In this document: positions 1 through 64,000 of the stretch, piece after piece | Layout: each line of letters begins with the position of its first letter | Position numbering within the stretch: the first letter of the stretch is position 1 | Source of the DNA: a bacterium | GTDB lineage: Bacteria; Patescibacteriota; Minisyncoccia; JAHIHE01; JAGLIN01 | Direction: 5' to 3' | Assembly (NCBI GenBank): GCA_030638825.1 | Contig: DAOWDU010000011.1 | Location: 5,675 to 69,674 of the forward strand | DNA length: 64,000 nucleotides | Notes under the pieces: model-generated | Seen by the model: the letters and a program-made list of their open reading frames with translations, nothing else | Database searches by the model: none | What the model was told of the DNA's origin: nothing | Position numbers and translations under genes: made by a program

Positions 1-1133
1 CTTTTTTCGTCTACATTTATTCCTGCGCATAAATCACAAATGCCGTTGTCTGTGATAATATTGTTTTTAATTTCCGCTGACGATTTTGCTGCATAAATCC
101 CAAAGGTTGGACCTAAATATGTTTTGTAATGGTTGTTGTAGCTTATTGTATTGTGATTAATTGTGGCTGAAGAATTATGCAAATCAATTCCAATTTTATT
201 ATCAATTATTAAATTGTCAGTTATGGTCGGCGAGAAAACAGAATCAAAGGTAACATTGGCTAATGTTTCCTTTGATTCTGTTTTCTCTTCCTCAAAATTA
301 TAAACCTGAATTCCTTTGTTATTAAAATTTATTGTATTCTTCTGTATTATTGGGGAAGAATCTTCTTTTATATATATTCCATATTCATTGTCTTTCAAAA
401 TATTGTCATTGATCAAAGGCGAAGAATTTTCAATTAAGATGCCGCTCAAATTTTCTCCCGAGTTTTTAATTGTAAATCCCGCCAGTTTTGTTTTATTTGT
501 AATGCCGTTTTTAAATTCTATAACATTGCCAGAATTATTCCCATTTAATATTGTTTCATTTGTAAGTATTTGCTCAGAAATGAAAGAAGAAACGGAACTT
601 GGTTTTGGGTACCCAGAACCAAGTTCCGTTTCTTCTTTCGTTTCTGCCATCTCATTAGACCCAACCAAACTAATTCCCTCTTTCATAACAATATTTCCCA
701 AGTATTCTCCGCTGGCGATTTTGATTGTGTCTCCAAAATTGGCGTTATCAATCGCTGTTTGTATCTCAGAATAATCTTCTGGAACATTTATAATTTTCGG
801 TTCTTTATAGTTTTTAAGCTCCACTAATTTATTCAACGGACAAAAAAAATCTTTCTTCTCAATTCCAAATAGTTCTTTTCCAATTTCTGCAATAAAATCT
901 ATTTTCTGTGCAATATCAGATTCCGAATCCTCAGAGGATTCGGAATCTTTCACTTTGTCCTTATTATCGCTCTGCGCGTTTCTAACTTTGCCATTCCCAA
1001 ATTCTTCTAATAAATTTTTATTGTTCATCTCCGAATAAACATTCTTCTGCGACGCCAAAACAACTCCGCAGATAATAACTATGGGGAGGACTGAAATCAA
1101 GATTGTTATTGTCTTTTTGTTGAGTTTAGTCAT
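1..1133 (-). CDS. Right-handed beta-helix repeat protein (NosD/pectin-lyase-fold like), partial. The 5' part is in the window and the gene continues past position 1. N-terminal membrane anchor.
   Basis: Manual reverse-strand translation from the ATG at 1131-1133 gives MTKLNKKTITILISVLPIVIICGVVLA..., followed by repeated NxxIxxN/G beta-helix-like units (IKNNIITDNGI, INHNTISYNN, IQKNTINFNN). It is absent from the ORF track because no stop lies in the window. Confidence 0.55.
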   Translation of the reverse strand, partial: MTKLNKKTITILISVLPIVIICGVVLASQKNVYSEMNNKNLLEEFGNGKVRNAQSDNKDKVKDSESSEDSESDIAQKIDFIAEIGKELFGIEKKDFFCPLNKLVELKNYKEPKIINVPEDYSEIQTAIDNANFGDTIKIASGEYLGNIVMKEGISLVGSNEMAETKEETELGSGYPKPSSVSSFISEQILTNETILNGNNSGNVIEFKNGITNKTKLAGFTIKNSGENLSGILIENSSPLINDNILKDNEYGIYIKEDSSPIIQKNTINFNNKGIQVYNFEEEKTESKETLANVTFDSVFSPTITDNLIIDNKIGIDLHNSSATINHNTISYNNHYKTYLGPTFGIYAAKSSAEIKNNIITDNGICDLCAGINVDEK

Positions 1134-1149
1134 AATAAAAATATCTTAT

Positions 1150-2493
1150 CTATTCCAGCAACCATTTCCAAAGAGGCTGAAAAATAATTTCCTTTTCTTT
1201 TATTATTTCTTCTCCTTCTTTCTCGTCAGTAATTATTAAGCCAGTTTCTAGTTCAAATTCGTTCATTGCTCTCAAGAGAGAATTAAGTTCCCTCTTTTTT
1301 GTTTTAGGATCATCTAAATTCCAGCAAACCTGAATTAACTGTTTTACTTTTAATTTTTCCTTAATAACAAAATCAACTTCTCGGTGTCGCTCGTCCTTCC
1401 AATAAAAAAGTTCTAGATATGGATTTATTATTTTCCTTCTTTTCAATTCCAAATAAACAAGATTCTCTGCCATTTTTCCTAAATTTTTGCTAAATCTAAA
1501 ACCAATTGTGTTTGCCAATCCTGTATCTATGGGATAAGCTTTGCGAGGACTTTTTTCTTGCTCTTTAACTTTAAAAGAAAATCTTTTCTGAAAAAATATA
1601 AGATAAGCGGTTTCAAAATAACCAGAAAATTTTTCCACTGTATCAGCTGAAATTTCCAAAGACTTTTCTAGAGAGTTAAAAGTTATTAAAGAGGAAGGAT
1701 TACTTAAATAAAATTTTATTAAACTTTTCAATTTTTCTGGTTTTCTTATGTTATAACGCTTGATCAGATCTCTATTTAAAGCATCATCAAAATAAGAAAG
1801 AAGAATTTTTTCTTTTTTCTCCTCTACAGCTACTCTTGGAAAAGAGCCGAATTCTAAATATTTTCTTAATAAACTTTTTATTTTAATTCTCTTGGCGATA
1901 AGATTTAATTTGTCATCTTTTTCTACATAAAGATTATTAAATTCTAAAAATTCTTTAAAAGAGAGCGGGAAAATAGTGATATCCAAATGTCTGCCAGTTA
2001 ACAAAGTTGCTAGCTCTTGACTTAAAAGTTTTGCGTTAGAGCCAGAAATAACAATTTTCGCTTTTCTTAATTCGTTCATCATTCTAACCCATTTTTCCCA
2101 TTCTCTAACTTCCTGAATTTCGTCAATAAAAATATAAATTTCTTCTTTTGGATTTATAGATTCTAAATAAACTTCATAAATTTGTTGGAGTAATTTTGTA
2201 TCCAACTCAACGAATCTTGGATCTTCAAAATTTATTATCAAGATTTGATTTTTATTTACTCCTTTTTCAATTAGCTCTTTTGCTAACTGTTTCATAATGA
2301 AAGATTTACCGCTTCTTCTTGCTCCAGTAATGACTATCACCTGTTCTGAGAGAATGAGTTTTTTCAGTTCGTCCAAATAAAAATTTCTCTTGATTCCCAC
2401 ATCAAGATCTTTTTTCCAAAAATTCCAGTCTTCTAATATTTTTAATATCTCGTTTTTGTCCATTAGTTTTGTCCTATTAGGTAAAATCTGCAT
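1150..2493 (-). CDS. AAA+ ATPase of the COG1373 type (AAA domain plus DUF4143-like C-terminus)
   Basis: Walker A ITGARRSGKS and Walker B IFIDEIQ. Length and architecture are typical of this widespread predicted ATPase. Confidence 0.7.
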   Translation of the reverse strand: MQILPNRTKLMDKNEILKILEDWNFWKKDLDVGIKRNFYLDELKKLILSEQVIVITGARRSGKSFIMKQLAKELIEKGVNKNQILIINFEDPRFVELDTKLLQQIYEVYLESINPKEEIYIFIDEIQEVREWEKWVRMMNELRKAKIVISGSNAKLLSQELATLLTGRHLDITIFPLSFKEFLEFNNLYVEKDDKLNLIAKRIKIKSLLRKYLEFGSFPRVAVEEKKEKILLSYFDDALNRDLIKRYNIRKPEKLKSLIKFYLSNPSSLITFNSLEKSLEISADTVEKFSGYFETAYLIFFQKRFSFKVKEQEKSPRKAYPIDTGLANTIGFRFSKNLGKMAENLVYLELKRRKIINPYLELFYWKDERHREVDFVIKEKLKVKQLIQVCWNLDDPKTKKRELNSLLRAMNEFELETGLIITDEKEGEEIIKEKEIIFQPLWKWLLE

Positions 2494-2562
2494 TTTTTGT
2501 CTAATACACTAATTATATTAGTCAAAATCGGAGAAAATGTCAAATTATTATTATCTCTTATT

Positions 2563-4713
2563 TTACGGCAACGAATTAACATCTTTTTTTTTGTCTTCGC
2601 GAGACGATCTTTTCTTTTTCTTTGCCATTTCTTCAAACGCTTTTTTGTCTACTTCAATTTCTGGTTTATGTCTCGGATCATATTGTGTTAGGATTTTTTT
2701 GAGTTCTTCTTGAAGGGCAAAACTTTTCAAAGCTTTTTGAATAGATTCAATCGCTAATTTTTCCATTCTCTTATAATAGTGTTCTTCGTCAACTGCGTTT
2801 AATTCTCCTCCAGAGTCATGCCAAGTAGAATCAATGAATGAAATAATTAAATTTTCATCTGAGTCAACTGTGACAAGCATATTCCATTCGTGATCCATTT
2901 CTACAGAATGAGTAGTTAATACAATAAATTTATCAAAATTTGGCACACCTTCTTTTTCTAAAACATGTTTAGCAAAAGCAAGGGTTTTAGAATAATCACC
3001 ACAAATATATCCTCCTTCTAAAGTAAGATTAGGATCTTGAAAACTCATATTTTTTTCTTTTCTTTTTTCATCTTTTTCTTCGTCATATTCTACACCTTTT
3101 CCAATTACTTCAGAAATTATTTTGATGACTTCCTCTGGATTATCTTCAGCAACTTCTTTTAATTTTTCCAGTGAATAGCCATTTTTTTCCAAAAGTTCTA
3201 AAAACAATTTTTTAAATTCATCATTATTTTCATGTTCATTAAAATTATTTTTTTCTAATTCCTGTAAATTTTTAAATTCTTCTGAGGATGTTCCCTCCTT
3301 TTTTTCAAATATTATTTTATACATCTCATAGGTGTTGCTAATATTATCTACATCTACGCCATTTACATTTTCGTGACCACTCTGTTTAAACCATTCTATG
3401 AATTCTGACAAACTTTCAGTACTTATTTCTGGAAGTGTTTTGAATTGTAAATTGTTATGCATAATTTCACGATATTTTTGTTCCAATGATTGATCCATTG
3501 AGAATGTTCCATTTTCATTTTTTTTAAATATTAGCTCATTAACATCGCTAATATTATCTACATCTACGCCATTTACATTTTCGTGACCACTCTGTTTAAA
3601 CCATTCTATGAATTCTGACAAGATTTTATTATCTATTTTAGTGGTATTAGAATTATCGTCGAAATTGTTATCTAAAATCTCATGCCATTTTTGATTTAAT
3701 GTTTGATTTATCTCATAGTTATCTGCGCCTCCTATCTTAAAATCATTTAATTCTACCACTGAAACTTTGGAAGTGTCGGGTGTAATTTGGTTATCAATAT
3801 ATTTTTTAACCTCATTTTCTGGAATATTAAAACTATCAGCAATGATTTTTGCGACTTGCTCTTTATTTTCTATAAAATATTCTAATGAACTGCTTATGGT
3901 TTCTATCTTTTCTCCTTCTGCTGTAGTTCTTGGCGCATTAAAATTTATTCCCATGCTTTCTAAATCATTTTTAAGTTTATTCAGTTTTTCTTCGGTAAGA
4001 ATATTATTAAATGAAAAAGAAACAGTTTTTTCTGCGCTATTATTTTCATCAATTTCAGTTTCAACAAGAATTGAAAATGAATCTGGGTTATCTTGATTGT
4101 TATTGAAATGGTCAAAACTCTGTGATGGATATTTTTCCAATATATCAATAGGAGAATTTTGACTGTTTATCCGATCTATTTCTGCCATCAATTCTGGATT
4201 TTTTTCTAAGTCTTTCAGAGAAATTTTGTGACCTTTAATTTCCACTTTAACATCATCATCCACCAAAATATTTAAAGCTGGTGCACCATAGGAAGAAGCG
4301 TAAAGCGCTAATTCCCCCAAACTCACCACCTTTTTATGTTTTTTCGCAAACTCAAATGCTTCGTTAATTGATCCCTCAAGCTTTGAAGTTGTACCCGTTA
4401 CTAATTTCCCAGTTTTCTCGCTTTTCCAAAATTCATTCAAAGCTTTATCAATGCTATCTTTTATAAATTCAAGACTACCGCGATTTAAATTTTCTAGATT
4501 TTCAGGATTAAGACTTTCCAAATCAAGTCTCGCAAGTTCAATTAATTTATCCTTTGAAATATTTAATTCTCCCGCTTTCTTCTCAATTTTTTCAACAATA
4601 TCTTCTCTAAGCCCAGATATATCTTTTTCGGAAACTGGCTGATCATATTTATTCACTTTTTCACTATTTAAATCCTCAGGATTTGTATTAACTGTTTCTG
4701 AAAAAAATTTCAT
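2563..4713 (-). CDS. Hypothetical acidic protein (716 aa) with an internal exact duplication
   Basis: Long ORF with no recognisable catalytic motif. The peptide SEFIEWFKQSGHENVNGVDVDNIS occurs twice. It is encoded by two identical ~75 bp DNA segments (about 3338-3412 and 3548-3622). Confidence 0.5.
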   Translation of the reverse strand: MKFFSETVNTNPEDLNSEKVNKYDQPVSEKDISGLREDIVEKIEKKAGELNISKDKLIELARLDLESLNPENLENLNRGSLEFIKDSIDKALNEFWKSEKTGKLVTGTTSKLEGSINEAFEFAKKHKKVVSLGELALYASSYGAPALNILVDDDVKVEIKGHKISLKDLEKNPELMAEIDRINSQNSPIDILEKYPSQSFDHFNNNQDNPDSFSILVETEIDENNSAEKTVSFSFNNILTEEKLNKLKNDLESMGINFNAPRTTAEGEKIETISSSLEYFIENKEQVAKIIADSFNIPENEVKKYIDNQITPDTSKVSVVELNDFKIGGADNYEINQTLNQKWHEILDNNFDDNSNTTKIDNKILSEFIEWFKQSGHENVNGVDVDNISDVNELIFKKNENGTFSMDQSLEQKYREIMHNNLQFKTLPEISTESLSEFIEWFKQSGHENVNGVDVDNISNTYEMYKIIFEKKEGTSSEEFKNLQELEKNNFNEHENNDEFKKLFLELLEKNGYSLEKLKEVAEDNPEEVIKIISEVIGKGVEYDEEKDEKRKEKNMSFQDPNLTLEGGYICGDYSKTLAFAKHVLEKEGVPNFDKFIVLTTHSVEMDHEWNMLVTVDSDENLIISFIDSTWHDSGGELNAVDEEHYYKRMEKLAIESIQKALKSFALQEELKKILTQYDPRHKPEIEVDKKAFEEMAKKKKRSSREDKKKDVNSLP

Positions 4714-4754
4714 AGTTGTGGTTTAAAAATTAAATTACAATAAATTTCTATAAA

Positions 4755-5609
4755 TTATCGTTTATTCAATCTCTTCAAAATCTCCAAATCTTCCTCAGCT
4801 TTCCCGCCTGGTGTTTCCAAAATAAAATCCAAATTCTTTAATCTTGGCTCATTAATAATCATCTCAAATCCTTCTATTCCAATTTTGCCTTTACCAATAT
4901 TTTCATGTCGATCAATATGCGAATTGAAATCAGATTTTGAATCGTTGCAGTGAATAAGTTTTAATCTTTCCAGTCCAATTATTTTATCAAAATCATCAAA
5001 GGTTTTCTGGACCGCTTTTTTATCGCGTAAATCATAACCTGAAGCGAAAGCGTGAGCGGTGTCAAAGCACACACCTAATTTAATATTTTTGTCATCCTGA
5101 GCTTGTCGAGGGACTTCCTTAATAAAATAGGCGATTTCTTCAAAACTGTCGCCCATAATATTTCCAGAGCCAGCGGTGATTTCCAGCAGTAGGGAACAGG
5201 CATGCCTGTTCCCTACTGCTACTAACCCTTTAATTAATTTCTCCCGCGCTTCTTTTTCGCCTAGTTCTTTCGCGCTTCCTAGGTGAGTAACAACCGCTTT
5301 TGCGCCGAGTAAATCCGCTGTTTCTAGTTCTTTCTTAATTGCTGAAATTGAACCGTAATAAATTCTATTATTCGCCGAAGCGAGATTTATATAATATGGC
5401 GTATGAATGTAATAATTTTCTAAATTATATTTCTGGCAATTTTTTTTAAAATTATTTATAGCGCTCTCTGTAATTTCTTTCGCTTTTCCTCCTTGCGGAG
5501 ATCTGGAAAACATCTGAAAACACTCACAGCCAATCTCGTGAGCTCTTTCGGGAGTTTTTTCAATTTCCCCCGCGATTGAAATGTGCGCGCCAAAGTTCAT
5601 TAGTGACAA
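4755..5609 (-). CDS. nfo: Endonuclease IV (AP endonuclease family 2)
   Basis: Conserved Nfo blocks are present (HAPY-like IHTPYYINLAS, TAGSG, CFDTAHAFASGYD, LIHCNDS). The gene also contains two in-frame repeat insertions, described in the findings. Confidence 0.85.
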   Translation of the reverse strand: MSLMNFGAHISIAGEIEKTPERAHEIGCECFQMFSRSPQGGKAKEITESAINNFKKNCQKYNLENYYIHTPYYINLASANNRIYYGSISAIKKELETADLLGAKAVVTHLGSAKELGEKEAREKLIKGLVAVGNRHACSLLLEITAGSGNIMGDSFEEIAYFIKEVPRQAQDDKNIKLGVCFDTAHAFASGYDLRDKKAVQKTFDDFDKIIGLERLKLIHCNDSKSDFNSHIDRHENIGKGKIGIEGFEMIINEPRLKNLDFILETPGGKAEEDLEILKRLNKR

Positions 5610-6139
5610 TTTATTTTGCTGTATTTTTTAACAAGTTGATGAGCCCTATTTCTGATTTCTGTTTTACCTTTTTCTTCATCAGAAATTTTCATAAGCTCTC
5701 TGAAAAATCGGTCTGATTTTGGATAATTCCCATTGTGATTTTTTATATATCTTAAATGGCTTCTATAGTAAGTGTTCACTCTTTTATAAGGAATTCCAGA
5801 AGGTTTTTCTTTATAATATAAACACAGCTTAAAAACCCAAAATTCAAAGATATAAGAATCAAGCAGACCTTTGCTAAAAAATAGAAATTCATTGGTCATC
5901 AAATTCCAATATCTAAAATACCAAGTGACCACTTTTTTAGGATTGTCACATTCTAACGCTTTAATCATAATTTCATCATACTCTTTTGTAAAGGAATTTA
6001 AAACATTAATTGTGTTTGCCTGTTTTCCTGTTTCAATTGATTTGGATATTTTGCGTATTTGAAAATAAGATAAAATAACGCCAAGCGTTATTGCGGTGCA
6101 TGTTGTTATTTCTACAAAATCTCTTAAAATTCCGTTCAT
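5600..6139 (-). CDS. Hypothetical protein with an N-terminal transmembrane segment
   Basis: ORF of 179 aa with a hydrophobic N-terminus and no recognisable domain. Confidence 0.4.
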   Translation of the reverse strand: MNGILRDFVEITTCTAITLGVILSYFQIRKISKSIETGKQANTINVLNSFTKEYDEIMIKALECDNPKKVVTWYFRYWNLMTNEFLFFSKGLLDSYIFEFWVFKLCLYYKEKPSGIPYKRVNTYYRSHLRYIKNHNGNYPKSDRFFRELMKISDEEKGKTEIRNRAHQLVKKYSKINCH

Positions 6140-6194
6140 AAAAAGTTTGGTTAGCTGATCTAAAATTAGCTAAATTTCCCATCCTTCGACAAGC

Positions 6195-7190
6195 TCAGGA
6201 TGACAGTGTTGTTGTATTTTTTAAAATCATCTCTCTAATTCTTCTTACGCTATTTTCTACATCTTCCCCTTCCATTTCAAACCCAGAGGCAAGTTTATGC
6301 CCTCCTCCGCCTAAGCTCCTTGCTATTTCAGACACATCAATTCCTTTATAATCCTCGCTTCTTAAACTTCCTTTTATTTTTTTGTTCTCGCTCTCTGTTA
6401 GAAGCAGGGAAAATTTTGCATCGCTAACTGTATTAATAATACTAATCAAGCCAGACGCGTCTTCTTCTTTCGCGCCGCATTCTTCTATATCATTTTTACT
6501 AATATAAGATATTGCCATTTTTGTATTTTTATCTGTTTGAATTCTACTAAGCGCTTTCCCCCACAGTTTTATCGCGGGTACATTTTTCCCATTGAAAATA
6601 TTTTTCGCGATTTTATCTATGCGGGATCCTTTTCTCATCAGTTCTGCCGCAGTTTCAAGAGATTGCGGATCTGTGTTACTGTGTTGAAAGCCTCCTGTGT
6701 CTGTAAAAATTCCTGTGAGCAGACAATCAGAAATGTTCTTTGTGATTTTTATTCTCATTTCTTTTAGAAGATTGTAAATCAAAATTGCTGCAGAAGAAGC
6801 TTTATCGTCTATGATTAATATACAATCTTGTTCTGTTTTATTTTTTGGATGATGGTCAATGATTAATAAATTATTATGAGAAGAGGCAATCTCTCTTATG
6901 TCGTCTACGCCAGTTCTTGAAAAAAAAGCGCAGTCCAATAATACAACAAGATCGTAATGCTTTGGATCTATTTGATTTTTAATCTTTGAGACGCCAGGCA
7001 AGAATTTAAACACTTCGGGAATTTCGCTTTTAGAAAAACATTCTACATTTTTATTATCCAAACAACTAAGCGCGTGAGCCAATCCTAAAACAGATCCTAC
7101 CGCATCTCCGTCTGGATTTTTGTGGGTGAGGATTAAAATATTATCGCTGGATTTTATTAAATTTATTGCTTGTTGCATGGTATTAATCAT
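6195..7190 (-). CDS. DHH-family phosphoesterase (NrnA-like oligoribonuclease / pAp phosphatase)
   Basis: DHH motifs DGDAVGS and DHHPKN, and the DHHA1 GGGGH motif. The last codons and the stop come from a GTCAT-type hairpin element (see finding). Confidence 0.8.
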   Translation of the reverse strand: MINTMQQAINLIKSSDNILILTHKNPDGDAVGSVLGLAHALSCLDNKNVECFSKSEIPEVFKFLPGVSKIKNQIDPKHYDLVVLLDCAFFSRTGVDDIREIASSHNNLLIIDHHPKNKTEQDCILIIDDKASSAAILIYNLLKEMRIKITKNISDCLLTGIFTDTGGFQHSNTDPQSLETAAELMRKGSRIDKIAKNIFNGKNVPAIKLWGKALSRIQTDKNTKMAISYISKNDIEECGAKEEDASGLISIINTVSDAKFSLLLTESENKKIKGSLRSEDYKGIDVSEIARSLGGGGHKLASGFEMEGEDVENSVRRIREMILKNTTTLSS

Positions 7191-7205
7191 ATTACTATTC
7201 TAATT

Positions 7206-7343
7206 GTCATTGCGAGGAGGCTGAATGAACGAAGTGAGAGAAAAGCCGACGAAGCAATCCCGTAACTATGCAAGATGAACTTAATCACGGGATTGCTTCG
7301 TCGCCTTCTCTTCGCTACGCTCAATCGGGCTTCTCGCAATGAC
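7206..7343. mobile_element. 138-bp MITE-like palindromic element with 11-bp terminal inverted repeats (gtcattgcgag ... ctcgcaatgac)
   Basis: Terminal inverted repeats at 7206-7216 and 7333-7343. Internal inverted repeat gacgaagcaatcccg (7248-7262) / cgggattgcttcgtc (7288-7302). The whole element is an imperfect palindrome. It is intergenic, between the rbfA stop and the nrnA-like start. Confidence 0.6.
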
Positions 7344-7351
7344 AGTTTACT

Positions 7352-7690
7352 TCACAATCTATTCTCTTCAATAATTCTACCAATTTTCTCCACATCCTCC
7401 CCGCTCCGATCAATCACAAATCTAATTCTCGGCAAGGGCTTCATAAATAATTTCCGATTAAGTTTCCCCTGAATAAAATAAATATTTTCTTTTAGTTCCT
7501 TCTCAATTTTAACGCTCATCTCATCTGGCAGAACGCTTATAAAAATATCCGCGTAACGGAGATCTGCGGATGTTTTCACTTTGGTTATTGTCAGAATAAT
7601 ATTTTTTGAAAAATCAACATCAGTCAGGATTATTTTTCCAAGCTCTTGCTTGATTAGCTTGTTTATTTTTAGGATTCTTTGGGTTGACAT
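7352..7690 (-). CDS. rbfA: Ribosome-binding factor A
   Basis: 112 aa. The N-terminal block KINKLIKQELGKIIL is RbfA-like, and the gene lies immediately downstream of infB (conserved infB-rbfA arrangement). Confidence 0.75.
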   Translation of the reverse strand: MSTQRILKINKLIKQELGKIILTDVDFSKNIILTITKVKTSADLRYADIFISVLPDEMSVKIEKELKENIYFIQGKLNRKLFMKPLPRIRFVIDRSGEDVEKIGRIIEENRL

Positions 7691-7693
7691 AGT

Positions 7694-9493
7694 TTAATTT
7701 ATTTTTCTAATTTTACTTTCTTCTTTATACGCATTAAGCACATCTCCTTCTTCAATAATCACGCTTCCTTCATAAGTTATCCCAGCGTTGTTTCCTGATT
7801 TTACTTCTTTTACTATTTTTTTATTATATTGAATTTCTTTGGCTGTGCCGCGGCCTATTTTTTCGCCATCTCTCAGTATTTCAAGCAAAGATGCTTTTTC
7901 TATTTTTCCGTTTTCAACTTTTGCGCCGACAATCATCTCAACCACTTTTGCCGATTTCTTTCCAGATTTAAAAATCGCGATTACTTTCAAAACTCCCAAA
8001 TCTGTTCGGATAATTTCCGGCTCAAGAATATCAGAAAGATCTTTTTTAATGTCGCTGATTAATTCATAAATAACTTTATACATTTTAATGTCAACTTTTT
8101 CTTTTTCGGAAAACTTTTTTACTGATAAGTCTATATTAACATTAAATCCGATTATTTTTGCTCCAGAAGAGTGAGCCATTTTAATGTCGGTTTCTGTTAT
8201 ATTTCCCACACCCATTTTTAAGATTTGAATAGCGACTTCGTCTGATTTTATTGATTCCAAAATTTGGATTATAGCTTCCAATGATCCTTTCACATCCGCT
8301 TTAAGAATAATATTAAATTTTTTCATCTGATGTGATTTGACTAGCGCTTTTATTCTGGCGGTGCTGAGTATTTTGCCCTCGGAAGATCTTTCGTTTTCAA
8401 TGTTGTTAAATTTAGCCGCTCTTTTTTCAGCCGTTAAGCGATTTGTTTCACCAATTAAAAAGGATCCTACTTTTGGAACATCATTTAATCCTATAATTGT
8501 GACGGGCATAGACGGGATTGCTTTGTTGATTTTTTTGCCAGTAAAATCTTCCATCCTTTTAATTCTTCCCCAGTCAGATCCCACGCTCACATAATCGCTG
8601 TTTAGCAAAGTTCCGTTTTGGATTAAGACTGTCGCTACTGGTCCAATTTTGGGGTCAAGGTGCGATTCAATCACAAATCCTTCCGCGGGGCAATTTGGAT
8701 TGGCTTTTATTTCTTCCATTTCTGAGGATAGAATTATCATTTCTAATAACGCATCAATTCCCTCTCCCGTTTTTGCGGAAACATTTACGCAAACCGTTTT
8801 TCCTCCCCAGTCTTCTGGAGTAAGATCAATTTCAGAAAGTTCTTTTTTAACTTTCTCAATATTTTTTTCTGGTTTATCAGTTTTATTAATCGCGACCAAA
8901 ATTGGAACACCAGCTTCTTTTGCAAATTGCACCGCTTCTTTTGTTTGCGGTTTAACGCCGTCGTCGGCAGCGATGACGATAACCGCTAAATCTGTAATAT
9001 ACGCTCCTCGTTCTCTCATAGAATGAAATGCTTCATGTCCTGGTGTGTCAAGAAAGGTAATCGTTTCTCCTTTTTTCTTTACTTGATAAGCGCTAAAATG
9101 CTGAGTAATTCCACCAGATTCTCCAGCGGTTACATTCGTTTTTAAAATTTTATCAAGTAAGGTAGTTTTTCCGTGGTCAACATGTCCCATTACAACAACA
9201 ACTGGAGGTCTTTTTTTTGCTCCTGGACCAAGATTTTTTTTAATCTGCTGTTTTCTTTTTTGCGCTTCTGACTTTACTTTTTTGAGTTCAAATCCAAAAT
9301 CATCCGCAACAATTTCGGCGGTCTCAAAATCTAAAACCTCGTTAATATTGGCGAATATCTTATTCTTAATAAGTTCCGCAATAAGATCGGTCGTTTTGAT
9401 TTCCATTTTCTCCGCTAACTCTTTGACAGTTATATTTTCTGGAACTTCAAGAACAGTCTTTTCTTCTTTTTTGTTTTTACTTTCTTCTGGCAT
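7694..9493 (-). CDS. infB: Translation initiation factor IF-2
   Basis: GTPase G1 motif VVVVMGHVDHGKTTLLD and DTPGHEAF, with IF-2 C-terminal beta-barrel domains. Confidence 0.95.
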   Translation of the reverse strand: MPEESKNKKEEKTVLEVPENITVKELAEKMEIKTTDLIAELIKNKIFANINEVLDFETAEIVADDFGFELKKVKSEAQKRKQQIKKNLGPGAKKRPPVVVVMGHVDHGKTTLLDKILKTNVTAGESGGITQHFSAYQVKKKGETITFLDTPGHEAFHSMRERGAYITDLAVIVIAADDGVKPQTKEAVQFAKEAGVPILVAINKTDKPEKNIEKVKKELSEIDLTPEDWGGKTVCVNVSAKTGEGIDALLEMIILSSEMEEIKANPNCPAEGFVIESHLDPKIGPVATVLIQNGTLLNSDYVSVGSDWGRIKRMEDFTGKKINKAIPSMPVTIIGLNDVPKVGSFLIGETNRLTAEKRAAKFNNIENERSSEGKILSTARIKALVKSHQMKKFNIILKADVKGSLEAIIQILESIKSDEVAIQILKMGVGNITETDIKMAHSSGAKIIGFNVNIDLSVKKFSEKEKVDIKMYKVIYELISDIKKDLSDILEPEIIRTDLGVLKVIAIFKSGKKSAKVVEMIVGAKVENGKIEKASLLEILRDGEKIGRGTAKEIQYNKKIVKEVKSGNNAGITYEGSVIIEEGDVLNAYKEESKIRKIN

Positions 9494-9578
9494 TGTTGTA
9501 GAATTATTATTTAATTTAAAAGAAAAAATATTAAATATTAAATATTAATTTCTTAATATTCAATATTTTTTAATATTT

Positions 9579-10076
9579 CTATTTCTCCTTCGCAATTCCT
9601 ATCGCTTCTTCCTCTTCTTTTCCCAACGCATATTCCGATTTACCTTCTTTGATTTCTTTGGAATAAACTCTTACTCCGTCTCTTGAATAAAGACTTTGTA
9701 TGATAACACCGCTTAGGGAATTGTCAAGAAGGGCGATTACAAAACTTTGATTTCCTCCCACATCGCCGAACGGATTAAATCTCACCACACCGACTTTTTG
9801 GACGCATCCTGACAAATTATTTTTGATTTTTTTATTATCTGCAATTATTTTCTTAATCGCGCTATCAGTTTCATTCGTCTTTTTTATTTGCTTATAAATT
9901 ATTTCTTCTAAATCTTTTGCTTCACTGTTCGCGAAAAAACTGCGCGTTCTTTTTTTGATTTTTGATAAATTATAACTGAGATAAATATTCCATATAAAAA
10001 AAACAAGCAAAACAATACCTGTTAAAATTAGAACTGTTTCTTGATTTTGATTTATAAAATTTATTACATCTATCAT
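9579..10076 (-). CDS. DUF4446-like membrane-anchored protein
   Basis: N-terminal transmembrane segment. The conserved block VVRFNPFGDVGGNQSFVIALLD is typical of this family. Confidence 0.5.
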   Translation of the reverse strand: MIDVINFINQNQETVLILTGIVLLVFFIWNIYLSYNLSKIKKRTRSFFANSEAKDLEEIIYKQIKKTNETDSAIKKIIADNKKIKNNLSGCVQKVGVVRFNPFGDVGGNQSFVIALLDNSLSGVIIQSLYSRDGVRVYSKEIKEGKSEYALGKEEEEAIGIAKEK

Positions 10077-10080
10077 TTTG

Positions 10081-10155
10081 GGAATTTATCCTTTAGGATT
10101 TCATTTAAATAGTTTAGATAAGCGATACTTCTTGAAATCCTAAAGGGTAGATTCC
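10081..10155. repeat. About 75-bp hairpin-forming intergenic element (ggaatttatcctttaggatttca ... tgaaatcctaaagggtagattcc), copy 1
   Basis: The arms are inverted repeats. A second copy lies at 11362-11441. This copy sits 5 nt upstream of the minus-strand start at 10076 and sequesters an AAGGA-like Shine-Dalgarno sequence. Confidence 0.6.
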
Positions 10156-10249
10156 AAGAAGGGGCAAGGAAGCTTTACCAACTATCTTTATAATAGCTTT
10201 TACGCTTAGATAAGTCAATGTATTTATTAGCGGCAAATTAACTTAAAAA

Positions 10250-10276
10250 CTCTGGAAAACCCAGAGTTTTTAATTT
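10250..10276 (-). terminator. Intrinsic terminator hairpin downstream of tRNA-Phe
   Basis: aaaactctgg aaaa cccagagtttt, followed by a T-run on the minus strand. Confidence 0.55.
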
Positions 10277-10277
10277 G

Positions 10278-10350
10278 TGCCGAGAGGCGGACTTGAACCG
10301 CCGACACAAGGATTTTCAGTCCTTTGCTCTACCAACTGAGCTACCTCGGC
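10278..10350 (-). tRNA. tRNA-Phe (anticodon GAA)
   Basis: Manual cloverleaf fold of the reverse complement gccgaggtagctcagttggtagagcaaaggactgaaaatccttgtgtcggcggttcaagtccgcctctcggca. Anticodon loop ctGAAaa and T-arm GGTTCAAGTCC. Confidence 0.9.
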
Positions 10351-10514
10351 GAGCGTCATGTAAACATTAAAACATATAAACATTTAAACAAGTTGCGTAA
10401 TAAAGAATTTAATTCAAGAATAAAGTTTAGTGGTTTCTTTTTTATTTTTTACTGAAATCTTTATTCTAAAATTTGTTTATTTGTTTATATGTTTTAATGT
10501 TTATATGAACCCTG

Positions 10515-10599
10515 TGCCGAGGGCGGGACTTGAACCCGCACGCCCAAATATGAGCACAGGCCCTCAACCTGCCGTGTATACCAATTCCACCACCCCGGC
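10515..10599 (-). tRNA. tRNA-Leu (anticodon GAG), long variable arm
   Basis: The reverse complement gccggggtggtggaattggtatacacggcaggttgagggcctgtgctcatatttgggcgtgcgggttcaagtcccgccctcggca folds with the anticodon GAG in a 7-nt loop and has a long extra arm. Confidence 0.8.
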
Positions 10600-10640
10600 T
10601 AGTTAACTTATAACAGATGACTTATAACGAAATAACAATT

Positions 10641-10666
10641 GTCATTCCCGCGGAGGCGGGAATCCA
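10641..10666. repeat. GTCATTCCCGCGGAGGCGGGAATCCA hairpin repeat (family F, copy 1)
   Basis: 8-bp stem attcccgc / gcgggaat. Copy 2 at 41865-41890 carries compensating stem changes. Confidence 0.7.
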
Positions 10667-10669
10667 TTA

Positions 10670-11236
10670 CTACGATTTAGTTTTACTATTTATTTTATCA
10701 CTGTCTTTTTTCTCTGTATCTTCTTTTACTGTTTTATTTTCTTTTTCTATAACTGTTTCTTCAACTTTTACTTTTTCAATTTCTTTTTTATCGTCTTTCT
10801 TTTCTTCGCTCTCCAAGTTTTCTTTTGCTTTAGTAGAAGGCTCTGGTTTGTTCTCTTCCTGCTTGATCATCTCGCCTTTTGGTTTTGTTGCTTTGCCGAC
10901 TCTGTCTCGCATATAATTAAGCTTGGCTCGTCTTGTTTTTGTTATCTTTATTAGTTCTATCTTTTCTATCGTCGGAGCATTTAATGGAAAAACTCTTTCC
11001 ACTCCTATTCCGCCGGAAATTTTGCGAACCGTGATCGTTGTGTTAATCCCCTTTCTTCCCTTTTTGCCAATCACCAAACCTTCAAAGATTTGAACTCTTT
11101 CTTTTGTTTCCTGTTTCTTGCCACAGCCTTTTATTTCTGTTATTTTCTGATAAACCTTTACAACATGCCCTGGCTTAACATCAGGCAAATCAGTCCTGAC
11201 ACGGCTATGATTAAATTCTTGTAGTGTTGTTGTCAT
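10670..11236 (-). CDS. rplS: 50S ribosomal protein L19 with a Lys/Glu-rich C-terminal extension
   Basis: L19 signature KPGHVVKVYQKI...RVQIFEGLVIGKKGRKGINTTITVRKISGGIGVERVFPL...RRAKLNYMRDR. Confidence 0.9.
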   Translation of the reverse strand: MTTTLQEFNHSRVRTDLPDVKPGHVVKVYQKITEIKGCGKKQETKERVQIFEGLVIGKKGRKGINTTITVRKISGGIGVERVFPLNAPTIEKIELIKITKTRRAKLNYMRDRVGKATKPKGEMIKQEENKPEPSTKAKENLESEEKKDDKKEIEKVKVEETVIEKENKTVKEDTEKKDSDKINSKTKS

Positions 11237-11361
11237 ATAATTTGGTTACTATTAATCTTTTAATTTAACTATTTTATACTACTTTATAAGAGAGGATTAG
11301 TCAAGGCGAGCGCATATAAATATATAAACATATAAACATTTAAACAAAGTTTATATCATTT

Positions 11362-11441
11362 GGAATTTACCCTTTAGGGTTTCAAGAGTGGGATTAAACG
11401 ATTTCTTGTAAAATCTTTTGAAATCCTAAAGGATAAATTCC
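11362..11441. repeat. About 80-bp hairpin-forming intergenic element, copy 2 of the element at 10081-10155
   Basis: ggaatttaccctttagggtttca ... tgaaatcctaaaggataaattcc. The left arm of copy 1 is the exact complement of the right arm of copy 2. Confidence 0.6.
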
Positions 11442-11522
11442 GTAGCTTTAAATCATTCATTTTGCGGGAACTGGTTTTTTTAACTGGTTCCCAACATTTC
11501 CCAAACAAATAATATTATTGCA

Positions 11523-11548
11523 TCTTCAAAACAAAAGGAACTATTTAC
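11523..11548 (-). terminator. Intrinsic terminator downstream of ligA
   Basis: Perfect hairpin ggaactatttt acaa aaatagttcc, followed by a T-rich tract on the minus strand. Confidence 0.55.
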
Positions 11549-11562
11549 AAAATAGTTCCCGC

Positions 11563-13659
<2,097 letters not shown>

Positions 13660-13700
13660 CTATCATAGCCTCTTTTCTACGGCCGTGAGAAAGAGGCTAT
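13660..13700 (-). terminator. GC-rich hairpin (catagcctcttttctacggccgtgagaaagaggctatg). An identical stem sequence is re-used at 14293-14333.
   Basis: Stem-loop followed by T-rich sequence on the minus strand, immediately after the stop of the 13703-14233 gene. It is a near-identical direct repeat of the hairpin at 14293-14333. Confidence 0.55.
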
Positions 13701-13702
13701 GG

Positions 13703-14233
13703 TTATATTTCTATTTCTTCTATTAAAAATAATTTTATATAAGAGTCAACGGAATACTTTCTTAAGATGAGTTCAGTTTCTTTTTGGACGCTATAGGGAC
13801 AAATCCAGATACTTTGCTGAAGCATTTTATATTCTAAGAGACGAAGTTTTTCTCGCAACAAATCTCGCAGGTGTCTTTTTTCTTCGGGAATGTCAAAAAT
13901 TATCATCTGCCATTTCCCGTCTGGTCTTTTTTGTTTATTTTTTATTTTAAGTTTTGCTTTTAAAACTTTTTCAGCTCCTTTTTTTGTTAGAATAATTCCT
14001 TCATTTTGCTCCAGATTTTTAATCTTAATATAACCATTCTTTTTCAGACGATAAATTAATTGTCTAAATTGTCCCTTTGTCTGTTTTCTTTTATATTGAT
14101 CTTTCAATTCACGGAGAGATGGATAGCAATATTCTTTCATTTTTCTATACGAAAAAATAGTAAAAGTTTTATCTAACTTTTCAGCGTGATTATAAACATC
14201 TAATAAAAATTTATCAGTAATTGGCAGTTTCAT
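13703..14233 (-). CDS. Winged-helix DNA-binding domain fused to a Cas2-like (VapD / PaaX C-terminal fold) domain. Orphan: no cas1 or CRISPR array nearby.
   Basis: The C-terminal block MIIFDIPEEKRHLRDLLREKLRLLEYKMLQQSIWICPY matches the Cas2 pattern (YDI..R.R..L...G.R.Q.SVFEC). The N-terminus has a wHTH pattern. Confidence 0.5.
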   Translation of the reverse strand: MKLPITDKFLLDVYNHAEKLDKTFTIFSYRKMKEYCYPSLRELKDQYKRKQTKGQFRQLIYRLKKNGYIKIKNLEQNEGIILTKKGAEKVLKAKLKIKNKQKRPDGKWQMIIFDIPEEKRHLRDLLREKLRLLEYKMLQQSIWICPYSVQKETELILRKYSVDSYIKLFLIEEIEI

Positions 14234-14292
14234 GGAGCTTATTGAGTTTTAATATTTATCTAATTTTATTATACACTAATTCACGATATAGT

Positions 14293-14333
14293 CATAGCCT
14301 CTTTTCTACGGCCGTAGAAAAGAGGCTATGATT
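14293..14333 (-). terminator. GC-rich hairpin, second copy of the 13660-13700 hairpin, downstream of pilD
   Basis: catagcctcttttctacggccgtagaaaagaggctatg. Confidence 0.5.
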
Positions 14334-14398
14334 ATATTGCTACAGCTACATTTATCGTTCTGTACTATTCTGTATTTAGATGTGGTAAGTATGACAAT

Positions 14399-15244
14399 TT
14401 AATTTATTAAATTCAAATACCACTTAATAATTTTCTCTCCCCAAAACAATCCCACAAAGGTTCCGATTATTAAAAATGGACCGAAGGGAATCATACTGCC
14501 CATTTTTTTCCTGCCAGCTAAAATTAGGAAAATGCCGATTACTGATCCGAGAATAAATGCTAAAAATAAAGCGATTAAAATTACTGGCCAGCCCAAAATC
14601 AGTCCCATTAAAAATGCCAATTTAACATCTCCTCCGCCCATTCCTTTGCCTTTGGTAATGATAATTATTGTGTAGAAAAATCCGCCTGCGAGAATAGCTG
14701 CGATAAACGGATTAAAAATAGTTGTTAAATTTCCAATTTCCAATTTCCAATTTCCAATCAATTCCCAATGATTAAATTTCAAAATTTCAAATAATTTATA
14801 AATGAAGGTTATAATAATCGCAGGATAAATTATTTTGTCTGGAATAATATAGTGTTTTAGGTCATAGACAAAAATAACAATAAAAGTGGAACTGACATAA
14901 AACAGAAATAATAGATAAAGAAATTGAAAATTGAAAATTGAAAATTCACTGAAAATTGAAAATTGAAAATTGAAAATTAGCACAAATAATATCCCTGTCA
15001 TAATTTCTACCAACGGATACTGAATAGAAATTTTATTGCTACAGTATCGGCACTTGCCTTTTAAAAATATAAAGCTAAAAACTGGAATTAAGTCTTGCCA
15101 ATTTAAGATGTGTTTGCAGGATAAGCATCTCGATCTGTCATTTACTATTTTTTCTCCGTTTTCTAATCTATAAATGACCACATTCAAAAAACTGCCGATA
15201 ATCAGGCCGAAGATGAAAATAATTATATTGTATAAAATAAGCAT
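14399..15244 (-). CDS. pilD: Prepilin peptidase (A24 family), carrying two internal heptamer tandem-repeat arrays
   Basis: Zn-binding cysteines CLSC...CRYC, peptidase motif GGGDVKL, and multi-TM topology. Confidence 0.9.
   Translation of the reverse strand: MLILYNIIIFIFGLIIGSFLNVVIYRLENGEKIVNDRSRCLSCKHILNWQDLIPVFSFIFLKGKCRYCSNKISIQYPLVEIMTGILFVLIFNFQFSIFSEFSIFNFQFLYLLFLFYVSSTFIVIFVYDLKHYIIPDKIIYPAIIITFIYKLFEILKFNHWELIGNWKLEIGNLTTIFNPFIAAILAGGFFYTIIIITKGKGMGGGDVKLAFLMGLILGWPVILIALFLAFILGSVIGIFLILAGRKKMGSMIPFGPFLIIGTFVGLFWGEKIIKWYLNLIN
14728..14769. repeat. Heptamer tandem repeat (ttccaat) x4-5 inside pilD
   Basis: Four perfect copies at 14731-14758 plus a degenerate copy. The unit length is not a multiple of 3. 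Confidence 0.85.
14920..14978. repeat. Heptamer tandem repeat (gaaaatt) x7-8 inside pilD, interrupted by cact
   Basis: Three copies at 14926-14946, then cact, then four copies at 14951-14978. Confidence 0.85.
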
Positions 15245-15278
15245 TTGGATTAAACCAGTTTTTAGTTATTCTTAAGTT

Positions 15279-15689
15279 TTATGGAAAAGTGCATCCGTTT
15301 TGAGTGCAATCGGCAGTGGCAGTGGTTGTGCCATCTGACGCTTTTGCTTCGTTAGTTGCGGTTATAGTATAATTGAATGTCCCGGCTCCACTTGTGCCAC
15401 AATTTTGATCTGGAGCTGCTGATAGACTTGTAAAAGTGATGTCATGATCATAAGTGGTTCCAGTAAAATCTTCTACAACGATATCTCGATCATCGCAAAT
15501 GCTTACTATTCCTGGCACTGTTCTGCTTGCTTCTGCTTTAAACGCCGCATCTTTAGCTTTTTGCCTTGTGTTGTTTAAAGTTGTCATCACGATACTTGCT
15601 AAAATACCAATAATTGCGATAACAACCAAAAGTTCAATTAGGGTAAAGCCCTTTGAGTTTCTCGGGGTGAGCTCTTGTTTAAATTCCAT
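15279..15689 (-). CDS. Type IV pilin / pseudopilin (N-terminal methylation motif)
   Basis: [22 protein letters not shown] prepilin leader plus hydrophobic helix. C-terminal Cys pair CTQNGC. Confidence 0.85.
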
Positions 15690-15762
15690 AAAGATATTTT
15701 AAAAAATTAAAGCACTATAAAATTATTATTATCCTGTAACTATTATAACAGATTATGAAAAT

Positions 15763-15796
15763 AAAAACAGATAGAATTTTTCTATCTGTTTTTTTG
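15763..15796. terminator. Bidirectional intrinsic terminator hairpin after pilin gene 2
   Basis: aaaaacagatagaa ttttt ctatctgttttttt. Confidence 0.55.
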
Positions 15797-15818
15797 AATT
15801 TTATAGATCTACAAAATT

Positions 15819-16211
15819 CTAATTAAAAGTGCATCCATTTTGAGTGCAGGAAGCAACAAGAGTAACTGCAGGTGTAGCTGAATTCAATGCGCCATTATCC
15901 GCAGTTACAGTATAACTAAACGTTCCAACTCCACTTGTGCCACAATCTTGAGTTATTGTGGCAAAAACAGTAGCATGAATATAAGTGGAACCAGTAAAAT
16001 CAGTTACAACGATAGGATCATCATCACAAATACTAACTAATCCTGGTACTGTTCCAGCTGCTTCTGCTTTAAATGCTACATTTTTAGCTTTTTGTCTCGC
16101 GCTGTTTAAACTTACCATTACAACTGAAGCTAAAATACCGATAATTGCGATAACAACCAATAACTCAATCAAAGTAAAACCTTTCTTATTTATTTTTAAC
16201 ATTCGTTTCAC
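15819..16211 (-). CDS. Type IV pilin paralog
   Basis: [24 protein letters not shown]-terminus. C-terminal CTQNGCTF, as in the neighbouring pilin. Confidence 0.85.
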
Positions 16212-16225
16212 CTCCTTTCCTAATT

Positions 16226-16510
16226 TTATTTAGTTACAATTTTTAAAAGTTCTTTAAAATGCGAAAGAGCGTTTGGCAATTGCTTGTAAATTCTTTCAGC
16301 ATCATCTTCATTATAAGTATGAACAGTTTCATTTCTCATATCCACAAACTCAATCCAGTCCTCAGTGTAATTTATAATGCTCTGCCGATAAGCTTCACGG
16401 AAACATTCTTTGGGAGAAGCGCAAACAACTCCTTTTTCTTCTTCAAGAAGAGCTTTCAACATTTTCCATGAAATATCCAAAGTAAATTCAAACCGCTGAA
16501 TCTCTGACAA
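16226..16510 (-). CDS. HEPN-domain protein of the nucleotidyltransferase substrate-binding (HI0074) family. The N-terminal part appears displaced into another frame (16511-16595).
   Basis: [19 protein letters not shown] and the R-x4-H HEPN motif RNETVH. An ATG at 16593-16595 overlaps the MNT stop (ATGA coupling) but reads a different frame. Confidence 0.65.
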
Positions 16511-16591
16511 TATCTGTTTCGGGCACAGCCAAAACTTCTTCTAAACGCCTTACCGCTTTTTCAAATTGCTTGATTGTAATTTCAGATTTTG

Positions 16592-16897
16592 TCATAGCGC
16601 TTCAATCTTTTGTTTAGCCAGATTATAAAAATCAGGAGATACTTTTTTAAAATCAACAACATCAATTTTGTAAAGAATTGGCAAATTTTCAAAATCCTCT
16701 TTAATTTTTGCCATCACTTGCCAAGAAATTTCTTTCTCTCCCTCAATTCCAAGATCAATATCAGATCGCTCATTTCCCTTTCCCATAACCCTTGAGCCGA
16801 AGAAGAAAATTTTGTTCTGGTCAAGATTTAAATAGTTGCCAATAATATCTTTGGTTTCCTTTTTAAATTTATCCAAAGAATAAAATTCAAGTCTCAT
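16592..16897 (-). CDS. Minimal nucleotidyltransferase (MNT), partner of the downstream HEPN protein
   Basis: Pol-beta-type NTase motif GSRVMGKGNERSDIDLGIEG. Confidence 0.8.
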   Translation of the reverse strand: MRLEFYSLDKFKKETKDIIGNYLNLDQNKIFFFGSRVMGKGNERSDIDLGIEGEKEISWQVMAKIKEDFENLPILYKIDVVDFKKVSPDFYNLAKQKIEAL

Positions 16898-16914
16898 ATG
16901 CTAATTTTATACAA

Positions 16915-16950
16915 CGATTATAACATTGCTTACTTCTTTGCGCAATGAAA
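16915..16950 (-). promoter_or_regulatory. Candidate sigma70 promoter (TTGCGC - 17 - TGTTATAAT) for the MNT-HEPN operon
   Basis: On the minus strand: cattgcgcaaagaagtaagcaatgttataat, about 25 nt upstream of the MNT start. Confidence 0.4.
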
Positions 16951-17041
16951 AGCATCAATACGAGAACATTAAAACATTCAAACAAAATTTTGAAATCGCA
17001 GTATGTTTAAATGTTAATATGTTTATATGTTAACATGACGC

Positions 17042-18118
17042 TTATCTTCTCATCAACATTTTCAAATCGCTCACATTAGTTGAATAAGTCTTGGCGTCTT
17101 CTAGCGTTATCTTATTTCTTTTCACGAGATCTGCGAGTGAGTTATTTAAAGAGACCATTCCTTCATCAGCGCTAGTGTTAATGACAAGATTAAGCTGGTG
17201 AGTTTTGTTTTCCCTAATCAAATTCTTGACCGCGGAGTTAGAGGTCATTATTTCCACGGCTGGAATTCTGCCTCCGTCTATATTTGGAATAAGCCGTTGC
17301 GATAAAATTCCGAGAAGATTTCCAGCTAATTGAGATCTAATCTGATTTTGCTGGCTGGCGGGAAAACTGTCAATAATTCTATCTATAGTTTGAGCAGTGC
17401 TGTTAGTGTGCAGAGTAGCAAATACAAGGTGCCCAGTTTCTGCCGCGGTAATGGCAGTGCTCATTGTTTCCCAATCTCTCATTTCTCCAACCAAGATAAT
17501 ATCAGCATCTTCTCTGAAAATAGAACGAAGAGCGTTGCTAAACGATTTTGTGTCAATGCCAACTTCTCTCTGATTGATGATACATCTATTTTGAGTGTAG
17601 ACATGTTCAATCGGATCCTCAATTGTCACTATATGCGCGTTTCGCTGACTGTTTATTCTGTCAATGAGCGCCGCTAAAGTGGTTGATTTTCCATGTCCAG
17701 AAGGACCAACGACGAGCACAAAACCTTGTGATGGTTTTGTGAAATCATAAACCATTTCTGGAATGCCAAGTTGTTCAAGGTTTCTTATTTTGGAGGGAAT
17801 AAGCCGAAAAGAAGCGCTCATAAAACCTCTTTGGAAAAAGACATTTATTCTAAATCTCGTTTTTTTTTCAAACTCATACGAAATATCAAGTTCCTTGTTT
17901 TCTATAAATTTTTCTTTTTGCTCGCTTGTCAAAAATGCGCTAACAAGCTCCTCTACTTTTCTTGGAGTTAGGAGCTCTTTATTAGTCAGCGGGACTAATC
18001 TTCCGTCAATTCTAAGCGTTGGATATCGTCCAACTGATAAATGCAAATCGGACGCATTTTCTTGCGTCGTGCTAATTAGCAAATCATCTAACTCTTGTTT
18101 AGCGTTGATACTAGTCAT
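17042..18118 (-). CDS. pilT: Type IV pilus retraction ATPase PilT
   Basis: Walker A VVGPSGHGKSTTLAA, a PIEHVY-like block and the His box. 358 aa. Confidence 0.9.
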   Translation of the reverse strand: MTSINAKQELDDLLISTTQENASDLHLSVGRYPTLRIDGRLVPLTNKELLTPRKVEELVSAFLTSEQKEKFIENKELDISYEFEKKTRFRINVFFQRGFMSASFRLIPSKIRNLEQLGIPEMVYDFTKPSQGFVLVVGPSGHGKSTTLAALIDRINSQRNAHIVTIEDPIEHVYTQNRCIINQREVGIDTKSFSNALRSIFREDADIILVGEMRDWETMSTAITAAETGHLVFATLHTNSTAQTIDRIIDSFPASQQNQIRSQLAGNLLGILSQRLIPNIDGGRIPAVEIMTSNSAVKNLIRENKTHQLNLVINTSADEGMVSLNNSLADLVKRNKITLEDAKTYSTNVSDLKMLMRR

Positions 18119-18136
18119 ATTGATTCATATTAATGT

Positions 18137-18523
18137 TTACATGCTTTTCTTTAATACTTCTCTGATTTTTTCAATAACTTCTGACGGTGTAAAATGAGCC
18201 TTGATTATATAACTGTCAGCCCCTAAATCAAATCCTTTTTCTACATTTTCTTTCTGCCCCAAATTTGTTAAAAGCACGACAGGGATTCCTTTTAGCTCTA
18301 TGTTTTTTTTAATTATTTTCAAAACATCAAAGCCGTCCATTTTTGGCATAACAACATCCAAAAGAATTATATCTGGTTTTTGTTTTTCTAGCATCTTAAT
18401 GCCTATTATTCCATCCTTTGCAGTCGCAACTTCAAAGTTTTCTGATTCTAGTTTAATCTTATACATGTCAGATATGTAAGAATCATCTTCTATTATTAAA
18501 ACCGATGTTTTGTCTTTGATCAT
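18137..18523 (-). CDS. Single-domain response regulator (CheY-like receiver)
   Basis: Receiver residues DD...D (IIEDDSY, LLDVVMP), T/S and K. Confidence 0.85.
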   Translation of the reverse strand: MIKDKTSVLIIEDDSYISDMYKIKLESENFEVATAKDGIIGIKMLEKQKPDIILLDVVMPKMDGFDVLKIIKKNIELKGIPVVLLTNLGQKENVEKGFDLGADSYIIKAHFTPSEVIEKIREVLKKSM

Positions 18524-18524
18524 A

Positions 18525-18599
18525 TTGTTAAATTGTTAAATTGTTAAATTGTTAAATTGTTATGCGTGGCATAGCAATATTTTTATGCCATGCATAACA
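18525..18599. repeat. Octamer tandem repeat (attgttaa) x about 5, then a 15-bp inverted repeat (gttatgcgtggcata / tatgccatgcataac). It lies directly upstream of the response-regulator ATG.
   Basis: The tandem array spans 18525-18563, and the inverted repeat spans 18559-18573 / 18585-18599. The 21-mer atgcataacaatttaacaat recurs at 45370-45395. Confidence 0.7.
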
Positions 18600-18623
18600 A
18601 TTTAACAATGTAGCAATTTAATT

Positions 18624-20384
18624 TTATTCTTCCGTAACTCTCAAGACTTCCTCTATGGTTGTTAGTCCAGATAGAACTTTCATTATTCCATCTTGCTTCA
18701 TTGTCACCATTCCCTGTCTTTCCGCTTCTTTTGATATTTCAGCGTCTGAAATATTAGAAGACATTATGGATTCCAATTCGGGAGTCATTAAAAGAACTTC
18801 ATAAACTCCTATTCTTCCAGAAAATCCAGACTGTTTACATTCTTTGCATCCTTCTCCGTGAAAGAGTTTGAGACCTTTTTTTATATTAAAATCACTTTTC
18901 TGATCGTCGGGAACATTTTCAAGCTCTTTTCTGATAATTTTTTCCATAGAAAGTGAAGCTGGCATTTCTTTTTTGCAGTGGGAGCATATTTTTTTAACTA
19001 AGCGTTGCGCTATTGCTATATTTAAGGAGGACGATATTAAAAACGGTTCAACTCCCATATCAATCAAACGCGGGATAACGCCAATCGCGTTATTAGTGTG
19101 CAGCGTTGATAAAACCAAGTGTCCTGTTAGGGCGGCATGGGTCGCTAATTCGGCTGTTTCTTTGTCTCTTATTTCTCCAACCATTATAATATCTGGATCT
19201 TGCCGCAATATTGATCTTAATCCCGAAGAGAAGGTGTATCCTATTTCTGATCGTATTTGACTTTGATTTATTCCAACCATAAAATATTCTACAGGATCCT
19301 CCAAGGTCACAACATTTACTCCTTCCTTATTTAGTATTTTCATCATCGCGTAGAGAGTTGTTGATTTTCCGGAGCCTGTTGGTCCCGTCACAAGAACAAT
19401 TCCGAATGGCTTGCTTATATTGTCGTTGATTATTCGCAATCCATTTTTCCAAATGCCTAAGTTTTCCAGGGTGCTAATATTTGAAGATGTGTCTAAGATT
19501 CTCATTACCACTTTTTCTCCGTTGACGGTTGGAAAAGTAGAAACACGCAAATCAACACTTTTGCCTAAATTGCCCTCCTTAGAAAGAGTGAAACGAAATC
19601 TTCCATCTTGCGGTTTTCTGGTTTCATCTATTTTTAAATTGGCAAGTATTTTTATTCGAGAAGTGATCGCGGGAGTAATTTTTTTGGGGAGAACTAAGCT
19701 GTTGTGTAAAGTTCCGTCTAATCTATATCTAACTCTCAGTTCATTTTCATTTGGCTCAATGTGGATGTCGCTTGCTCTTCCTTCTACAGCGTGAGTAAGG
19801 ACAATATTTACAATCTTGCTTACGGGAGCTTCTCCAGTAATTCTTTCTATTTTTCTGCTTCCTGTTTCCTTTTTTAGATTTTGCTCCTTGCTAATAATTT
19901 GCTGGTCAACATTTTTTAGAACATTTTCTAATTCATCGTCTACTTTTTTATACTGTTTTACAGCGTCATAAAAATCGCTCCTAGACACCAAATATATTTT
20001 TGTGTTAGTCTTGTGCCTTATGGAAATAAATTTTAAGGCATCTAACGCTTCTGTATTATTCGGATCAAGCATAGCGACATTAACTGTTCCGTCATTTTCT
20101 CCAAATGGTATAAATTTATAAAACAACGCTGCTTTTTCTGGAATCTTTTTTAAAATTTCACTATCAATAATTTCATCTTTCAGTTTGATATAAGGGACCC
20201 CCAAAAAAGCTGCTTTAACTTTCGTCAGCTCTCTTTCGTCAGCCGTTTTTTTATCAATCAAAATGTCAAAAATATCCAAATTATCCTTCTTTGATTTTTC
20301 AAGCGCGTCATCAATTGTATGCTTATCAACTACATTGCTGGAAAGCAAGTAGTCGTAAGCTCTCTCAAGGTTTTTACTATTCAT
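18624..20384 (-). CDS. pilB: Type IV pilus assembly ATPase PilB (GspE family)
   Basis: N-terminal GSPII_E_N domain, Walker A LVTGPTGSGKSTTLYA, and a C-terminal Zn motif CSHC...CKEC. Confidence 0.9.
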   Translation of the reverse strand: MNSKNLERAYDYLLSSNVVDKHTIDDALEKSKKDNLDIFDILIDKKTADERELTKVKAAFLGVPYIKLKDEIIDSEILKKIPEKAALFYKFIPFGENDGTVNVAMLDPNNTEALDALKFISIRHKTNTKIYLVSRSDFYDAVKQYKKVDDELENVLKNVDQQIISKEQNLKKETGSRKIERITGEAPVSKIVNIVLTHAVEGRASDIHIEPNENELRVRYRLDGTLHNSLVLPKKITPAITSRIKILANLKIDETRKPQDGRFRFTLSKEGNLGKSVDLRVSTFPTVNGEKVVMRILDTSSNISTLENLGIWKNGLRIINDNISKPFGIVLVTGPTGSGKSTTLYAMMKILNKEGVNVVTLEDPVEYFMVGINQSQIRSEIGYTFSSGLRSILRQDPDIIMVGEIRDKETAELATHAALTGHLVLSTLHTNNAIGVIPRLIDMGVEPFLISSSLNIAIAQRLVKKICSHCKKEMPASLSMEKIIRKELENVPDDQKSDFNIKKGLKLFHGEGCKECKQSGFSGRIGVYEVLLMTPELESIMSSNISDAEISKEAERQGMVTMKQDGIMKVLSGLTTIEEVLRVTEE

Positions 20385-20402
20385 GTGTCATACTAAAATA
20401 TT

Positions 20403-21506
20403 TTATTCTTCAAATCCTCTTAAAGCCAAGCCAACGGCGACGGAAAAACTTGTTGATATCTGGTTTAGCTTTTTGGACAATACTTTGTCGTAGGCAATAT
20501 TTTTCCAAGGGCTGGCGATTTCTACTGCAATAGAAAGTTCTTTGGAGAAATAACTAATTAATCCAGGCAGGCTCGCTGAGCTTCCTGATATAATTATTTT
20601 GTTGATATTTTTCTTATTTCTATTGAAATAAGAATCGTTTACTTTTTTAATTTCCGATGTAAGTATATTGACAATCGGCAGCGCGATTTCAGAGACCTTT
20701 TTTTGCGGGCCATCAAAAGTTAAACCGACATCTCTTTTTAAGGCTTCCGCTCTGTTAAAATCAATGTTAAATCCATGGCTTATCATTTTAGTTATCTCTT
20801 CTCCTCCAGCTCCTGGCGTGCTATGACTTTCTAAAACAGAGCCGTTTTTGACAACTATTATGCTCGTTGTTTTGTTTCCAATGTCAACAATCATAGAAGC
20901 TTCCTTATTGTTTCCAACCAACGATCTTGCTAACGAAAATGATTCAGTTTCCAAAGCAACTAACCTCAAGTCTGTTTGTTTGATAATGTCAGTATATTTC
21001 TTCGTTATTTCTCTTGGAATAGCAACGAGCAACACAGTTATTTTTTTATTTTGTTTTAAGCTGGTGTCTTGCTTGTCAAGATTTTCTTCTGCGGTTTCTT
21101 TGTTTACAATGCTCCAATCAAAAACAACTTCGTCTAATGGCAATGGTATATACTGTCTGGCTTCATAATTAACAGCTTCGCTAATCTCATTTTCCGGAAT
21201 GTCCGGCAATTCCATAATGGATGAAAAAGCAGAGGATATTGGGATTGAAATGGTTGTCTCTTTGGCTGTTATCCCCGCTTCGTTGATGATTTTTAGCAAG
21301 TCGTTTAATATTTCAGTATCTGACATTTTTACATCTGCCGCTCTTCTTCCGTTGCTTAAAATTTCCATATATTCCTTCGTTTCAGTGTAAGCGTAATTTT
21401 CCAATTTTATTTCTTTGCCATTTGATCCAAGCTGGACCATTCTTATTCCCGTGGTTCCTATATCAATTCCCAAAGAACTGCAGGGTTTCTTTTTAAATAA
21501 ATCCAT
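20403..21506 (-). CDS. pilM: Type IV pilus assembly protein PilM (actin-like ATPase)
   Basis: LGIDIGTTGIRMVQL N-terminal phosphate-1 motif, and length. Confidence 0.8.
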   Translation of the reverse strand: MDLFKKKPCSSLGIDIGTTGIRMVQLGSNGKEIKLENYAYTETKEYMEILSNGRRAADVKMSDTEILNDLLKIINEAGITAKETTISIPISSAFSSIMELPDIPENEISEAVNYEARQYIPLPLDEVVFDWSIVNKETAEENLDKQDTSLKQNKKITVLLVAIPREITKKYTDIIKQTDLRLVALETESFSLARSLVGNNKEASMIVDIGNKTTSIIVVKNGSVLESHSTPGAGGEEITKMISHGFNIDFNRAEALKRDVGLTFDGPQKKVSEIALPIVNILTSEIKKVNDSYFNRNKKNINKIIISGSSASLPGLISYFSKELSIAVEIASPWKNIAYDKVLSKKLNQISTSFSVAVGLALRGFEE

Positions 21507-21532
21507 AAATAAATTGTTACATTGTTAAATAT

Positions 21533-22078
21533 TTATTCTTCGTTTCTCACCTTAACTTTCATTGAAGCGTTCTTTTCTATTTTCGGAAGTTTAACCGTAA
21601 GAATGCCGTTTTTGATTGTCGCTTCAACTCCTTCTGTTTTAATATCGCTTGGCAAAATAATTGAACGCGAAAAATTCCCCCAAAAACATTCTTGATAATA
21701 ATAATCGTCAGCTACGACATTGTCAGGATTTTCTCTCTTTCCTTTGATAGTCACCATATCGCTCGTAACGGAAATATCTAAGTTTTCAGGTCGGACGCCG
21801 CCAATAATTGATTTTACAACAATGAGTTCTTTTGTTTTGTAAACATCTACTGTCAACTGGCCTTCTTCGTTAATATCATCTTCTTTTCCTGAAAGCCATT
21901 CCTTGTCAATTTTTTTGTTTTCAGAATTATTCTCGTCAGTGTCTCCGTTGTCCGCTTCATTCTCGTTTGTTGTTTCTGTTTCTTTTTCTTCATCAGAATC
22001 AGAACTAACAATTCTGTTTAAAAATGATTTTTTTTGTTTTGTCATATTATTCATATTAACATTTAAATATATAAACAT
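21533..22078 (-). CDS. Hsp20/alpha-crystallin small heat-shock protein with an acidic N-terminal extension
   Basis: Alpha-crystallin domain: LTVDVYKTKELIVVKSIIGGVRPENLDISV ... GILTVKLPK. Confidence 0.75.
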   Translation of the reverse strand: MFIYLNVNMNNMTKQKKSFLNRIVSSDSDEEKETETTNENEADNGDTDENNSENKKIDKEWLSGKEDDINEEGQLTVDVYKTKELIVVKSIIGGVRPENLDISVTSDMVTIKGKRENPDNVVADDYYYQECFWGNFSRSIILPSDIKTEGVEATIKNGILTVKLPKIEKNASMKVKVRNEE

Positions 22079-22164
22079 TTAAACACAAATTTTAAAATAT
22101 AAAAAGCGACTGCTTGTTTATATGTTTACATGTTTACACGATTACATTATACCATTTTTAAAAA

Positions 22165-25100
22165 TTACAACAAGGACTTTATTTTTTCTTTCAGTTTTTT
22201 TATTTTTTTTTCGCTTTCCATAAATTTTTCTCTTTCTTTTTCAACAATTTCCCGCGGAGCATTGCCGACAAAATCATCATTGCCAAGTTTTGTTTTTATC
22301 TGGAAAATATATTTTTCTATATTTTCTATTTTTTTTTCTAAATTCTTTTTTTCTTTTTCTTTGTCAATTATTCCCTCTAAATAAATTTCAATATCGCCAA
22401 CAACTAAATAAACCGCGTCTTTGATTTTATCGTCCTTTTCTTTTATTTCTAATTTATCAATTCCAGTTCTGAGATTTTTGATTAAATGCGCTTGTGATTT
22501 GATAAATTCTTTTTTATTTCCAGCGTAAATTACAGCTTCAATTTTTTTACCTGGCTCAACCTTATATTCCGCGCGCGCGTTGCGAATGGCTTTAATAATA
22601 TTTTGAATTATTTCAAAATCGCGGGCTGTTGTGATTGTAGGGAACGGGCATGCCTGTTCCCTACAATCACGGTCAGCCCACTTTTCCACCATCAGTAAAT
22701 TTTCACTGTCTAAATTCTTCCAAATTTCTTCTGTCACAAACGGAATAAAAGGGTGAAATAAAATTAAAACTTGTTTTAAAATATAATTTAAAATCTCATT
22801 TTTATTTTTTTCAATTTTAGAAATTTCAATATACCAGTCAGCGAAATCGTTCCAGGTAAATTCTTTTATTTTTTCGCCAGCTTGCGAAAATTTATAATTA
22901 TTCAAATCATCTGTGACTTCTTTAGTTAAATTGTTTAGATTATTTAAGATCCATTTATCTGCTAATGTGGCATCAGAAGCTGGGCTTCCAATTGGAAGCC
23001 CAGCTTCTTTAGTATTATCAATATTCATAATAATATACCGTGAAACATTCCACAACTTATTCACAAAATTCCGATACCCTTCAACTTTTTCTTCATACAT
23101 CTTAATGTCATTTCCTGGACTGGATCCGATAATCATACTCAATCTCAAAGCGTCCGTTCCGTATTTCTCGATCATCTCGATCGGATCAATCCCATTTCCA
23201 AGAGACTTGCTCATTTTCTTTCCCTGCTTATCTCGTACCATTCCATGCAAATAAACATTTTCAAACGGGACTTCGCCAAGCGTATAAGTCGTCATCAAAA
23301 TCATTCTTGCCACCCAAAAAAACAAAATATCATAACCCGTTTCCATCACGCTTGTTGGATGAAACTTTTTCAAATCTGGACTATTCGCAACCCAATCTTC
23401 AAAAGTTTTATATTTCTCGTGATCCTGATTTAATAAAGTTGAAAATGTCCAAAGACCTGAGGAGAACCAGGTGTCTAGAGTGTCGGTGTCCTGTGTCCAG
23501 TTTTTTCCTTCTGGTGGATTAGTCCCAATATATATTTCTTGATTTTTATATTTCTTACCTTTCGGTATCATAGTATATACTATGGAACTATTATCAAATT
23601 TATTATTTAATTCATATTTCCATCCCGCTTGCCACTCTTTTGTTTTTCTCCAATCTTCATTAATCGCTTGCTCCCAAGTTCTATTTTTTAAAATTACATC
23701 TAGCGCTAACTGTGGAGCTTTGTGCGCAACAATAGCAATTTTTTTACCTTGATATTTATCTATTAAATCATTAAGAAAATCCCTGATTCTTTTTTCAACA
23801 TCTTTATAGCTCTCGCCCTTTGGAAATGGTTTGTCTATTACATTTTTTTCTATCACCAAAATTTCAGACGCACCAGCTTGTGTTAAATCTCCATAATCAC
23901 ACTCACGCAATCTTTCATCCTGAATGATTTTTACACCTCTATCACTAAACGTTAGGCTTGCAGAATCAACTGCTCGTTTCAAATCTGAACAAAATACAAT
24001 ATCAAATTTCTCATTTTCAATTGTTTTCTTTAAATCTTTTGACTGCTGAATTCCTAATTTTGATAATTTTACATCATAATGACCAGACGCTTTATTCTTC
24101 TCATTATCAATCGTCGTCCCATGAACAAAATAAGTAATATCAATTCCTGATTCCTGATTCCTGATTCCTGATTCATTTTTATACCAAACCGGAATCCGAT
24201 GCCCAAACCATAACTGACGGGAAATACACCAATCATGCAAATTTTCCATCCAATTATGATATGTTTTTTCAAATCTTTCAGGAATGATTTCAATTTTCTT
24301 GTCATTTTTTTCATCAGCTTTATTCACCACTTCCAAAGCAATTTCCTTCAAGGACTTATTTTGAAAATATTTATTTCCTCCAATTGTAATTTTCTTGTCA
24401 ACGGCGACAAACCATTGTTTTGATGGCAAAGGTTCAATCGGGGTATCACAGCGGTAGCAAATGCTTAAACTTTGATCTACTTCTTCAACTTTTTCAATTA
24501 AATTATTTTTCTCAAAATACTGGACTATTTTTTCTCGCGCTTCTAAAACTGTTAGTCCTTCATAATCTTTTCCTGCGTTCTCATTCATCTTCCCGTCTTC
24601 GCCAATAATTTTTATTTTCTCCAAATCATTTTTCTCTGCCATTTCCCAGTCAGTCATACTGTGCGCGGGAGTTACTCCTAATGCCCCAGTTCCAAACTTT
24701 ATTTCAACTTCTCTATCTGAAATAATTTTAATTTTATGTTTGCCATTTCCTAAATTTATTTCAAAAACTTTGCCAATATACTTTTTATATCTCTCATCTT
24801 TTGGATTAACAGCAACCGCTGTATCGCCTAACTTTGTTTCTGGTCTTGTTGTCGCGATTGTGATTGGAAAGTCTTTGTCATATTTAAAATAATACAGTTT
24901 CCCTTTTTGCTCTTCGTGTTCAACTTCATCATCCGCTAAAGTTGATTCGCATCTTGGGCACCAGTTGACAATTCTGTCTCCTCTATATATTAATTTATCA
25001 TTGAACATTTTTGTAAATACTTCCCTCACTGCGCGTGATAATCCATCATCAAGTGTGTATCTTTCCCTTGACCAATCGCAAGAAGAACCCATTTTTCTGG

Positions 25101-25512
25101 TTTGATTTTTAATTGTACTTTTTGAATTTTCTACATATTCATTTACTCGCTCCAGAAATTTCTCTCTGCCTAAATCATATTTCGTCTTCCCCTCTTTTGC
25201 GATTATCTTTTCTACTTTCGTCTGTGTCGCGATTGAAGCGTGGTCTGTTCCAGGAAGCCATAAAGTATTTTTTCCTTTCATTCTATTATACCTAATCATC
25301 AAATCCTGATAAGCAAGCATTGAAGCATGTCCTAAATGCAAAACTCCCGTCGCATTCGGCGGCGGCATTGAGATTGAAAAGTTTTGTAGGGAACAGGTAT
25401 GCCTGTTCCCTACAAAACTATTCGGATTAAAAAAACCAGACTTTTCCCAAGTCTTATAAATTTTATCTTCCACCTCTTGAGGATCATATGCTTTTGGAAT
25501 TTCTTTTTTCAT
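22165..25512 (-). CDS. valS: Valyl-tRNA synthetase with inserted domains
   Basis: HIGH (PNATGVLHLGHA), KMSKS and the anticodon-binding/coiled-coil C-terminus. 1115 aa, longer than typical ValRS because of insertions. Confidence 0.95.
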   Translation of the reverse strand: MKKEIPKAYDPQEVEDKIYKTWEKSGFFNPNSFVGNRHTCSLQNFSISMPPPNATGVLHLGHASMLAYQDLMIRYNRMKGKNTLWLPGTDHASIATQTKVEKIIAKEGKTKYDLGREKFLERVNEYVENSKSTIKNQTRKMGSSCDWSRERYTLDDGLSRAVREVFTKMFNDKLIYRGDRIVNWCPRCESTLADDEVEHEEQKGKLYYFKYDKDFPITIATTRPETKLGDTAVAVNPKDERYKKYIGKVFEINLGNGKHKIKIISDREVEIKFGTGALGVTPAHSMTDWEMAEKNDLEKIKIIGEDGKMNENAGKDYEGLTVLEAREKIVQYFEKNNLIEKVEEVDQSLSICYRCDTPIEPLPSKQWFVAVDKKITIGGNKYFQNKSLKEIALEVVNKADEKNDKKIEIIPERFEKTYHNWMENLHDWCISRQLWFGHRIPVWYKNESGIRNQESGIDITYFVHGTTIDNEKNKASGHYDVKLSKLGIQQSKDLKKTIENEKFDIVFCSDLKRAVDSASLTFSDRGVKIIQDERLRECDYGDLTQAGASEILVIEKNVIDKPFPKGESYKDVEKRIRDFLNDLIDKYQGKKIAIVAHKAPQLALDVILKNRTWEQAINEDWRKTKEWQAGWKYELNNKFDNSSIVYTMIPKGKKYKNQEIYIGTNPPEGKNWTQDTDTLDTWFSSGLWTFSTLLNQDHEKYKTFEDWVANSPDLKKFHPTSVMETGYDILFFWVARMILMTTYTLGEVPFENVYLHGMVRDKQGKKMSKSLGNGIDPIEMIEKYGTDALRLSMIIGSSPGNDIKMYEEKVEGYRNFVNKLWNVSRYIIMNIDNTKEAGLPIGSPASDATLADKWILNNLNNLTKEVTDDLNNYKFSQAGEKIKEFTWNDFADWYIEISKIEKNKNEILNYILKQVLILFHPFIPFVTEEIWKNLDSENLLMVEKWADRDCREQACPFPTITTARDFEIIQNIIKAIRNARAEYKVEPGKKIEAVIYAGNKKEFIKSQAHLIKNLRTGIDKLEIKEKDDKIKDAVYLVVGDIEIYLEGIIDKEKEKKNLEKKIENIEKYIFQIKTKLGNDDFVGNAPREIVEKEREKFMESEKKIKKLKEKIKSLL
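22631..22670. repeat. Family-A palindrome (gtgattGTAGGGAACgGGCATGCCTGTTCCCTACaatcac), in frame in valS
   Basis: 40-bp palindrome with one central mismatch. It encodes ...ACPFPTITT... in valS. Confidence 0.8.
22975..23008. repeat. Family-B palindrome (aGAAGCTGGGCTTCCAATTGGAAGCCCAGCTTCt), in frame in valS
   Basis: Perfect 34-bp palindrome. It encodes EAGLPIGSPAS. Confidence 0.8.
24143..24175. repeat. Heptamer tandem repeat (attcctg) x4 inside valS
   Basis: Encodes ESGIRNQESGI at the start of the ValRS insertion. Confidence 0.8.
25380..25419. repeat. Family-A palindrome (agttttGTAGGGAACAGGtATGCCTGTTCCCTACaaaact), in frame near the valS N-terminus
   Basis: It encodes the VGNRHTCSLQ insertion between the conserved N-terminal segment and the HIGH region. 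Confidence 0.8.
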
Positions 25513-25585
25513 AAGAATAGTCTAACATAGATTTGAGAATAAATAAAACATATAAGCATTTAAATTTCGTTTGTGTGTTTGTGTG

Positions 25586-25597
25586 TTTTTATGCTAT
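25586..25597 (+). promoter_or_regulatory. Extended -10 element (TGCTATAAT) upstream of the VirB6-like gene
   Basis: tatgctataat lies 37 nt upstream of the ATG at 25634. It is preceded by gtttgtgtgtttgtgtgttt repeats. Confidence 0.4.
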
Positions 25598-25633
25598 AAT
25601 ATGTTTATTACAAAATCATTTTAAAACAAAAAT

Positions 25634-28030
25634 ATGAACTTGAAATCAAGAAGCGTTTTTAAAAATATTCCTGGTGTGTTTTTGTTGTTGTTTGTCGTTG
25701 TCGCTGTTTTTATTCCATTAGGAGAAGCAAAAGCATTAGATCTTATTTCTTTTGATATTTTTAGCAGTTTAACGGAATGGACTGCTAAATTGTTAAAAGG
25801 AGATAGCGCAGTTATGACGACTATTTATTGGTTTGCATATCGGGTAATAAGTCTGGGCTTGTATTTCACGACGGTGTTGGTCTATTTCGGTTCCTGGCTG
25901 GTTGATGTTTTTCTTGACGAAGATATTTACGCGAGTGTTCTTAATATGAACGATTCAACTTCAGCGGTCGCTATCGGCTGGAGAACTGTTCGAGATGCTT
26001 GCAACACCTTTTTTATTTTATTTCTTCTGGTAATCGCTTTTTCCACAATCTTGCGAATTCAAGCGTATAGCGCCAAAAGTTTGCTTCCTAAATTGATAAT
26101 CTCTCTCTTTTTAATAAACTTCAGCGCAGTTATCGCAATGATGGTTATTGATCTGGGACAGGTTTTTATGTTTGAAATAAAGACCTGGATGGGAGCGGGA
26201 GGTTTTTCTGCTCCTAGCGGCGCCGGCAGTCCGCTGACTACAATCGTGGACTATTTTCATAACGAATATGGCTTGCACGAACCGCCGCCTTCAGGGGCAT
26301 ATTTAATGTCAGATGTCGTTGGCGTTATGTTTGCGGTTGCTTATTCCGCTATTCTCGGTCTTCTCTATATTATGCTGGCGCTGTTCCTAATGGTTCGGAT
26401 TATAGTTTTCGTAATCCTGATCATAATTTCTCCGTTTGCTTTTTTCAGTATGATCTTGCCAGGAATGAGGACATACACTTCCCAATGGTGGCAGAGTTTG
26501 GTAAGCCACGCCATCTTCGGTCCCGTTTTTCTCTTCTTCATTTTTCTGGCTAGCAAAATGGCGCAATCAATGCAGACATTTAATTCTACTGTTCCTGAAC
26601 CTGCGGATATGGAGCCCTTGTCTTACATAATCGCAAAATTAATCCCCCATATAGTCGCAATGGGAATGCTCATGGCGGCAATTCCCGTCACCCAAAAATT
26701 AGGCGTAGCCGGCGCCAACAAATTCATCGGCGGCGCGGCAGGGATTGGGAAGATTGGAATTGGAGCGGTGGCAGGAGCTAAGTTGGCGGGTGGGTTTGGG
26801 AAGAAGGTTGGGGCTCCTATAACAAGAAGAAGTGGTGTGCCTGATAAGATGAGAAGGGGAACTGATAATATTAAAGGTAGTATCGCTGAAAATAAATGGG
26901 CGCAAAAGGCTGGTATAAGCAAGATTATCTTAAGGGGAGATTCCAATAAATTTAGCAGTCAAAGAGATCAGGTTGAAAAAGAGAAAAAAGGATGGATTAA
27001 CAGTGCACAAAAAGATAATCTTTATGGAGAACTTAAAAATTCTAAGGGGAAGTCTAGCGCTGAAATTGCGGCAATTATTGAAAGAATGTCTGAAAAGAAA
27101 ATGCTTAATGAAAAAGATCTTAAAAGTCACAAGATTGAAGGTCAAACTTTGTCTAATATACTTTCAAGAGCAAAACCTGCTTTGGATGCAGACAAGCTTA
27201 AGGAGTCTATGCCACAATGGGCAGCGATAGTTGAAGCGGGACCGGGAAAAGGAAAGGAAAATATAATAAAAGGAAGAACCAAAGAAATTACAACTGAAAT
27301 GGTTGAAGAAAATAAGTTGAGTTCTTTGAATAATGCCGCTCTTGAGAGCGCTGATGTTATGAAGACAATATTTGATCAACATGATGATCCTGATAAATGG
27401 CTTTCTTCACAAAGTACAGCAAGACAGGATTCAGCAAATATAGGTTTGGAAAACTTGCTTAAAAAATACCAGAAAGAGATACACAACGAAGGCGTTGGAG
27501 GTGTAGATTTTAACAATGTAAATAATGCTGCTATCGGACATGCAAACCCTATAGGAAATACGGGAATGGACGGAGATAAACTCAGAAAAGAAATTGATAG
27601 CATACAAAAATCATTAGCCAAGAATGATAAAAATGGACATGAGAAACTCAATAGACCGACGATTCTTGCTAATGGAGAAATAGATATTGACCTTACTACT
27701 GGAAGAATAGATTTTGCTGGAGCGCCCATTCCAGTAGCAGGAACGCCAGAACATACAGCATGGGAAAGTAGAAGAAAAGAAACTGCAGAAGGAATGAAAG
27801 GTGAAACCGGATTCAAATATAAGAGTAGAGAATTTTATGAGGATATGGGGCAATATTTAGCTAAGGCTCAACTTGACACATTAAGAAAATCTGGGAACAC
27901 TGAACAAATGAGAGCAGCGAAAGATTCTATTCTTTCGCGTGGGGCACGTGTTGGTCATGTGAGTACCGCTTCTCCCGAAATTCGTAGCTATGTTAGTGTT
28001 GGAGGTAATACTTACTATGAAAACTTGTAA
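25634..28030 (+). CDS. Large polytopic membrane protein, VirB6/ConG-like (T4SS channel component), with a Gly-rich linker and a hydrophilic C-terminal half
   Basis: Signal peptide, then an extracytoplasmic segment and 6-8 TM helices (W..VRDACNTFFILFLLVIAF pattern). Gly-rich GVAGANKFIGGAAGIGKIGIGAVAGAKLAGG. Confidence 0.45.
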   Translation: MNLKSRSVFKNIPGVFLLLFVVVAVFIPLGEAKALDLISFDIFSSLTEWTAKLLKGDSAVMTTIYWFAYRVISLGLYFTTVLVYFGSWLVDVFLDEDIYASVLNMNDSTSAVAIGWRTVRDACNTFFILFLLVIAFSTILRIQAYSAKSLLPKLIISLFLINFSAVIAMMVIDLGQVFMFEIKTWMGAGGFSAPSGAGSPLTTIVDYFHNEYGLHEPPPSGAYLMSDVVGVMFAVAYSAILGLLYIMLALFLMVRIIVFVILIIISPFAFFSMILPGMRTYTSQWWQSLVSHAIFGPVFLFFIFLASKMAQSMQTFNSTVPEPADMEPLSYIIAKLIPHIVAMGMLMAAIPVTQKLGVAGANKFIGGAAGIGKIGIGAVAGAKLAGGFGKKVGAPITRRSGVPDKMRRGTDNIKGSIAENKWAQKAGISKIILRGDSNKFSSQRDQVEKEKKGWINSAQKDNLYGELKNSKGKSSAEIAAIIERMSEKKMLNEKDLKSHKIEGQTLSNILSRAKPALDADKLKESMPQWAAIVEAGPGKGKENIIKGRTKEITTEMVEENKLSSLNNAALESADVMKTIFDQHDDPDKWLSSQSTARQDSANIGLENLLKKYQKEIHNEGVGGVDFNNVNNAAIGHANPIGNTGMDGDKLRKEIDSIQKSLAKNDKNGHEKLNRPTILANGEIDIDLTTGRIDFAGAPIPVAGTPEHTAWESRRKETAEGMKGETGFKYKSREFYEDMGQYLAKAQLDTLRKSGNTEQMRAAKDSILSRGARVGHVSTASPEIRSYVSVGGNTYYENL

Positions 28031-28051
28031 ATTTAGAAAATCTATAGCATT

Positions 28052-28825
28052 ATGAAAGAAATATATATAGAAAGAATTAAAAAATTACCAGATTTTGTTC
28101 AAGATTCACTTGGCGAAAGTGCTGATGTGGCCAATATTAAAATAAGGGAAAATTATATATTTGATGAAGAAAAATTACTTTCTCTTTCAGATATCAAAGC
28201 TGAGATAATATTAAAAGATATAAGTATAGAAGAAATAAATAATAGAATTCAAAAAGAACTAAACCTTGATAATGAAGCTTCTAACAAAATAACCCTTATC
28301 ATTCTCACCGAAATTTTTTATCCGATTAAAAGTTATTTCCCGGGGATAGAAGATGAAATCCTGAAACTGGGCGGGGAAGTTCCAAAAATAAAGCCGAAGA
28401 AAATAAGCGAGCAGTTTTTGAAAAGAGAAGAAGAAATGGGAAGGATGAAAGAGGAAGAAAAAAGGAGAGAAGAAGAGAGAATAAAAGACACAATTATTAA
28501 AAAGCCGATTAAAGATTTGATAAAAGAATTTGCGGAAGTTGGCGAACAGCAGATTGGAAGCCAGAAAGCGATTATTTTGAAAGAGATGCCTGTGCCGATG
28601 AAGCCGCTCGTGAAGTATTGGATGAAGGATTATTTAGAAAAAATGGGACATTATGAGCACTCCAATATTGACCGTGTTAAATATGTCTATCATGATAAAA
28701 ATACCCGCAAAATGAATGACGAAGAAAGACGGCAATTGAATTTGATTCTGAAATCGCTGGATGAAGGGATTTTGCTGGCTTATTCTACGCGACTTAAAAA
28801 AATAGATTTTAGTAAAATGGATTAA
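28052..28825 (+). CDS. Hypothetical protein (257 aa) within the T4SS-like cluster
   Basis: ORF with a charged coiled-coil central region and no known motif. Confidence 0.45.
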   Translation: MKEIYIERIKKLPDFVQDSLGESADVANIKIRENYIFDEEKLLSLSDIKAEIILKDISIEEINNRIQKELNLDNEASNKITLIILTEIFYPIKSYFPGIEDEILKLGGEVPKIKPKKISEQFLKREEEMGRMKEEEKRREEERIKDTIIKKPIKDLIKEFAEVGEQQIGSQKAIILKEMPVPMKPLVKYWMKDYLEKMGHYEHSNIDRVKYVYHDKNTRKMNDEERRQLNLILKSLDEGILLAYSTRLKKIDFSKMD

Positions 28826-28972
28826 GAAATAATTTCTAATTTTCAATTTCTAATTTCTATTAAATTTTCAAGGAATTAAGTTTCAAATAATATTTTGAAA
28901 ACAAGAATTTAGAACTTGAAGAATTTAGAACTTTAATAAAAATTAGAAATTAGAAATTGAAAATTTAAATTC

Positions 28973-29422
28973 ATGCAATACGGTGTTCCACAATTTATAA
29001 ATGTAGAGGATAAAATAGTTGGTCCTTTTACAGGGAAGCAAACGGTCTGCCTTATTGTCGGCGGCGGGATTTTGATGCTGTTCTTTTCAATTTTTGATTT
29101 TGTCTTTTTCGCGTTTGCGGCCATAATAATTATTCCTCTAACCCTGGCGTTTGCTTTTTGGAAACCAAAAGGGATTTCTGTTTTCAGGTTGATTTTAAAC
29201 AGAGTAAACTTTGGCGTTTCTAATCATCTTTATGTTTGGAGGAGAGAGCCTGATGACAGGATGTTTAAGGCAGCGCAAAAAGTAAAATCATCCAAAAAAA
29301 TAGCTGAAAAAAATGTTTCCAGAAATAGGATCAGAGAGCTAGCCTGGCTTCTTGATACAAGCACCTCTGTAAATCTTCCCTACGAAGTTAAGACAAGAGC
29401 GAGAGAAGGAATTAGAAAATAA
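28973..29422 (+). CDS. PrgI-family / VirB3-like small membrane protein
   Basis: VPQFINVEDKIVGPFTGKQTVCLIVGGGILMLFF matches the PrgI pattern (K..GPFT.RQ), followed by two TM helices. Confidence 0.55.
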   Translation: MQYGVPQFINVEDKIVGPFTGKQTVCLIVGGGILMLFFSIFDFVFFAFAAIIIIPLTLAFAFWKPKGISVFRLILNRVNFGVSNHLYVWRREPDDRMFKAAQKVKSSKKIAEKNVSRNRIRELAWLLDTSTSVNLPYEVKTRAREGIRK

Positions 29423-29490
29423 TGTGGAGTGCGTTGTCAGTATTGGTGTGTTGTTGTTTAGTGGAGCTCAAAGAATTGAAATAAGTTCTT

Positions 29491-29545
29491 AATTTCAAAA
29501 TCCAAATTATGTCAAATTATTCCAAATCAAATCCAAATTTAAAAA
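29491..29545. repeat. Left inverted repeat (ccaaat-rich) flanking the four-helix-bundle gene
   Basis: aatttcaaaatccaaattatgtcaaattattccaaatcaaatccaaattt. It is the reverse-complement partner of 29927-29995 and a homolog of 30751-30800. Confidence 0.7.
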
Positions 29546-29922
29546 CTCAAAAGATTTATGATCTAGAAGAAAGAACAGCTATATTTGGAGAAAATGTAGT
29601 AGAGTTCTGTAAATCTTTACCTCAAAATAATATAAGCATTCCATTGCTTAGGCAGGTAATCAGATCAGGAACAAGTGTAGGAGCAAATTATTGCGAAGCA
29701 GATGGAGCAGAATCAGGAAAAGATTTTAAGCATAAGATTGCCATTTGTAAAAAGGAATCAAAAGAAACAAAGCATTGGTTCCGAATGATTGCCAAAGCTC
29801 TTCCAGATAAAGCTAATGAATGTCGAAAACTATGGAAAGAAGCTCAAGAATTAACTTTAATTTTTTCTTCTATTTTAAATCCAAAAAAGAAAGACAAAGA
29901 CAAAATAAGCGATAAACAATGA
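29509..29922 (+). CDS. Four-helix-bundle protein of the 23S rRNA intervening-sequence protein family (the DGR Avd fold family)
   Basis: LEERT...GANYCEA...ICKKESKETKHWFRM matches the S23/IVS four-helix-bundle family signature (KE..ET.YWL). Confidence 0.7.
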   Translation: MSNYSKSNPNLKTQKIYDLEERTAIFGENVVEFCKSLPQNNISIPLLRQVIRSGTSVGANYCEADGAESGKDFKHKIAICKKESKETKHWFRMIAKALPDKANECRKLWKEAQELTLIFSSILNPKKKDKDKISDKQ

Positions 29923-29926
29923 GTAA

Positions 29927-29995
29927 TTTTAGCATTTGATATTTGAATTTGATTTGGAATAATTTGAGCTTTGGAATAATTTGGAATTTATAAAC
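29927..29995. repeat. Right inverted repeat (atttgg-rich) flanking the four-helix-bundle gene
   Basis: ttttagcatttgatatttgaatttgatttggaataatttgagctttggaataatttggaattt, about 90% identical to 30806-30875. Confidence 0.7.
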
Positions 29996-30064
29996 CTATT
30001 TTAGCAAAATAAATTATCATTCACTCTTTATAATTTTTTATTTTCAACCTCTAACCCTAACATC

Positions 30065-30739
30065 ATGTCTACTCCCCTCAAACAAAAAAAAATAGGTCTA
30101 AGTTCCCAAAAATATCTGGAGATCGCCGAGATAAAAGATGGCGTTGTTGTGATGAAAAATACAAGCCTGAAAGCTGTTTTGATGGTTTCTTCCATAAACT
30201 TTGCGTTGAAATCCATTGACGAGCAAGACGCTATCATTTATCATTTTCAGAGTTTTTTGAACTCCATTGATTTTTCGGTCCAAATAGTTATAAATTCCAG
30301 ACAATTAAATCTGGACAATTATTTGCGCGCGCTTAAAGATCAAGAGAAAAAACAAAGCAACGAGCTTTTACGAATGCAAACTTCCAGTTATATAGAATAT
30401 ATTCAGGGACTTATTAAGATGGCCAATATCGTAAGCAAAACATTTTATATCGTTATTCCTTTCGCGCCTTCGGAGTCCAGAGGCGACGGACTTATGTCAA
30501 AAATGAAAGCAGTGGCTAATCCAGCCAAACTTATGTCAGGCAGAGAATCGTTTGAAAAATATAAAGATCAACTGCTGCAAAGAGTTGACCATGTTATAGA
30601 AAATTTAAGTGGAGCAGGGTTGCGAATGACCATGCTCAATACACAGGAGCTGATAGAGCTTTATTACAATTTATACAATCCCGAAATTTCAGAAAAAAAA
30701 GGTTTAGCGGATGTGGAGGAATTGGATCTGGCTCGTTAA
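30065..30739 (+). CDS. VirB4 N-terminal-domain-like protein (possible detached N-terminal part of the T4SS ATPase)
   Basis: KYLEIAEIKDGVVVMKNTSLKAVLMVSSINF resembles the VirB4/TrbE N-terminal pattern (..tKdGsl.avl.v.g.d). No TM segment. Confidence 0.4.
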   Translation: MSTPLKQKKIGLSSQKYLEIAEIKDGVVVMKNTSLKAVLMVSSINFALKSIDEQDAIIYHFQSFLNSIDFSVQIVINSRQLNLDNYLRALKDQEKKQSNELLRMQTSSYIEYIQGLIKMANIVSKTFYIVIPFAPSESRGDGLMSKMKAVANPAKLMSGRESFEKYKDQLLQRVDHVIENLSGAGLRMTMLNTQELIELYYNLYNPEISEKKGLADVEELDLAR

Positions 30740-30750
30740 ATTAAAAATTA

Positions 30751-30875
30751 AAATTGTTCCAAATTACTCCAAATCAAATCTAAAATCCAAATCTTAAAAA
30801 TAAATTTTAGTATTTGAAATTTGGATTTGATTTGGAATAATTTGAGCTTTGGAACAATTTGGATTTTTATAGATT
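30751..30875. mobile_element. Solo copy of the ccaaat/atttgg inverted-repeat pair forming a ~120-bp hairpin (MITE-like), between the two VirB4-like ORFs
   Basis: L2 (30751-30800) and R2 (30806-30875) are adjacent. They are homologous to L1 and R1, which flank the gene at 29509-29922. Confidence 0.6.
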
Positions 30876-30897
30876 AAATTATTATAATAAAAAATAT

Positions 30898-32739
30898 ATG
30901 TCTTTACTGGATAAAATTCTACCAAACAAAACTCAATCCAAAACAACCATAGATCCTTCCCAAAAGTCCGCTCTTTTGGAGTCGGAAAAAATATATCAAA
31001 GAGGATTGGCGACGGTCAAAGATATTATCGCTCCCGCGGCTTTTAAAATTGAGTCGGATCATGTAATGATTAACAAAAAAATGGCCTCAACCTTTTTTGT
31101 TTACGCTTATCCGAGGTTTTTGCAAACAAACTGGTTTTCTCCGATTATAAACCTGGACACGACTTTTGATATTGCAATGTTTATTCATCCTCAAAGCACC
31201 GCTGAGATTTTAAGGAATTTGCGGAAGATTATAACCCAAATCCAATCGCAAATTTCTATTAACGAAGAAAAGGGGTTGGTAAGAGACCCAATTTTGGAAA
31301 CTGCTTTTCAGGATGTTGAGAATTTAAGAGATGATTTGCAGCAGGGAGTTGAGCATTTTTTTCAGTTCGGTCTTTATATCACAATATATGGAGATACAAA
31401 AGAAGAACTAAGAAAAATTGAGACTCAAATAGAAGCAATTTTAGAATCAAAACTTATTTATATCAAACCAGCCATTATGCAAATGGAGGCGGGATTTAAT
31501 TCAACGCTTCCGCTCGGATCTGATAAACTGATGATCGGAAATAATATGAACACCTCTCCCCTTTCCACTACTTTTCCTTTTGTATCCAGCGACTTAACTT
31601 CCAATCAGGGGATATTATATGGGATTAACAGGCACAATAACAGTTTGGTTCTGTTTGACAGATTTTCTATGGAAAATGCGAATATGGTTATTTTCGCCAA
31701 ATCTGGCGCTGGAAAAAGTTACGCTGTGAAACTTGAAATTTTACGAAGTTTAATGATGGACACTGAAGTTATTATTATTGATCCTGAAGATGAATATAAA
31801 CATCTTTGTGAAACTACAGGAGGAACTTTCTTGAGAATTTCTCTGTCGTCAAAACATCATATCAATCCGTTTGACTTGCCGACCGCTATGGAAGATGAAA
31901 CTCCAGCTGATGTTTTGCGAACCGCTATTTCAAATATTTCAGGACTTTTAAAAGTTATGCTTGGAAAAATCTCCACGGAAGAAGATTCAATTTTAGACAG
32001 AGCGATCGCGGAAACTTATGCTATTAAAGATATCACTCCCGAAGCTGATTTTACTAATTTAGAAATGCCGACAATGACAGACTTGCAGATGGTTTTAGAA
32101 AATATGAAGGGCGCGGAAAGTTTATCTATCAGAATTAAAAAATATACAGAAGGAACTTTCGCTGGGTTTTTAAATCACAAGACAAACATTAGTGTTGATA
32201 CAGGAATGATTGTTTTCAATATCAGAGATATGGAAGATGAATTAAGGCCAGTAGCGATGTATTTAATCCTGCATTTTATTTGGACATTGATTAGAACAAA
32301 AACGAAAAAAAGAATGATGGTTATTGACGAAGCCTGGTGGATGATGCAGCACGAGGATGCCGCTTCGTTTCTTTTTGGAATTGCGAAAAGATGCCGAAAG
32401 TATTATTTAGGTCTGACGACTATTACGCAGGATGTGACTGATTTTATGGGCTCTAGATTTGGCAAGCCGATTGTGACGAATTCCTCAATTCAGCTTTTGC
32501 TCAAACAGTCCCCCGCGGCGATTAAAGTTATCGTGGACACATTTTATCTGACAGACGAAGAAAAGTTTTTGCTCTTGGAAAGCAATGTCGGGGAAGGAAT
32601 TTTCTTCGCTGGCCCGAAGCGCGCGGCGATCAAAGTTGTCGCTTCTTATTCCGAAGATCAAATTATAACTTCTGACCCGGCGCAATTGTTGGAAATTGAG
32701 AGGGCGAAGAAGGAATTAAGAGAGATAGCGGGAGAGTAG
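30898..32739 (+). CDS. VirB4/TrbE/CagE-family T4SS ATPase (C-terminal ATPase part). The start is reassigned to the ATG at 30898.
   Basis: Walker A FAKSGAGKSYAVK, Walker B MMVIDEAWWMM and RK...TQ. The ORF-track start at 30859 is a TTG inside the repeat element, and a tataat lies 9 nt before the ATG at 30898. Confidence 0.7.
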   Translation: MSLLDKILPNKTQSKTTIDPSQKSALLESEKIYQRGLATVKDIIAPAAFKIESDHVMINKKMASTFFVYAYPRFLQTNWFSPIINLDTTFDIAMFIHPQSTAEILRNLRKIITQIQSQISINEEKGLVRDPILETAFQDVENLRDDLQQGVEHFFQFGLYITIYGDTKEELRKIETQIEAILESKLIYIKPAIMQMEAGFNSTLPLGSDKLMIGNNMNTSPLSTTFPFVSSDLTSNQGILYGINRHNNSLVLFDRFSMENANMVIFAKSGAGKSYAVKLEILRSLMMDTEVIIIDPEDEYKHLCETTGGTFLRISLSSKHHINPFDLPTAMEDETPADVLRTAISNISGLLKVMLGKISTEEDSILDRAIAETYAIKDITPEADFTNLEMPTMTDLQMVLENMKGAESLSIRIKKYTEGTFAGFLNHKTNISVDTGMIVFNIRDMEDELRPVAMYLILHFIWTLIRTKTKKRMMVIDEAWWMMQHEDAASFLFGIAKRCRKYYLGLTTITQDVTDFMGSRFGKPIVTNSSIQLLLKQSPAAIKVIVDTFYLTDEEKFLLLESNVGEGIFFAGPKRAAIKVVASYSEDQIITSDPAQLLEIERAKKELREIAGE

Positions 32740-32798
32740 AAATGAGGGTGCCATAGTCTCCGCAGAGCTGTGGCACCGTCCGTTAGAATGTCCGTTAT

Positions 32799-33725
32799 TT
32801 GTCCGTTAAAAATTATTTTATGGATAATATAAAAAATGATAAAACAGAAAAAGAGATAGAAGAAAAAGTTTCGGAGAAATTGAAGAAGGATATAAAAAAA
32901 TTGCTATCAGATAAAGAAGGAAGAACGCCATCGGAGAGTCTAGGAAAGGAGTGGAGAAGAATACTATCAGGAGGAACTGAAAAAAATGAAGCGTTTAAAA
33001 AACATAGTGAAAATTATAATGATAGACAAAGTAGTAGAAAACATAGAAGAGCTGGTAGTAAAAAAAGTCTCCCGCCCTTGAAAGATTTAAGAGAAAAAGA
33101 TAAAGAAGAAAAAAAAGCAAAAGAAAAGTTTCAAAATAAACTTAGTAAGATTAATCGACAATCTGTTAAGAATATTAAGAGAAATGTTAAGGAAAGATCA
33201 AGGAAAATTGCGGAAAGAAGAAAAGTAGCTTTTAAAAAAAAGCTTAAGGAGAAGATGAAGAAAAAACTTACGATGAATGCAAAACAAGGGAAAAGCATTC
33301 ATATGACTTGCCTGTTTGCATTTATGATGTTCCTTGCTTTTTTTAATGATGTCTTGTTGGATATACTTGTTGCGATGACTGTTGAAATTATTGCGTTGGC
33401 AATTTCGCTAACAGGAATAGGAGCCGCGGTAGGATTGCCTATTATCGCTTTTGTAGAATCTGCGGGAAATGTTATTGATGCTGCAACAGGCATAATCCTT
33501 ACAATTTTCTCATTATATATAGGAGGGCATACCAAGGCTGGTATGAAAAAAGGTTTAAGATCTTTGGCTAAATATGTAGGAGGTTTTATTATTGAGCTGA
33601 TTCCTATTTTAAATTTGTTTGTAAGTTGGATGGTGGTTGTTGCATCAGACTGGCTTGCAGTTAGGAAAAGAGCGGAAAAAGCGGAAGCAATGGATGAGGA
33701 AATTAATCAGATAAGCGGAAGATAA
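32799..33725 (+). CDS. Membrane protein with a Lys-rich N-terminal region and a C-terminal 4-TM domain
   Basis: The N-terminal 170 aa are highly basic and the C-terminus has 4 hydrophobic helices. Confidence 0.45.
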   Translation: MSVKNYFMDNIKNDKTEKEIEEKVSEKLKKDIKKLLSDKEGRTPSESLGKEWRRILSGGTEKNEAFKKHSENYNDRQSSRKHRRAGSKKSLPPLKDLREKDKEEKKAKEKFQNKLSKINRQSVKNIKRNVKERSRKIAERRKVAFKKKLKEKMKKKLTMNAKQGKSIHMTCLFAFMMFLAFFNDVLLDILVAMTVEIIALAISLTGIGAAVGLPIIAFVESAGNVIDAATGIILTIFSLYIGGHTKAGMKKGLRSLAKYVGGFIIELIPILNLFVSWMVVVASDWLAVRKRAEKAEAMDEEINQISGR

Positions 33726-33801
33726 AATTTTCAAAATTTGATAGTTTATTTCAAAAGTGCTATTATTGAGATAGTGAAGTTTAGATTTATAAATAAAAAA
33801 C

Positions 33802-34158
33802 ATGGAAACAAAAAAAGAAATAACAATAGATGAATTAGCGGGAATGATGCAACGGGGGTTTGTAGCGCTTGAAAATAAAATGGATAGCAAGTTTGATAAA
33901 TTAGATAGCAAGTTTGACAGGCTTGATAATAAAGTTAATGGATTAAAGAGCGAGATGGATAGAAAGTTTGACAGAGTTGATGAAAGGTTTGATCAAGTTT
34001 TAACTAATCAGGATCATATTTTGGGAAGATTGGAAAATTTAGAAACGGACAACACGGCAGGCGCAGAAGCTTCTCGGCGGCAGGAAGATAAATTAGAGGA
34101 TTACGAAAAAAGAATTATTGTTACAGAGAAAAAATTAGGAATTGGCGCGGCAATTTAA
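33802..34158 (+). CDS. Small coiled-coil protein, paralog of the gene at 50731-51018
   Basis: The shared N-terminal block TIDELAGMMQRGF aligns with TIDDLAIMIGKGF. Internal KFD(K/R)LD repeats. Confidence 0.5.
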   Translation: METKKEITIDELAGMMQRGFVALENKMDSKFDKLDSKFDRLDNKVNGLKSEMDRKFDRVDERFDQVLTNQDHILGRLENLETDNTAGAEASRRQEDKLEDYEKRIIVTEKKLGIGAAI

Positions 34159-34173
34159 ATAACCCTTAAACTT

Positions 34174-35391
34174 ATGCAAACAAAAAAAACTACTTTTATA
34201 ATAGCTTTTATCTCGGCGATATTTGTTAGCGTGAATTTTATGGTTGCCAAAGCGTATGTGCCGTTAGTCAGGCTTCCTGGATTGCCGACAGAGGGGGAGA
34301 TTAATTTATCGCAATACATTATTGGATTATATAATTTTTTATTAAGCATCGTGGGAATAGTCGCTGTAATGATGCTGATTATCGGGGGGATGAAATATAT
34401 AACCGCGGCTGGAAACGCTTCAATTATATCTGACGCTAAGGACACAATTTCAAACGCCTTATTCGGTTTATTGCTGGCGCTTTTGTCCTGGGTGATCGTG
34501 AGCACAATAAACCCTGATGTTTTATACATAAAAAATCCTGGCGCCGATTTTACAGAGGTACTTAAAGACGATCTCGGCGCATGCGGTTATTATGATCCTG
34601 ATCCTGCTATCATCGCTCCTGCTCCTAATTGTGTTTGTAAAGACAGCGCAGTTGCTTTTGCTAGTATAACTAGTCAAGAAGCATGTCAGGATATTTGCGT
34701 CAATGCTTGTGGAACGACAGAAGCTTCTCCTTGCATCGGAGGGACTTCAAATAATCCAATAAATGGCGTGTGTCATTGTGTTGATGGCAATAAAGAAGTA
34801 GATGTTGATTATGGAAATGCCCCAATAGACGCAAAATGTAATGAGGTTTGTAGCAATCCAAGTTTTGCTGAGGATGGGAAATATCATGGAGTAAAAACTG
34901 ATCTTGATATACTTAAATTAAATGATGACAATGAAATGATTCCTATTTCAAGAATAGATGAAGATACCTTTACTTTAAAAACGAATAAAGATTATTTTTT
35001 TGATTTTTCCGATTCCTATGATTGCAGAGGTGAAATAGTTAGTTTTGCGATTGAGTTTAACGGAGGGAAGCCAACTATTTTCGATGCTCCCGACAGATGG
35101 TGCTGTATGATAAATAATCCTGCTTGTCCATCAACTTGGGGAGAACTTTGTAATGCAGGACTTCTTTTTAAAACTATGTGTGACGATCCTACCTGTAGTA
35201 TTGATTTAAAACTATGTACTTGTTTTGAACCCAATGAAGATCGTTCAAATTATCCAATATACAAAGTAAGCTATAGTAGTGATGGGCTAAAAAAACTTTG
35301 GACAGGAATAACAAATAGAACTTCAGATGGAGGTATTGTTAGGTGTTACGAGGATGCTGAAAAGCTTTTTAGTGTAAGAGTTGAAAATTAA
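34174..35391 (+). CDS. Secreted/membrane protein with a VirB2/TrbC-like pilin N-terminus and a Cys-rich C-terminal extracellular domain
   Basis: Signal peptide, then two hydrophobic helices (IVGIVAVMMLIIGGMKYITAAG ... LFGLLLALLSWVIVSTINPD). The C-terminal 270 aa contain more than 20 Cys. Confidence 0.45.
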   Translation: MQTKKTTFIIAFISAIFVSVNFMVAKAYVPLVRLPGLPTEGEINLSQYIIGLYNFLLSIVGIVAVMMLIIGGMKYITAAGNASIISDAKDTISNALFGLLLALLSWVIVSTINPDVLYIKNPGADFTEVLKDDLGACGYYDPDPAIIAPAPNCVCKDSAVAFASITSQEACQDICVNACGTTEASPCIGGTSNNPINGVCHCVDGNKEVDVDYGNAPIDAKCNEVCSNPSFAEDGKYHGVKTDLDILKLNDDNEMIPISRIDEDTFTLKTNKDYFFDFSDSYDCRGEIVSFAIEFNGGKPTIFDAPDRWCCMINNPACPSTWGELCNAGLLFKTMCDDPTCSIDLKLCTCFEPNEDRSNYPIYKVSYSSDGLKKLWTGITNRTSDGGIVRCYEDAEKLFSVRVEN

Positions 35392-35400
35392 ATAAAAAAA

Positions 35401-35432
35401 ATGGCATAAAATGCCAAATTATTATTATTTAA
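35401..35432. terminator. Bidirectional intrinsic terminator between convergent genes
   Basis: aatggcat aaa atgccaaatt, flanked by A-runs and T-runs on both sides. Confidence 0.6.
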
Positions 35433-35434
35433 AT

Positions 35435-36073
35435 TCATTCGAGATAAAACCATATTTTTTTTATCTCACAGGAAGTTTCCTTTAGAGCGATAGAAGAAGG
35501 ATCTGCCGATTGGCGTTCTATTAAATAGAAATCTCCTTCAATATCCTGACTTTGTTTTCCGATATCGAAACAATCCAAACGATCGGAACGGTCAGACAAA
35601 AAAGAATATTCAATCTCCCTGTTCCATGGTTCTCCTCTGTAAGCTATTACTTTAACCCTATATCTTACGGAGTTATAGCGCACATTATTGAACCTTTCGT
35701 CGTCATTTTTAACAATAGAGAATTTCAATATATTATTCTCTATCCCTACATTGACCAAATTCATATCTGGTCTTTTTTCTGATGATATTTCCTGAGGGAG
35801 ATTTGAAACAGGATAATATATTCCTGTTTTTCCTATTTCCTCTGTTTCTGGCTCTTCGGTTCCTACTGGAACAGCATCTGTCTCAGTATCAGTACCACCT
35901 ATACCAGTATCGGTAGCAGTGATAATTTCGCTGATTCCTATTACTCCTGGTCCAAATACTGCTGCGGTTAGTGTTATCGCTAAGAAAGCGACAAACCATG
36001 GAGCGACTGGCCATTCTCTTTTTTCGTGCTTGTTTTCTCCCTGTACAGGAGTCGTCTTTTCTTTTTCATACAT
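35435..36073 (-). CDS. Hypothetical membrane-anchored protein
   Basis: TM helix PWFVAFLAITLTAAVF followed by a T/E-rich linker. Confidence 0.45.
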   Translation of the reverse strand: MYEKEKTTPVQGENKHEKREWPVAPWFVAFLAITLTAAVFGPGVIGISEIITATDTGIGGTDTETDAVPVGTEEPETEEIGKTGIYYPVSNLPQEISSEKRPDMNLVNVGIENNILKFSIVKNDDERFNNVRYNSVRYRVKVIAYRGEPWNREIEYSFLSDRSDRLDCFDIGKQSQDIEGDFYLIERQSADPSSIALKETSCEIKKIWFYLE

Positions 36074-36304
36074 ATCTATTCACCTCAACTGTTTCAGATC
36101 ACCTCCTAACATTATTTCTTTATAGATGATCATTTTTATTGGCTACTCTCAAAATATCCAACAAAAAAGACCATCCAAAGAAATCTATTTTATAAAGAAC
36201 AATTTTTTAAAATAAGCATATAGCCTATCCTCTCCTCTATTTGCATTATACATTACTATAACGAGCAAGTCTATCACAAAGAAAAAGTTTGTCAAGACCG
36301 TTTC

Positions 36305-37604
36305 CTACACCCTGTATGATTTTAAAATCTTCTCCAACGACAAAAACTTAAAATTATTTTTTATTAAAAAACTCTTTTTCTCTTCTGGCAATTCTTCAAC
36401 AGTAAAAATAAAATAAATCTTTTTGTAGTTTTTTAACTTATCAATAAATTCACTTTTTCTAATCAAGTCATTAATCAATTTTTGATCTATCTTCTTAGAT
36501 TTTAATTTACATTCGCCAATCAGCGCTATTTTGTTTTTTTTATCAACCGCTACGATATCTATCTCTTTATTGTCGTTAGTTGCGTTAGATCTTTTCCAAA
36601 AAGAGCCGATTTGTTCAAAATTAAAAACATTGTCTTTGTTATTATTTTGTTCTATTAAGTAGGTTTTGATTAAATTCTCAAACTTAAAACCTAAATAACT
36701 ATCTAAATCCTTAATAATATAATCAAACAAAGCAGTCCAATTTTTTATTTCAATCAGATGATTTTTTTATAAAGATAGCGAAACCAAAAAGATAAAAATT
36801 CATCTCTAATTTTATACAGGCTTAATTTGGAGCTTGATTTTTTTTCTAAAATGGGAGTTTTTCTTTCTATGATCTCATAAAAATCTTCCAAGGCTTTTAA
36901 AAAAACTCCCAGAGAATTTATATTTATACCAGTATAGTTATGAATTTCATTTCTGGTTGTTTTGCCCAGAGAGATAGCAGTCAGAATTGAAAAGTATTTT
37001 TCATAAGATTTGCCGAATTCTTCAATCAAAATGTTCTTTCCTTCTTTGATTAAAAAAGCGTCTTCCTGGCAAAATAATTTTTTAATAATTTGTTTAGCGT
37101 TTTTTTTCGCTAAATCATCGTCTTCCAACAATTCAAAATATTTGGGCATTCCATTGAAAAGCGAATAGAAAATCAAAAAATTTTTGGAAGATAATAATTT
37201 AAAATCCCTTAAAATAGCTTGCTGGGTTTTTAAATCAAAAGGTCTAAGCTCTATAATTTTGTTAGCTCGATTATACAAAGGCTCCTTAGAAGAAGTAAAG
37301 ATTTTTTTAATGAGAGTAAACATTGAGCCAACGCAAAATATAGCAATTTTACTTTTATCTTTATTTAAGTCCCAGAATTTTTGCAAATCCGAAAAGAAAG
37401 AAGGGTTAACTGATTTAAAATTTTTTCTGTTTTTTTGCTAACGAAAAAATAAAGAAAAGGCTGTTTTCTGAAAGTATAAAGGATTAGAGCTGTTTTTCCT
37501 ACTCTTCTTTTTCCCTGAAGAACAATTAGTTGTCCTTTCTTTTTGCTAGTTTGAACAATTTTGTTGATTGTTGTTATTTCTTTTTCTCTATCGTAGAACT
37601 TCAT
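36305..37604 (-). pseudogene. Degraded AAA+ ATPase of the DUF234/COG1672 type, split into three ORFs (37365-37604, 36754-37386, 36305-36730)
   Basis: Walker A GKRRVGKTAL in the first fragment, a middle region, and a DUF234-like PD-(D/E)xK C-terminus (EIDIVAVD...ALIGECK) in the last. The fragments overlap or are separated by frame changes and stops. Confidence 0.6.
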
Positions 37605-37731
37605 AAAATAGTTATGATTATAACGGTTATATTTACTACCGTAGTAACAGAAGAACTTATTTTTGTCAATGGCTCCATCTCATATTTTTATATAGATTCC
37701 GCTTTGCGCATTCAAATTATTAATAAATATC

Positions 37732-37821
37732 TGGCGGCGGGAGAGGGATTCGAACCCCCGATACCTTTTCAGATATAGCAGTTTTCGAAACTGCCCCGTT
37801 CAACCGCTCCGGCATCCCGCC
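37732..37821 (-). tRNA. tRNA-Ser (anticodon CGA), CCA encoded
   Basis: The reverse complement ggcgggatgccggagcggttgaacggggcagtttcgaaaactgctatatctgaaaaggtatcgggggttcgaatccctctcccgccgcca has anticodon stem gcagt/actgc, loop ttCGAaa and a long variable arm. Confidence 0.85.
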
Positions 37822-37928
37822 TGATTAACCTATAACTGAAAACAAATAACTTATAACTCGCGATGGCAAAAAAGAAAAGAGCGTTTCTATAATTTCTGTT
37901 CTTTGAATAGTGTTAATTTGAAATGCAT

Positions 37929-39620
37929 TTAATTTTCGTAGATGTCATAATCTTCGTAGTCGTAATAATCGTAATAATCGTAATCATAATTATAATCATA
38001 ATTCAAAATATCAATTATCCTGATGGTATTTTCCTTTGAAGTGGCTATTACTAGGATATTATTTTTGGCAAAATAATCAAAACTGATATCTTTAGTAGGC
38101 AAGTTTATATATCTAATATAAGTGTAGCCGTAATTCGTAAATTCAAAACGCTGGTCAAAGCGTTCTTCTATTTTGCTGTCCGTAAATAATGGCTCAAAGA
38201 CTTTGAACATTTTCTTTTTAGCAACGCTTTCTTGCTCCCAATCCCCCATCGTTTTCAGCAAAGAGACAAGATCGTTTGATTCTATCGCAATTGCAAATCT
38301 AAAAGCGTTTGTTCCTGTTTTTATGGCAAAAATATTATAGCTTTCAGTTGTTGTTTCCCAAAAACTGTCTGGGAAGTTCTTGGTTTCAATTCTGATATCT
38401 TCCAACGCTTCTTTCAGTGAGACTATATTGTTATCGTCTTTTATTACAATTCTCAATTCTTTAATATCGTCATCTCTCCCGAATTTTTCGTTAATAGCGC
38501 TTTCCTTAAATCCCATTTTGACGATGTCGTCTTTAGTAAATTCAATAGAGCTCTTAATTTGAGCGAACTCTTTTATTTCTGTTCCAATAATAACTACTGG
38601 AGGCTCGAACGGAGTCGGGGTGAGTTTTCTAACGAGAACATAATAAATCGCTCCGGATAGAATAATTAAAAGAAGCGCTATCGGAATAATTTTTTTCCAG
38701 GGCAGCGAAAACAGCTTTATATTGTATTTTTTTATTACCCTGCTTTTTAATTTCTTGTATTTTTCTTTCTCAGAAATAATTTTTTGCTTTTCTTTCATTT
38801 CGGCAGTGCTTTTCATATCTTCTATTTCATCTTTTTTTTCTTTTAGTTTAATCCTTTTAGAAACAGAGCTGTATTTTTTTTGTTTTCCGAAAATCAGTCT
38901 ATTCTCCGGCGATTGATAGCCGTCATCGTTATAGAAACTTTTTATTGCCTCCTTTTTCTTTTCTGGCTCTTTCTCTGTCTTAAGAGATTTTTCCTTTGTT
39001 AATACTCCAGAATTTTTATATTCTTTTTCCTTGTTTTCTTTCTCTATATTTTTTATATCTTCAACACGCTTTGTTATTTTGCGAGGTTCTGTGGGTTTAT
39101 CGTCCTTGAGTTTTTTTGAAATATTATTCCAAAATGATTGTTTGTCTTCCTCTGTTTTTTCTATTTCAGCCGCTCTTTTTTCCTCTAATTCATCGTCCGT
39201 CTTTTCTGTCTGGACTTCCTGATTTTCTTTCTTGTCAATTGTTTCTGAAATTTTATCAATAAGATCCTCCAATTCTTTTTTGTCATCGCTTTTCAAATCA
39301 ACTTGTTTTTCTTCTTGCTCTGTTGCCTTTTCTTCGCTTGCCGTATCTACTATAGCAGTTTCTTCCTCTGTATCTTTTTTCACTGATTCTTTTTCATCGT
39401 CATTTTTTGAAATTCTTTCTATAAGATTTTTTAGTTCGTCAATTTCTTCATCCTTTAATTTTCCGGAAGTTGTGTCGGGCGCCACGACAGAACCAGATAT
39501 TTCCGCAGTGGCAATATCTGGTTTCTTTTGACCTTGCTCCTCTTTTAATAATTTTCCGCTTTCATTATCAGAAGAAGCAAGATCATCTTTCATTGTTCTT
39601 ATTTTTATTTTTCCTTTCAT
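37929..39620 (-). CDS. Hypothetical acidic coiled-coil membrane protein with a C-terminal Tyr/Asp-rich tail
   Basis: One TM helix (IIPIALLLIILSGAIYYVLV), a long E/K-rich N-terminal half, and the tail YDYNYDYDYYDYYDYEDYDIYEN. Confidence 0.5.
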   Translation of the reverse strand: MKGKIKIRTMKDDLASSDNESGKLLKEEQGQKKPDIATAEISGSVVAPDTTSGKLKDEEIDELKNLIERISKNDDEKESVKKDTEEETAIVDTASEEKATEQEEKQVDLKSDDKKELEDLIDKISETIDKKENQEVQTEKTDDELEEKRAAEIEKTEEDKQSFWNNISKKLKDDKPTEPRKITKRVEDIKNIEKENKEKEYKNSGVLTKEKSLKTEKEPEKKKEAIKSFYNDDGYQSPENRLIFGKQKKYSSVSKRIKLKEKKDEIEDMKSTAEMKEKQKIISEKEKYKKLKSRVIKKYNIKLFSLPWKKIIPIALLLIILSGAIYYVLVRKLTPTPFEPPVVIIGTEIKEFAQIKSSIEFTKDDIVKMGFKESAINEKFGRDDDIKELRIVIKDDNNIVSLKEALEDIRIETKNFPDSFWETTTESYNIFAIKTGTNAFRFAIAIESNDLVSLLKTMGDWEQESVAKKKMFKVFEPLFTDSKIEERFDQRFEFTNYGYTYIRYINLPTKDISFDYFAKNNILVIATSKENTIRIIDILNYDYNYDYDYYDYYDYEDYDIYEN

Positions 39621-39634
39621 AATATATTTTTATT

Positions 39635-41725
39635 TTACACTCCCTTATGCGTCAAACTTATTCTTCCTTGATCGTCAATTTCTTTTACTTTCACGGCAAT
39701 AACATCGCCAAGATTAACAACATCTTCAACTTTCTCAACCCTATTGGGAGCAAGTTCTGAAATATGAACCAGTCCATCTTGTCCAGGGAGAACTTCCACA
39801 AAAGCGCCGAAAGTCATAATTCGCACAACCTTGCCTTGAAAAACTTCTCCGACAACAACTTCTCTTGTTAATTCTTTGATCCAGTCTTCCGCTTTCTTCG
39901 CTTCTGTCGCATCTTTGGAAGTAATCATTACTAAGCCATCATCTTCAATATCTATCGCTACGCCAGTTTCGGCAATAATTTCGTTAATCATTTTTCCACC
40001 AGGTCCGATGACATCTTTTATTTTTTCAGGGTTTATTTTCATTGTTGTAATTCGTGGCGCATATTGAGAAAGCTCTTTTCTTGATTCCGAAATCGCTTCA
40101 TTCATCGTCTCAATAATTTTCATCCTCGCTTCTCTTGCCTTAGTTAAAACTTCTTCAACTATTTCCAAAGTTATTCCCGCTACTTTCACATCCATTTGCA
40201 TCGCCGTAATTCCTTTTTCTGTTCCCGCTACCTTGAAATCCATATCGCCGTGATGATCTTCATAGCCCTGAATGTCAGTTAATATTTTATGATTCCCATT
40301 ATCATCAGAAATCAAACCCATCGCAATTCCCGCCGCTGGTCGTGGAATAAAAATCCCTGCGTCCATTAAAGCCAACGAACTTCCGCAAACACTTGCCATT
40401 GAAGATGAGCCATTAGATGATAAAATTTCCGAAACTAAACGAATTGTATATGGAAATTCTTCTTTGTCTTGAGGAATTAATGGTTGCAACGCTTTTTCTG
40501 CCAAAGCGCCGTGCCCGATTTCTCTTCGTCCCGGTCCGCGCATTGGTCCAGTTTCTCCAACTGAAAATGAAGGGAATGTATAGTGATGCATAAATCTTTT
40601 TTTGCCATCTTCTTCCATACTATCCATAGTTTGCTCATCTCCGGGAGAACCCAAAGTTGCTACAGTCAAAGCTTGCGTTTCTCCTCTGTTAAATAATCCC
40701 GAGCCATGCGTTCTTGGAAGCAATCCAACTTGCGCGCTGATTTTTCTAATTTCTTCCACGTTTCTTTTATCTGGCCGTTTATCTTCTTCCAAAATCGCTT
40801 TATGAACCAAAGCGTCTATTTCTTCATCTGTCACTAAGTCCGCGATATATTTTAAAGCCTTATCATCGCCAAATTTTTCTTCTATAAATTTGTGCAAATC
40901 TTCTCTGAGCTGTTTGCTCTCTTTGTTTTTTTCTTCTTTATTTTCCGCAAAAACAACCTTCTCTAATCTTTCTGCTAAGAACTTTCGCATCTCATTTTCT
41001 ACCTCTTTATCCGCTTGAATTAATTTCGCTTCTCTCTTCTCTTTTCCAACCTCTGAAATTATTTCTTTCTGGAAATTAATTATTTCTTTAACGCATTTTT
41101 GCGAGAATTTAATTTTCTCCAAAACCTCATCTTCCGCAACTTCGTTTCCCCCGCCTTCAATCATATTTATTTGATCATCTTTTCCGGCGATAATAACATC
41201 AAATGAACTTTCGTCTCTTTGTTCATAGGTTGGATTGACGATAAGTTCTCCGTCAACTTTTGCCACTCGCACGGCGCCAATCGGTCCATCCCAAGGAATA
41301 TCAGAAATCGCCAATGCCAAAGATGCTCCAATTAAAGAGCAAATGTCCGGATCGTTCGCCTGATCTACAGACAAAATCGTCAAAACAACTTGAATATCAT
41401 TTCTAATTCTGCTGTTAAATAACGGTCTAATTGTTCTGTCCACCATTCGTCCTGACAAAATCGCTTCATCCGTCGGACGACCTTCTCTCTTGATAAATCT
41501 GCTTCCTTTAATTTTTCCCGCCGCGTAAAGTCGCTCTTCGTAATCTACCATTAAGGGAAAATAATTAATCCCCTCCCTGATATTGTCGCTCATTACGGCT
41601 GTCGCCAAAACGACTGTATCGCCATACTGAACTGTCACTGACCCATTCGCCTGATTTGCCATCTTGCCAGTTTCCACAATTATTTCTTTCCCCGCAAGAC
41701 TTTTCTTAAATGTTTTCACTTCCAT
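39635..41725 (-). CDS. pnp: Polynucleotide phosphorylase
   Basis: Two RNase PH domains, and KH and S1 domains at the C-terminus. 696 aa. Confidence 0.95.
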   Translation of the reverse strand: MEVKTFKKSLAGKEIIVETGKMANQANGSVTVQYGDTVVLATAVMSDNIREGINYFPLMVDYEERLYAAGKIKGSRFIKREGRPTDEAILSGRMVDRTIRPLFNSRIRNDIQVVLTILSVDQANDPDICSLIGASLALAISDIPWDGPIGAVRVAKVDGELIVNPTYEQRDESSFDVIIAGKDDQINMIEGGGNEVAEDEVLEKIKFSQKCVKEIINFQKEIISEVGKEKREAKLIQADKEVENEMRKFLAERLEKVVFAENKEEKNKESKQLREDLHKFIEEKFGDDKALKYIADLVTDEEIDALVHKAILEEDKRPDKRNVEEIRKISAQVGLLPRTHGSGLFNRGETQALTVATLGSPGDEQTMDSMEEDGKKRFMHHYTFPSFSVGETGPMRGPGRREIGHGALAEKALQPLIPQDKEEFPYTIRLVSEILSSNGSSSMASVCGSSLALMDAGIFIPRPAAGIAMGLISDDNGNHKILTDIQGYEDHHGDMDFKVAGTEKGITAMQMDVKVAGITLEIVEEVLTKAREARMKIIETMNEAISESRKELSQYAPRITTMKINPEKIKDVIGPGGKMINEIIAETGVAIDIEDDGLVMITSKDATEAKKAEDWIKELTREVVVGEVFQGKVVRIMTFGAFVEVLPGQDGLVHISELAPNRVEKVEDVVNLGDVIAVKVKEIDDQGRISLTHKGV

Positions 41726-41864
41726 TTTTTTATACCTTTCTTTAATTACTGATCTGCAAACTCTAGACTAATATTATTTCTTAAAACAATATTTTAATCT
41801 AACTGTTTATAGATCAGTAAAATTTTAATTAGTTTATTATTTAAAGTTGGTTATTGGTTTATTT

Positions 41865-41890
41865 GTCATTCCCGTGAAGACGGGAATCCA
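41865..41890. repeat. GTCATTCCCGTGAAGACGGGAATCCA hairpin repeat (family F, copy 2)
   Basis: Stem attcccgt / acgggaat. Compared with copy 1 (attcccgc / gcgggaat) the stem change is compensated. Confidence 0.7.
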
Positions 41891-41991
41891 GTTTGTCTCA
41901 ATAAACAATATCTTTCGTAAAAATTTATTAAGTATAAAAAACTGAAACAGTCTATCTGTTTGGTGATTAGGGAGTTGATTAGTTAAATTAT

Positions 41992-42252
41992 TTATTTTTT
42001 AATCTTTCCTAAAATTAGTTCTATACAACCGCCATATTCACCCGTGTGTAAAATTGTGTAATGACCCGAAGATAACTTCTTCTTTAATTCATTGTTATTG
42101 TTAGATTTATCAATTTGGTTTTTACGAAAAAACAGTTTGCGTTCAATAGCGTAAACATTTCTGTGTCTCCACCAACCCTGCATAGCTACAGCGACCGAAA
42201 CTAACAAAGCTACAGTTGAAATGAATATTGATATTGTTTCTATATTTTCCAT
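41992..42252 (-). CDS. Small membrane protein (hypothetical)
   Basis: ORF of 86 aa with an N-terminal TM helix. Confidence 0.3.
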   Translation of the reverse strand: MENIETISIFISTVALLVSVAVAMQGWWRHRNVYAIERKLFFRKNQIDKSNNNNELKKKLSSGHYTILHTGEYGGCIELILGKIKK

Positions 42253-42267
42253 TCTGGTATTTTTACT

Positions 42268-42885
42268 TTAGCAATCTGGATAACCAGAGCATAATTGTTT
42301 ACCATTAAAACCATAAAATGGTTCTCTTTTAATTTCTGCTCCTGTATACATATTTTTATCTTGAATTGGCCAAAAAAATCTTATATAATAATTTTTAGCA
42401 TCTTTTGATAAATTACCAACAGTAAGTATTTTAGATGTTTCCTCTTGCTTAATCCATGTTTCCTCAAGAGGCATATCATATGTTCCTTTGGATAAAAATA
42501 TTTTTGTTACTTTATTACTATCAATATTGTAAGTTACACTAATAGCGTAACCATCTTTTTCAAATACTTTTACCCAAGTATCAACGTTTGTCTGAATTGC
42601 AACATCGGTGGGTTCTGGATTTTCATTTACAGGTTTACCAAAAGCTGAAGCAAAATACGAAATATTTTTATCTAAGAGTGCAGGAATGTCAAATATGACA
42701 TGAATTATTTCTGGTTCTTCTTGTCCAACTTTCTTAGCCTCTTGTTTTTGTAAGTTATCATTTTCTGATTGATTAGTTTTATCTTCGCCAGAAAATATTA
42801 TAACAATCACTATTCCAAAAAAAATAGCTAAGATAATTTTCCAATATTTTTCATACCAAGGTTTTGATATTTTTTGTTCTGTCAT
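42268..42885 (-). CDS. Hypothetical membrane-anchored protein
   Basis: ORF of 205 aa with an N-terminal TM helix. Confidence 0.4.
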   Translation of the reverse strand: MTEQKISKPWYEKYWKIILAIFFGIVIVIIFSGEDKTNQSENDNLQKQEAKKVGQEEPEIIHVIFDIPALLDKNISYFASAFGKPVNENPEPTDVAIQTNVDTWVKVFEKDGYAISVTYNIDSNKVTKIFLSKGTYDMPLEETWIKQEETSKILTVGNLSKDAKNYYIRFFWPIQDKNMYTGAEIKREPFYGFNGKQLCSGYPDC

Positions 42886-42928
42886 AATAATTATTTTAAA
42901 AAATTAATAAAATTACATTCTTATTTAT

Positions 42929-43261
42929 TTACACCTTAATCTCCACCCCCGTTTCTCTAATCTCATTCGCCAAAGAATCATATTTATCATTAAAATCCTT
43001 CAGCGTAAAACCAACAGGTTCAATCGTATAATTCAAATTAAAAATCTTTCGTTTCTTCCATAAATATTGCGATGCCTCAAAAGAATCTTTAAACTTAGAA
43101 GAAACAACACACAAATCAATATCACTCCATTCGCGCTGAGAACCACGAGCAAAAGAACCAAAAAGAATGACTTTTTTAATAGGCAGTCTGTCTTCCTTTA
43201 AAATGTCCAAATATTTCCCTATTTCTTTTTCTACTTTTTTCGGTATTCTTTTTCTAACCAT
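42929..43261 (-). CDS. Minimal nucleotidyltransferase (MNT, antitoxin-like)
   Basis: ILFGSFARGSQREWSDIDLCVVS pol-beta NTase motif. Confidence 0.75.
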   Translation of the reverse strand: MVRKRIPKKVEKEIGKYLDILKEDRLPIKKVILFGSFARGSQREWSDIDLCVVSSKFKDSFEASQYLWKKRKIFNLNYTIEPVGFTLKDFNDKYDSLANEIRETGVEIKV

Positions 43262-43272
43262 AAAAATAATTC

Positions 43273-43791
43273 TTATAGTCGCTCTTTCCTATATCTATCA
43301 TAATCATCCCTAATAATCCAAGAAGCGACAGTAAAAATCATTTCCAAAGTAATCTTCATTGGATGACTAACAACATATTCCTTAAGAGGATCAATTAAAG
43401 GATCGTTTTCTAACTCTTTCAAAGCAGTTTTAGCTTCTGTTTCATAATCATAGAGAGTTCTTAACTTCCAAGTGTCCATCAGTTTAAAAATCTTTTCTTG
43501 TAATTCTGGATAAATTCTATAGAATCCGCAGTCAATTAAAAGTTCTTTGCCCTCTTTATTGATAATCATAGGACTACCTGGATTACCAAAAAAAGATGAT
43601 CTTTTCAAAAGACCAATGTCCTTATCATGATCATGAACACATTCCCAAATCTTTTTACAATCACTCTTAATCTCAACAATATCATCTCTTGTTATTTTAA
43701 CAGTTTCATCGGTTCTAATTATTATTTCTTTAGTTTCACCCAATAATAAATTAGATAAAATATTCCCAATTTTTTTTATTTTTTCAATCAT
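43273..43791 (-). CDS. Hypothetical protein, tandem paralog of the gene at 43817-44383 (shared C-terminal block)
   Basis: The C-terminus ENDPLIDPLKEYVV...IFTVASWIIRDDYDRY aligns with EDDPIFLPIKDYAF...IIAVYFRDFVLEE in the upstream gene. Confidence 0.45.
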   Translation of the reverse strand: MIEKIKKIGNILSNLLLGETKEIIIRTDETVKITRDDIVEIKSDCKKIWECVHDHDKDIGLLKRSSFFGNPGSPMIINKEGKELLIDCGFYRIYPELQEKIFKLMDTWKLRTLYDYETEAKTALKELENDPLIDPLKEYVVSHPMKITLEMIFTVASWIIRDDYDRYRKERL

Positions 43792-43816
43792 ATAATTTAA
43801 ATTATATTTTTATTTT

Positions 43817-44383
43817 TTATTTCCCATCACAATCCTCAATCTTAAATCCCAATTCTTCCAAAACAAAATCCCGGAAATAAACGGCGATGATACCGAGAAT
43901 AGCAAAAAGATTTATTCCTTTTTTGAAAGCATAATCTTTAATCGGAAGAAATATTGGATCGTCTTCCATGTCTTCAACAACTTTTCGCGTTTTTTCTTGG
44001 GCGTCATAAGCATTCGTCGGTTTTGGATCAGCCAAAATTTTATCAAGAATTTTTTGTTTATTCGCATCAACAATTTCTTTTGCTTTGCTTTCAATTAAAA
44101 CATTCGTTCCCCTTTCAGTAAGAACAGTCGGAGAAGCGGACTTTGTATAGTTTATTTTTAAACTGCCTTCTATGTAGGAAACGCGATTACCAATAAAAGA
44201 AACTTTTTTATCAAGCTTTTTAAAATCTCCGTCTAAATTTTCAATGTCTTTTTCTAAATCTCCTATTTGATTTCGCAGACTTTTATAAAGAAACCAGCCG
44301 CCGAATCCCACAAAAACAGCTGGTCCTATTTTGTCAGCGGTAAGCCCATAATATTTTAAAATGTCAAAAACATATTCAATCAT
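43817..44383 (-). CDS. Hypothetical membrane protein, first gene of a three-gene operon with its paralog and an MNT
   Basis: N-terminal and C-terminal hydrophobic helices, with a coiled-coil middle. Confidence 0.45.
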   Translation of the reverse strand: MIEYVFDILKYYGLTADKIGPAVFVGFGGWFLYKSLRNQIGDLEKDIENLDGDFKKLDKKVSFIGNRVSYIEGSLKINYTKSASPTVLTERGTNVLIESKAKEIVDANKQKILDKILADPKPTNAYDAQEKTRKVVEDMEDDPIFLPIKDYAFKKGINLFAILGIIAVYFRDFVLEELGFKIEDCDGK

Positions 44384-44623
44384 AGATTTTTAAAAATTAA
44401 AATATTTTTATTTCTTCTCTTCCACCTCATACTCCACATCTTCTAAATATTCTTTCTTCTTCCCTAATTTCTTTCTACCCACAACTTTATCATAAAGATA
44501 AGAAGCAACCGCCAAAAAAGCCGCTTTTTTTATTTTTCTTTTTTTGAGATTTATTTTTTCTTTTAGTTTTTTAAACATAAAAATATATTGCTAAATTTCT
44601 TGGAGTACAAATTAGCTAAATTT

Positions 44624-44693
44624 GTCATAGTGAGCTTGTCGAACTATGATAAATTTAGCGAGTCTACCCATCCTTCGACAAGCTCAGGATGAC
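44624..44693. repeat. Pair of GTCAT-type hairpin elements in opposite orientation (gtcatagtgagcttgtcgaactatgat ... catccttcgacaagctcaggatgac)
   Basis: Same family as 5091-5116 and 6180-6204. The 27-mer cccatccttcgacaagctcaggatgac is shared with 6178-6204. Confidence 0.7.
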
Positions 44694-44717
44694 GATTTAA
44701 TTTAGCAATAGAACAAT

Positions 44718-45233
44718 TTACTTAATCAAAAACTTCCTCTTATTCTGGCTTAAATCTATAAAATCATCCACTACCCCTAACAATTTCCCTGAGGCGGTTT
44801 CGCCGAAAGCTACTGCTTCTACGCGGCAGCCTTTGTTGATTTTTAAATATTCCACCAATGGCTCATAATCGCCATCGCCGGATACGATTACAACCACATC
44901 AAGTTTATCAGCTAATTTGATTGTGTCAACCGCTAGTCCGACATCCCAGTCGGCCTTTTTCGCTCCGCCTGCGAAAATTTGCAGATCTTTTTCTTTTATT
45001 TCAAAGCCGAGTTTTTCCATCGCTTCAAAAAATGATTTTTCCTCTCCGCTTTCTGTTTTAATAACATAAGTAATCGCTCTGATTAAAGTTCTTCCCGCAA
45101 CCGCGACTGACAAAACTTCTTTGAAATTTACTCTGGCTTTATATAAATTTCTCGCGCTATGATACATATTTTGCGCGTCAACAAAGACCCCAATCCGCTG
45201 GTCTTTGTGTTTGATTGTTTTAGATGTTGGCAT
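44718..45233 (-). CDS. NYN-domain protein (LabA-like RNase fold)
   Basis: IGVFVDAQNMYHSARNL ... VVIVSGDGDYEPLVEYL, with NYN catalytic aspartates. Confidence 0.75.
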   Translation of the reverse strand: MPTSKTIKHKDQRIGVFVDAQNMYHSARNLYKARVNFKEVLSVAVAGRTLIRAITYVIKTESGEEKSFFEAMEKLGFEIKEKDLQIFAGGAKKADWDVGLAVDTIKLADKLDVVVIVSGDGDYEPLVEYLKINKGCRVEAVAFGETASGKLLGVVDDFIDLSQNKRKFLIK

Positions 45234-45339
45234 AATTTTAAATTGTTAAATAATTATTTAGAAATTAATTGAAACTCGTAGAAATTTGTTGAAATTAGTT
45301 GTTGCTCGCAAAACACAATTGAATTTCTATTAATTTCAA

Positions 45340-45395
45340 TTAGTTTCTATAAATTTCTGTATTATAATGCTATGCATAACAATTTAACAATATTT
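45340..45395 (-). promoter_or_regulatory. Candidate promoter/operator (TTGTTA-18-TATAAT) containing the atgcataacaatttaacaat box shared with the response-regulator upstream region
   Basis: On the minus strand: tattgttaaattgttatgcatagcattataat. It lies upstream of the NYN gene. Confidence 0.4.
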
Positions 45396-45674
45396 TTATT
45401 TTTTCTTTCCCGCTTTCAATTTCAGCGATTTTGTTATTTTGCTAAACCTTTCCTCACTATTATTCTGAATGTCTTTCAAAAGTTTTTTTCTTTTGGCAAC
45501 CATTTGCAAAAGTCCTCTGCGGGAATGATTGTCTTTTTTGTTTACCTTTAAATGCTCCGTTAATTCTTTAATTCTTTCCGTTAAAACAGCCACCTGAACT
45601 TCGGAAGATCCCGTGTCTTCTTTATGAGTTTTGAACTTGTCTATAATTTTTTTCTTCTTGTCTTTTTTGATCAT
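45396..45674 (-). CDS. rpsO: 30S ribosomal protein S15
   Basis: DTGSSEVQVAVLTERIKELTEHLK...HSRRGLL S15 signature. Confidence 0.9.
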   Translation of the reverse strand: MIKKDKKKKIIDKFKTHKEDTGSSEVQVAVLTERIKELTEHLKVNKKDNHSRRGLLQMVAKRKKLLKDIQNNSEERFSKITKSLKLKAGKKK

Positions 45675-45785
45675 TTTTATTATTTCATTAATTAAATCAA
45701 AAACGCTTGCTTTCTAAAATTCAAGCATTTTACTGCTATTATAATAACATAAAGATAGAGATTAGACAAATTTTAATTGCTAATT

Positions 45786-47195
45786 TTAACAGGCCGATTT
45801 GTCGCCTTTGATAATCGTCAAAAATGTTTTGAATAAAATAATTAAATCTAACAGTAACGACCAGTTTTCAATATAATAAATATCAAGCTTTGCTTCTTTC
45901 TCAAAATCAAGATTAGAACTGCCGCTTACTTGCGCCATGCCAGTCATCCCAGATTTTATCGTAAGAAGTTTTTTGTGATGTTTTTTGTATTGCGCGACTT
46001 CTTCTGGTTCATGAGGGCGCGGTCCGACCAAGCTAATATCTCCCTTTAAAACATTAATCAATTGCGGGAATTCATCAAGACGGGTTTTTCTGATAAATTT
46101 TCCGACTTTGGTTATGCGCGGATCATCTTTCATTTTGAAAAGCGGGCCTTCTTCTCTTTCGTTATATTTTGCAAATTCAGGATTGAGATTTCCTTCTTTG
46201 TCATATTTCATCTCGTGAGCATTTTCTATCATAGAACGAAATTTATAAAGTCTAAACTTTTTTCCTCTGGAGATTCTTTCAAGTCTTGCAAAAACTGGTC
46301 CAGCGCTGTCTGATTTTATAATAAGAGCCATGACAGCAAAAAATGGTGATAAAATAATAAGACCAATAAAAGACGCAACGATGTCAAAAATTCTTTTAAT
46401 AACTGTTCCCCAGCCGTCAAGGGGGGTTCTTTTAACTTCAATAAAGGTAATATCTGAAATAGTCTGCATTTCAAAAAGAGCTGCTTGCGCCTGAAACATA
46501 TCGGGGACGAATTTAAAATCAATATTTTTTTCCTGGCAAAAATCAAGCAAATCGTGAATTCTTTCCCTTTCTACTTTTGTGGAGCAGAGAATTATTTCGT
46601 CAATTCCAGGATCTTTAAAAATTTTTTCCAAGTCTTCTATTCTAAAATCTCTTAATTTGCGAACCACTTTGTAGCCAAGAATTTTATTTTTCTTAATTTC
46701 CCGATGAACTGTTTTGACAATTCCGTTGTCGCCTAATAAAACTAACCTATGAAAACCAAGCTTGTATTTATGAGCCAGCCAACTTTGAATAATTCTGATC
46801 ATCACGCGGCCAGAAACGACGGTCGTAATCGCGAAAAACCAGGCTGCAAAAAATATAAAACGGGAAGAAAACATTTCCCGCTGCATAAAAGCGATAAAAA
46901 TTATAACCATAAAACTGGCTGAGACTCCGATCATAATTTGGAATATTTCTTTCCACAACTTGCGGACATTGCTTAAGCTGTATAAGCCAATTAGAGCGAA
47001 CGAAATAATAAAAACAGGAGACACGGCAAATGTTATCTCCATAAAACGGCTAAGTGGCAAATCAAAAACAATCGGTCTTAACTGTGATAGCTCTCCGCTA
47101 AATCTTAAAGAATATGCCAGTATTCCCGCCAGCATTATCATTAAAAAATCTATTGGAACCAAGAGGACATTAAAAATAAGTTCTGATCGTTTCAT
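45786..47195 (-). CDS. Polyprenyl-phosphate sugar phosphotransferase (bacterial sugar transferase, WbaP/PglC-like, with an N-terminal membrane and CoA-binding region)
   Basis: The C-terminal catalytic block RLYKFRSM ... LDEFPQLINVLKGDISLVGPRP. Confidence 0.85.
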   Translation of the reverse strand: MKRSELIFNVLLVPIDFLMIMLAGILAYSLRFSGELSQLRPIVFDLPLSRFMEITFAVSPVFIISFALIGLYSLSNVRKLWKEIFQIMIGVSASFMVIIFIAFMQREMFSSRFIFFAAWFFAITTVVSGRVMIRIIQSWLAHKYKLGFHRLVLLGDNGIVKTVHREIKKNKILGYKVVRKLRDFRIEDLEKIFKDPGIDEIILCSTKVERERIHDLLDFCQEKNIDFKFVPDMFQAQAALFEMQTISDITFIEVKRTPLDGWGTVIKRIFDIVASFIGLIILSPFFAVMALIIKSDSAGPVFARLERISRGKKFRLYKFRSMIENAHEMKYDKEGNLNPEFAKYNEREEGPLFKMKDDPRITKVGKFIRKTRLDEFPQLINVLKGDISLVGPRPHEPEEVAQYKKHHKKLLTIKSGMTGMAQVSGSSNLDFEKEAKLDIYYIENWSLLLDLIILFKTFLTIIKGDKSAC

Positions 47196-47339
47196 AATTC
47201 ATTTCTTACGCCGCTTAAAACAAATAAATAATAAGCCGAATTTTGTTTTCTGATATAAAATCAAAATGATAATCATCTATCTAGCCATACTATTGCTAGT
47301 ATGATCAAGCGAGCTACTTTTTTCCCAACTAACTTACAA

Positions 47340-47693
47340 CTTACAACTTACAATTTTAATATTGTTATTTGTTATGAGTTATAGGTTATAAGTTAGTCAG
47401 GATTTGCTCTTGCACCAGGCAGGGTTTACCATCATTTGCTGTCACCAGCAAGGAAAGAGCGTAGATTTAAATTTATAAAAATTCAAATCATCGCCCAACT
47501 TTTCACCTTTTATCATGTATAACATGATTAGTATAGTCTCTGTGGCACTTTCCCTATCCTAAAAAAATTAGAACGGTTGCCGTTAGCAACTGCCTGCTTC
47601 CAGGTTATTTTAAAGTAATCTGGGGTGTTCGGACTTTCCTCTCCTATTCTTTAAAAGAACAAAAGCGATTATCTAATTTACCATTTTAAGCTC
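47340..47693 (-). ncRNA. rnpB: RNase P RNA (bacterial type), ends approximate
   Basis: The non-coding region is GC-richer than its surroundings. The minus strand carries GAGGAAAGUCCGAAC (P4 5' strand), GGGAAAGUGCCACAGAGA, AAGGUGAAAAG, GGUAAACCCUGCCUGG and GCAAGAGCAAAU in canonical order. An extended -10 TGTATAAT lies at 47700-47707 (minus strand). Confidence 0.6.
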
Positions 47694-47751
47694 TTTCATT
47701 ATACAAAAAACAATCACTTTGTCAATCTAAATTTTGTGCTATAATACTCTT

Positions 47752-49809
47752 ATGGAAAATATTTTAGAAAGTTTAAATAAGAGACAGCAAAAGGCCGTTA
47801 CCGCGACGGACGGGCCGGTTTTGATAATTGCGGGACCGGGATCCGGGAAGACGAAAGTTTTAACGCATCGCATCGCTTATATTATAAAAAATAAGGCGGT
47901 CAGTCCGACTAATATTCTTGCGGTAACTTTTACGAATAAAGCTGCCCAGGAAATGAAAAGCAGGGTAGGCGTGTTGCTTGAGAAGATGGTTTATGCAAAT
48001 AATTCTAACTTTTATAAAAAATCATTTGACGATGACGCCCCTCACCCCAACCCTCTCCCGCGGGGAGAGGGAGTTTCCAGTTTCCAGTTTCCTGTCATTG
48101 GCACTTTTCATAGCATTTGTGTGAGAATTTTGCGGCAGGAGGCGGAGTTGATCGGCTATAAAAAAGGATTTACTATTTATGATGACAGTGACCAGCAAGC
48201 AATAATTAAAAAGATTATGAATAATTTACAGATAAGTCCAGAGCAGTTTAATCCGCGGGCGGTCTTGTCTCATATTTCTAACGCTAAAAATGAATTGAAA
48301 AGTCCGAAAGATTTTAGTGATATCGCCGACGGTTATTTTCAGGAACAGGTTAGTATTGTTTATAATGCGTATCAGAAAAAATTAAAAGATAATAATTCTT
48401 TGGATTTTGACGATTTAATTATGCAGACAATTTTATTGTTTTTAGACAAGCCGGAGATTTTGCGAAAATACCAAGATAAATTCCGTTATGTGATGGTTGA
48501 TGAATATCAAGACACGAATTACGCGCAATACAAACTGGTTGATTTATTAAGCAAAACTCATCGGAATTTATGCGTTGTTGGCGATGACTGGCAGAGTATT
48601 TACAAATGGCGCGGCGCGGACATTAGAAATATTTTGGATTTTGAGAAAAATTATTCTGAAGCGGAAGTTATTTTGCTAGAACAAAATTATCGATCAACGC
48701 AAACAATTTTAGACGCCTCATATCAAATAATTTCCCGCAATGTCAATCGCAAGGAGAAAAAGCTTTGGAGTGAAAAAGAGGCGGGCGAGCCGATCGTTAT
48801 TTACGAAGCGGCTGACGAAAAAGGAGAAGCAGAATTTGTTATTTCGGAAATTGCCAGATTAACAAATAATAAAATAAATTTAAAAGACATTGCGATTTTA
48901 TATCGCACAAACGCTCAATCAAGATCAATAGAGGAAGCATTTTTGCAATATGGCGTTCCCTATAAAATCGTCGGCGGTATAAAATTTTATCTGCGAAAAG
49001 AGGTAAAAGACATTATCGCCTATCTGCGGCTTATTCAAAATCCAAATGACACAGCGAGTCTGGAAAGAATTATCAATATTCCTAAAAGAGATATTGGACA
49101 GGTGACTTTCAGAAAGATAATGGCAGAAATGGAAAAGAGTGGAAACGATGTTATTGAAGCATTGTTTAATTGTAATTGTGAAAATATTCCAGAAGGCAAG
49201 ATTAAGAAAATAAAAAGCTTTGCGGAAATTATTCTAAAGTGCCAAGATAAAATTGACAAAATTAAAATTTCTGAATTGCTTACTTATCTTTTGAAAAGCA
49301 TTAATTATGAAAAGCATATCAAAGATGGAACTGATGATGGAGAAAAAAAATGGGAAAATGTGAAAGAGCTTTTTAGCGCTGTGGAAAAATACGATAATCT
49401 GCCGGCGAAAGAAAATTTGAAAATATTTTTAGAAGAAATCGCGCTGGCGACGGATTTAGATAAGATAGACGATTCGCAGGATGCCGTAACTTTAATGACG
49501 CTCCATTCTGCTAAGGGCCTTGAGTTCAGCGCTGTTTTTATAATTGGGATGGAAGAAGGATTGCTTCCTCATTCCAGAAGCATTCAGGATCCTTCTGAGA
49601 TGGAAGAGGAAAGAAGATTGTGTTATGTCGGAATTACAAGAGCGAAAAAGAAAGCGTATCTTATCTTCGCGAGAACCAGAAAAATTTACGGCTCAACGCA
49701 AGCAAATATGCCCTCCCGTTTCATTTCCGACATCCCAGAAGAGTTAGCGGAATTTAAGAGGCAGGAGTATAGTTATTTGGGAGAGGATGAAGTTGTTGAA
49801 GTTGATTAA
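47752..49809 (+). CDS. pcrA: ATP-dependent DNA helicase PcrA/UvrD. The start is reassigned to the ATG at 47752.
   Basis: LNKRQQKAV...GPVLIIAGPGSGKTKVLTHRIAYII (motif I), motifs II-VI, and the 2B domain. The ORF-track start at 47734 overlaps the TGCTATAAT -10 box. Confidence 0.9.
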   Translation: MENILESLNKRQQKAVTATDGPVLIIAGPGSGKTKVLTHRIAYIIKNKAVSPTNILAVTFTNKAAQEMKSRVGVLLEKMVYANNSNFYKKSFDDDAPHPNPLPRGEGVSSFQFPVIGTFHSICVRILRQEAELIGYKKGFTIYDDSDQQAIIKKIMNNLQISPEQFNPRAVLSHISNAKNELKSPKDFSDIADGYFQEQVSIVYNAYQKKLKDNNSLDFDDLIMQTILLFLDKPEILRKYQDKFRYVMVDEYQDTNYAQYKLVDLLSKTHRNLCVVGDDWQSIYKWRGADIRNILDFEKNYSEAEVILLEQNYRSTQTILDASYQIISRNVNRKEKKLWSEKEAGEPIVIYEAADEKGEAEFVISEIARLTNNKINLKDIAILYRTNAQSRSIEEAFLQYGVPYKIVGGIKFYLRKEVKDIIAYLRLIQNPNDTASLERIINIPKRDIGQVTFRKIMAEMEKSGNDVIEALFNCNCENIPEGKIKKIKSFAEIILKCQDKIDKIKISELLTYLLKSINYEKHIKDGTDDGEKKWENVKELFSAVEKYDNLPAKENLKIFLEEIALATDLDKIDDSQDAVTLMTLHSAKGLEFSAVFIIGMEEGLLPHSRSIQDPSEMEEERRLCYVGITRAKKKAYLIFARTRKIYGSTQANMPSRFISDIPEELAEFKRQEYSYLGEDEVVEVD
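48037..48092. repeat. In-frame palindromic element (gcccctcaccccaaCCCTCTCCCGCGGGGAGAGGGag) plus a 3x heptamer repeat (agtttcc), inside pcrA
   Basis: Perfect 21-bp palindrome at 48051-48071. The region encodes PHPNPLPRGEGVSSFQFPV, inserted between helicase motifs. Confidence 0.75.
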
Positions 49810-49827
49810 ACTGTCATTAATACCATT

Positions 49828-50688
49828 ATGTTTTCTAAAACCGAAATTAAAAAATTACTTGAAGAAAAAGATTTGAAAGTTCTGAAAAGGTTAGGACAGA
49901 ATTTTTTGATTGATGAAAAAGTTTTAAATGAAATAATTAGAGCGTCGGAACTTAATAAAGATGATTTTATTTTGGAAATTGGTCCAGGTTTGGGAACGCT
50001 TACCGATGAACTTGTTAAAAAATGTGGAACAGTTGTGGCGATAGAGAAAGATAAAAAAATGGCAGAGTTGATTTTTAAAGAAGCTGAGCTTCCTATAGGA
50101 AGCTCAGCTTCTCGCGCTTTTTTAAAAATCATCAACGATGATATTTTAAAAATAAATTTAAACAAGCTTATTGAAGAATATTCTAAAAACAAAAAATATA
50201 AATTGATTTCTAATATTCCATATTACATCACTTCGCCTGTGATAAAATTATTTTTAGAAAATAGCATCCAGCCGGAGCTGATTGTTTTGCTTGTTCAAAA
50301 AGAAGTAGCGGAAAGGATCTGCGCGAAGCCGGGAAAATTAAGTATTTTAGCTTTGAGCGTCCAAATATACGGCGAGCCGGAGATTGTTAGCTATGTTGAT
50401 AAAGCCGCGTTTTATCCCGAGCCAAAAGTTGATTCGGCGATTTTAAAAATCAAAAACATTAAAAAAGAATTCTCTGAAGAGTATTACAAAAAACTTTTCA
50501 AAATTATAAAAATCGGGTTTTCGTCTAAAAGAAAAAAGCTGGCAAATAATTTATCAGCTGGATTGTATCTTACCAAAAAAGAAAGTGAAGATATTTTGCA
50601 ACAATCAAACATAAATCTAAACACTCGCGCGCAGGAATTGAGTTTGGAGGAGTGGGATAAATTAGTAAAATTGACGCTGTTGAAATAA
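49828..50688 (+). CDS. rsmA: 16S rRNA (adenine1518/1519-N6)-dimethyltransferase
   Basis: LGQNFLIDEKVLNEII and LEIGPGLGTLT SAM-binding motifs. Confidence 0.9.
   Translation: MFSKTEIKKLLEEKDLKVLKRLGQNFLIDEKVLNEIIRASELNKDDFILEIGPGLGTLTDELVKKCGTVVAIEKDKKMAELIFKEAELPIGSSASRAFLKIINDDILKINLNKLIEEYSKNKKYKLISNIPYYITSPVIKLFLENSIQPELIVLLVQKEVAERICAKPGKLSILALSVQIYGEPEIVSYVDKAAFYPEPKVDSAILKIKNIKKEFSEEYYKKLFKIIKIGFSSKRKKLANNLSAGLYLTKKESEDILQQSNINLNTRAQELSLEEWDKLVKLTLLK
50079..50112. repeat. Family-B palindrome (aGAAGCTGAGCTTCCTATAGGAAGCTCAGCTTCt), in frame in rsmA
   Basis: Perfect 34-bp palindrome. It encodes EAELPIGSSAS. It differs from the valS copy by compensated changes (G to A paired with C to T, AATT versus TATA centre). 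Confidence 0.8.
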
Positions 50689-50730
50689 TTTGGTAAAATA
50701 AAAATAGTTAAAAAAGATAATAAAAATATT

Positions 50731-51018
50731 ATGGTCTTGAAAAAGAATTTGAAAAAGAAAAAGCAAGCTAAAATCAAAGAAACAACTATTGATGATTTGG
50801 CGATAATGATTGGAAAGGGATTTAAACATGTAGAAGGACGGATAAATTCTCTTGAACGAGAACAGGAAAAAACAAAAGAAGAAATAAAAGAATTTAGAAG
50901 AGAAAATTATTTAGAGCATGAAGAAATGAAAATACGCTTTGATAATGTCGCTCATCGTTTTGAATTGGTAGAATTGCAAAAAAGAGTTGGGGTTTTAGAA
51001 GGACGAGCGATGGTTTAG
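50731..51018 (+). CDS. Small coiled-coil protein, paralog of the gene at 33802-34158
   Basis: Shared N-terminal block TIDDLAIMIGKGF. Confidence 0.45.
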   Translation: MVLKKNLKKKKQAKIKETTIDDLAIMIGKGFKHVEGRINSLEREQEKTKEEIKEFRRENYLEHEEMKIRFDNVAHRFELVELQKRVGVLEGRAMV

Positions 51019-51037
51019 GGTTTTTTGAAGGAAAATT

Positions 51038-51084
51038 TGAAACAGGATTTGTCCCTTGACAAACCCTGTTTTTTGTTATACGAT
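51038..51084 (+). promoter_or_regulatory. Near-consensus sigma70 promoter (TTGACA-17-TACGAT) with a palindromic operator-like inverted repeat centred on the -35
   Basis: gaaacaggatttgtccc TTGACA aaccctgtttt. Inverted-repeat arms: aaacagg/cctgttt and tttgtc/gacaaa. Confidence 0.45.
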
Positions 51085-51203
51085 GACTTGTTCTGATGAT
51101 GGAGGATTATGTCTGAAAAAGACTTATATCTTTAGCTCATCAGGTCCCGCTGGATTTATTTGGCGGGAAGTGGAATGAAGATTGACAATTTAAAAGGAGT
51201 TGA

Positions 51204-52547
51204 ATGATTATGAATGATAGGAAAAGCGGTCGTGATTGGTCGGGGGTGGGTTTTACTCCACATAAAGAGATAAAGAAAAGAAACAAAAATACGGTAGCAA
51301 ATAAAGGAAGCGGGAAATCGTCTTCTCTTGTAAAATTTTTGCTTTCGCTTGTTGTGGCGGTTGTTTTGATTGCAATTGTTGTCGGCGTTTTTAGGCTGAT
51401 AGATTTTGCGGCAATAGGAGTGGCAATGCTTATAATATTTATAATGATTGTCCTTTTACTTGCGGTAATTGTTGCTGGAATATTTTCAGTGTATACCTTT
51501 TTTGCCCCAAGAGATTGGTTTTGGGGAGGAAAACCTGAAGAAGGAACGGCGTGTACAATCGTGGCTGGAACAAAAAACAAAAAAGGAAGTTTTGTTAAAG
51601 CCGAAATAAGTTATGTAGGACACAAACTTGCCGAAAATTGGGATGTTGTTCCTGATGAAGATTTTCAAGCAGGAAAGAAAAGTTTTCTTGAACGAATTGG
51701 TTTAGGGGGAATTTTTTGGATTGGATTTCCCAGTATTCGCAGAAGATATAAGGATTTTTTTAGCTGGACAACAGTACTTAATAATGGGGAATTTGAAGAC
51801 CATAATGGGGAATTTGATCATGTGCCTCTAACAGAAGATACTTATGTGATTTTAATTCCCAAGGCTGAGACAACAGAATCCATGGTTCCTATGGACATTA
51901 CGATGCTAATGACAGCACAAATTATAAATCCCATGAAAGCAAGACATAAAGTTGAGCATTGGTTACAAAATATTGCTGCCTTGATTAAAGCTCCAGCCGT
52001 AAAACTTATTGCTCAAATGGATAATCCAAGGGATTTAATTGGAAACGAAGAATTAACAAAAGTATTTTATAATAAGCTTGAAAAATCTGGAGATATAAAA
52101 TACTTTAGAGATGTCTATGGCGTTAAGGTGTCAAGAGTTGAAGTTATTGCAATAGACCTTGATAAGGAAGCGGAAGAGGCTGCAAAGAAAAAATGGAAGA
52201 ATGAACAAGTAGCAGCAGCATTTATTGTTGAGGAGGAAGGAAAAGGAAAAGGATATAGTAAGAGAATAGGGATACAGACAGAGGCTGATGTGAAGCGGAT
52301 TGAAGATATAAATAGTAAAGTCCAAGAATTCGGAGATTTAGGATTAACTATAGAATATCTTAAAGCTGCAGAAAAGTCAGGCAAAATAGTTCTTCCTCCG
52401 CCAACAATGATTGGAGATGCTATAAAGCAAGCTCTTGGAGGAGATGAGTCATCCAATAAGCTCGCCAAGTTGCTTGAAGAAGCAAATATAACTAAGGAGG
52501 ACATAAGAGATTTTATCAAAGCTAAAGCGAAAGGCAAGGAGGAATAG
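51204..52547 (+). CDS. SPFH/band-7 (flotillin/stomatin-like) membrane protein
   Basis: Two N-terminal TM helices. SPFH-like core (YGVKVSRVEVIAIDL), followed by an Ala/Glu/Lys-rich coiled coil (EAEEAAKKKWKNEQVAAAFIVEEEGKG). Confidence 0.55.
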   Translation: MIMNDRKSGRDWSGVGFTPHKEIKKRNKNTVANKGSGKSSSLVKFLLSLVVAVVLIAIVVGVFRLIDFAAIGVAMLIIFIMIVLLLAVIVAGIFSVYTFFAPRDWFWGGKPEEGTACTIVAGTKNKKGSFVKAEISYVGHKLAENWDVVPDEDFQAGKKSFLERIGLGGIFWIGFPSIRRRYKDFFSWTTVLNNGEFEDHNGEFDHVPLTEDTYVILIPKAETTESMVPMDITMLMTAQIINPMKARHKVEHWLQNIAALIKAPAVKLIAQMDNPRDLIGNEELTKVFYNKLEKSGDIKYFRDVYGVKVSRVEVIAIDLDKEAEEAAKKKWKNEQVAAAFIVEEEGKGKGYSKRIGIQTEADVKRIEDINSKVQEFGDLGLTIEYLKAAEKSGKIVLPPPTMIGDAIKQALGGDESSNKLAKLLEEANITKEDIRDFIKAKAKGKEE

Positions 52548-52550
52548 GAA

Positions 52551-53300
52551 ATGAGTTTTGCAATTGTTGCAATAATGATCTTTCTTGTACTTCTTTTTCT
52601 ATTTTTTGTAGTTCTAATAATAATAGGACTTACGACAAATAGAAGTGGCGAAAGATCGGAAACGGGAAGACCTTCAGTTTTCTCTTCCCTAACCTCCAAA
52701 CTCCCATCCGCCGGAACCATTCTCGTGATTCTAGTTGTCGCTGTGATATCATTAGCGACAATAATTTGGGCATTGCAATTTCTGTTTGGTTTTTTTACAT
52801 TTGCTGAGAGCCAAACTCCAGAATGCTTCAACAACGAAACCAACAAAGATTACGGGTATAGCCGTATCAATGATGGAAAATTTGTGATTGAAGACGGAAA
52901 ATTGTCAGTGTTCAAATCAATCAGGATAACAAGCACAAACATAATCTGGGAATATCCAGAGTTTGGTTTCTCTATTGGGGGAATTGAAGGAAGGAAAGGA
53001 GAGAGAGTAACGGTAGATGTTCTGTTAGAAAGCAGAACAGGGAGCTGTTCGTTCAACTTTACCGTAGGTCCTTCTGCTGGTGTAAAAAAAGTAAAGTTCA
53101 GCATCAGCGAAAACGATCAGGTTTTGGTGAGAGTTGACAACTCTCCAATACCTATTGGAGAGAAACGATTTAATTCCAGTGGGAGTTATGACCTCACTGT
53201 AGATATAACTTCCAATAAACTGGATGAAACTGCAGAAACTCGCAAGAGCTGCAGTTTGTTCATCCCATCTTTCTATTTAACCGAAGCAACTTTCGGTTAG
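52551..53300 (+). CDS. Hypothetical membrane protein (downstream of the SPFH gene)
   Basis: Two TM helices in the N-terminal 90 aa, then a beta-rich soluble domain. Confidence 0.45.
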   Translation: MSFAIVAIMIFLVLLFLFFVVLIIIGLTTNRSGERSETGRPSVFSSLTSKLPSAGTILVILVVAVISLATIIWALQFLFGFFTFAESQTPECFNNETNKDYGYSRINDGKFVIEDGKLSVFKSIRITSTNIIWEYPEFGFSIGGIEGRKGERVTVDVLLESRTGSCSFNFTVGPSAGVKKVKFSISENDQVLVRVDNSPIPIGEKRFNSSGSYDLTVDITSNKLDETAETRKSCSLFIPSFYLTEATFG

Positions 53301-53319
53301 ATAAAATTAACAATAATTT

Positions 53320-53386
53320 ATAGAGAATGTTTTTCTGACGCTAAGTATCAGATTAAAACATTCTCTTATTTTTTTGCCAAACAACG
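53320..53386 (+). terminator. Intrinsic terminator (long stem agagaatgtttt ... aaaacattctct, then a T-run)
   Basis: Hairpin with a nested ctga...tcag inner stem, followed by tatttttttg. Confidence 0.5.
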
Positions 53387-53432
53387 CAAGTTATGTTAGA
53401 ATGTTAGCATGTTAAAATGTTAAAATGAAATT

Positions 53433-54083
53433 ATGAATATTGTTTGGTACGGGCAAAGCTGTTTCAAGATTCAAAGCAAAGATATAATTTTAATCACCGA
53501 TCCCTTTGATAAAAAAATTGGGCTAAGACCGCCTTTTGGATCAGCCGATATTGTGACCATTAGCCATAATCATTATGATCACAATAACTTTCAAGTCATC
53601 AAGAACGATCCCTTTATTGTTGATAGTGTTGGAGAATATGAAATAAAAAAAGTGACAATTAAGGGAATAGACTCTTGCCATGATAATCAGGGAGGGAAAG
53701 AGAAGGGACAAAATACGATTTATAAAATAGAAATGGAAGGAATAAAAATCTGCCATTTGGGAGATTTTGGGCAAAGTACCCTTGTCAATGGACAGCTGGA
53801 AAAAATAGGCCAGATTGATATTTTGTTTATTCCCATCGGCGGAGTTTTCACGATTGATTGGAAATCAGCAAGCGCCATCATCAGCCAAATTGAACCGAGA
53901 ATAATAATTCCGATGCACTATAAAATTCCAGGAGTGAAAGGAGATTTATTGAAGTTAGATACCGTTGATCAATTCTGCAAAGAACGCGGTGTGTCATCCA
54001 AAGACGCTGTTAATAAGTTTAGTATTAAAAAGAAAGATTTGCCTCAAGAAGGATCGGAAACGGTGATTATGAAAGTCGCATAA
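53433..54083 (+). CDS. Metal-dependent hydrolase of the MBL fold (UPF0173 family)
   Basis: ISHNHYDHNN (HxHxDH) and downstream His/Asp ligands. 216 aa. Confidence 0.8.
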   Translation: MNIVWYGQSCFKIQSKDIILITDPFDKKIGLRPPFGSADIVTISHNHYDHNNFQVIKNDPFIVDSVGEYEIKKVTIKGIDSCHDNQGGKEKGQNTIYKIEMEGIKICHLGDFGQSTLVNGQLEKIGQIDILFIPIGGVFTIDWKSASAIISQIEPRIIIPMHYKIPGVKGDLLKLDTVDQFCKERGVSSKDAVNKFSIKKKDLPQEGSETVIMKVA

Positions 54084-54093
54084 TAATTTTATT

Positions 54094-54372
54094 TTGAAAA
54101 AAATTATTAAAAAAATTCAAAATAAGCCAGAAAAAGAAAAGGTTATGATAATGTGGATCCTGGTTATTTTTTGTATGCTGATTATGATTGGCATTTGGAA
54201 AATAAATCTTGCTTTAAATAAACCAACAGAAATAAATTCTAATAATTATAGCAATTTAAATTTACCGCCTTTTCCAGAATTAGAAGAATTGAATGAAGAA
54301 ATTGGTAGTTTAGAAAAATTAAACGAAGAAGTAATTGAAAAAGATAAAATAGAGAAAAAATTAGAAAATTAA
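54094..54372 (+). CDS. Small membrane protein (hypothetical)
   Basis: ORF of 92 aa with one TM helix and a coiled-coil C-terminus. Confidence 0.35.
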   Translation: MKKIIKKIQNKPEKEKVMIMWILVIFCMLIMIGIWKINLALNKPTEINSNNYSNLNLPPFPELEELNEEIGSLEKLNEEVIEKDKIEKKLEN

Positions 54373-54376
54373 AAAT

Positions 54377-54913
54377 TTGAATAATATGAAAATTAAACAA
54401 GAAAATAACCTGGCTTTCGTAGATGGGCAGAACTTATATTTAGGAACGATAACGGGGAAAAATAAATGGGTTGTTGATTTGGAGAAATTTAGAATCTATT
54501 TAAGCAGAAAATATAAAGTTAAGAAGGCTTATTATTTTTTGGGATATATAAATGGAAGTTATCAGGGTTTGTATGACGAGATACAAGAAGCTGGTTTTAT
54601 TTTAAAATTTAGGGAGCATAATACTATTATGATTGGCGAGAAAAAAGGAAATGTTGATACAGATATTATTTTTTCTATTATGGAAAAAATGTACAGAAGA
54701 GAAAAATTCGATAAAGTTATTTTAGTTTCAGGCGACGGCGATTACAAACAATTAGTTGATTTTTTGATTAAGGAAAATAAGTTTGAAAAAATTCTTTTCC
54801 CAAATAAAAAATTTGCCTCATCGTTATATAGGCAAATTACAAGAGTTTACTATGATTATTTAGAAAATATAAGATACAAAGTGGGCAAAAATCAAAAAGG
54901 GGACCTTAGGTAG
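54377..54913 (+). CDS. NYN-domain protein (second, divergent paralog)
   Basis: NLAFVDGQNLY ... VILVSGDGDYKQLVDFL. Confidence 0.7.
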   Translation: MNNMKIKQENNLAFVDGQNLYLGTITGKNKWVVDLEKFRIYLSRKYKVKKAYYFLGYINGSYQGLYDEIQEAGFILKFREHNTIMIGEKKGNVDTDIIFSIMEKMYRREKFDKVILVSGDGDYKQLVDFLIKENKFEKILFPNKKFASSLYRQITRVYYDYLENIRYKVGKNQKGDLR

Positions 54914-55099
54914 TTAGCCGTTCGGGATCCCTTTTCGTATTAATACCTACATAATAGCAGATTTGAAAACCCTGTCAAGAGCAAATTCTTAGAGCAAATT
55001 CTTAATAAAGTTATTAAAAATAGAAAAATCGGAAAATTAGAAATAATCAATTTTACAGGTTAAAATCTAAGTTCCAGTAAATAATAAAATATTTTAAAT

Positions 55100-57571
55100 A
55101 TGAAAAAAGAAGAAATTAAAAAAGCTGAACCGCAAAATAATATCGGCAAAATTGAAGACAAGCCGATTACTGATGAGATGCAGGAATGCTATCTTGACTA
55201 CGCGATGAGCGTGATTGTTTCTCGCGCGCTGCCGGATGTTCGTGATGGGTTGAAGCCAGTTCACAGAAGAATTTTATACGCGATGCATGACATTGGGCTG
55301 AAACCGCAAGCGAAATTTAAAAAATCTGCTACTGTTGTCGGAGAAGTTTTGGGAAAATATCATCCGCATGGAGACGCCGCTGTTTATGAATCAATGGTCA
55401 GAATGGCGCAGGATTTTTCAATGCGCTATCCGTTAGTAAACGGACAAGGAAATTTCGGCTCAATGGATGGCGATTCAGCGGCGGCAATGAGATACACCGA
55501 AGTTAAAATGGCATCTATCGCGGAAGAAATGCTTTATGATATAGATAAAGACACTGTTAATTTTGCGGATAATTATGACAAGAGCCGAAAAGAACCGACT
55601 GTGATGCCCGCTAAACTTCCGCAGCTTTTGTTAAATGGGACGATCGGAATTGCGGTCGGAATGGCGACAAATATTCCGCCGCATAATTTAAACGAGATTG
55701 TTGACGCGACTATTTATTTAATAGACAATGACGATGCGACGATAGAAGATTTATTGAAATTTGTAAAAGGTCCGGATTTTCCGACAGGCGGATTAATTTA
55801 TGGACAGAAAGATATTTTGCAAGCGTATTCAACTGGAAAAGGGAGATTGGATATGCGCGCTAAAGCTGAGATTGTGGAAAATAAAAAAGGACGATTTCAG
55901 ATTATAGTTTCCGAAATGATTTATCAAGTTAACAAATCCACTCTCATTGAAAGAATAGCGGAACTAGTAAAAACAAAAAAGATTGAAGGAATCAAAGATT
56001 TGCGCGACGAATCAGACAGAGATGGCGTGAGAATCGCGATTGATCTTAAAAATGACGCCTATCCGAAGAAGATTTTGAACAGACTCTATAAGCTCACCGA
56101 TTTGCAAAAAGCGTTTCATTATAATATGCTCGCTCTTGTTGACGGATTGCAGCCAAGAATTCTGAATTTAAAAATGATCCTTGAATATTATATTATCCAT
56201 CGCGAAGAGGTTGTCCGCAGAAGAACGCAGTTTGAATTAAATAAAGCAAAAGAACGAGCGCATATTTTAGAAGGCTTGACTATTGCTTTAGATCAAATTA
56301 GCGAAGTTATTAAAACAATTAGAAAAGCGCCGACGAAAGAAAAAGCGCACAGCGACTTAATGAAAAAATTTAAATTAAGCGAACGGCAAGCGACAGCTAT
56401 TTTAGAAATGAGATTGCAAACGCTGGCGGGATTAGAAAGGCAGAAAATAAAAGATGAGTTGGAAGAAAAATTAAAACTGATTAAAAAATTAGAAGCGATT
56501 TTAAAAAGCAAAATTAAAATTAAAGAAATTATAAAAAACGAATTAGAAGAAGTTAAAAACAAATTTGGCGACGAAAGAAGAACCAGAATATACAAAGGCG
56601 GGCTTGATGAATTCTCGCAAGAAGATTTAATTCCGAAAGAAGATGTCATTATAACTTTAACCAGAGAAGGCTATATTAAAAGAATGGATTCCCAGACTTA
56701 TCACGTTCAGCATCGTGGCGGCAAAGGAGTTATCGGCGCGGCGATGAAAGAGGAAGATGTGATTGATCATTTTTTCCTGACTAATACGCATAATAACTTA
56801 TTATTCTTTACAAATTATGGCCGAGTATTTCAAACAAAAGCGCACGAAATTCCAGCAAGCGCCAGAACAGCAAAGGGACATTCAATTGTAAACTTCTTAC
56901 AGCTTTCTCCTGAAGAGACAATTACAGCTGTTGTTTCTTTGGAAAAAGAAAAAAATATCAGTTTCCTTGTAATGGCGACAAAAAATGGTATAATAAAGAA
57001 AACGAGTATAGACGAATTTTCCAATGTCAGGAGATCTGGGCTGATCGCAATTAAATTAAAAAAAGGCGATGAATTGAAATGGGTGAAATCAAGCAATGGC
57101 GAAGATACAGTTTTCATAGTTGCTTCCACGGGACAGTCAATCAGATTTAAAGAGAAAGATATTCGTTCAATGGGCAGGACCGCTTCTGGCGTCAAAGCAA
57201 TCAAACTAAAAGCGTCAAGCGAGGTTATCAGTATGAATGTAATTACTGATTCTCAAAAAGACAAGAATTATATTTTCACTGTTTCGGAAAATGGCTTTGG
57301 AAAACTGAGCGATCTGAAATTTTATAAAATTCAAAACAGAGGAGGAAGCGGAATAAAAACAGCCATCACTAATTCAAAAACAGGGACGCTGGTCAATTCA
57401 AAAATAATAAACGAAACGCAGTTTGATAATGATTTAATAATTATTTCTCAAAAAGGACAAGTAATCAGAACGCCGCTCGCAAAGATCGCAAAATCTGGTC
57501 GCGCGACTCAGGGCGTTAGAATAATGAGATTGAAAAGCGATGATAAAATTTCGTCAGTAGCGGTAGTGTGA
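55100..57571 (+). CDS. gyrA: DNA gyrase subunit A
   Basis: Active-site region [14 protein letters not shown], and a C-terminal beta-pinwheel with GyrA box QHRGGKG. Confidence 0.93.
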
Positions 57572-57595
57572 ATGTTTATATGTTAAAATGTTTAT

Positions 57596-58156
57596 ATGAC
57601 AATAGATATTAATAAAATTGGCAGTGGGGGGTTTATGAATCCAGATAAAATTGTGGAAGAACTCAATATTAAAAACGGGATGTTCGTTGCTGATTTTGGC
57701 TGTGGCGCTGGATATTTTACAATCCCAATCGCTAAAATAATAAAAAACAGCGGCAAAATTTACGCAATAGATGTTTTAAATGAATCGTTAGAAAATGTTT
57801 TAAGCAAAGCAAAATTATATGATTTGCTTAATATTAAAACTGTTCGGGCTAATATAGAAATAATTGGCGGATCAAAAATAGAAAGCGGTTCCGTTGATTT
57901 GGTAATTCTCGCCAATATACTTTTTCAATGCAATGATCATAGTTCGGTTTTGAACGAAGCTAAGAGAATCTTGAAGAATAATGGCAGTGTTGTTGTTGTA
58001 GATTGGATTCCCAAAAAAGTTCCTTTAGGACCAAAATATGAGCATTGCCTCAGCGAGGAAACTATAAAAAAACTTGCTATAAAGAATGGACTGAAAGTTG
58101 TCAGAAAAATAGACGCTGGAAATCAGCATTATGGGATGGTGTTGAAAAACATATAA
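57596..58156 (+). CDS. Class I SAM-dependent methyltransferase
   Basis: Motif I VADFGCGAGYFTIPIA. Confidence 0.8.
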   Translation: MTIDINKIGSGGFMNPDKIVEELNIKNGMFVADFGCGAGYFTIPIAKIIKNSGKIYAIDVLNESLENVLSKAKLYDLLNIKTVRANIEIIGGSKIESGSVDLVILANILFQCNDHSSVLNEAKRILKNNGSVVVVDWIPKKVPLGPKYEHCLSEETIKKLAIKNGLKVVRKIDAGNQHYGMVLKNI

Positions 58157-58216
58157 ACATATAAACATATAAACATATAAACATATAAACATATAAACAT
58201 ATAAACATATAAACAT
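58151..58216. repeat. Octamer tandem repeat (atataaac) x8.25, overlapping the methyltransferase stop codon
   Basis: Perfect copies from 58151. The unit is the core of the recurrent intergenic ACATATAAACA motif. Confidence 0.9.
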
Positions 58217-58263
58217 GGGGGCTTCAAAGGTTTGTTTAAATGTTTACATGCTTATATGTTTAA

Positions 58264-59646
58264 ATGATCTTTATGACTAAGCAAAAAATATTTTTAATTG
58301 GTTTTATACTTTCCGTCTTATCAATAATCGCCTGGTATATAGTTGGCTGTCCTTTGGCGGAGAAATGTCCGTTTGTGAGATTTGAAAAAGAAGAAGCTCC
58401 AAAGGTAATTCTGACATTTGTCGGTCCTACGGACAATGCCAGCGACTGGAACGCAATTTTTTCTAAGTTTAACGCTTATAAAAAAAGACCGGAAAATGGT
58501 TTTTTGGATGTGATTATAAAATACGAAAGGGTGTGCAATCCAATCTGCGATCAGGATGATTACGAAGATATGGTAAGAGAAAGGCAATATGAAGACGAGG
58601 GACCGAATATCTTTATGGCTTATAGCTCCTGGATTCCAAGACACAAGGATAAGCTTTTGCCTGCGCCAAAAGGAATGATGAATCTGGCGGAATTTGAGAA
58701 CACTTTTGCGCAAGTGACAAAAAATGACTTAACCGATGAAAAGGGAAATATTTACGCGCTTCCGTTTTATGTGGATACTTTGGCCTTGTATTATGATAAC
58801 GATGCTTTTTTAAATGAGAATTTAATAAAGCCTCCTATAAATTGGGATGAATTTGAGGAGTATGTGGAAAAATTAACTATTGTTGATGAAGATGGAAATT
58901 TTATAAGAGCTGGAGCTGCTTTTGGAGGCGGAAGCAATATAAATAGAGGCCAAGATATTTTAATGCTTCTAATAATGCAGAATAATATCAGCAGTAAGAC
59001 AGTAGGAAATTTGGTTTCATTTAATAATAAAGGTAGTCCTGCAGCGATAAATTTTTATACTGACTTTACCAATCCTAAAAAGAGATTTTATACCTGGAAT
59101 GAAAATCAAATGTATTCCATAGACGCTTTTACTCAGAAGAAAGCTGCGATGATGATTAATTATTCTCATCATATTGATAATGTAATTGAGAAAACGAGTA
59201 ATAATTTGAATTTTAAAATTGCTCCAATTCCTCAATTGGATAGAAATAGTAAAGTTAATTATGCTAGTTACTGGGTTCCTGTTGTTCCCAAAAAAGCTCC
59301 TTGCGGAAAAGAAGCAAAAACGAACGCGAATTGCTACAGTTTAGCTTGGGAATTTTTAGATTTTGCGGCTAAAAAACAAAATGCCAAATTATATTTAGAT
59401 TCCACAAAAAAACCTGCTGCTAATTTAGAACTTGCGAAAGAGCAATTTACAGATTTTAATGATCAGCGAAGCGTGTTTGCCGGACAGGTGTTTACGGCTA
59501 AAAGTTGGGAACATCCAGATAGCTCATTGAGCGATAAAATTTTAGTGAAAATGATAGATTCTATAATAACAACTAATCAAGAATTCAAAAAAAGTATTTT
59601 CGAAGCAATGGCTGTGGCTGCTAGATATGTTGATAGTTTGAATTAG
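58264..59646 (+). CDS. Extracellular solute-binding protein (family 1, sugar-type ABC substrate-binding protein). Orphan: no permease genes adjacent.
   Basis: N-terminal TM/lipobox-like anchor (IVGC), LPFYVDTLALYYDNDAF and PPINWDEF family-1 SBP blocks. Confidence 0.55.
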   Translation: MIFMTKQKIFLIGFILSVLSIIAWYIVGCPLAEKCPFVRFEKEEAPKVILTFVGPTDNASDWNAIFSKFNAYKKRPENGFLDVIIKYERVCNPICDQDDYEDMVRERQYEDEGPNIFMAYSSWIPRHKDKLLPAPKGMMNLAEFENTFAQVTKNDLTDEKGNIYALPFYVDTLALYYDNDAFLNENLIKPPINWDEFEEYVEKLTIVDEDGNFIRAGAAFGGGSNINRGQDILMLLIMQNNISSKTVGNLVSFNNKGSPAAINFYTDFTNPKKRFYTWNENQMYSIDAFTQKKAAMMINYSHHIDNVIEKTSNNLNFKIAPIPQLDRNSKVNYASYWVPVVPKKAPCGKEAKTNANCYSLAWEFLDFAAKKQNAKLYLDSTKKPAANLELAKEQFTDFNDQRSVFAGQVFTAKSWEHPDSSLSDKILVKMIDSIITTNQEFKKSIFEAMAVAARYVDSLN

Positions 59647-59667
59647 AGATAAATAATTTAAATTAAA

Positions 59668-59699
59668 AACCGCCATTATGATTATAGCGGTTTTTTGGT
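59668..59699 (+). terminator. Intrinsic terminator after the SBP gene
   Basis: aaaaaccgc cattatgattata gcggttttttgg. Confidence 0.65.
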
Positions 59700-59780
59700 T
59701 TATAATTTGAAAACATAACGAATAAGAAACAAGGACACAAGAAATAAGAAATTTGTTTGGGATTTGTATCTTGATTAATA

Positions 59781-59857
59781 TGGTGGGCCATCCTGGACTC
59801 GAACCAGGGACTTCGACCTTATAAGGATCGCGCTCTAACCAACTGAGCTAATGGCCC
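59781..59857 (-). tRNA. tRNA-Ile with anticodon UAU (reads AUA), CCA encoded
   Basis: The reverse complement gggccattagctcagttggttagagcgcgatccttataaggtcgaagtccctggttcgagtccaggatggcccacca has anticodon stem cgatc/ggtcg, loop ctTATaa, A37 and the GGTTCGAGTCC T-arm. Confidence 0.8.
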
Positions 59858-60011
59858 AAAGTCATATAAACATTTAAGCATATAAGCATTTAAATATGTT
59901 GAGACTTCAGCTTTTTGTTTATATGTTTAGGTGTTTACATGTTTACATGATGTTATTCTAATAAAAAAATGTTAATTCGTCAATTCCAATATTCAAAATA
60001 TTCAATTATTT

Positions 60012-61016
60012 TTACTTTTTACTGTGAAACTTCTTGTGAATATTTTTCAAATGCTTGTCTGTGATGTGCGTGTAAATTTGAGTTGTCGTGATACTGGAAT
60101 GGCCGAGCATTGACTGGACGCTTCTAATGTCAGCGCCGTTCATTAGTAAATCTGTCGCAAAACTGTGCCGCAAAGTATGGGGCGTCACTTTTTTTACGAT
60201 GCCCGCTTTGACGGCATATTTTTCTACTATTCTTTGAATAGTTCTTACTGTCAGTCGTAAAGATTGATTTGCTTTTGCTTTATTTTTCTTACTGTTTTTT
60301 TTGCTTTTATTTTCATTATTGCAATAGCCACCGCCTTTTTTTCTAAAATTTATAAATAACGCAGGGTCAATATCTTTCCTTTTTTTAAGATAATCTATTA
60401 TGGCATCTTTTGCTGAGTCGGAAATAAAAACAAGACGGATTTTTCCTCCCTTTCCCCTTATAGAAAACTCGCCGCTTTTGAGATTTATGTTTTCCCTGTT
60501 TAAATTAGCAAGTTCCGAGACGCGAAGTCCAGTGGAAAATAGCAATTCTAAAATCGCTTTATCGCGCAGGCGATGGAAATATTGAAGGCGACATTCCGGA
60601 ATGTCGCCTTCAATATTTCCATCGCCTGTTTTCACAGATTCTAATAATCTTTTTATCTCATCCGCTTCTAAAAATTCTACTTCTCGCTCTTGCGTTTTTC
60701 CAAGCTCCACTTTTTCACTTGCCAATGTTTCAATATCTTGTTTTGCTAAATATTTCAAAAAACCGCGCAAGGCGATTATATAATAATCCTGTGTTGCTTT
60801 TTTTAAATTTTTTTCTTTACGATCTTTATATCTATTGAGATATAACCTGAATTTCTTTACCAATTCACCTGTAATATCCTCTGGATTTCTGATCATTGCC
60901 CAATCTAAAAACCGATTTAAATAATGATCGTAGTTTCTAATTGTCAGCTGTGATCTATTTTTCTCAATCTCCAAATATTCAAGAAATTCAATTTTTAATT
61001 CTTTTATTTTTTCCAT
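60012..61016 (-). CDS. Tyrosine recombinase (XerC/XerD / phage-integrase family) with a Lys/Asn-rich insertion
   Basis: The C-terminal catalytic block HTLRHSFATDLLMNGADIRSVQSMLGHSSITTTQIYTH (R...HxxR...Y). XerD-like N-terminal core-binding domain. Confidence 0.8.
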   Translation of the reverse strand: MEKIKELKIEFLEYLEIEKNRSQLTIRNYDHYLNRFLDWAMIRNPEDITGELVKKFRLYLNRYKDRKEKNLKKATQDYYIIALRGFLKYLAKQDIETLASEKVELGKTQEREVEFLEADEIKRLLESVKTGDGNIEGDIPECRLQYFHRLRDKAILELLFSTGLRVSELANLNRENINLKSGEFSIRGKGGKIRLVFISDSAKDAIIDYLKKRKDIDPALFINFRKKGGGYCNNENKSKKNSKKNKAKANQSLRLTVRTIQRIVEKYAVKAGIVKKVTPHTLRHSFATDLLMNGADIRSVQSMLGHSSITTTQIYTHITDKHLKNIHKKFHSKK

Positions 61017-61117
61017 AATTTTATTTTACGACATAAAACTGAATTTGTCTATTTTCTTTATGTCTATTTTCTTTATTTGCAAAAATATAAAATTATGTTA
61101 TTCTTTTTAAGTAGTTT

Positions 61118-61190
61118 GCGGATGTAGTTCAGTGGCTAGAACATCTCCTTGCCAAGGAGAAGGTCGCCGGTTCGACTCCGGTCATCCGCT
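61118..61190 (+). tRNA. tRNA-Gly (anticodon GCC)
   Basis: gcggatgtagttcagtggctagaacatctccttGCCaaggagaaggtcgccggttcgactccggtcatccgct. Acceptor stem gcggatg/catccgc. Confidence 0.85.
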
Positions 61191-61234
61191 CAAATTTAGT
61201 ATTTAGTATACAGTATTTAGTATTAAGCCAAAAA

Positions 61235-62434
61235 ATGATAAATAAAATAATTTTAACAATTGCGATATTATTTACAACACTCGCAACTCCCATTTTTGCG
61301 CAAAGTAATATTTCAAGTTCTGATGATAAAGTTGACCTTTATTTTTTTTGGGCGAATGGTTGTCCGCATTGCTCAAATGAAAAGGAATTTTTAAAAGAGC
61401 TGGAACAAGAATATTTAACTTTAGAAATTCATTATTTGGAAGTAACTCGCGATAAAGAAAGTATTGAATTGTTAAAAAAAGTCGGCAAAGAGCTAGATGT
61501 TAATATTTCCGGAGTACCTTTTACGGTAGTCGGCGAACACTATTTTATTGGTTATAATGAGCAAACTGGAGTGGCCATTAAAGAGGCGGTACAATGCGCT
61601 TTGCAAAATGGCTGTTATGACACAATTGGAAGTTTAATTACTTCCGCCACTCCTTTTCCTGAGCCGCAAAAAATAAAAACTATTCCAGAAAAAATAGACT
61701 TGCCATTTATTGGAGAAATGGAAACAAAAAATATTTCTTTGCCAATGTTAACAATAATTATCGGCGCGCTTGACGGGTTCAATCCCTGCGCGATGTGGGT
61801 ATTGGTATTTTTAATCGGCCTGCTTCTCGGAATGAAGGACAGAAAAAGAATGTGGATTTTGGGATCAATTTTCATTGTTACCTCCGCGTTTGTTTATTTT
61901 CTATTTATGTCTGCCTGGCTAAACCTTATTATATTCTTAGGTTTTATTGTTTGGATAAGAATTGTTATAGGACTGGTGGCTTTAGCTGGAGGCGGGTATA
62001 GTTTGAAGGAATATTTTATGAATAAAGAGGCGGTATGCAAAATTACTAATAATGATAAAAGACAAAAAACATTTAGCAAGCTAAAAGATATCACTCAACA
62101 AAAAAAAATGTGGTTGGCTATCGCTGGGATTATACTTTTGGCATTCGCTGTTAATTTGGTGGAATTGATTTGTTCCGCGGGACTGCCAGCGGTATATGTT
62201 CAGATTTTAACTTTGACGGAACTTCCAACTTGGCAATATTACGCGTATTTAGTTCTTTATATTTTCGTTTTTATGCTTGACGATCTATTTATCTTTTTTG
62301 TCGCTATGAAAACATTACAGATAACTGGAGTAACTACCAAATACATTCGCGCGTCGCGTCTAATTGGCGGAATAGTAATGATTGCTGTTGGCGTTCTCCT
62401 AATTTTCAAACCAGAGTTGTTGATGTTTGGATAG
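61235..62434 (+). CDS. Thiol:disulfide oxidoreductase: signal peptide plus thioredoxin-like CxxC domain, fused to a CcdA/DsbD-like transmembrane domain
   Basis: WANGCPHCSNEKEF (CxxC). TM domain with Cys in two helices (DGFNPCAMWVL, LICSAGLPAVY). Confidence 0.55.
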   Translation: MINKIILTIAILFTTLATPIFAQSNISSSDDKVDLYFFWANGCPHCSNEKEFLKELEQEYLTLEIHYLEVTRDKESIELLKKVGKELDVNISGVPFTVVGEHYFIGYNEQTGVAIKEAVQCALQNGCYDTIGSLITSATPFPEPQKIKTIPEKIDLPFIGEMETKNISLPMLTIIIGALDGFNPCAMWVLVFLIGLLLGMKDRKRMWILGSIFIVTSAFVYFLFMSAWLNLIIFLGFIVWIRIVIGLVALAGGGYSLKEYFMNKEAVCKITNNDKRQKTFSKLKDITQQKKMWLAIAGIILLAFAVNLVELICSAGLPAVYVQILTLTELPTWQYYAYLVLYIFVFMLDDLFIFFVAMKTLQITGVTTKYIRASRLIGGIVMIAVGVLLIFKPELLMFG

Positions 62435-62452
62435 ATTCTGTAAATAAACTAA

Positions 62453-64000
62453 ATGATCAAAAAACTAATCAACGGAAAAACTGGGTCTATCACGACTGCC
62501 GCTTTTATTTTGGGAGCGGCATCTTTGGCAAGCAAAACGCTGGGGCTGCTTAGAGAAAATATTTTAGCGAGAGAATTTGGCGCTGGCCGTGAGATGGATA
62601 TTTATTTAGCCGCTTTTAGAATTCCTGATTTCATTTTTAACATCGTCGTGATCGGCGCTTTGTCTGCCGGTTTCATTCCCGTCTTTACAAAACTTATTTC
62701 CGAAAAAAAAGAACAGCGCGCTTTTCGAACTGCGAACGCTGTTTTAAATTTGCTTTTTGTAATTCTAATTTTTTTATGCGTCTTAGCAATTATTTTCGCG
62801 CCGAGTTTAATCAATCTTTTAACGCCTGGATTTGATAGCGCTAAAAAAGAAGCGACGGTTGAACTTACCCGCATTATGTTTTTAAGTCCGATCTTTTTAC
62901 TTCTCAGCAGTGTCATTGGCGGCATTCTTCAATCTTATCAAAGATTTTTTATTTATTCGCTCTCTCCCATTTTATACAATCTTGGCATTATCGCGGGAGC
63001 GCTTTATTTCACAGAATTGTGGGGATTGAAAGGATTGGCGTGGGGAGTTGTTCTCGGATCGTTTTTGCATTTTGTAGTCCAAATTCCTGTTGTTAGAAAA
63101 TTGGGATTTAGCTATCAGTGGATTATAGACCTAAAAGACAGCGGAGTTAGAAAAATTATCAAGATGATGATTCCTCGCACTCTTACGCTTTTCATAGTCC
63201 AGTTTAATCTTGTGATAATTACTATTATTGCTTCTACTTTGGATGAAGGAAGTTTGGCAGTTTTTAATTTTGCTAATAATTTGCAAAGTTTTCCTTTGGG
63301 ACTTTTTGCTATTTCATTTGCGATCGCTTCATTTCCAGTGTTGTCAGCTTTGAGCGGTGAAGAAAAAAGAAATGAGTTTGCGAAAAATTTAAACATTATT
63401 ACGAAACAAATATTATTTTTTATAATTCCAGCGAGCGTTTTGCTTATTATCTTGCGCGCGCAAATTGTCAGAGTGATTTTAGGATGGGGAAAATTTGACT
63501 GGCAGGATACTATTTTAACTTTGAACGCTTTGCAGATTTTTGCGTTAAGTTTATTTGCGCAAGCGTTAATCCCTCTTTTTTCACGCGCTTTTTGGGCATT
63601 GCATAATGCTAAAACACCATTTTTGACAGCTCTAATAAGCGCTGTCATAAATTTAATTTTGGCTATTACTCTAAGCGAACAATTTGGAATTTCTGGACTG
63701 GTCGGCGCTTTTTCTATTTCCGCGATTATTAACGCTTTACTCTTGTATTATTTTATAAATAAAAAACTGGACTTTGCTTGTCACCGTAAAATTTACAAAC
63801 CGCTTTTAAAAATAATTTTCGCTTCTGTAATCGCTGGATTATTTTCCTACGCAACTTTATATGCTATTGAACCTTTTCTAAACACGCGAACTGTCATCGG
63901 AATTTTTACGCAAGGATTATCAGCGGGACTTGTTGGAATTGCCGTTTATTGTTTTCTTGCCTGGAAACTTTCTATTGAAGAATTTATGATTTTCAAAAAT
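62453..64000 (+). CDS. murJ: Lipid II flippase MurJ (MviN), partial. The 3' end is beyond the window.
   Basis: Manual translation from the ATG at 62453 gives MIKKLINGKTGSITTAAFILGAASLASKTLGLLRENILAREFGAGREMDIYLAAFRIPDFIFN..., which is the MurJ N-terminal consensus. More than 12 TM helices follow with no stop to 64000. Confidence 0.85.
   Translation, partial: MIKKLINGKTGSITTAAFILGAASLASKTLGLLRENILAREFGAGREMDIYLAAFRIPDFIFNIVVIGALSAGFIPVFTKLISEKKEQRAFRTANAVLNLLFVILIFLCVLAIIFAPSLINLLTPGFDSAKKEATVELTRIMFLSPIFLLLSSVIGGILQSYQRFFIYSLSPILYNLGIIAGALYFTELWGLKGLAWGVVLGSFLHFVVQIPVVRKLGFSYQWIIDLKDSGVRKIIKMMIPRTLTLFIVQFNLVIITIIASTLDEGSLAVFNFANNLQSFPLGLFAISFAIASFPVLSALSGEEKRNEFAKNLNIITKQILFFIIPASVLLIILRAQIVRVILGWGKFDWQDTILTLNALQIFALSLFAQALIPLFSRAFWALHNAKTPFLTALISAVINLILAITLSEQFGISGLVGAFSISAIINALLLYYFINKKLDFACHRKIYKPLLKIIFASVIAGLFSYATLYAIEPFLNTRTVIGIFTQGLSAGLVGIAVYCFLAWKLSIEEFMIFKN

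Follow-up and report, generated by a model that had tools for sequence, protein, structure and literature searches.

A GTAG-tagged palindromic element lying in frame within conserved bacterial genes, and its association with RAYT-type transposases

Three copies of one palindrome in nfo and valS

The stretch of DNA considered here (the window, 64,000 nucleotides in all) carries a short, GC-rich palindrome three times in frame inside genes for conserved proteins. What kind of sequence can be written into such genes without breaking them, and is it the DNA or the encoded peptide that is maintained? The core of the repeat, which we call family A, is GTAGGGAACAGGCATGCCTGTTCCCTAC, a 28-nt palindrome represented in the window by three copies with 0, 1 and 1 mismatches and by no match in 100 dinucleotide-preserving shuffles. 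All three copies lie in stop-free open reading frames on the minus strand. One of these, at 4755-5600/5609, is nfo, encoding endonuclease IV (AP_endonuc_2; matches to Endo IV sequences of the PDB reach E = 4e-47). The other, at 22165-25512, is valS, encoding a valyl-tRNA synthetase of 1115 aa (matching the T. thermophilus ValRS at E = 2e-178) with an inserted His_Phos_1 domain. Proteins identical to both were found (P0122, with its start at MNFGAH, for Nfo; P0001 for ValRS), and from the names on the nearest ValRS and Nfo homologues we judge the host to be a member of the Patescibacteria (CPR), of the Parcubacteria/Pacebacteria type.

Copy 1, in nfo, is a perfect palindrome of 36 nt (5185-5220) around a core without mismatches (5189-5216), and encodes A-V-G-N-R-H-A-C-S-L-L. 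Copy 2, in the C-terminal part of valS, is a 40-nt palindrome (22631-22670) with one central mismatch; its core, at 22637-22664, differs from the family sequence at one position, and it is read in a frame other than that of copies 1 and 3, as D-C-R-E-Q-A-C-P-F-P-T-I-T. Copy 3, near the 5' end of valS (core 25386-25413, one mismatch), has 6-10 nt of complementary flanks: the 40 nt from 25380 to 25419 have a central T/G as their sole flaw, and the palindrome widens to 25376-25423 if one more mismatch is accepted. The peptide of copy 3, S-F-V-G-N-R-H-T-C-S-L-Q-N, directly precedes the MPPPNATG / H-L-G-H segment, which holds the class I HIGH signature.

As single-stranded DNA, the three palindromes fold with energies of -17 to -22 kcal/mol (z = -7.5 to -11), and their G+C contents are 40-56%, against 29-41% for the window. 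Pairing continues beyond the core for at least 4, 6 and 6 nt at the three copies, with a joint chance of approximately 4^-16. Scans with Rfam (gathering thresholds) and for tRNAs gave no match at the three sites. The original prediction had described a single 28-nt core, present in frame in conserved genes and GC-rich in an AT-rich host, and the present analysis bears this out. Its statement that the palindromes reach past the core is also correct, and the reach is even slightly wider than proposed (36, 40 and 40-48 nt). The paired flanks, however, are secondary and lie outside the inserted unit, so that the description of each insertion as a hairpin of 34-40 bp has to be given up: the inserted unit is the 28-mer, and flank pairing is at the chance level in the 126 listed copies elsewhere.

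The frames in use are VGNRH(A/T)CSL, in nfo and at the N-terminus of ValRS, and CREQACPFPT, in the C-terminal part of ValRS; the third frame of the 28-mer holds a TAG. Because two frames are used while the core is exact, the conserved entity is the DNA and not the peptide. Moreover, the element is the same on both strands, and therefore two of its three frames are open in either orientation.

Orthologous sites and the flanking sequence

Orthologous DNA was compared for valS from six relatives and for nfo from three. The N-terminal site of valS is empty in all six, which share the pattern GAT AAT TTr nnn TTr nCn GAA GAy GCn GAA AAn TTT TCA. Approximately 19 nt of this region have given way to 28 nt in the window, so that 11 aa become 14 aa, for a net gain of 3 aa. 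The left flank has changed from the ancestral GGATAATTTA to GAATAGTTTT, which differ at three positions, and all three changes raise the complementarity to the right flank, AAAACTTTTC; there are also short similarities between the flanks at this site and the ancestral sequence. The site thus empty in six orthologues, together with the conservation of DNA rather than peptide, identifies the repeat as resembling a mobile element and not a conserved protein sequence, as had been proposed.

At the C-terminal site of valS, where the window copy brings a net gain of approximately 6-7 aa, the relatives bear other GTAG...CTAC palindromes or none. The palindrome of P0016, GCAGGGAACGAAAATTTTCGTTCCCTAC, has the outer arms of family A and a different centre that is still symmetric. 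P0007 carries GTAGAGACGAGGCAGTGCCTCATCTCTAC, and P0003 carries GAGACGCGATGAATCGCGTCTCTAC plus a decayed copy, while P0010, P0008 and P0002 are without a palindrome and are about 6 aa shorter. The earlier estimate of about 10 extra residues for each copy was consequently too high: the net changes are +3 aa at the valS N-terminal site, about +6 to +7 aa at the valS C-terminal site and -2 aa in nfo. In these comparisons the family-A element takes the place of resident codons instead of just being added to them.

The nfo site is likewise occupied in different ways. P0124 (83% protein and 84% DNA identity to the window nfo) matches the family-A core exactly at this position, P0129 carries the sister family GTAGGGACAGGTCGCGACCTGTCCCTAC, and P0180 has no palindrome and a protein 2 aa longer than the window Nfo. 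At the element, Nfo is therefore 2 aa shorter than palindrome-free P0180, and it is 1 aa longer than the T. maritima Endo IV. Within an alignment of 25 Nfo sequences, at least six distinct palindrome-type peptides occur at this site.

The 4-nt flanks of the nfo element are unlike between the orthologues, and complementarity is kept in all three (left AGCA and right TGCT in the window, AAAA and TTTT in P0124, AGAA and TTCT in P0129). Variation of the right flank is limited to synonymous Leu codons of a conserved LLLE strand, and in the left flank the codon, which falls in a variable loop and specifies Ala, Lys or Glu, tracks the right flank. This covariation indicates that the extension of the palindrome is secondary, the local sequence having been either converted, or selected, to pair. 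An origin of the flank symmetry from P-nucleotides or hairpin opening was considered and ruled out, as the core separates the two complementary flanks. The empty nfo site of P0180 (TTAC|TTCTGGAA) suggested a TTAC target of the kind used by IS608; the valS N-terminal site is without TTAC, and we make no claim for such a target.

An AlphaFold model of Nfo (mean pLDDT 89) places the element over the last two residues of helix 115-129, loop 130-135 and the start of strand 136-140. The strand ends at the invariant Glu140, which is aligned with the conserved LLE glutamate of the Endo IV sequences in the PDB. From the general architecture of TIM barrels, we take this alpha-to-beta loop to face away from the active site.

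Distribution and link to RAYT-type genes

A scan of one genome per species with the 24-mer AGGGAACNGGNATNCCNGTTCCCT matched at least 118 contigs. Among the matches listed, 114 of 126 copies show no difference across the scanned 24-mer, and the identical copies come from metagenome-assembled genomes (MAGs) assigned to more than 15 phyla, at loci of 30-60% G+C. The labels of the listed MAGs include Omnitrophota, Patescibacteria (Roizman-, Morani- and Saccharibacteria), Planctomycetes, Nitrospirota and Spirochaetota, and also Desulfobacteraceae, Ignavibacteria, Zixibacteria, Marinimicrobia, Chlorobi and Clostridia, with others besides; several MAGs have at least seven copy-bearing contigs each. 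A scan of viral contigs with the 28-mer gave no match, and thus no sign of a phage vector.

In the 126 listed copies, the conserved unit stops exactly at GTAG/CTAC. These terminal tetranucleotides are present in all three window copies and in most of the 126 listed, the variants being GCAG or ATAG. Outside the window, complementarity of the flanks past the core is approximately 25-30% per position, which is the chance level, with a few long exceptions. The flanks of the listed copies are biased in composition, with a pyrimidine in 79% at position -1 and in 76% at -2. Only 24 of the 126 listed copies lie deep within long ORFs, in the VGNRHACSL or xREQACLFPx frames (for example in the long ORFs of L007, L053 and L101), the TAG frame being absent from these 24 by construction; the remainder are intergenic or close to gene ends. 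This is the depletion within ORFs to be expected of a repetitive extragenic palindrome (REP) under selection. The window has three copies per 64 kb, all of them intragenic.

All ORFs of the 118 listed loci were clustered in a search for common neighbours. The commonest family, found at 12 of the 118, is a Y1_Tnp protein of about 170-200 aa with the motif MPNHVHG (HUH) and a C-terminal IReYIxNNPxKW, which contains the Tyr. In an alignment of these RAYT-type proteins, the HUH motif (PNHVHG) and R-x-Y...NP...W are invariant. Pfam PF01797 (Y1_Tnp) scores 34.7 and 26 bits against a cutoff of 23. The top NCBIfam match is REP_Tyr_transpos (NF047646) at 58.5 and 56.5 bits, below its cutoff of 80 bits, and the JGI name for members of the family is ‘REP element-mobilizing transposase RayT’.

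The family-A core is not only near these genes: in 9 of the 12 loci it lies within the RAYT-type gene, right after the HUH motif. At L021, extra copies lie just ahead of the gene and about 120 nt beyond its end, and L020 is also flanked, so that the repeat is physically linked to RAYT-type genes and the hairpins inside and beside the gene are the same. The RAYTs with an exact core (28/28) are only 48-59% identical to one another in protein sequence, and the DNA flanking the core is unconserved, which argues that the nucleotide sequence itself is constrained. Recent transfer of the whole gene fails to account for the identity of the core. Homologues have other peptides in the loop at this position (VGNAYMRSL, VGNADLRSL, VGNGLKPFPT, VGARHASPL, CRGTACRAPT, VETQHAASL and more), and wherever the DNA was inspected these alternative loops are GTAG...CTAC palindromes, as in L128, with GTAGGGAACGCAGATCTGCGTTCCCTAC inside the RAYT-type gene. 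L130 (Saccharimonadales) has a degenerate internal copy, with related copies 1.2 kb upstream and 2.2 kb downstream.

The same arrangement is seen in a sample chosen independently of any hairpin, which comprised 80 metagenomic RAYT loci selected by two protein motifs, in 75 of which the HUH motif could be recognised. Stems of 11 bp or more occur within 150 nt after the HUH motif in 57 of the 75 genes, compared with 1 of 75 in the control region of 150 nt before the motif, and 43 of the 57 post-HUH hairpins have ends of the GTAG...CTAC type. At 19 of 40 eligible loci, the 12-nt arm is found again elsewhere in the locus (chance expectation, about 0.04 per locus), and at L135, L158 and L180 the recurring hairpins adjoin the RAYT gene in the layout of a classical REPtron. 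From position and recurrence together, the RAYT-internal hairpin is the cognate REP of that RAYT, and the VGNRHACSL subfamily has family A as its REP. A tblastn search with three RAYT-like proteins found no RAYT gene in the 64-kb window, where the element itself was the sole match, and none at the valS and nfo loci of the relatives.

Relation to known elements and likely origin

GTAG-tagged REPs, the RAYT (TnpA_REP) transposases and REPtrons have been described before (Nunvar 2010, PMC2817692; Bertels & Rainey 2011, PMC3116915; Di Nocera 2013, PMC3733652). PMC3733652 describes in-frame GTAG and CGTC REPs inside genes of several species, often DNA-repair genes, Opitutus terrae and Rickettsia conorii being richest in intragenic copies; it also describes some GTAG families as shared by distant taxa. 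A later analysis (Bertels 2017) considered only flanking extragenic 16-mers. Family A resembles the GTAG REPs in being short (20-40 bp), palindromic, terminated by GTAG and, among the copies listed from other genomes, multicopy and mostly outside ORFs, and in having some in-frame gene copies, DNA-repair genes included. It is also like them in that a HUH/Tyr Y1 transposase gene is linked and sometimes flanked by the repeat (L021, L135, L158), as in REPtrons, and that related subfamilies differ by compensatory stem changes. The differences are of several kinds. Classical REPs are imperfect, with an unpaired GTAG tail and a non-palindromic loop, whereas family A is a perfect dyad with GTAG paired on both strands and CATG at the centre. 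Classical REPs are usually species-specific and mostly 3' of genes, and REPIN-RAYT systems have been described as confined to particular lineages and passed on vertically; family A is identical across many phyla. In contrast to REPINs, the window copies are single symmetric palindromes; doublets of the REPIN kind did not appear, and tandem half-sites occur only occasionally elsewhere (L007, L087, L116). Finally, the RAYT genes described here have the cognate repeat inside the coding sequence, in a fixed loop (57 of 75 loci), and the RAYT clade scores under the NCBIfam equivalog cutoff.

The likeness to Rickettsia palindromic elements (RPEs), to which the original prediction pointed, holds for behaviour: family A is tolerated within the frame of conserved genes in a reduced genome, at apparently tolerant positions such as the modelled alpha-to-beta loop of Nfo. 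It does not extend to classification, the closest family being the GTAG-tagged REPs with a RAYT. RPEs are Rickettsia-specific; in PMC3733652, RPE-4 and RPE-6 are CGTC-type REPs with no linked transposase, and RPE-1 is a palindromic insertion longer than these short REP-type elements. Family A is set apart from such descriptions as a 28-bp, GTAG-tagged, RAYT-linked and cross-phylum repeat. With IS200/IS605 elements and PATEs it shares the Y1 HUH superfamily, the lack of target-site duplication and, probably, recognition of a single-stranded DNA hairpin (PMC6006769). Those elements, however, have distinct left and right subterminal hairpins around a cargo, while family A is a single symmetric hairpin without an internal segment, and IS200/IS605 elements insert precisely 3' of a tetra- or pentanucleotide, while the arrival of family A replaces target nucleotides.

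A more distant parallel is offered by the mobile GC clusters of yeast mitochondria, which are short G+C-rich palindromes of an A+T-rich genome that lie occasionally in frame in a protein gene. To our knowledge no HUH transposase is associated with these clusters, which belong to a eukaryotic organelle and are unrelated to family A in sequence.

The 18-mer at the centre of family A is absent from the literature that we searched, and we found no description there of palindromic elements of this kind in CPR/Patescibacteria; the strings GTAGGG, RHAC and RHAS are absent from the supplements of PMC3733652. The proposed novelty for the lineage is upheld to this extent, although in-frame GTAG REPs are known in other phyla from PMC3733652. 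We regard family A as a new REP family in a new host lineage, to which a related family may stand in the consensus list of Figure 1 of that paper. In the portions of the REP/RAYT literature examined, we did not find a cognate hairpin inside RAYT coding sequence, a single REP family that is base-identical across many phyla, or flank covariation in orthologous intragenic copies.

We consider it probable that family A is a GTAG-tagged REP mobilised in trans by its cognate RAYT, and that it persists in genes where the frame and the fold permit. The element would be selfish DNA, a 28-bp palindrome with GTAG at the 5' end of each strand that forms a hairpin of about 12 bp as single-stranded DNA, probably at replication forks, as the behaviour of characterised Y1 transposases suggests. 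The cognate RAYT, whose gene would lie at another place in the genome and carry its own copy in the post-HUH loop, would recognise the foot of the hairpin with its GTAG, cut beside it and move the hairpin into new single-stranded targets. Selection would purge copies that cause a frameshift, are read in the TAG frame or upset the fold, and gene copies would persist where the gene gains or loses a net multiple of three nucleotides, the frame is free of stops and the loop is tolerant. After arrival, the flanks would become mutually complementary and the stem longer, likely by intrastrand template switching filtered by selection at the protein level, and the flank more tightly constrained by the protein would dictate the direction of conversion. 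Quasi-palindrome correction, in which the template is switched across a perfect hairpin, is known from general mutagenesis. We infer RAYT catalysis, mobilisation in trans in this genome and template switching behind the stem extension; the repeat with its hairpin, the in-frame occupancy, the empty orthologous site and the covarying flanks are observed directly.

Some features fit trans mobilisation by a RAYT less well. Transposition of the IS200/IS605 type is precise, yet 19 nt are here replaced by 28 nt, and an extra step or templated repair is needed. The replacement of nucleotides and the re-use of the same loops by different families imply either that insertion is coupled to deletion or templated repair, or that existing hairpins are preferred targets of exchange. 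The perfect symmetry of family A and its identity across phyla are unlike classical REPs, the NF047646 score is below the cutoff, and there is no RAYT-like gene within the 64-kb window. The exact conservation and the stem covariation, moreover, would be compatible too with a structure selected by the host.

Such a structure would be an mRNA or DNA hairpin, or a site for a dimeric protein, that serves translation, mRNA stability, replication or nucleoid structure. The base-identical 28-mer across phyla, dyad symmetry that passes through the centre and compensatory changes that preserve an 18-bp stem at the nfo site of three orthologues are all in keeping with it, as is the co-option of classical REPs, for example in gyrase/IHF binding and mRNA stabilisation (PMC3733652). 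We nevertheless think it unlikely, because the copies are scattered over unrelated genes, two frames, variable loops and extragenic positions, orthologous sites are empty or hold other palindrome families with no apparent harm, no Rfam family is found at the window sites and the genomic feature most strongly associated with the repeat is a gene of a transposase family. An operator for a transcription factor (LexA/Cheo box, CIRCE, parS or dif) was rejected on spacing, sequence and the multicopy intragenic placement.

Recombination or templated repair from an existing or RAYT-internal copy, with no site-specific transposition by the RAYT, would account directly for the replacement of resident nucleotides rather than their simple interruption, for the re-occupation of the same sites by different families in orthologues and for the short similarities of the flanks to the ancestral sequence. 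It leaves unexplained the GTAG/CTAC ends, the YY bias of the flanks and the identity of RAYT-internal and dispersed hairpins, and 28 bp of homology is very short for RecA-type recombination; we hold it to be improbable. It is very improbable that VGNRHACSL acts as a functional module of the protein, such as a Cys/His metal site, and that the DNA palindrome is incidental: the peptide has a His and a Cys and recurs in many proteins, but the same DNA is read in a second frame in valS and elsewhere (CREQACLFPT), most copies lie outside long ORFs, and the nucleotides are invariant even at synonymous positions. An assembly or sequencing artefact from chimeric or fold-back reads, which had been named in advance as grounds for refutation, is scarcely credible and can be set aside: MDA or fold-back chimeras can yield perfect palindromes, but one 28-mer occupies three sites with the frame kept and recurs in at least 118 contigs from many studies, the same peptide is present in identical or 99%-identical Nfo proteins (P0122, P0123) from separate NCBI and ENA assemblies, which by their independence exclude it, and the core recurs at the nfo site in an 83%-identical orthologue taken from a JGI metagenome.

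There is also a wider proposal, which we advance tentatively and at somewhat less than even confidence. Family A may be conserved base for base across more than 15 phyla because its master copy sits in the coding sequence of its own RAYT, in the loop that follows the HUH motif, as a general architecture of a large RAYT clade; in CPR, dispersed copies would settle in loops within essential proteins, be turned over at hot spots, and lengthen as their flanks are made symmetric by templating.

For annotation, these palindromes plant short foreign peptides (VGNRHACSL, CREQACLFPT and others) in essential CPR proteins, where they inflate apparent divergence and loop length, so that they need to be identified and masked. 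Greater interest attaches to the RAYT-internal architecture and to the cross-phylum conservation, if they are indeed undescribed. A cognate hairpin in the RAYT gene suggests coupling of transposase and substrate, or autoregulation of the gene; if true, the gene-internal hairpin would physically tie the transposase to its substrate, an architecture previously unremarked. The covarying flanks constitute a natural data set on templated palindrome correction in vivo, and the presence of one and the same REP family in many phyla calls into question the view of REP/RAYT systems as lineage-specific and strictly vertical.

Family B palindromes and the inserted domain of valS

A second palindrome family (B; AGAAGCTGrGCTTCC...GGAAGCyCAGCTTCT) occurs in two housekeeping genes of the window, and lies in frame in both: at 22975-23008 in valS, the valyl-tRNA synthetase (ValRS) gene, and at 50079-50112 in rsmA/RrnaAD (49828-50688). 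The two copies encode the peptides EAGLPIGSPAS and EAELPIGSSAS. At the valS site, the orthologue P0008 carries AGAAACTAAGCTTCCAATAGGAAACTTAGTTTCT, with three compensatory double changes. The orthologue P0007 holds a relative of family A (the 28-nt GTAG...CTAC palindrome) at this site, GTAGTGGACAGGCATACCTGTCCACTAC.

The window ValRS also has a histidine-phosphatase domain (His_Phos_1, PF00300) inserted after GHRIPVWY, at about residues 455-605, and its orthologues have a PhzF (PF02567) domain, a PF06821 hydrolase domain, or nothing. In the ValRS sequences inspected (P0020-P0022 and P0025), the inserted domain is preceded by the same GHR(I/V)PV(W/Y)Y motif. The peptide at the domain junction, NESGIRNQESGI, looks repeat-derived.

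Other palindromes and repeats of the window

Three palindromes lie in frame in a single minus-strand gene for a beta-helix-like secreted protein, which extends beyond the left edge of the window. These measure 56 nt (232-287), 72 nt (575-646, centred on GGTACC) and 31 nt (918-948), and a relative of the 72-nt palindrome was found in frame in the valS orthologue P0016 (L122:2548-2597). A perfect 62-nt palindrome (60567-60628) likewise keeps the frame of a gene for a XerC/D-type tyrosine recombinase (60012-61016; Phage_integrase, PF00589), where it encodes the peptide TGDGNIEGDIPECRLQYFHRL.

Two copies of a palindrome of about 52 nt with GTAG at its centre, CATAGCCTCTTTTCTACGGCCGTAGAAAAGAGGCTATG, bracket a 176-residue gene with a PaaX_M/Cas2-like domain (13703-14233). 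These copies, at 13655-13710 and 14286-14337, may act as terminators in both directions or mark the boundary of a cassette.

The UvrD/PcrA-like helicase (47734-49809) contains the peptide APHPNPLPRGEGVSS. Because this resembles the repeat-derived peptides TPNPSQEGN and PPSPLLQRG in valS of the relatives P0016, P0013 and P0017, the sequence suggests yet another intragenic repeat family.

Among the RNA genes are a tRNA-Ile with anticodon TAT (59781-59857) and an RNase P RNA (47216-47684), which may carry insertions, since the model is 367 nt long and its match in the window covers 469 nt.

Tandem half-sites of family A

Half-sites of family A form tandem arrays at three loci of other genomes (L007:500-550, L087:4148-4230 and L116:1055-1115). 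In one example, three units of CGCGCCCGTTCCCTA lie behind a full copy, within the gene of a REP-associated (RAYT) transposase. Such arrays suggest that slippage, or partial copying more than once, took place at the hairpin.

Follow-up and report, generated by a model that had tools for sequence, protein, structure and literature searches.

GTCAT-headed REP-type hairpins in a Patescibacteria genome and the association of a long-loop variant with GIY-YIG nuclease genes in other bacteria

The 64-kb stretch of Patescibacteria DNA analysed here, referred to below as the window, contains GTCAT-headed hairpin repeats. With a probability of about 65%, these are REP-type hairpins gained by repeated insertion, whose long-loop variants are tied to GIY-YIG nuclease units. 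The identity of the repeats is established, their stems covary and their insertion is polymorphic among related loci; in other genomes, including one of the Parcubacteria group, the sub-family 1 hairpin is linked to GIY-YIG genes. The superfamily displays the several roles ascribed to it in an initial annotation of the window: intergenic hairpins near the 3' ends of genes, a donor of last codons and a stop codon, and an in-frame insert. The CGTC-REP/Ssn-motif system is now placed in the Candidate Phyla Radiation (CPR), a group with small, streamlined genomes.

The window holds eight monomer copies at six sites, two of which are inverted dimers, and the copies sort into three sub-families. All copies listed in the initial annotation were recovered at their positions, and their kinship as one superfamily of related hairpin repeats with a common (T/C)GTCAT head is upheld: seven of the eight monomers begin with TGTCAT and one, at 44694, with CGTCAT. 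Shuffling of the window sequence gives an expectation of 0 matches to the consensus of sub-family 1 or sub-family 2, which rules out a chance origin of the copies. The terminal motif TGTCAT...ATGACA, also put forward there, is valid for the inverted dimers and for full-length hairpins of other genomes but not for the single copies of the window, in which TGTCAT-N12-40-ATGACA, as a signature of single hairpins, has 0 matches. Sub-family 1, with the consensus GTCAT-CC-TGAGCTTGTCGAA-GG-ATG, has a 6-bp stem, an 11-nt loop and a GG tail. The minus-strand copies at 6180-6204 and 44669-44693 match this consensus exactly; in the plus-strand copy at 44624-44649 the stem is doubly compensated (CATAGT/ACTATG), and the one at 5091-5115, also on the plus strand, has 2 mismatches and has lost its folding. 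Single hairpins of sub-family 1 have little thermodynamic stability (-3.7 kcal/mol, z about -0.9), and their pairing is accepted because of covariation, not folding energy. Sub-family 2 (consensus TGTCATTCCCGYGRAGRCGGGAATCCA) is represented by two plus-strand copies, 10641-10666 and 41865-41890, within full hairpins at 10640..10667 and 41864..41891. The 8-bp stem ATTCCCGC/GCGGGAAT starts with AT, the loop is GGAG or GAAG and the tail CCA; the compensated stem change noticed earlier between the two copies is one C-G pair replaced by T-A. Proximal copies of sub-families 1 and 3 are sense, and sub-family 2 and the nfo copy antisense, to transcription.

The window elements probably belong to the very widespread CGTC/TGTC-tagged REP superfamily, the kind of Neisseria dRS3/NTS and Rickettsia RPE-4/6 (Ssn-related motifs). 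CGTC-tagged REPs were described by Di Nocera, De Gregorio & Rocco in 2013, CGTC-1 being equivalent to Neisseria dRS3 and Rickettsia RPE-6. They have an unpaired 5' CGTC tag, often TGTC, an 8-9 bp stem starting from AT, a 4-5 nt loop and a CCA tail, and are interspersed, often as inverted dimers, mostly right downstream of ORFs, some of them giving a stop codon or lying in frame (PMC3733652). The survey found no dedicated transposase for these repeats and favoured their transcription (PMC3733652). NTS and Ssn-related motifs are cut only as single-stranded DNA by small single-domain GIY-YIG nucleases of CDD family cd10448, such as SsnA, which is inactive on RNA (Chenal et al. 2025; PMC11893778). 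The novelty implied in the initial annotation is therefore lost, as the superfamily, stop-codon donation and in-frame insertion in repair genes were already described in 2013 (PMC3733652), and the nuclease partner in 2025 (PMC11893778).

The window copies carry the (C/T)GTC head and are interspersed, with dimers, near ORFs, and their genomic behaviour agrees with the 2013 description in the use of ORF 3' ends, dimer formation, stop donation and in-frame copies in repair genes; the in-frame copies known from the survey lie in DNA-repair and tRNA-synthetase genes (PMC3733652). Stem, loop and tail are those of a CGTC REP in sub-family 2 and not in sub-families 1 and 3. Sub-family 2, which matches the head, AT-start 8-bp stem, 4-nt loop and CCA tail of CGTC-1 exactly, would be an orthodox CGTC/TGTC REP member, and sub-families 1 and 3 would be long-loop variants. 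With 5-6 Watson-Crick pairs and an 11-13-nt conserved or ~40-nt structured loop, the latter two fall outside the four described CGTC families and the published SRM pattern, HGTCWYN(0-2)YYVSBRHN(0-5)WNVSBRGN(0-2)RNCYNB (PMC11893778), because their loops measure 11-13 nt or longer, not 4-5 nt. The host differs as well, Patescibacteria being absent from the 2013 survey (PMC3733652) and unmentioned in the NTS/SsnA paper (PMC11893778). Each sub-family 2 copy has 3 mismatches to the 28-nt NTS consensus CGTCATTCCCGCGMAVGCGGGAATCYRG, and in the 41865 copy two of the three form a compensatory pair. Only 41864-41891 fits the SRM pattern in the window (1 match against 0.03 expected by chance), and the copy at 10640-10667 misses it by one loop base. 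The Rickettsia RPEs, reportedly the work of Ogata et al., are likewise palindromes retained within the reading frames of housekeeping proteins where the structure tolerates them, and RPE-4 and RPE-6 are CGTC REPs; RPE-1, however, is far longer (about 100-150 bp), and the host is an obligate intracellular alphaproteobacterium rather than a free-living or epibiotic CPR bacterium.

One copy in the window gives a stop codon and one sits in frame in nfo. The former ends a minus-strand gene for a 331-aa NrnA-like DHH/DHHA1 phosphoesterase (6195..7190), recognised by PDB matches to DHH phosphodiesterases and NrnA; Pfam DHH and DHHA1 domains are found on the identical gene in a related locus, L118. 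The TGA that terminates this reading frame (6195-6197) falls within the repeat 6180-6204, as had been claimed. Alignment to the ortholog in locus L120 displays a clean 41-nt gap exactly at the old stop codon, with no evident target-site duplication. The insertion (6168..6208, minus strand) is made up of the sub-family 1 hairpin GTCATCCTGAGCTTGTCGAAGGATG (6180-6204), 4 nt on its 5' side and the 12-nt tail GGAAATTTAGCT, and changes the C-terminus from ...NTTK(L/F)-stop to ...NTTTLSS-stop. Derivation of the C-terminus from the repeat applies to the last 2-4 residues, (T)LSS, and the stop; NTT, which had been included, is ancestral, judging from the C-termini of orthologs. The comparison with NrnA orthologs, named beforehand as a possible refutation, does not refute the claim: the closest ortholog lacks a hairpin and ends in ...NTTKL-TAA, exactly the point at which the window carries 41 additional bases. 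The last codons and the stop of the DHH gene were rewritten by a recent copy.

The in-frame copy lies in the minus-strand gene of endonuclease IV, nfo (4755..5609, 284 aa; PDB matches to Nfo with E = 4e-47, 3942 homologs). Translation of the 5091-5115 copy in frame within PRQAQDDKN is borne out, and on the coding (minus) strand the copy reads V-P-R-Q-A-Q-D-D, residues 166-173. A comparison of the Nfo loop with its orthologs, which had been suggested as a check, finds orthologs with an empty loop: loci L120 and L121 carry an insert there, which L123 and most orthologs lack. The AF2 model places the insert at a helix end and in the loop 170-177, the block of lowest pLDDT. The nfo copy is an old, decayed in-frame insert in a surface loop. 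Together, the orthologous loci reveal four separate gains, at the DHH stop, in the nfo loop, in the rbfA-DHH spacer and on the 3' side of rplS, and offer unusually clean before-and-after views of a 25-40-nt hairpin remodelling a C-terminus or a protein loop. Hairpins of this kind account for many of the spurious or strangely prolonged ORFs in metagenome annotation, such as those reading ...LSS-stop, ...STSSG-stop or ...RQAQDD....

Of the five intergenic sites, four follow a stop codon at a distance of 0-24 nt. Sub-family 3 is represented by an inverted dimer of 138 bp (7206-7343), arranged tail to tail with the GTCATTGCGAG heads pointing outward, which occupies the rbfA-DHH spacer 8 nt past the rbfA stop and folds with -47.4 kcal/mol (z = -11.7). 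The spacer measures 161 nt in the window, 124 nt with a decayed copy in L119 and L120, and 25 nt in L121 and 70 nt in L123, both without the element. Sub-family 3 is present in multiple copies in L119, and among the loci examined there is no case of a GIY-YIG gene beside it. The sub-family 2 hairpin TGTCATTCCCGCGGAGGCGGGAATCCAT, of CGTC-1/NTS type (10640..10667, plus strand; -8.9 kcal/mol, z = -3.7), lies 3 nt past the stop of rplS (L19); L120 has an identical hairpin at this site (26/26) despite diverged flanks, and L123 lacks a hairpin there. Its counterpart TGTCATTCCCGTGAAGACGGGAATCCAG (41864..41891, plus strand) occupies an intergenic site that precedes the PNPase start by 139 nt. The sub-family 1 tail-to-tail dimer (44612..44693; -12.6 kcal/mol, z = -6.2), 24 nt past the stop of a NYN-domain gene, combines copy 44624-44649(+), within a 17-bp extended stem TTAGCTAAATTT...AAATTTAGC, with a second copy, 44669-44693(-).

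No T-run follows any copy in the window and none of the copies is among its terminator-like sites, which rules out their identity as intrinsic (Rho-independent) terminators. At gathering thresholds, Rfam detects only RNase P and tRNAs in the window and has no match for the hairpins. The positions just past stop codons, the perfect preservation of the rplS hairpin between diverged flanks and the transcription of REPs favoured in 2013 (PMC3733652) are all in keeping with host-selected RNA-level elements (3' mRNA stabilisers, or attenuators/terminators) whose mobility is secondary or absent. This explanation is compatible with the preferred one, but we consider it improbable as an alternative. 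The missing T-runs, terminator-like calls and Rfam matches, the mixed orientation relative to transcription and the presence of copies inside coding sequence all speak against it, as does the inactivity of SsnA on RNA (PMC11893778), and the occurrence of an identical 13-nt loop in more than 15 phyla, together with the linkage to nuclease genes, points to recognition of DNA by a protein.

This linkage emerges from other genomes. A pattern search finds the long-loop hairpin of sub-family 1, with its 13-nt loop TGAGCYTGTCGAA, in no fewer than 117 stretches of genome, which represent more than 15 phyla. Among 124 distinct copies, two free stem positions are Watson-Crick paired in 88% and 98%, with 3 pair types each, against 38% and 54% for the same positions with shuffled stem partners. 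Of 133 copies of sub-family 1 from other genomes, 86 have T and 26 have C before GTCAT. Across these genomes GIY-YIG is the only recurrent protein family less than 400 nt from the hairpin, and unbiased clustering of ORFs near the 133 copies gave GIY-YIG and no transposase. Inspection of six loci by eye shows hairpin-GIY-YIG-hairpin units in Nitrospirota, Brocadia, Chloroflexota and Bacteroidales, and a GIY-YIG ORF is present in 96 of 120 metagenomic loci (80%) that have a pair of inverted loops spaced 300-330 nt; the heads of nuclease-flanking hairpins with this loop are mostly CCGTTCG or CCGCTCA, and GTCA in only about 20 of 120. The linked proteins are single-domain members of PF01541, about 100 aa long, and resemble the UPF0213 structures 1zg2 and 1ywl. 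The repeat-nuclease-repeat layout of NTS and SsnA thus recurs for the sub-family 1 hairpin in many phyla, although this hairpin escapes the published SRM pattern and the window itself has no ssn gene. For the newly described single-strand nucleases, which are of interest as tools, the long loop would provide another recognition class separate from that of NTS.

The Parcubacteria-group example, one of the 96 metagenomic loci and identified by exact sequence match, is a contig of Candidatus Buchananbacteria (MHIP01000010.1) with the arrangement TGTCATCCTGAGCTTGTCGAAGGATGACA - GIY-YIG (P0269) - CATGGTTCGACAAGCTCACCATGACA. Homologs of P0269 include Peregrinibacteria, none being labelled Paceibacteria, and no nuclease-bearing unit was found in Paceibacteria as close as the Nfo relatives. 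About 100 kb of syntenic relative loci (L118-L124) contain no ssn gene, and AT-rich metagenomic units compared with window proteins yielded no CPR assignment. Within the window, Pfam finds neither GIY-YIG nor IS proteins among 57 ORFs, a GIY-YIG regular expression has no match over the 64 kb, and an ad hoc GIY-YIG HMM returns nothing credible (best E = 0.07). The absence of a GIY-YIG gene from the 64-kb window counts against the preferred explanation, as do the departure of sub-families 1 and 3 from the published patterns, the lack of a unit in close Paceibacteria and the prevalence of heads other than GTCA beside the nuclease genes. Type IV pilus genes and a single tyrosine recombinase gene (60012..61016) are also present in the window.

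The partner first proposed for the repeats, an IS200/IS605 TnpA or a RAYT, finds no counterpart among the 57 Pfam-scanned window ORFs, which include no Y1 transposase. Such a Y1 (HUH) transposase, encoded elsewhere in the genome, might mobilise the copies as REP/REPIN-like elements. Short GC-rich hairpins, inverted dimers and positions at gene 3' ends are the anatomy of REPs, and GTAG-headed palindromes, whose head is typical of RAYT-associated REPs, coexist in the window. REP/REPIN-RAYT and IS200/IS605 systems likewise have hairpins recognised as single-stranded DNA, and their repeats bracket the gene for the enzyme acting on the hairpins. These systems, however, have a GTAG head and a Y1 HUH transposase where the present repeats have GTCAT and, putatively, a GIY-YIG nuclease. 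The lack of a GTAG head in the GTCAT families, the 0 Y1_Tnp matches, the recovery of GIY-YIG instead of a transposase around the 133 copies and the lack of a dedicated transposase for CGTC REPs in the 2013 survey (PMC3733652) make mobilisation of this type very unlikely. The least probable explanation, by which the copies would be attachment or target sites for a site-specific recombinase or IS110-type element, or uptake-type transformation signals, draws on dRS3 as a phage recombinase target of Neisseria filamentous prophages, on the modulation of Neisseria transformation by NTS (PMC11893778) and on the pilus and recombinase genes of the window, but no mobile element is inserted at any copy in the window or related loci, and the recombinase adjoins none of them.

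Under insertion of nuclease-linked REP-type hairpins, the explanation we prefer, canonical long-loop copies elsewhere would be paired inverted terminal hairpins, GTCA outward, around a single-domain GIY-YIG gene of ~100 aa, and the window copies would be nuclease-less singles and tail-to-tail dimers acquired at different times. Insertion would target AT-rich sequence just past, or a few codons before, stops, and tolerant surface loops of proteins. A copy landing in the last codons would let the ORF continue to the first stop of the repeat, as in the DHH gene, and one whose length keeps the frame in a loop may persist and decay, as in Nfo. A GIY-YIG nuclease, present elsewhere in the genome or formerly present, may bind and cut the hairpins as single-stranded DNA in the manner of SsnA, and this putative activity might underlie their spread or maintenance. 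A route by which GIY-YIG nucleases would spread hairpin copies to further sites has, to our knowledge, not been described. A more far-reaching and rather doubtful reading is that the long-loop hairpin (stem-TGAGCYTGTCGAA-stem) and the ~100-aa GIY-YIG gene form a self-contained, horizontally travelling element whose mobility or copy-spread is driven by a site-specific ssDNA GIY-YIG nuclease and not a transposase, the window hairpins being its still-active non-autonomous derivatives; activity in this lineage would be indicated by the recent 41-nt insertion in the last DHH codons. The nuclease genes P0134, P0232 and P0269, searched for multiple copies as a sign of transposition, each keep a single conserved locus and so give no sign that full units move. 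If true, this reading would mean a mechanistically new kind of element and would establish a new class of Ssn specificity, its recognition loop being conserved in more than 15 phyla.

In CPR, repeats still enter and persist in essential genes. The nfo gene contains two repeat-derived in-frame segments, as originally described: besides the copy at 5091-5115, loop 1 (VGNRHACSL) accommodates in frame the "family A" palindrome GTAGGGAACAGGCATGCCTGTTCCCTAC (5187..5218), a GTAG-tagged REP type. This palindrome (family D12) has 3 copies in the window, with no RAYT seen there, and the ortholog in L120 bears another palindrome at the same nfo site. Related GTAG palindromes also persist in valS.

The (T/C)GTCAT-headed hairpin repeats of the window represent the CGTC/TGTC-REP / Ssn-motif superfamily in Patescibacteria, a new and well-documented occurrence. 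At 34% G+C, the window is AT-rich, and the nearest relatives of its proteins are Patescibacteria/Paceibacteria. The initial annotation's observation is confirmed, with all of its copies found in place; its account of their anatomy and consequences stands, while its suggestions on the enzyme and on novelty do not. Sub-family 1 (GTCATCCTGAGCTTGTCGARGGATG) matches its consensus exactly at 6180-6204 and 44669-44693 (minus strand) and with two mismatches at 5091-5115 (plus strand), against 0 matches expected from shuffles. A fourth copy, at 44624-44649 on the plus strand, shows two compensated stem pairs (CATAGT/ACTATG versus CATCCT/AGGATG). The two plus-strand consensus matches of sub-family 2 (GTCATTCCCGYGRAGRCGGGAATCCA), at 10641 and 41865, are one compensated C-G to T-A pair apart. 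Sub-family 3 is represented by a 138-bp element (7206-7343) made of two GTCATTGCGAG-headed units in inverted orientation and folding at -47 kcal/mol (z = -11.7); single sub-family 1 hairpins have weak nearest-neighbour energy (z about -0.9). The terminal motif TGTCAT...ATGACA, proposed for the whole set, holds for the dimers but not for the single hairpins of the window. The 12-mer AAATTTAGCTAA follows the hairpin of the DHH site (6166-6177) and recurs at 44612-44623, where it flanks the 44624 copy as an inverted pair and so extends the stem to 17 bp; a longer lineage-specific element may include this 12-mer.

Syntenic IF2-rbfA-DHH-orf179-nfo loci were reached in related genomes via homologs of Nfo (endonuclease IV). 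As had been claimed, the NrnA-like DHH phosphoesterase gene (6195..7190, minus strand) ends within the repeat, its ORF closing with ...NTTTLSS-TGA. In L119/L120, the closest relative, whose Nfo is 81% identical, the protein ends ...NTTKL-TAA, relative to which the window carries 41 extra bases at the stop (6168-6208, cacTGTCATCCTGAGCTTGTCGAAGGATGggaaatttagct). The former terminal sequence (aattttag...) is still discernible past this insertion, and thus the DHH ORF now enters the insert and ends at the insert's TGA. No target duplication is evident there in the alignment with the ortholog. The rbfA-DHH spacer measures 161 nt with the dimer in the window, 124 nt with a decayed one in L119/L120, and 25 nt (L121) or 70 nt (L123) without it. 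L120 has an identical counterpart of the sub-family 2 copy lying 3 nt past the rplS stop, and L123 has none. Comparison of the orthologous loci shows the copies to be insertions acquired at different times.

The nfo gene (4755..5609, minus strand) translates the 5091 copy in frame as PRQAQDDKN, in agreement with the initial annotation. At this position, loop 2, L123 and most of 120 orthologs have an empty site (gaa aaa gaa att tct aaa gac agc ttg), and L120, L121 and the window a filled one (gaa aaa GTC CTT CGA CAA GCT CAG GAT GAC aaa); some orthologs bear longer or doubled inserts (RSFDKLRINSAQDDK; VMVSLSNH). Common to several species and decayed in its stem, the loop 2 copy is old. In the AlphaFold model of Nfo (pLDDT 92), residues derived from sub-family 1 lie at the end of helix 156-169 and in loop 170-177, and those derived from family A, a GTAG-tagged palindrome, lie in loop 133-138 and where strand 139-143 begins; both segments fall within the two stretches of lowest confidence beyond the first 50 residues. 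Loop 1 (window 5187-5218; also L120, L121 and L123) is a repeat hot spot, with differing palindromes at the same position (GTAGGGAACAGGCATGCCTGTTCCCTAC in the window, GTAGGGACAGGTCGCGACCTGTCCCTAC in L120, CCCCCCTTATCAGGGGGG in L123) and IPPLKKG..GI-type inserts in other orthologs. Differences between the window and L120 palindromes are symmetric on both arms, suggesting that they arose by replacement or arm-templated correction and not by point mutation.

The superfamily itself has already been published (PMC3733652; PMC11893778). Di Nocera et al. (2013) divided prokaryotic REPs into GTAG-tagged and CGTC-tagged superfamilies, the latter (CGTC often being TGTC) having an 8-9 bp stem starting with AT, a 4-5 nt loop and a CCA tail, with Neisseria dRS3 and Rickettsia RPE-6 as CGTC-1 (PMC3733652). 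CGTC REPs adjoin ORF 3' ends, make inverted dimers, can supply stop codons and also lie in frame within genes, especially those for DNA repair and tRNA synthetases; a dedicated transposase was not found in the 2013 survey (PMC3733652). Chenal et al. (2025) extended dRS3 to the 28-nt NTS (CGTCATTCCCGCGMAVGCGGGAATCYRG) and defined degenerate Ssn-related motifs (SRM); SsnA, a 94-aa single-domain GIY-YIG protein, binds and cuts NTS/SRM as ssDNA only, and the gene order NTS-ssnA-NTS is frequent (PMC11893778). Sub-family 2 differs from the NTS by 3 mismatches; one copy matches the SRM pattern (0.03 expected), the other being off by one loop base. The family A palindrome (GTAGGG...CCCTAC) is of the GTAG REP type. 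Sub-family 1, with its long loop, falls outside the published REP/SRM patterns; the present occurrence adds this hairpin class, overlooked by the published search pattern and tied to GIY-YIG genes.

A scan for the hairpin GTCATNNTGAGCTTGTCGAANNATG, with one genome per species, returned at least 117 stretches from more than 15 phyla, including Bacteroidota, Ignavibacteria, Calditrichota, Eremiobacterota, Chloroflexota, Nitrospirota, Nitrospinota, Syntrophales, Alphaproteobacteria, Zixibacteria, Clostridia, Armatimonadota and four CPR lineages. Among 124 distinct copies, Watson-Crick pairs occupy the two free stem positions in 88% and 98%, with three pair types each, against 38% and 54% for shuffled partners; the stem is thus under selection. 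Such a stem together with a fixed 13-nt loop is the form expected of a hairpin recognised by a protein. Locus L088 has a sub-family 1 hairpin lodged in the loop of another hairpin, GTCATTGCGAG...CGAAGCAATC; hairpins thus insert into one another.

An IS200/IS605 TnpA or a RAYT had been proposed as the cognate enzyme. No Y1 transposase, IS protein or GIY-YIG gene lies within the 64-kb window, and the recurrent neighbour of the hairpins elsewhere is GIY-YIG: when all ORFs within 400 nt of sub-family 1 copies were clustered, one recurrent family, a small GIY-YIG protein (PF01541), emerged among the matches listed. Its gene lies between two inverted sub-family 1-type hairpins, heads outward, in Nitrospirota, Brocadia and a marine contig (L106, L127, L135), in degraded form in Chloroflexota (L038), and between NTS-like hairpins in Bacteroidales (L014). 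A metagenome scan for two inverted sub-family 1 loops spaced 300-330 nt gave at least 120 loci; among the matches listed, 96 of 120 hold a GIY-YIG ORF between the loops and about 20 of 120 have GTCA heads, the majority having CCGTTCG or CCGCTCA; the head thus varies more than the loop does. In Candidatus Buchananbacteria (Parcubacteria group, Patescibacteria) the unit reads TGTCATCCTGAGCTTGTCGAAGGATGACA, 16 nt, ATG...GIY-YIG (P0269, 100 aa)...CATGGTTCGACAAGCTCACCATGACA, the right hairpin encoding the last seven residues and stop of P0269. The proteins nearest to P0269 (57-68% identity) come from Nitrospirota, Bacteroidota and Peregrinibacteria, a distribution pointing to horizontal spread. The hairpin-linked proteins are predicted nucleases of a family with 22,126 representatives of 50%-identity clusters (E <= 0.001), and each examined nuclease gene sits at a single conserved locus. 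The C-termini of the GIY-YIG proteins P0121, P0134, P0241, P0269 and P0290 (loci L106, L223/L267) read ...STSSG* or ...STSSP* (or ...RQAQDD...) and are encoded by the terminal hairpin on the right; in several phyla the repeat thus closes its own nuclease gene, providing both C-terminus and stop. Sub-family 3 was not found beside a GIY-YIG gene in the loci examined. It is multi-copy, with the same head, in the close relative L119, whose elements (6224-6384, 8487-8644, 14281) are tail-to-tail dimers, ~160 nt long, built from two monomer subtypes.

Valyl-tRNA synthetase (22165-25512, minus strand, 1115 aa) contains two in-frame GTAG-type palindromes, at 22635-22666 (CREQACPFPT) and 25384-25415 (VGNRHTCSL), and, inserted at residues 464-601, a histidine-phosphatase (His_Phos_1) domain. 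The match to bacterial RNase P RNA (47216-47684, minus strand) is 469 nt long, whereas the model has 367 positions, and so holds an insertion of ~100 nt somewhere within it. AT-rich repeats of 8-nt periodicity (CATATAAA / TGTTTAxA) occupy numerous intergenic regions (10357-10515, 11313-11355, 17001-17045, 22052-22156, 53391-53443, 57562-57606, 58150-58274 and 59863-59957), often beside tRNA genes and gene starts, with a perfect tandem run at 58150-58224. A type IV pilus set (14399-21506) comprises an A24 prepilin peptidase, two pseudopilins, PilT-like and PilB-like ATPases and PilM; a separate T4SS-like cluster (28973-35391) comprises PrgI-like, VirB4/TraG-type P-loop ATPase and T4SS pilin genes. 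Genes of the 23S_rRNA_IVP family occur at 29509-29922 and next to the Buchananbacteria GIY-YIG unit (L267).

Follow-up and report, generated by a model that had tools for sequence, protein, structure and literature searches.

Within the 64-kb window, the whole stretch of patescibacterial DNA that we analyzed, gene X (13703..14233, minus strand) starts with ATG and encodes a protein of 176 aa, and the peptide quoted in the initial annotation is the exact product of this ORF. Two genes on the same strand enclose it. Upstream lies pilD (14399..15244, minus), which encodes an A24 prepilin peptidase and is 68% identical to a Peptidase_A24 gene; downstream lies ligA (11563..13635, minus), which encodes an NAD-dependent DNA ligase and is 99% identical to an annotated NAD-ligase gene. 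These identities confirmed the neighbors named earlier. No X paralogue was detected by tblastn within the 64-kb window.

The product of gene X is a winged helix joined to the Cas2-like middle domain of PaaX, without the PaaX C-terminal domain. Pfam assigned residues 102-171 to PF20803 (PaaX_M) with 79.7 bits (cut-off 24, E=1.7e-22), and the sole Pfam match of the N-domain was a weak wHTH (E=0.026). In the AlphaFold model (pLDDT 79.9), residues 5-82 form an H-H-H arrangement with a beta-wing, and the chain stops at residue 176, directly past the Cas2-like domain, with PaaX_C absent. Foldseek returned E. coli PaaX (8a39) as the best structural match (E=6.8e-6, 182 columns) and aligned 3l09 across 179 columns; after PaaX came many Cas2 proteins, a large number of them with a probability of ~1.0, and VapD, and TubR and MarR-type wHTH structures were also among the matches. 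The mini-PaaX architecture that had been suggested, a winged helix plus a Cas2-fold domain, is thus upheld by both the PaaX_M match and the top structural match; structure searches also gave similarity to Cas2 and VapD, and profile searches a weak one to Cas2. Against the PaaX equivalog model TIGR02277, the full-length score of X was 39.5 bits (cut-off 264.55), and only profile positions 37-149 of 279 were covered.

Conservation of X peaks in the Cas2-like domain, where 85 family members share D105, D114 and Q139 without exception and R123 and S141 nearly as strictly. D114, at the end of beta-1, occupies the position of the Cas2 catalytic Asp, for which E. coli PaaX has no counterpart. Given that this Asp is invariant, X may have a toxin-like RNase, nuclease or mobile-element role. 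Like Cas2 and VapD, the C-terminal half of X has a ferredoxin-like beta-alpha-beta-beta-alpha-beta fold (TM <=0.66 normalized to Cas2), and we take its FDIP and LQxSxW motifs to correspond to YDI and QxSVF, respectively, in Cas2. Unlike Cas2, X carries a fused winged helix, scores below the Pfam cut-off and has no cas1, array or TA partner. The earlier statement that no cas1 or CRISPR array lies nearby agrees with our searches, which found no CRISPR-like array in the 64-kb window and no Cas1 among the part of the window ORFs that were tested or among the neighbor families of 77+74 loci. PADLOC Cas2 models matched X at E=0.003-0.06, and defense-system libraries gave only sub-threshold Cas2, CARF and WH matches.

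Gene X is bracketed by two copies of a GC-rich palindrome. The upstream copy, the proposed operator 1, has a core at 14293-14330 and extends over 14286..14337; pilD ends 68 nt ahead of it, and homologous loci have a lineage-specific palindrome at the same position. Its core, CATAGCCTCTTTTCTACGGCCGTAGAAAAGAGGCTATG, is a perfect 38-bp palindrome, which grows to 52 bp with one mismatch. The downstream copy (13664..13701), the proposed operator 2 and X/ligA roadblock, is imperfect, begins 1 nt past the X stop codon and ends 28 nt before the co-directional ligA. Two near-identical flanking hairpins, as described in the initial annotation, are therefore present, but at these positions rather than at 13660-13700 and 14293-14333. 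Instead of a single g/a difference, the downstream copy departs at three positions in an ungapped comparison, a pattern that shifting one arm by 1 nt would also produce, and the "direct orientation" ascribed to the pair has no meaning for a perfect palindrome. The 38-bp palindrome has just these two matches in 64 kb at <=3 mismatches, with 0 expected (100 shuffles). The RNA folds of the two copies reach -35.5 kcal/mol (z = -8.6) and -22.5 kcal/mol (z = -4.8). A T6 run (13654..13659, minus), which lies 4 nt past the downstream palindrome on the coding strand and is not conserved in the family, lends this copy a terminator-like look. A 68-nt inverted repeat reaching the gene ends was also considered and rejected, as it consists only of the palindrome and chance AT-rich matches.

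A consensus scan revealed a promoter-like site for X at 14268..14295 (minus). Its -35 hexamer, ATGACT (14295-14290), overlaps the gene-proximal end of the upstream palindrome and is separated by a 16-nt spacer from an extended -10 element, TGTATAAT (hexamer 14273-14268). The function of this site is suggested by its match to the consensus. Alignment showed that TAGTGTATAAT is kept at the X promoter position in cassettes from other contexts, and that the conserved TGTATAAT stands at a fixed distance downstream of the upstream palindrome. A second, weak match (13662..13691, minus; -35 TTCTCA, 18-nt spacer, -10 TATGAT) is set in the interior and terminal part of the downstream palindrome and precedes the ligA start codon by 27 nt. 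With 9/12 matches to a low-specificity consensus, it is a possible ligA promoter under X control, and ligA is a candidate local target of X.

Palindromes bracketing X across the family

In 64 of 79 related loci, reaching down to ~30% protein identity, the X gene is bracketed by two matching palindromes of 30-56 bp, upstream and downstream repeats being counted as matching when above the 99th percentile of a mismatched-locus control. The palindromes vary between lineages and paralogues, with distinct palindromes for the paralogues of one genome, yet they are self-complementary through the exact center. Among 57 centered palindromes, 95.8% of mirror positions pair, as opposed to 52% in shuffles. 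The pairing includes the central four bases, which would be unable to pair in a hairpin (columns 19-22 are ~95% self-complementary), and the center is the most conserved part of the palindrome. G:T and A:C combinations occur 19 and 24 times, respectively, showing no bias; there is no wobble excess on either strand, and G:U cells amount to ~2%. U-tracts follow the downstream palindrome in 6 of 37 cases against a background of 11%, without enrichment family-wide, and an Rfam search at the palindromes matched no family. Given that neither a G:U bias nor an enrichment of U-tracts is seen, the constraint acts on duplex DNA and not on RNA terminators.

The central 6-8 bp of the palindrome (CGGCCG or CGATCG, CTATAG, CATATG) follows the protein clade and the recognition-helix motif, and the arm sequences follow X phylogeny rather than genomic context. 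Close paralogues whose palindrome arms differ have an almost unvarying recognition helix. Differences between upstream and downstream copies take the form of symmetric double changes (33 observed, 4.5 expected), and the asymmetries that the two palindromes share are mutually flipped, as in TIRs, in all four informative loci. In most close relatives, the downstream palindrome starts within the range from 8 nt ahead of the end of the stop codon to 6 nt beyond it. In one lineage (L007/L016), the X gene is intact and the palindromes have decayed.

Contexts and copies of the cassette

X had been viewed as an orphan oddity beside pilus genes, a description that no longer fits, as the same cassette occurs in >100 other contexts. 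The suggestion of hairpins as the boundaries of a small cassette was, by contrast, supported and generalized: alignments of cassettes from different contexts show homology that is delimited on both sides by the outer edges of the palindromes. The family comprises 2,285 clusters (50% identity) at E<=1e-10. Genomes carry 3-5 X paralogues, and the cassettes adjoin >100 neighbor families, including core genes such as ligA, thyA, FemAB/Mur and tRNA synthetases.

The X of the window is 83-85% identical to copies in the NUDIX-thyA context and 71% identical to the X at the corresponding position in L028, where ligA shares 79% identity with that of the window; as judged from sequence, the X gene tree disagrees with the conserved pilD-ligA context. 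As to whether relatives have pilD directly adjoining ligA, the pilD-X-ligA order is kept in at least four other genomes. Since this order is retained although ligA is only 69-79% identical among the genomes, the pilD-X-ligA copy is old and stable. An empty site was found in one closely related genome (L121), where NUDIX and thyA overlap without the cassette and thyA is 86-89% identical. The L121 site contained neither a residual solo palindrome nor a target duplication, and the indel exceeds the palindrome-to-palindrome unit. Viral contigs gave 135 pattern matches and no relatives, and phage and plasmid collections gave no match.

Metagenome contigs contain 27 solo palindromes of the same class. 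The 33 solo calls made from tblastn were re-tested by running the family HMM and Pfam on neighboring ~175-aa ORFs, which turned out to be PAP2, CYTH, LigD_N, RNase T, S16 and similar proteins; because these ORFs belong to other families, the solo calls are real. Solo palindromes sit in intergenic gaps between co-directional genes, housekeeping genes among them, several 14-60 nt past a stop codon and some with a T-run; a number of them differ by only 1-3 mismatches in 32 from palindromes that flank X in related genomes. No solo copy was found within the 64-kb window, and the related loci, 580 kb in all, contained ~5. In L115, two palindromes separated by 814 bp were rejected as an X cassette, since no X gene or pseudogene lies between them; they form a longer, ~200-bp repeat unit between small genes. 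The genome that carries the cassette has other perfect palindromes, inserted in frame into housekeeping genes.

Proposed autorepression and competing readings

PaaX is a phenylacetyl-CoA-responsive repressor. Like X, the PaaX proteins of E. coli and Pseudomonas (8a39, 3l09, TIGR02277) begin with a winged helix, to which the Cas2-like central domain (PF20803) is joined. At ~305-316 aa, however, they include the ligand-binding PaaX_C that the 176-aa X lacks, and E. coli PaaX is without the Cas2-type Asp found in X. Also unlike PaaX, X has no paa genes nearby: no paa family occurs among the commonest families of ~150 neighbor genes or among the called genes of L001-L013. PaaX represses its own expression by promoter occlusion, and its box, the inverted repeat TGATTC-N27-GAATCA, spans 39 bp (PMC9493321). 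The window site, CATAGC-N26-GCTATG, spans 38 bp and is thus about equal in length to the E. coli PaaX box. The PaaX box consists of two short half-sites, whereas the X site is a perfect palindrome over its whole 38-56 bp; X also differs from PaaX in that two copies of its site bracket the gene and in that each of the 3-5 paralogues per genome has a distinct site.

The reading that we favor, to which we give about an even chance, is that X represses its own gene through cognate dyad operators and that gene and operators together form a cassette, which has undergone duplication and movement. X would be a minimal PaaX-type DNA-binding protein, with a winged helix, a Cas2-like dimerization domain and no ligand-sensing C-terminal domain, and its dimer would bind, as duplex DNA, the two dyad-symmetric ~38-bp palindromes around its own gene. 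Binding to the upstream palindrome would repress the X promoter, whose -35 hexamer is overlapped. The downstream palindrome, at the stop codon and just ahead of ligA, would be a second operator, acting by looping to the first one or by blocking or gating transcription that enters ligA. For each paralogue or lineage there would be a cognate palindrome of its own, and the solo palindromes between housekeeping genes would serve as additional operators or roadblocks. The palindrome-promoter-gene-palindrome unit would then be a self-contained cassette, subject to duplication, movement and exchange between sites in the course of patescibacterial evolution.

The immunity region of lambdoid phages has a comparable layout. 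There, the cI repressor gene is bracketed by OL and OR, with looping between them, and the unit is an exchangeable module with lineage-specific operator specificity. Both this region and the proposed X cassette would place a repressor gene between two sets of its own operators; X, however, is chromosomal, lies among housekeeping genes without a phage context and has a single long palindrome per side instead of tripartite 17-bp operators. A plain dimer-operator model predicts neither complementarity at all ~20 mirror positions nor symmetric double changes; for these a further process has to be invoked, for example cruciform formation or template-switch correction of quasi-palindromes. The near-invariant recognition helix, the conserved Cas2-type Asp and the decayed palindromes of L007/L016 count against the repressor model.

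A rather unlikely alternative is that the cassette is, or recently was, a selfish mobile element. X would then be a site-specific nuclease or recombination protein acting on the flanking palindromes, with the winged helix targeting the site and the Cas2-fold dimer catalytic at the dyad center, in the manner of a RAYT with its cognate REP palindromes or of an IS whose terminal repeats overlap the transposase promoter. The solo palindromes would be footprints, landing sites or mobilized copies, and both the 27 solo palindromes and the perfect palindromes in frame in housekeeping genes fit such an element. So do the confinement of cassette homology within the outer palindrome edges, the paralogues spread over so many neighbor families, the cassette-free NUDIX-thyA site in a close relative, the discordance between the X tree and the pilD-ligA context, the TIR-like flipped asymmetries, the invariant or nearly invariant residues of the Cas2-like domain and the strong conservation of the palindrome center. 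A mobile element is harder to reconcile with the age and stability of the pilD-X-ligA copy, with the low copy number of solo palindromes, with an empty L121 site that has no palindrome or target duplication and an indel larger than the unit, and with the lack of matches in viral contigs and in phage or plasmid records. Moreover, canonical PaaX, which has the same fold, is a plain repressor, and we know of no Cas2-fold protein that acts as a transposase.

RAYTs are REP-associated tyrosine transposases. Like X, each is a single gene flanked by cognate, mutually inverted palindromes, with its own palindrome class per paralogue and extra intergenic copies scattered elsewhere. RAYTs are HUH/Y1 transposases, however, and our searches of X found no such domain but only PaaX_M and weak Cas2 and wHTH matches. 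REPs also differ: their hairpins are imperfect and number tens to hundreds, whereas the X palindromes are perfect through the center and apparently number a handful per genome. We regard as doubtful the further proposal that the wHTH-Cas2-fold proteins are the active component of a new palindrome-associated element in Patescibacteria, in which they would act as nucleases or recombination proteins, specific for both sequence and structure, at the dyad center (CGGCCG, CGATCG, CTATAG or CATATG) of the cognate perfect palindromes and would move or copy the cassette, perhaps seeding solo palindromes.

It is improbable that the palindromes are Rho-independent terminators or mRNA-stabilizing hairpins that function in RNA, were copied alongside the gene and are unrelated to the protein. 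Both window copies do form strong RNA hairpins, the T6 run follows the downstream one, each copy closely follows a co-directional gene, pilD or X, and several solo palindromes are similarly placed after stop codons, some with a T-run. The reused terminators suggested in the initial annotation nevertheless fail family-wide, given that U-tracts stay at background, wobble pairs are not in excess and the would-be loop is itself self-complementary in ~95% of cases. Nor does this model give a reason why the terminator of an upstream gene should match that of X in 64/79 loci or co-vary with the protein clade. In view of these results and the absence of an Rfam match, we rejected the RNA-level reading as a general explanation.

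Least credible, and already largely refuted, is the reading of X as an orphan Cas2 of a CRISPR system, or as an RNase toxin resembling VapD from a TA or defense module, with degenerate CRISPR-like repeats on either side: the confirmed Cas2 fold, the weak Cas2 profile matches (Pfam E=0.01, PADLOC E=0.003), the conserved Asp at the Cas2 catalytic position and one database record naming a homologue "CRISPR-associated endonuclease Cas2" are outweighed by a PF09827 score of 16.4 bits, below the curated cut-off of 23.8, by the lack of a CRISPR array and of cas1 among the window ORFs tested or ~150 neighbor genes, by a "spacer" that is the 592-bp gene itself, by the lack of a conserved partner antitoxin ORF beside the gene, and by the fused winged helix and PaaX_M match, which place X in the PaaX lineage; X is not a CRISPR Cas2.

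The family of X is undescribed in the literature that we searched on PaaX-like and Cas2-like proteins and on palindromes of Patescibacteria. Our sequence comparisons indicate that a unit of one gene and two palindromes recurs throughout the tiny genomes of Patescibacteria (CPR), with its own palindrome per copy. If X were a nuclease on its own palindromes, it would define a new class of element, associated with repeats and based on the Cas2 fold, and would bear on the relationships among Cas2, PaaX and repeat handling. As a palindrome-associated element, it would be a functional analogue of RAYT/REP systems on that fold and a free-living relative of the Cas2/PaaX lineage linked to repeat handling. 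Patescibacteria make up a large share of bacterial diversity and cannot be grown alone, and to our knowledge almost nothing is known about their gene regulation. Whether X is the autorepressor that we favor or a mobile element, the cognate site of each paralogue can be read from the metagenome, because the bracketing palindromes are carried beside the gene. Regulons or mobility would thus be testable with synthetic DNA and recombinant protein, without culture.

A PaaX-like gene between two palindromes

On the minus strand of the window, pilD (14399-15244) is followed by a palindrome with its core at 14293-14330, a promoter-like site, the gene for the 176-aa protein X (14233-13703), a second palindrome (13701-13664), a T6 run, and ligA, which starts at 13635. 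The initial annotation had described the gene as bracketed by two near-identical hairpins, and this was borne out: the pair are the sole matches at up to three mismatches in the 64-kb window, where shuffles predict 0, and both fold far better than shuffled sequence. Its description of a direct orientation and a single g/a difference was inaccurate, because the upstream copy is a perfect palindrome over 38 bp (extending to 52 bp) and the downstream copy carries a small shift in one arm. The end of the window's upstream palindrome that lies nearest the gene overlaps a -35-like ATGACT. Next comes an extended -10, TGTATAAT, which is kept at equal distance in the cassettes (palindrome, promoter-like site, X gene, palindrome) of other contexts.

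Pfam analysis matched X to PaaX_M, the Cas2-like central domain of PaaX (E=1.7e-22); the Cas2 match was sub-threshold, and the NCBIfam PaaX match was partial and far sub-threshold. A second AlphaFold model, built from an 80-sequence alignment (pLDDT 79.9), consists of a winged-helix domain (three helices and a beta-wing), a linker helix, and a beta-alpha-beta-beta-alpha-beta domain. Foldseek was run on both models; for the second, the top match was E. coli PaaX (8a39; E=6.8e-6, 182 columns), ahead of Cas2 proteins, the PaaX-family structures 3l09 and 3kfw, and wHTH proteins. Taken together, these matches identify X as a mini-PaaX without PaaX_C, in agreement with the architecture and Cas2 fold first read from the sequence. 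Across 85 distinct family members, G86, D105, D114, L138, and Q139 are invariant, and R123, S141, W143, C145, and P146 are conserved in at least 98%.

A word-indexed search retrieved 308 X relatives, almost all of 174-178 aa among the matches listed; every named relative came from Patescibacteria, several sharing one assembly. An exhaustive profile search of clusters at 50% identity matched 5,177 at E<=1e-3, of which 2,285 reached E<=1e-10; the best 150 are mostly 170-230 aa long. Scanning one genome per species detected 127 relatives in MAGs, with 3-5 paralogues per genome. Viral contigs, phage records, and plasmid records contained no relatives, and a literature search found no description of the family or of the palindrome-bracketed arrangement.

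The bracket and the cassette across genomes

The two-palindrome bracket is a property of the X family. The closest relatives are flanked in this way both between pilD and ligA and between NUDIX and thymidylate-synthase-fusion (thyA) genes, with lineage-specific palindrome sequences. Matching upstream and downstream repeats exceeded the 99th percentile of a control, in which flanks from different loci were paired, at 64 of the 79 non-redundant loci, a set that reaches down to ~30% identity in the protein. X-flanking palindromes measure 30-56 bp; the upstream one mostly lies 10-90 nt ahead of the start codon, and in the close subfamily the downstream one begins between 8 nt before the stop codon's end and 6 nt past it. 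Paralogues sharing one genome have different palindromes.

Nucleotide homology across contexts begins and ends at the outer margins of the two palindromes. The genes immediately adjoining are housekeeping genes of many kinds (121 Pfam families downstream, 85 upstream), most commonly FemAB, ligA, malic enzyme, thyA, Mur ligases, and DegT; no integrase or transposase is among the commonest families listed. The pilD-X-ligA order is conserved in four related loci (L011, L020, L023, and L028) despite a ligA identity of 69-79% to that of the window, and this copy of the cassette is therefore old. Yet the X tree does not follow context: the window X is 83-85% identical to NUDIX-thyA copies and only 71% to that of L028. 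In a related metagenome contig, L121 (8883-10830), the NUDIX gene shares a few bases with the thymidylate-synthase-fusion gene, with neither cassette nor palindrome at the junction. Its thyA is 86-89% identical to those of the filled loci L001, L004, and L007; at filled sites, about 0.9-1 kb between the genes comprises the X cassette and spacers. The cassette is present in some related genomes and absent from others. The gene downstream of X in this context encodes a 484-aa protein that joins MtrA-like, thymidylate-synthase, and PterinBD (DUF4346) domains (L001 5797-7251, L004 1835-3289, L007 5611-7065) and belongs to a cluster with dCMP-deaminase, NUDIX, tmk, dut, and holB.

Scanning metagenomes for CTTTTnnnACGGCCGTnnnAAAAG retrieved 68 contigs. 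True extended palindromes accounted for 56 matches, of which 14 adjoin an X homologue and 27 have no X within 500 nt (family HMM) on contigs extending at least 800 nt to either side. The neighbours of these solo palindromes are unrelated housekeeping genes, mostly co-directional, and the whole gap is at times occupied; some are almost the same as palindromes that flank X in other genomes. Solo copies are rare in X-centred genomic loci (about 5 in 580 kb) and absent from the 64-kb window, and these incomplete genomes therefore seem to have a handful of copies each rather than REP-like hundreds. At locus L115 (4900-6727), a ~200-bp repeat unit with ACGGCCGT-class palindromes recurs between small genes, one of them RelE/ParE-like in appearance and none of them X, in what looks like a cassette array.

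Other repeats, pilus genes, and RNA genes of the window

Perfect palindromes of 32-72 bp also occur within conserved housekeeping genes of the window, where they are read through in frame: ValRS (25376-25423, 22975-23008, and 22631-22670; ORF 22165..25512, minus), AP_endonuc_2 (5185-5220; ORF 4755..5609, minus), RsmA/RrnaAD (50079-50112; ORF 49828..50688, plus), an XerC/D-type integrase (60567-60628; ORF 60012..61016, minus), and ligA (13275-13310), with a further palindrome at 575-646 listed alongside. Recurrent families are GTAGGGAACRGGCATGCCYGTTCCCTAC (three times) and AGAAGCTGRGCTTCCwwwwGGAAGCYCAGCTTCT (twice). The ligA palindrome matches a 9-aa insertion that four orthologues lack. These elements resemble the palindromic elements that Rickettsia carries as insertions in coding regions, and differ in sequence from the X-flanking palindromes.

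Intergenic arrays of an 8-bp periodic motif, CATATAAA (TGTTTATA on the opposite strand), reach 8.8 copies (10357-10399, 10471-10515, 11313-11355, 17001-17045, 22052-22156, 53391-53443, 57562-57606, 58147-58274, and 59863-59957). They lie upstream of genes in either orientation and often to the side of tRNA genes (Phe, Leu, Ile); a function as a promoter-upstream or regulatory repeat is possible. An 86-bp inverted repeat (18536-18621) made of five ATTGTTAA units, between a response-regulator gene (18137-18523) and pilB (18624-20384), may serve to regulate the pilus cluster.

Directly upstream of pilD are tandem pilin-like genes with a class III signal (15279-15689 and 15819-16211), about 77% identical in DNA over 211 nt (repeat D3). 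The gene pair between them and pilT (16226-16510 and 16592-16897) was judged by position to be a HepT-like/nucleotidyltransferase (MNT) toxin-antitoxin pair. PF01934- and PF01909-annotated genes occupy the equivalent place beside pilD in L011; tblastn of the two window proteins against L011 gave no match at E<=1e-5. A bacterial class A RNase P RNA (47216-47684) covers the full 367-position model over 469 nt, which implies about 100 inserted nt. A tRNA-Ile at 59781-59857 has the anticodon UAU; this is a less common type than the lysidine-modified CAU tRNA-Ile2 found in most bacteria.

Palindrome symmetry and the proposed role of X

In 57 centred 40-mers, mirror positions were complementary at 95.8%, versus 52% in shuffles and about 40% in slid controls, and double-sided changes numbered 497 versus 146; since the set was chosen for palindromy, the absolute values are inflated, the contrast with controls still being very large. 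Complementarity spans the four central bases, with centres of CGGCCG, CGATCG, CTATAG, or CATATG and invariant C18 and G23. A hairpin loop cannot pair, yet the centre is complementary, and the symmetry is therefore the two-fold one of duplex DNA. Differences between upstream and downstream copies hit both arms together (33 mirror pairs versus 4.5 expected), 27 of the 33 leaving both copies self-complementary. Symmetry within a palindrome is thus kept more strongly than identity between copies, which a plain dimer-operator model does not predict. Asymmetry common to both copies was flipped between them in all four such loci. The missing constraint could be cruciform formation or quasi-palindrome template-switch correction, a known mutational mechanism.

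The central 6-8 bp tracks protein clade and recognition-helix motif, an association confounded by phylogeny: QLIYxLK pairs with CGGCCG or CGATCG, FYYLK with GCTATAGC, and other motifs with CATATG. Arm sequences track the X tree rather than the genomic site. PaaX of E. coli represses its own promoter by occluding it, and its binding site, TGATTC-N27-GAATCA, spans 39 bp (PMC9493321), compared with 38 bp for the window palindrome core, CATAGC-N26-GCTATG. The most economical reading, to which we give about an even chance, is that X is a mini-PaaX DNA-binding protein that regulates its own gene and has two cognate dyad operators, in a cassette that has spread and been exchanged.

A selfish or mobile element in which X works enzymatically on its own palindromes is a less likely account. 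A nuclease role is conceivable because the invariant D114 aligns with the Cas2 catalytic Asp, where E. coli PaaX has Ser-Glu instead. It is improbable that the palindromes are plain terminators: U-tracts follow the downstream palindrome only at background frequency, the would-be loop is self-complementary, and among the few coding-strand mismatches G:T (19) is not commoner than A:C (24), which speaks against selection on RNA of either strand. A Cas2 or toxin role is very improbable. X is not a CRISPR Cas2, given the sub-threshold Pfam match and, as the initial annotation had noted for the surroundings, no CRISPR array in the window and no cas1 among its tested ORFs or about 150 neighbours of X homologues.

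As an autoregulator, X would control its own gene through the two operators, and the downstream operator would possibly gate transcription into ligA. Protein and palindromes would be packaged together as the unit that is spread and exchanged.

Follow-up and report, generated by a model that had tools for sequence, protein, structure and literature searches.

Short repeats inside bacterial genes

In the Patescibacteria (candidate phyla radiation, CPR), type IV pili are believed to have a central part in attachment and in the uptake of DNA. Given the role of these pili in ultra-small episymbionts, a genetic switch that acts on them would matter if it were real. In the opa genes of Neisseria, long tracts of CTCTT repeats lie in the signal-peptide region, and both ON and OFF states occur among isolates. 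In Nostoc, small dispersed repeats (SDR) are said to be tiny hairpins that sit inside tandem heptamers and inside conserved coding sequence, reportedly described by Elhai et al. in 2008.

The neuO gene of E. coli K1 is a switch made of heptanucleotides. Its unit, AAGACTC, is present in 3-53 repeats (mode 20), and the gene is OFF in 65.6% of 64 genomes (PMC13001214). According to PMC4679880, which draws on Mrazek 2007, heptanucleotides outnumber every other class of long simple-sequence repeat (LSSR) in repeat-rich prokaryotes; the same source places LSSR heptamers mostly between genes and reports non-triplet units as disfavoured in coding DNA. The palindromic elements of Rickettsia (RPEs) are found in frame within unrelated genes, housekeeping genes included, at positions that suit the fold and the function of the protein (PMC10969869).

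The DNA considered here, called the window, is a stretch of 64,000 nucleotides from a member of the Patescibacteria (GenBank assembly GCA_030638825.1, contig DAOWDU010000011.1, positions 5,675 to 69,674). Its prepilin peptidase gene, pilD, carries two heptamer arrays that a first-pass annotation had read as a potential phase-variation switch for all pilins. We think it probable that they are instead in-frame heptanucleotide microsatellites in two insertion-tolerant loops of a functional enzyme, the local product of array turnover across the Patescibacteria together with purifying selection.

The pilD gene and its neighbourhood

The pilD gene (14399..15244, minus strand) is an intact reading frame of 281 aa. 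Its product has the domains of a MEROPS A24 prepilin peptidase, namely A24_N_bact with its Cys motifs (Pfam, 2e-35) and Peptidase_A24 (5e-14), with the second catalytic Asp in a GxGD motif. Both catalytic Asp residues are intact, and in an alignment of 38 homologs D128 and G203-G205-D206 are invariant, as are the Cys-motif residues C40, C43, C65 and C68. The gene is associated with prepilin substrates and pilus assembly genes. Two prepilin genes with the N_methyl motif are adjacent to it on the same strand, at 15279..15689 (KGFTLIELL) and 15819..16211, and neither has a repeat array in its leader in the window's genome. PilT, PilB, PilM and a response regulator are present in the syntenic loci L102 and L107.

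Two heptamer arrays in pilD

Both arrays lie inside the pilD reading frame. Site A (14921..14978, minus strand) reads (AATTTTC)x4.1 + AGTG + (AATTTTC)x3.7 on the coding strand and encodes residues ~89-106, FNFQFSIFSEFSIFNFQF. Site B (14728..14758, minus strand) reads (GGAAATT)x4.4 and encodes residues ~162-172, IGNWKLEIGNL. A degenerate continuation of site B occupies 14759..14791 on the same strand and consists of CAATTCCCAAT x2 and AAATTTCA x2.2; it encodes KFNHWEL (Tandem Repeats Finder and translation).

Tandem Repeats Finder reports AATTTCC x4.4 with 100% matches at 14728-14758 and a period-7 array of 8.7 copies with 81% matches at 14921-14978. The latter is made of two perfect sub-arrays, at 14921-14946 (3.7 copies) and 14950-14978 (4.1 copies), and since the 'cact' between them shifts the phase, site A is not a single run of seven to eight units. 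The first-pass annotation was right about two real arrays in the reading frame, but its single run of units at site A does not hold. Its description of both as F/Q/S/I inserts suits one of the two only, site A; site B encodes the peptide given above. The reverse complement of the site A unit is GAAAATT, which would contain TGA, and for this reason site B has a stop-free form of it, GGAAATT. None of the coding arrays contains a stop codon on the coding strand.

Chance, or AT-rich low complexity, is ruled out as the origin of the arrays. The coding DNA of the window holds five perfect period-7 arrays (at least three copies each) compared to none in 200 within-gene codon shuffles, and a 21-mer search gave six matches where 0.25 were expected. 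Perfect coding arrays of period 5, 6 or 9-12 are absent from the window, and among non-triplet periods, enrichment in its coding DNA is confined to period 7. Counting noncoding DNA as well, there are seven period-7 arrays (5/7 inside ORFs), while each of the periods 4-6 and 8-12 is represented by 0-2 arrays. The pilD arrays recur without any difference in L102 (sample ERZ23498471), the independently assembled sequence of a near-identical strain, so they are not assembly artefacts. No Rfam family matched at the arrays.

Two other arrays are in presumed essential genes, where the first-pass annotation had also placed them. In valS, (GGAATCA)x4.6 on the coding strand (24143..24174, minus strand; Tandem Repeats Finder) encodes ESGIRNQESGI in frame and lies at the N-terminal edge of an inserted His_Phos_1 domain of ~225 aa (Pfam 1.5e-31), an insertion relative to 1GAX. 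The insert in pcrA (48036..48092, plus strand) has a GC-rich hairpin, CCCTCTCCCGCGGGGAGAGGG, at 48036-48071 that goes directly into (AGTTTCC)x3.0 at 48072-48092; the array is in frame, and the whole lies within a ~31-aa insertion relative to the PcrA structure 1PJR. Neither valS nor pcrA can pass through an OFF state, so we infer that the arrays there must have come in single frame-preserving jumps.

Position of the arrays in the protein

In an AlphaFold model of PilD (pLDDT 78.9), site A runs from the last part of helix 75-97 through a loop (pLDDT <50 at residues 100-104) into the first part of helix 106-131. Site B is in a loop with pLDDT <50 at residues 158-168, flanked by helices 136-154 and 170-197. 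Both arrays are thereby predicted to occupy flexible, low-confidence loops between transmembrane helices. The alignment of the 38 homologs, a comparison that the first-pass annotation had called for, agrees that the arrays are loop inserts: array and hairpin peptides exchange at exactly two sites, and the remainder of the protein is conserved. The peptides that alternate there are FNFQFSIFNEFSIFNFQ, IGNWKLEIGNL, NIQYSIF and the GC-hairpin peptides SAQGGPALGWQ and PAQGWSALGG. One close relative (P0005/L109) is without 13 aa at site A.

Arrays in other Patescibacteria

The relatives were compared over about 100 (101) independently found Patescibacteria loci totalling 584 kb; the genome scan kept the best 80 of 525 loci by E-value, which gives a slight bias towards intact genes. 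An exact look-up located no contig for the window's PilD or for P0001; for P0121, a member of the cluster, it did. These 101 loci hold 34 period-7 arrays, compared to at most five each for periods 5, 6 and 8-12 and 16 for period 4. The propensity for 7-bp repeats that had been suspected from the window alone is thus a property of the window and of the lineage. Sixteen of the 34 arrays are inside pilD and at least 27 are inside ORFs, and about 11 of the 18 outside pilD form part of prepilin leader peptides, where all are in frame with 3-4.6 units. The unit is AATTTTC in 13 of the 34 arrays, while 42 classes of stop-free heptamers with six A/T are possible, so base composition and a stop filter explain the choice of unit incompletely. 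Distant relatives have like arrays at matching sites. In Microgenomates-type PilD, despite an identity of 40-44%, perfect (AATTTTC)n is still found at site A.

The LSSR heptamers of PMC4679880, the STRR heptamers of cyanobacteria and the TAACTGA repeats of Beggiatoaceae share several of these traits: seven nucleotides is preferred genome-wide to other non-triplet lengths, the repeats are attributed to polymerase slippage, and their distribution is lineage-specific. Here too, period 7 dominates the non-triplet repeats. However, those heptamers are mainly intergenic, whereas most of the perfect arrays described here are intragenic and in frame and cluster in pilus genes.

The pilD reading frames are intact in all 101 loci, and the array-bearing pilD genes are in frame in 19 of 19. 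In the L102 strain, which is 99.2-99.6% identical to the window, the copy numbers of the pilD arrays are the same, and no array length variants were seen among the full-length members of ten clusters at 90% identity or more (49 members in all). The comparison of copy numbers across strains that had been suggested as a check on phase variation therefore gave no one-unit difference. The sole change seen in a pilD array between close relatives is an in-frame indel of 39 nt at site A, between L107 and L109 (2.7% apart). Over 12.2 kb, this pair has 11 indels, including three 8-nt single-unit changes in intergenic octamer arrays. Indels between L107 and L108 (99.97% identical) were considered as slippage and rejected, being non-repeat deletions or assembly differences such as the loss of the IF2 G-motif. 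In this comparison with relatives, the arrays are evolutionarily unstable, in-frame indel hotspots within a lineage-wide habit of heptamer repeats.

Probable turnover and selection

The reading that we consider probable would work as follows. A process found across the lineage would create and turn over A+T-rich, stop-free heptamer arrays, and in relatives it would also place a 30-nt GC-rich double hairpin inside them. Purifying selection would discard the versions that break the frame or strike structured protein. The survivors would then be the arrays found in both loops of PilD (A and B), in the prepilin leaders that PilD cleaves, in linkers of housekeeping genes, in RNA genes and in spacers. 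At site A, a conserved IFNFQ seed (ATTTTCAATTTTCAA) may let arrays grow back, a ready-made (AATTTTC)4-A(A/G)TG-(AATTTTC)3 module may be copied in, or both. A change of one unit would indeed frameshift pilD, as had been claimed, since 7 is not divisible by 3, and would do so upstream of one or both catalytic residues (D128 and/or D206). Such a slip would knock out the gene, and we take it for an occasional deleterious mutation rather than a programmed switch.

Possible copying of a mobile module

A different origin is possible, and we put it forward tentatively. Here, the arrays would be copies of a mobile, copy-and-paste mini-element, (AATTTTC)n-A(A/G)TG-(AATTTTC)n, which may or may not include the 30-nt double hairpin and inserts in either orientation, and sites A and B would be opposite insertions. 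Beyond site A, where many lineages have it, the composite with its constant 4-nt joint also occurs in an Elp3 homolog and at site B of L085, and the DNA of the module is far better conserved than the gene around it. In the window, sites A and B are reverse-complementary. The same is seen in L002, where the 30-nt GC-rich core, TCCGCCCAAGGCGGACCAGCCTCGGGCTGG, lies seamlessly inside the site A array, its reverse complement lies inside site B, and the arrays at the two sites are also mutual reverse complements. An exact search for the core in the relatives' loci finds it in L002 only, and allowing mismatches adds L105 and a ligA gene that belongs to another genus. The core is polymorphic for its presence within one 90% cluster, being present at site B in L105 and absent in L106. 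Contigs and scaffolds also break at the arrays, as is expected of multi-copy DNA, although length heterogeneity would fit the breaks equally well.

Against this reading, neither a transposase, nor terminal inverted repeats, nor an unambiguous target-site duplication was seen in the genome fragments examined. The unit sequences are diverse, and the conserved IFNFQ seed can explain why arrays recur at site A even if nothing moves. Within the window, pilD is the one place where (AATTTTC)n occurs. A search of 2.9 million viral contigs did not point to a phage as vector, with only 11 exact matches to (AATTTTC)4 and no composite module.

The recurrence of the same kinds of short element in frame in unrelated genes (the composite in PilD and Elp3, the core in pilD and ligA, arrays in valS and pcrA), together with its presence/absence polymorphism (the 39-nt module in L107 and L109, the core in L105 and L106), is what is expected of in-frame mini-insertions of the RPE or SDR type. 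RPEs are likewise small pieces of repeated DNA in frame within unrelated genes. They are, however, palindromes of ~100-150 bp in defined families, whereas the elements here are heptamer tandems of 20-60 nt and/or the 30-nt double hairpin, the mobility of which we infer. In L002, the 30-nt core that sits within (AATTTTC)n resembles the Nostoc SDR as these are reported to be, but the latter belong to another phylum and have other sequences, and the window's own pilD arrays are without the core. In the window it is the pcrA array that adjoins a GC hairpin.

Phase variation of pilD, an unlikely reading

It is unlikely that pilD is a contingency locus, in which slipped-strand mispairing would reversibly frameshift the gene and toggle all pilins, with the leader arrays in relatives toggling single pilins. 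The idea has attractions. The unit is non-triplet and inside the coding sequence (codons ~89-106 and ~162-172 of 281), ahead of catalytic Asp residues. Pilus genes, and within them the 5' leader region of the prepilins noted above, hold a strong concentration of arrays, as would be expected of a contingency system, and tolerance alone explains this concentration only partly. Slippage is active in these genomes, as the single-unit changes in intergenic arrays show, and neuO demonstrates that heptamer switches exist (PMC13001214). As in pilD, the 7-nt unit of neuO is translated within the coding region, and the neuO protein needs a repeat number divisible by 3.

Unlike neuO, where the repeats are in the 5' region and reach tens of copies, pilD has about four units (3.7, 4.1 and 4.4 perfect units) in loops in the middle of the gene, near-identical strains are invariant, and there is no reliable OFF allele. 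OFF alleles number 0 of 19 array-bearing pilD loci and 0 of ~11 prepilin leaders. If one third were ON, as in neuO, the chance of 19/19 ON would be ~1e-9. Similar arrays are present in valS and pcrA, where on/off switching cannot be the purpose. Three of the leader arrays have an ATG in their unit, which makes a start codon available in every frame. The leader arrays of relatives are comparable to opa in that a non-triplet repeat is translated within a leader that is cleaved. They differ from opa in being short and all in frame, and the prepilins of the window have none.

The one candidate for an OFF allele is ambiguous. In L121 (ERZ25039515 contig_34488, pilD at 2501-3312), pilD is split into 113 + 140 aa, the frame changes inside (TTTACTA)4 at site A, and one more unit would restore it. 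The split may be a sequencing error because the assembly is error-prone; its sister contig L122 has at least three frameshifts at non-repeat sites. A protein search with the N-terminal part only, aimed at OFF alleles, returned many truncated PilD fragments, and of those examined L121 was the one true split gene. As far as assembled sequences can tell, the working on/off switch of the first-pass annotation is not supported, given the short tracts, the identical arrays in L102, the invariant cluster members and the uniformly in-frame genes.

A weaker form of the idea would be a two-part Patescibacteria repeat system, composed of stop-free heptamer arrays and the 30-nt GC double hairpin, that favours type IV pilus genes. 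Rare slips would give reversible, low-frequency variation of the pilus, and the window's pilD would act as a master switch that stays ON in the populations sampled. We regard this, too, as improbable.

It is very unlikely that the arrays serve as functional RNA, with A and B pairing over ~30 bp as a long-range duplex within the pilD mRNA to control its translation or stability, or as functional loop peptides: the predicted fold does pair the arrays (MFE -62.8 vs -36.9 +/- 4.0 kcal/mol in shuffled sequences, z = -6.5), and A-B complementarity is also strong in L001, L002 and L018, but a conserved duplex is rejected because the orientation of A and B is not conserved among homologs (direct in L085, L009, L010 and L037, and elsewhere one or both sites are empty), while the peptides are freely exchanged for unrelated repeat or hairpin peptides and can be shortened, as in the close relative that is without 13 aa at site A.

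Heptamer arrays in genome data

The data point to a little-described trait of these tiny genomes: 7-bp arrays and mini-hairpins repeatedly enter coding DNA in frame, in the same permissive loops across large evolutionary distances and in prepilin leaders. The arrays bear on how the proteins of streamlined genomes gain loop insertions. For metagenome bins, a non-triplet repeat in a coding region is by itself insufficient to call phase variation. Annotation and assembly are affected as well, with low-complexity inserts in presumed essential enzymes and breaks at the array sites. Apart from L121, the truncated PilD fragments that were examined end at contig ends, at scaffold gaps (as in L123, where 10 N interrupt the array) or where unrelated sequence joins on (L103/L104).

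Heptamer Arrays in pilD

The pilD gene (14399-15244, minus strand) is a 281-aa open reading frame (ORF) with the Pfam domains A24_N_bact (2e-35) and Peptidase_A24 (5e-14), which identify a prepilin peptidase, and two prepilin genes with N_methyl motifs lie directly upstream of it. The gene between ligA and pilD (13703-14233, minus strand) codes for a 176-aa protein with a PaaX central Cas2-like domain (PF20803, 1.7e-22). A small gene pair between the prepilins and pilT (16226-16897, minus strand) comprises a 94-aa ORF and an adjacent gene for a 101-aa product, which matches the nucleotidyltransferase families NTP_transf_2/Polbeta according to the annotation of the near-identical strain L102; the pair looks like a toxin-antitoxin-type module.

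The heptamer arrays that the first-pass annotation described within pilD are borne out by Tandem Repeats Finder and by direct reading. Site B (14728-14758) holds 4.4 copies of AATTTCC with 100% matches, and site A (14921-14978) is scored as 8.7 copies of a period-7 unit with 81% matches. On inspection, site A consists of two perfect sub-arrays (14921-14946, 3.7 copies; 14950-14978, 4.1 copies), and the "cact" at their joint shifts the phase of the repeat. On the coding strand, site A reads (AATTTTC)4.1-AGTG-(AATTTTC)3.7 and is translated as FNFQFSIFSEFSIFNFQF, and site B reads (GGAAATT)4.4, giving the peptide IGNWKLEIGNL. Both arrays are base-for-base the same in the independent assembly of L102. 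The heptamer arrays noticed in valS and pcrA are also real and in frame.

Period 7 is dominant in the window's coding DNA and in the relatives' loci; the same annotation had proposed a genome-wide propensity for 7-bp repeats. There are five perfect period-7 arrays of at least three copies in the window's coding DNA, compared to none in 200 within-gene codon shuffles; the window has no arrays of periods 5, 6, or 9-12, and those of period 8 are confined to intergenic DNA. A 21-mer search gave 6 matches against 0.25 expected, and the codon shuffles and 21-mer counts together rule out a chance origin. The Patescibacteria loci, 584 kb in total, contain 34 perfect period-7 arrays, 16 of them inside pilD, compared to at most five for each of periods 5, 6, and 8-12; period 4 accounts for 16. 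The commonest unit is AATTTTC, with seven arrays inside pilD and six outside.

Location of the Arrays in the Proteins

An alignment of 38 PilD homologs (57-81% identity; Parcubacteria/Patescibacteria by their sources' naming) shows no variation in the catalytic D128 or the G203-G205-D206 motif, and length variation is confined to exactly two sites, which are the array-bearing ones. The AlphaFold model (pLDDT 78.9) places both in loops. Site A runs from the end of helix 75-97 through a loop (pLDDT <50 at residues 100-104) into the start of helix 106-131, and site B lies in the loop that joins helices 136-154 and 170-197 (pLDDT <50 at residues 158-168). The pcrA array lies within an insertion of ~31 aa relative to PcrA 1PJR; the G+C content of the genome is 34%, and a GC-rich hairpin, CCCTCTCCCGCGGGGAGAGGG, immediately precedes the array. 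Relative to ValRS 1GAX, the valS product has a 225-aa insertion, a His_Phos_1 domain (1.5e-31; ~23497-24171, minus strand; valS codons 448-672), of which the array is the N-terminal edge. The ValRS of T. thermophilus has ~28 residues at this site, and two close relatives, L107 and L109, carry other, shorter inserts there. Since the PilD sites are loops and the pcrA and valS arrays are insertions, all four tracts lie at positions tolerating extra residues.

Origin of the Arrays

The arrays are probably what survives, in frame, of a process of mutation or insertion common in the lineage, which would make pilD an evolutionary indel hotspot with no demonstrable switch. Such a process would create heptamer arrays, and those in frame would persist, tolerated through falling in loops. 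The valS and pcrA arrays would have arisen in single frame-preserving steps, with no frameshifted intermediates, because both genes are presumed essential; this would favor multi-unit events or ready-made modules over unit-by-unit slippage.

Within this reading, one could tentatively consider that the site A arrays were copied as a ready-made module instead of being regrown from a seed. A perfect (AATTTTC)n is also found at site A of Microgenomates-type PilD proteins of 40-44% identity, in which the flanking protein sequence is quite different, and the composite (AATTTTC)4-AATG-(AATTTTC)3 recurs at site B of another pilD locus, L085, and inside an Elp3 homolog. Minimal homologs retain just IFNFQ (ATTTTCAATTTTCAA), a two-copy seed.

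Many homologs have SAQGGPALGWQ or PAQGWSALGG at either PilD site. At locus L002, a 30-nt element of two adjacent small hairpins, TCCGCCCAAGGCGGACCAGCCTCGGGCTGG, codes for these peptides; it sits seamlessly inside (AATTTTC)n at site A and, as its reverse complement, inside a GGAAATT-type array at site B. This core is also found in the ligA gene of another genus, and at site B it is present in L105 and absent in L106, two members of the same 90% cluster. Contig ends are frequent in the core. The window's pilD arrays are without it, and the window's pcrA insertion combines a GC hairpin with a heptamer array. The core resembles small dispersed repeats reportedly found, by Elhai in 2008, inside the heptamer arrays of Nostoc. 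It is also like the Rickettsia RPEs, which are in-frame palindromic insertions (PMC10969869). In-frame mini-insertions (RPEs) and heptanucleotide phase variation (neuO) are already known, as are heptamer-biased microsatellites (Mrazek 2007, via PMC4679880). The literature search returned no account of in-frame heptamer arrays that recur at the same sites in Patescibacteria PilD loops and prepilin leaders, and arrays that are non-triplet and mostly intragenic are unusual.

Evidence on Switching

The first-pass annotation took the pilD arrays for a slipped-strand on/off switch of the pilins, that is, a contingency locus. This is improbable, although pilus genes are enriched in heptamers. About 11 of the 18 heptamer arrays outside pilD lie in prepilin leader peptides, just upstream of the G|FTLIEL cleavage site (for example, MKFSIFNFQFSNKKG|FTLIEL), a position that would suit a switch. 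The enrichment is large because the leaders of the ~301 prepilin-like ORFs total just ~11 kb, although these loci were chosen around pilD. All of the leader arrays are in frame, and three have an ATG within the unit (L007 5887-5915, TGTTCCA; L004 5169-5192, CATGGAA; L072 5031-5056, AATTATG), so that all three frames have a start codon. These would buffer the gene against slippage, not switch it.

Comparison of strains leaves the switch unsupported. L102 is 99.2-99.6% identical to the window across 5.9 kb; its pilD differs by 7 substitutions but has the same copy numbers at both sites. There are no array length variants among the full-length members of ten 90%-identity clusters (49 members), whose length differences are N- or C-terminal or due to truncations. 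A motif-based DNA scan (one genome per species; the best 80 of 525 loci by E-value) and a metagenome scan gave 101 pilD loci, all of which are a single tblastn segment with an open frame, the genome-scan motifs being located downstream of the arrays. At least 2.7 perfect heptamer copies are present at site A or B in 19 of the 101, all in frame, whereas neuO, an established heptanucleotide switch of 3 to 53 repeats, is OFF in 65.6% of 64 genomes (PMC13001214). Were one allele in three ON, 19/19 would be expected with a probability of ~1e-9.

A comparison of L107 and L109, which are 2.7% apart, shows 11 indels over 12.2 kb. In three of these, an intergenic octamer array differs by a single 8-nt unit; another is a duplication of a 47-nt hairpin/array stretch, and one, the sole array change in pilD between close relatives, is a 39-nt in-frame indel at site A (five units and the 4-nt joint). 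The lineage therefore shows active slippage or recombination at short arrays, with site A as an indel hotspot, and the changes seen in pilD are all frame-preserving.

A search for OFF alleles with the PilD N-terminal domain alone returned many truncated fragments. Those open to inspection stop where the contig does, at a scaffold gap within the array, or where unrelated sequence begins. In two sibling samples (L103 3270-3365; L104 1-40), pilD is joined to unrelated DNA at site A, which may reflect either a larger insertion into the array that encodes the loop or an assembly that is chimeric or broken. Only L121 (2501-3312) has a truly split pilD, with ORFs of 113 and 140 aa. The reading frame shifts within (TTTACTA)4 at site A, and one added unit would restore it, making the gene a candidate OFF allele. 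Sequencing error is also possible, since L122, a sister contig in the same assembly, has at least three frameshifts at non-repeat sites.

Pairing Between the Two Sites

Every coding array is stop-free in all three coding-strand frames, a necessity for any heptamer array, since translation passes through each of its three phases. A TGA is present in arrays of GAAAATT, the reverse complement of AATTTTC; site B has GGAAATT instead. Owing to this constraint, 14728-14754 and 14920-14946 are near-perfect reverse complements (89% over 27 nt), all pairs being possible in mRNA with G-U, and the predicted pilD mRNA fold pairs the two arrays (z = -6.5) in a duplex enclosing the coding segment of the first catalytic Asp. 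This predicted pairing is not conserved, other homologs having their sites in direct orientation or empty, and is regarded as a by-product. A functional RNA or peptide role is very unlikely.

Arrays Outside Coding Sequence

Intergenic elements of the window follow the plan of an octamer array, a short hairpin core, and an inverted octamer array, for example (TTGTTAAA)n ... gcatggcat...atgccacgc ... (TAACAATT)n. They lie at 10357-10507, 11313-11346, 17002-17037, 18524-18621, 22053-22147, 53393-53427, 58147-58266, and 59863-59949; the octamer-array/hairpin element at 18542-18621 differs by presence or absence, being missing from the 99%-identical L102. Tandem arrays of 7- or 8-nt units at 10357-10390, 10471-10507, 37826-37858, 59863-59893, and 61194-61224 directly flank tRNA genes (Rfam), and one likewise follows a tRNA in L107 and L109. 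The RNase P RNA gene (47216-47684, minus strand; Rfam RF00010, 131 bits) measures 469 nt, compared to 367 nt for the model, and contains inverted heptamer arrays, (AACTTAC)x3.3 ... (GTTATAA)x3.6, at 47331-47395, apparently an array-built hairpin inserted into the ribozyme.
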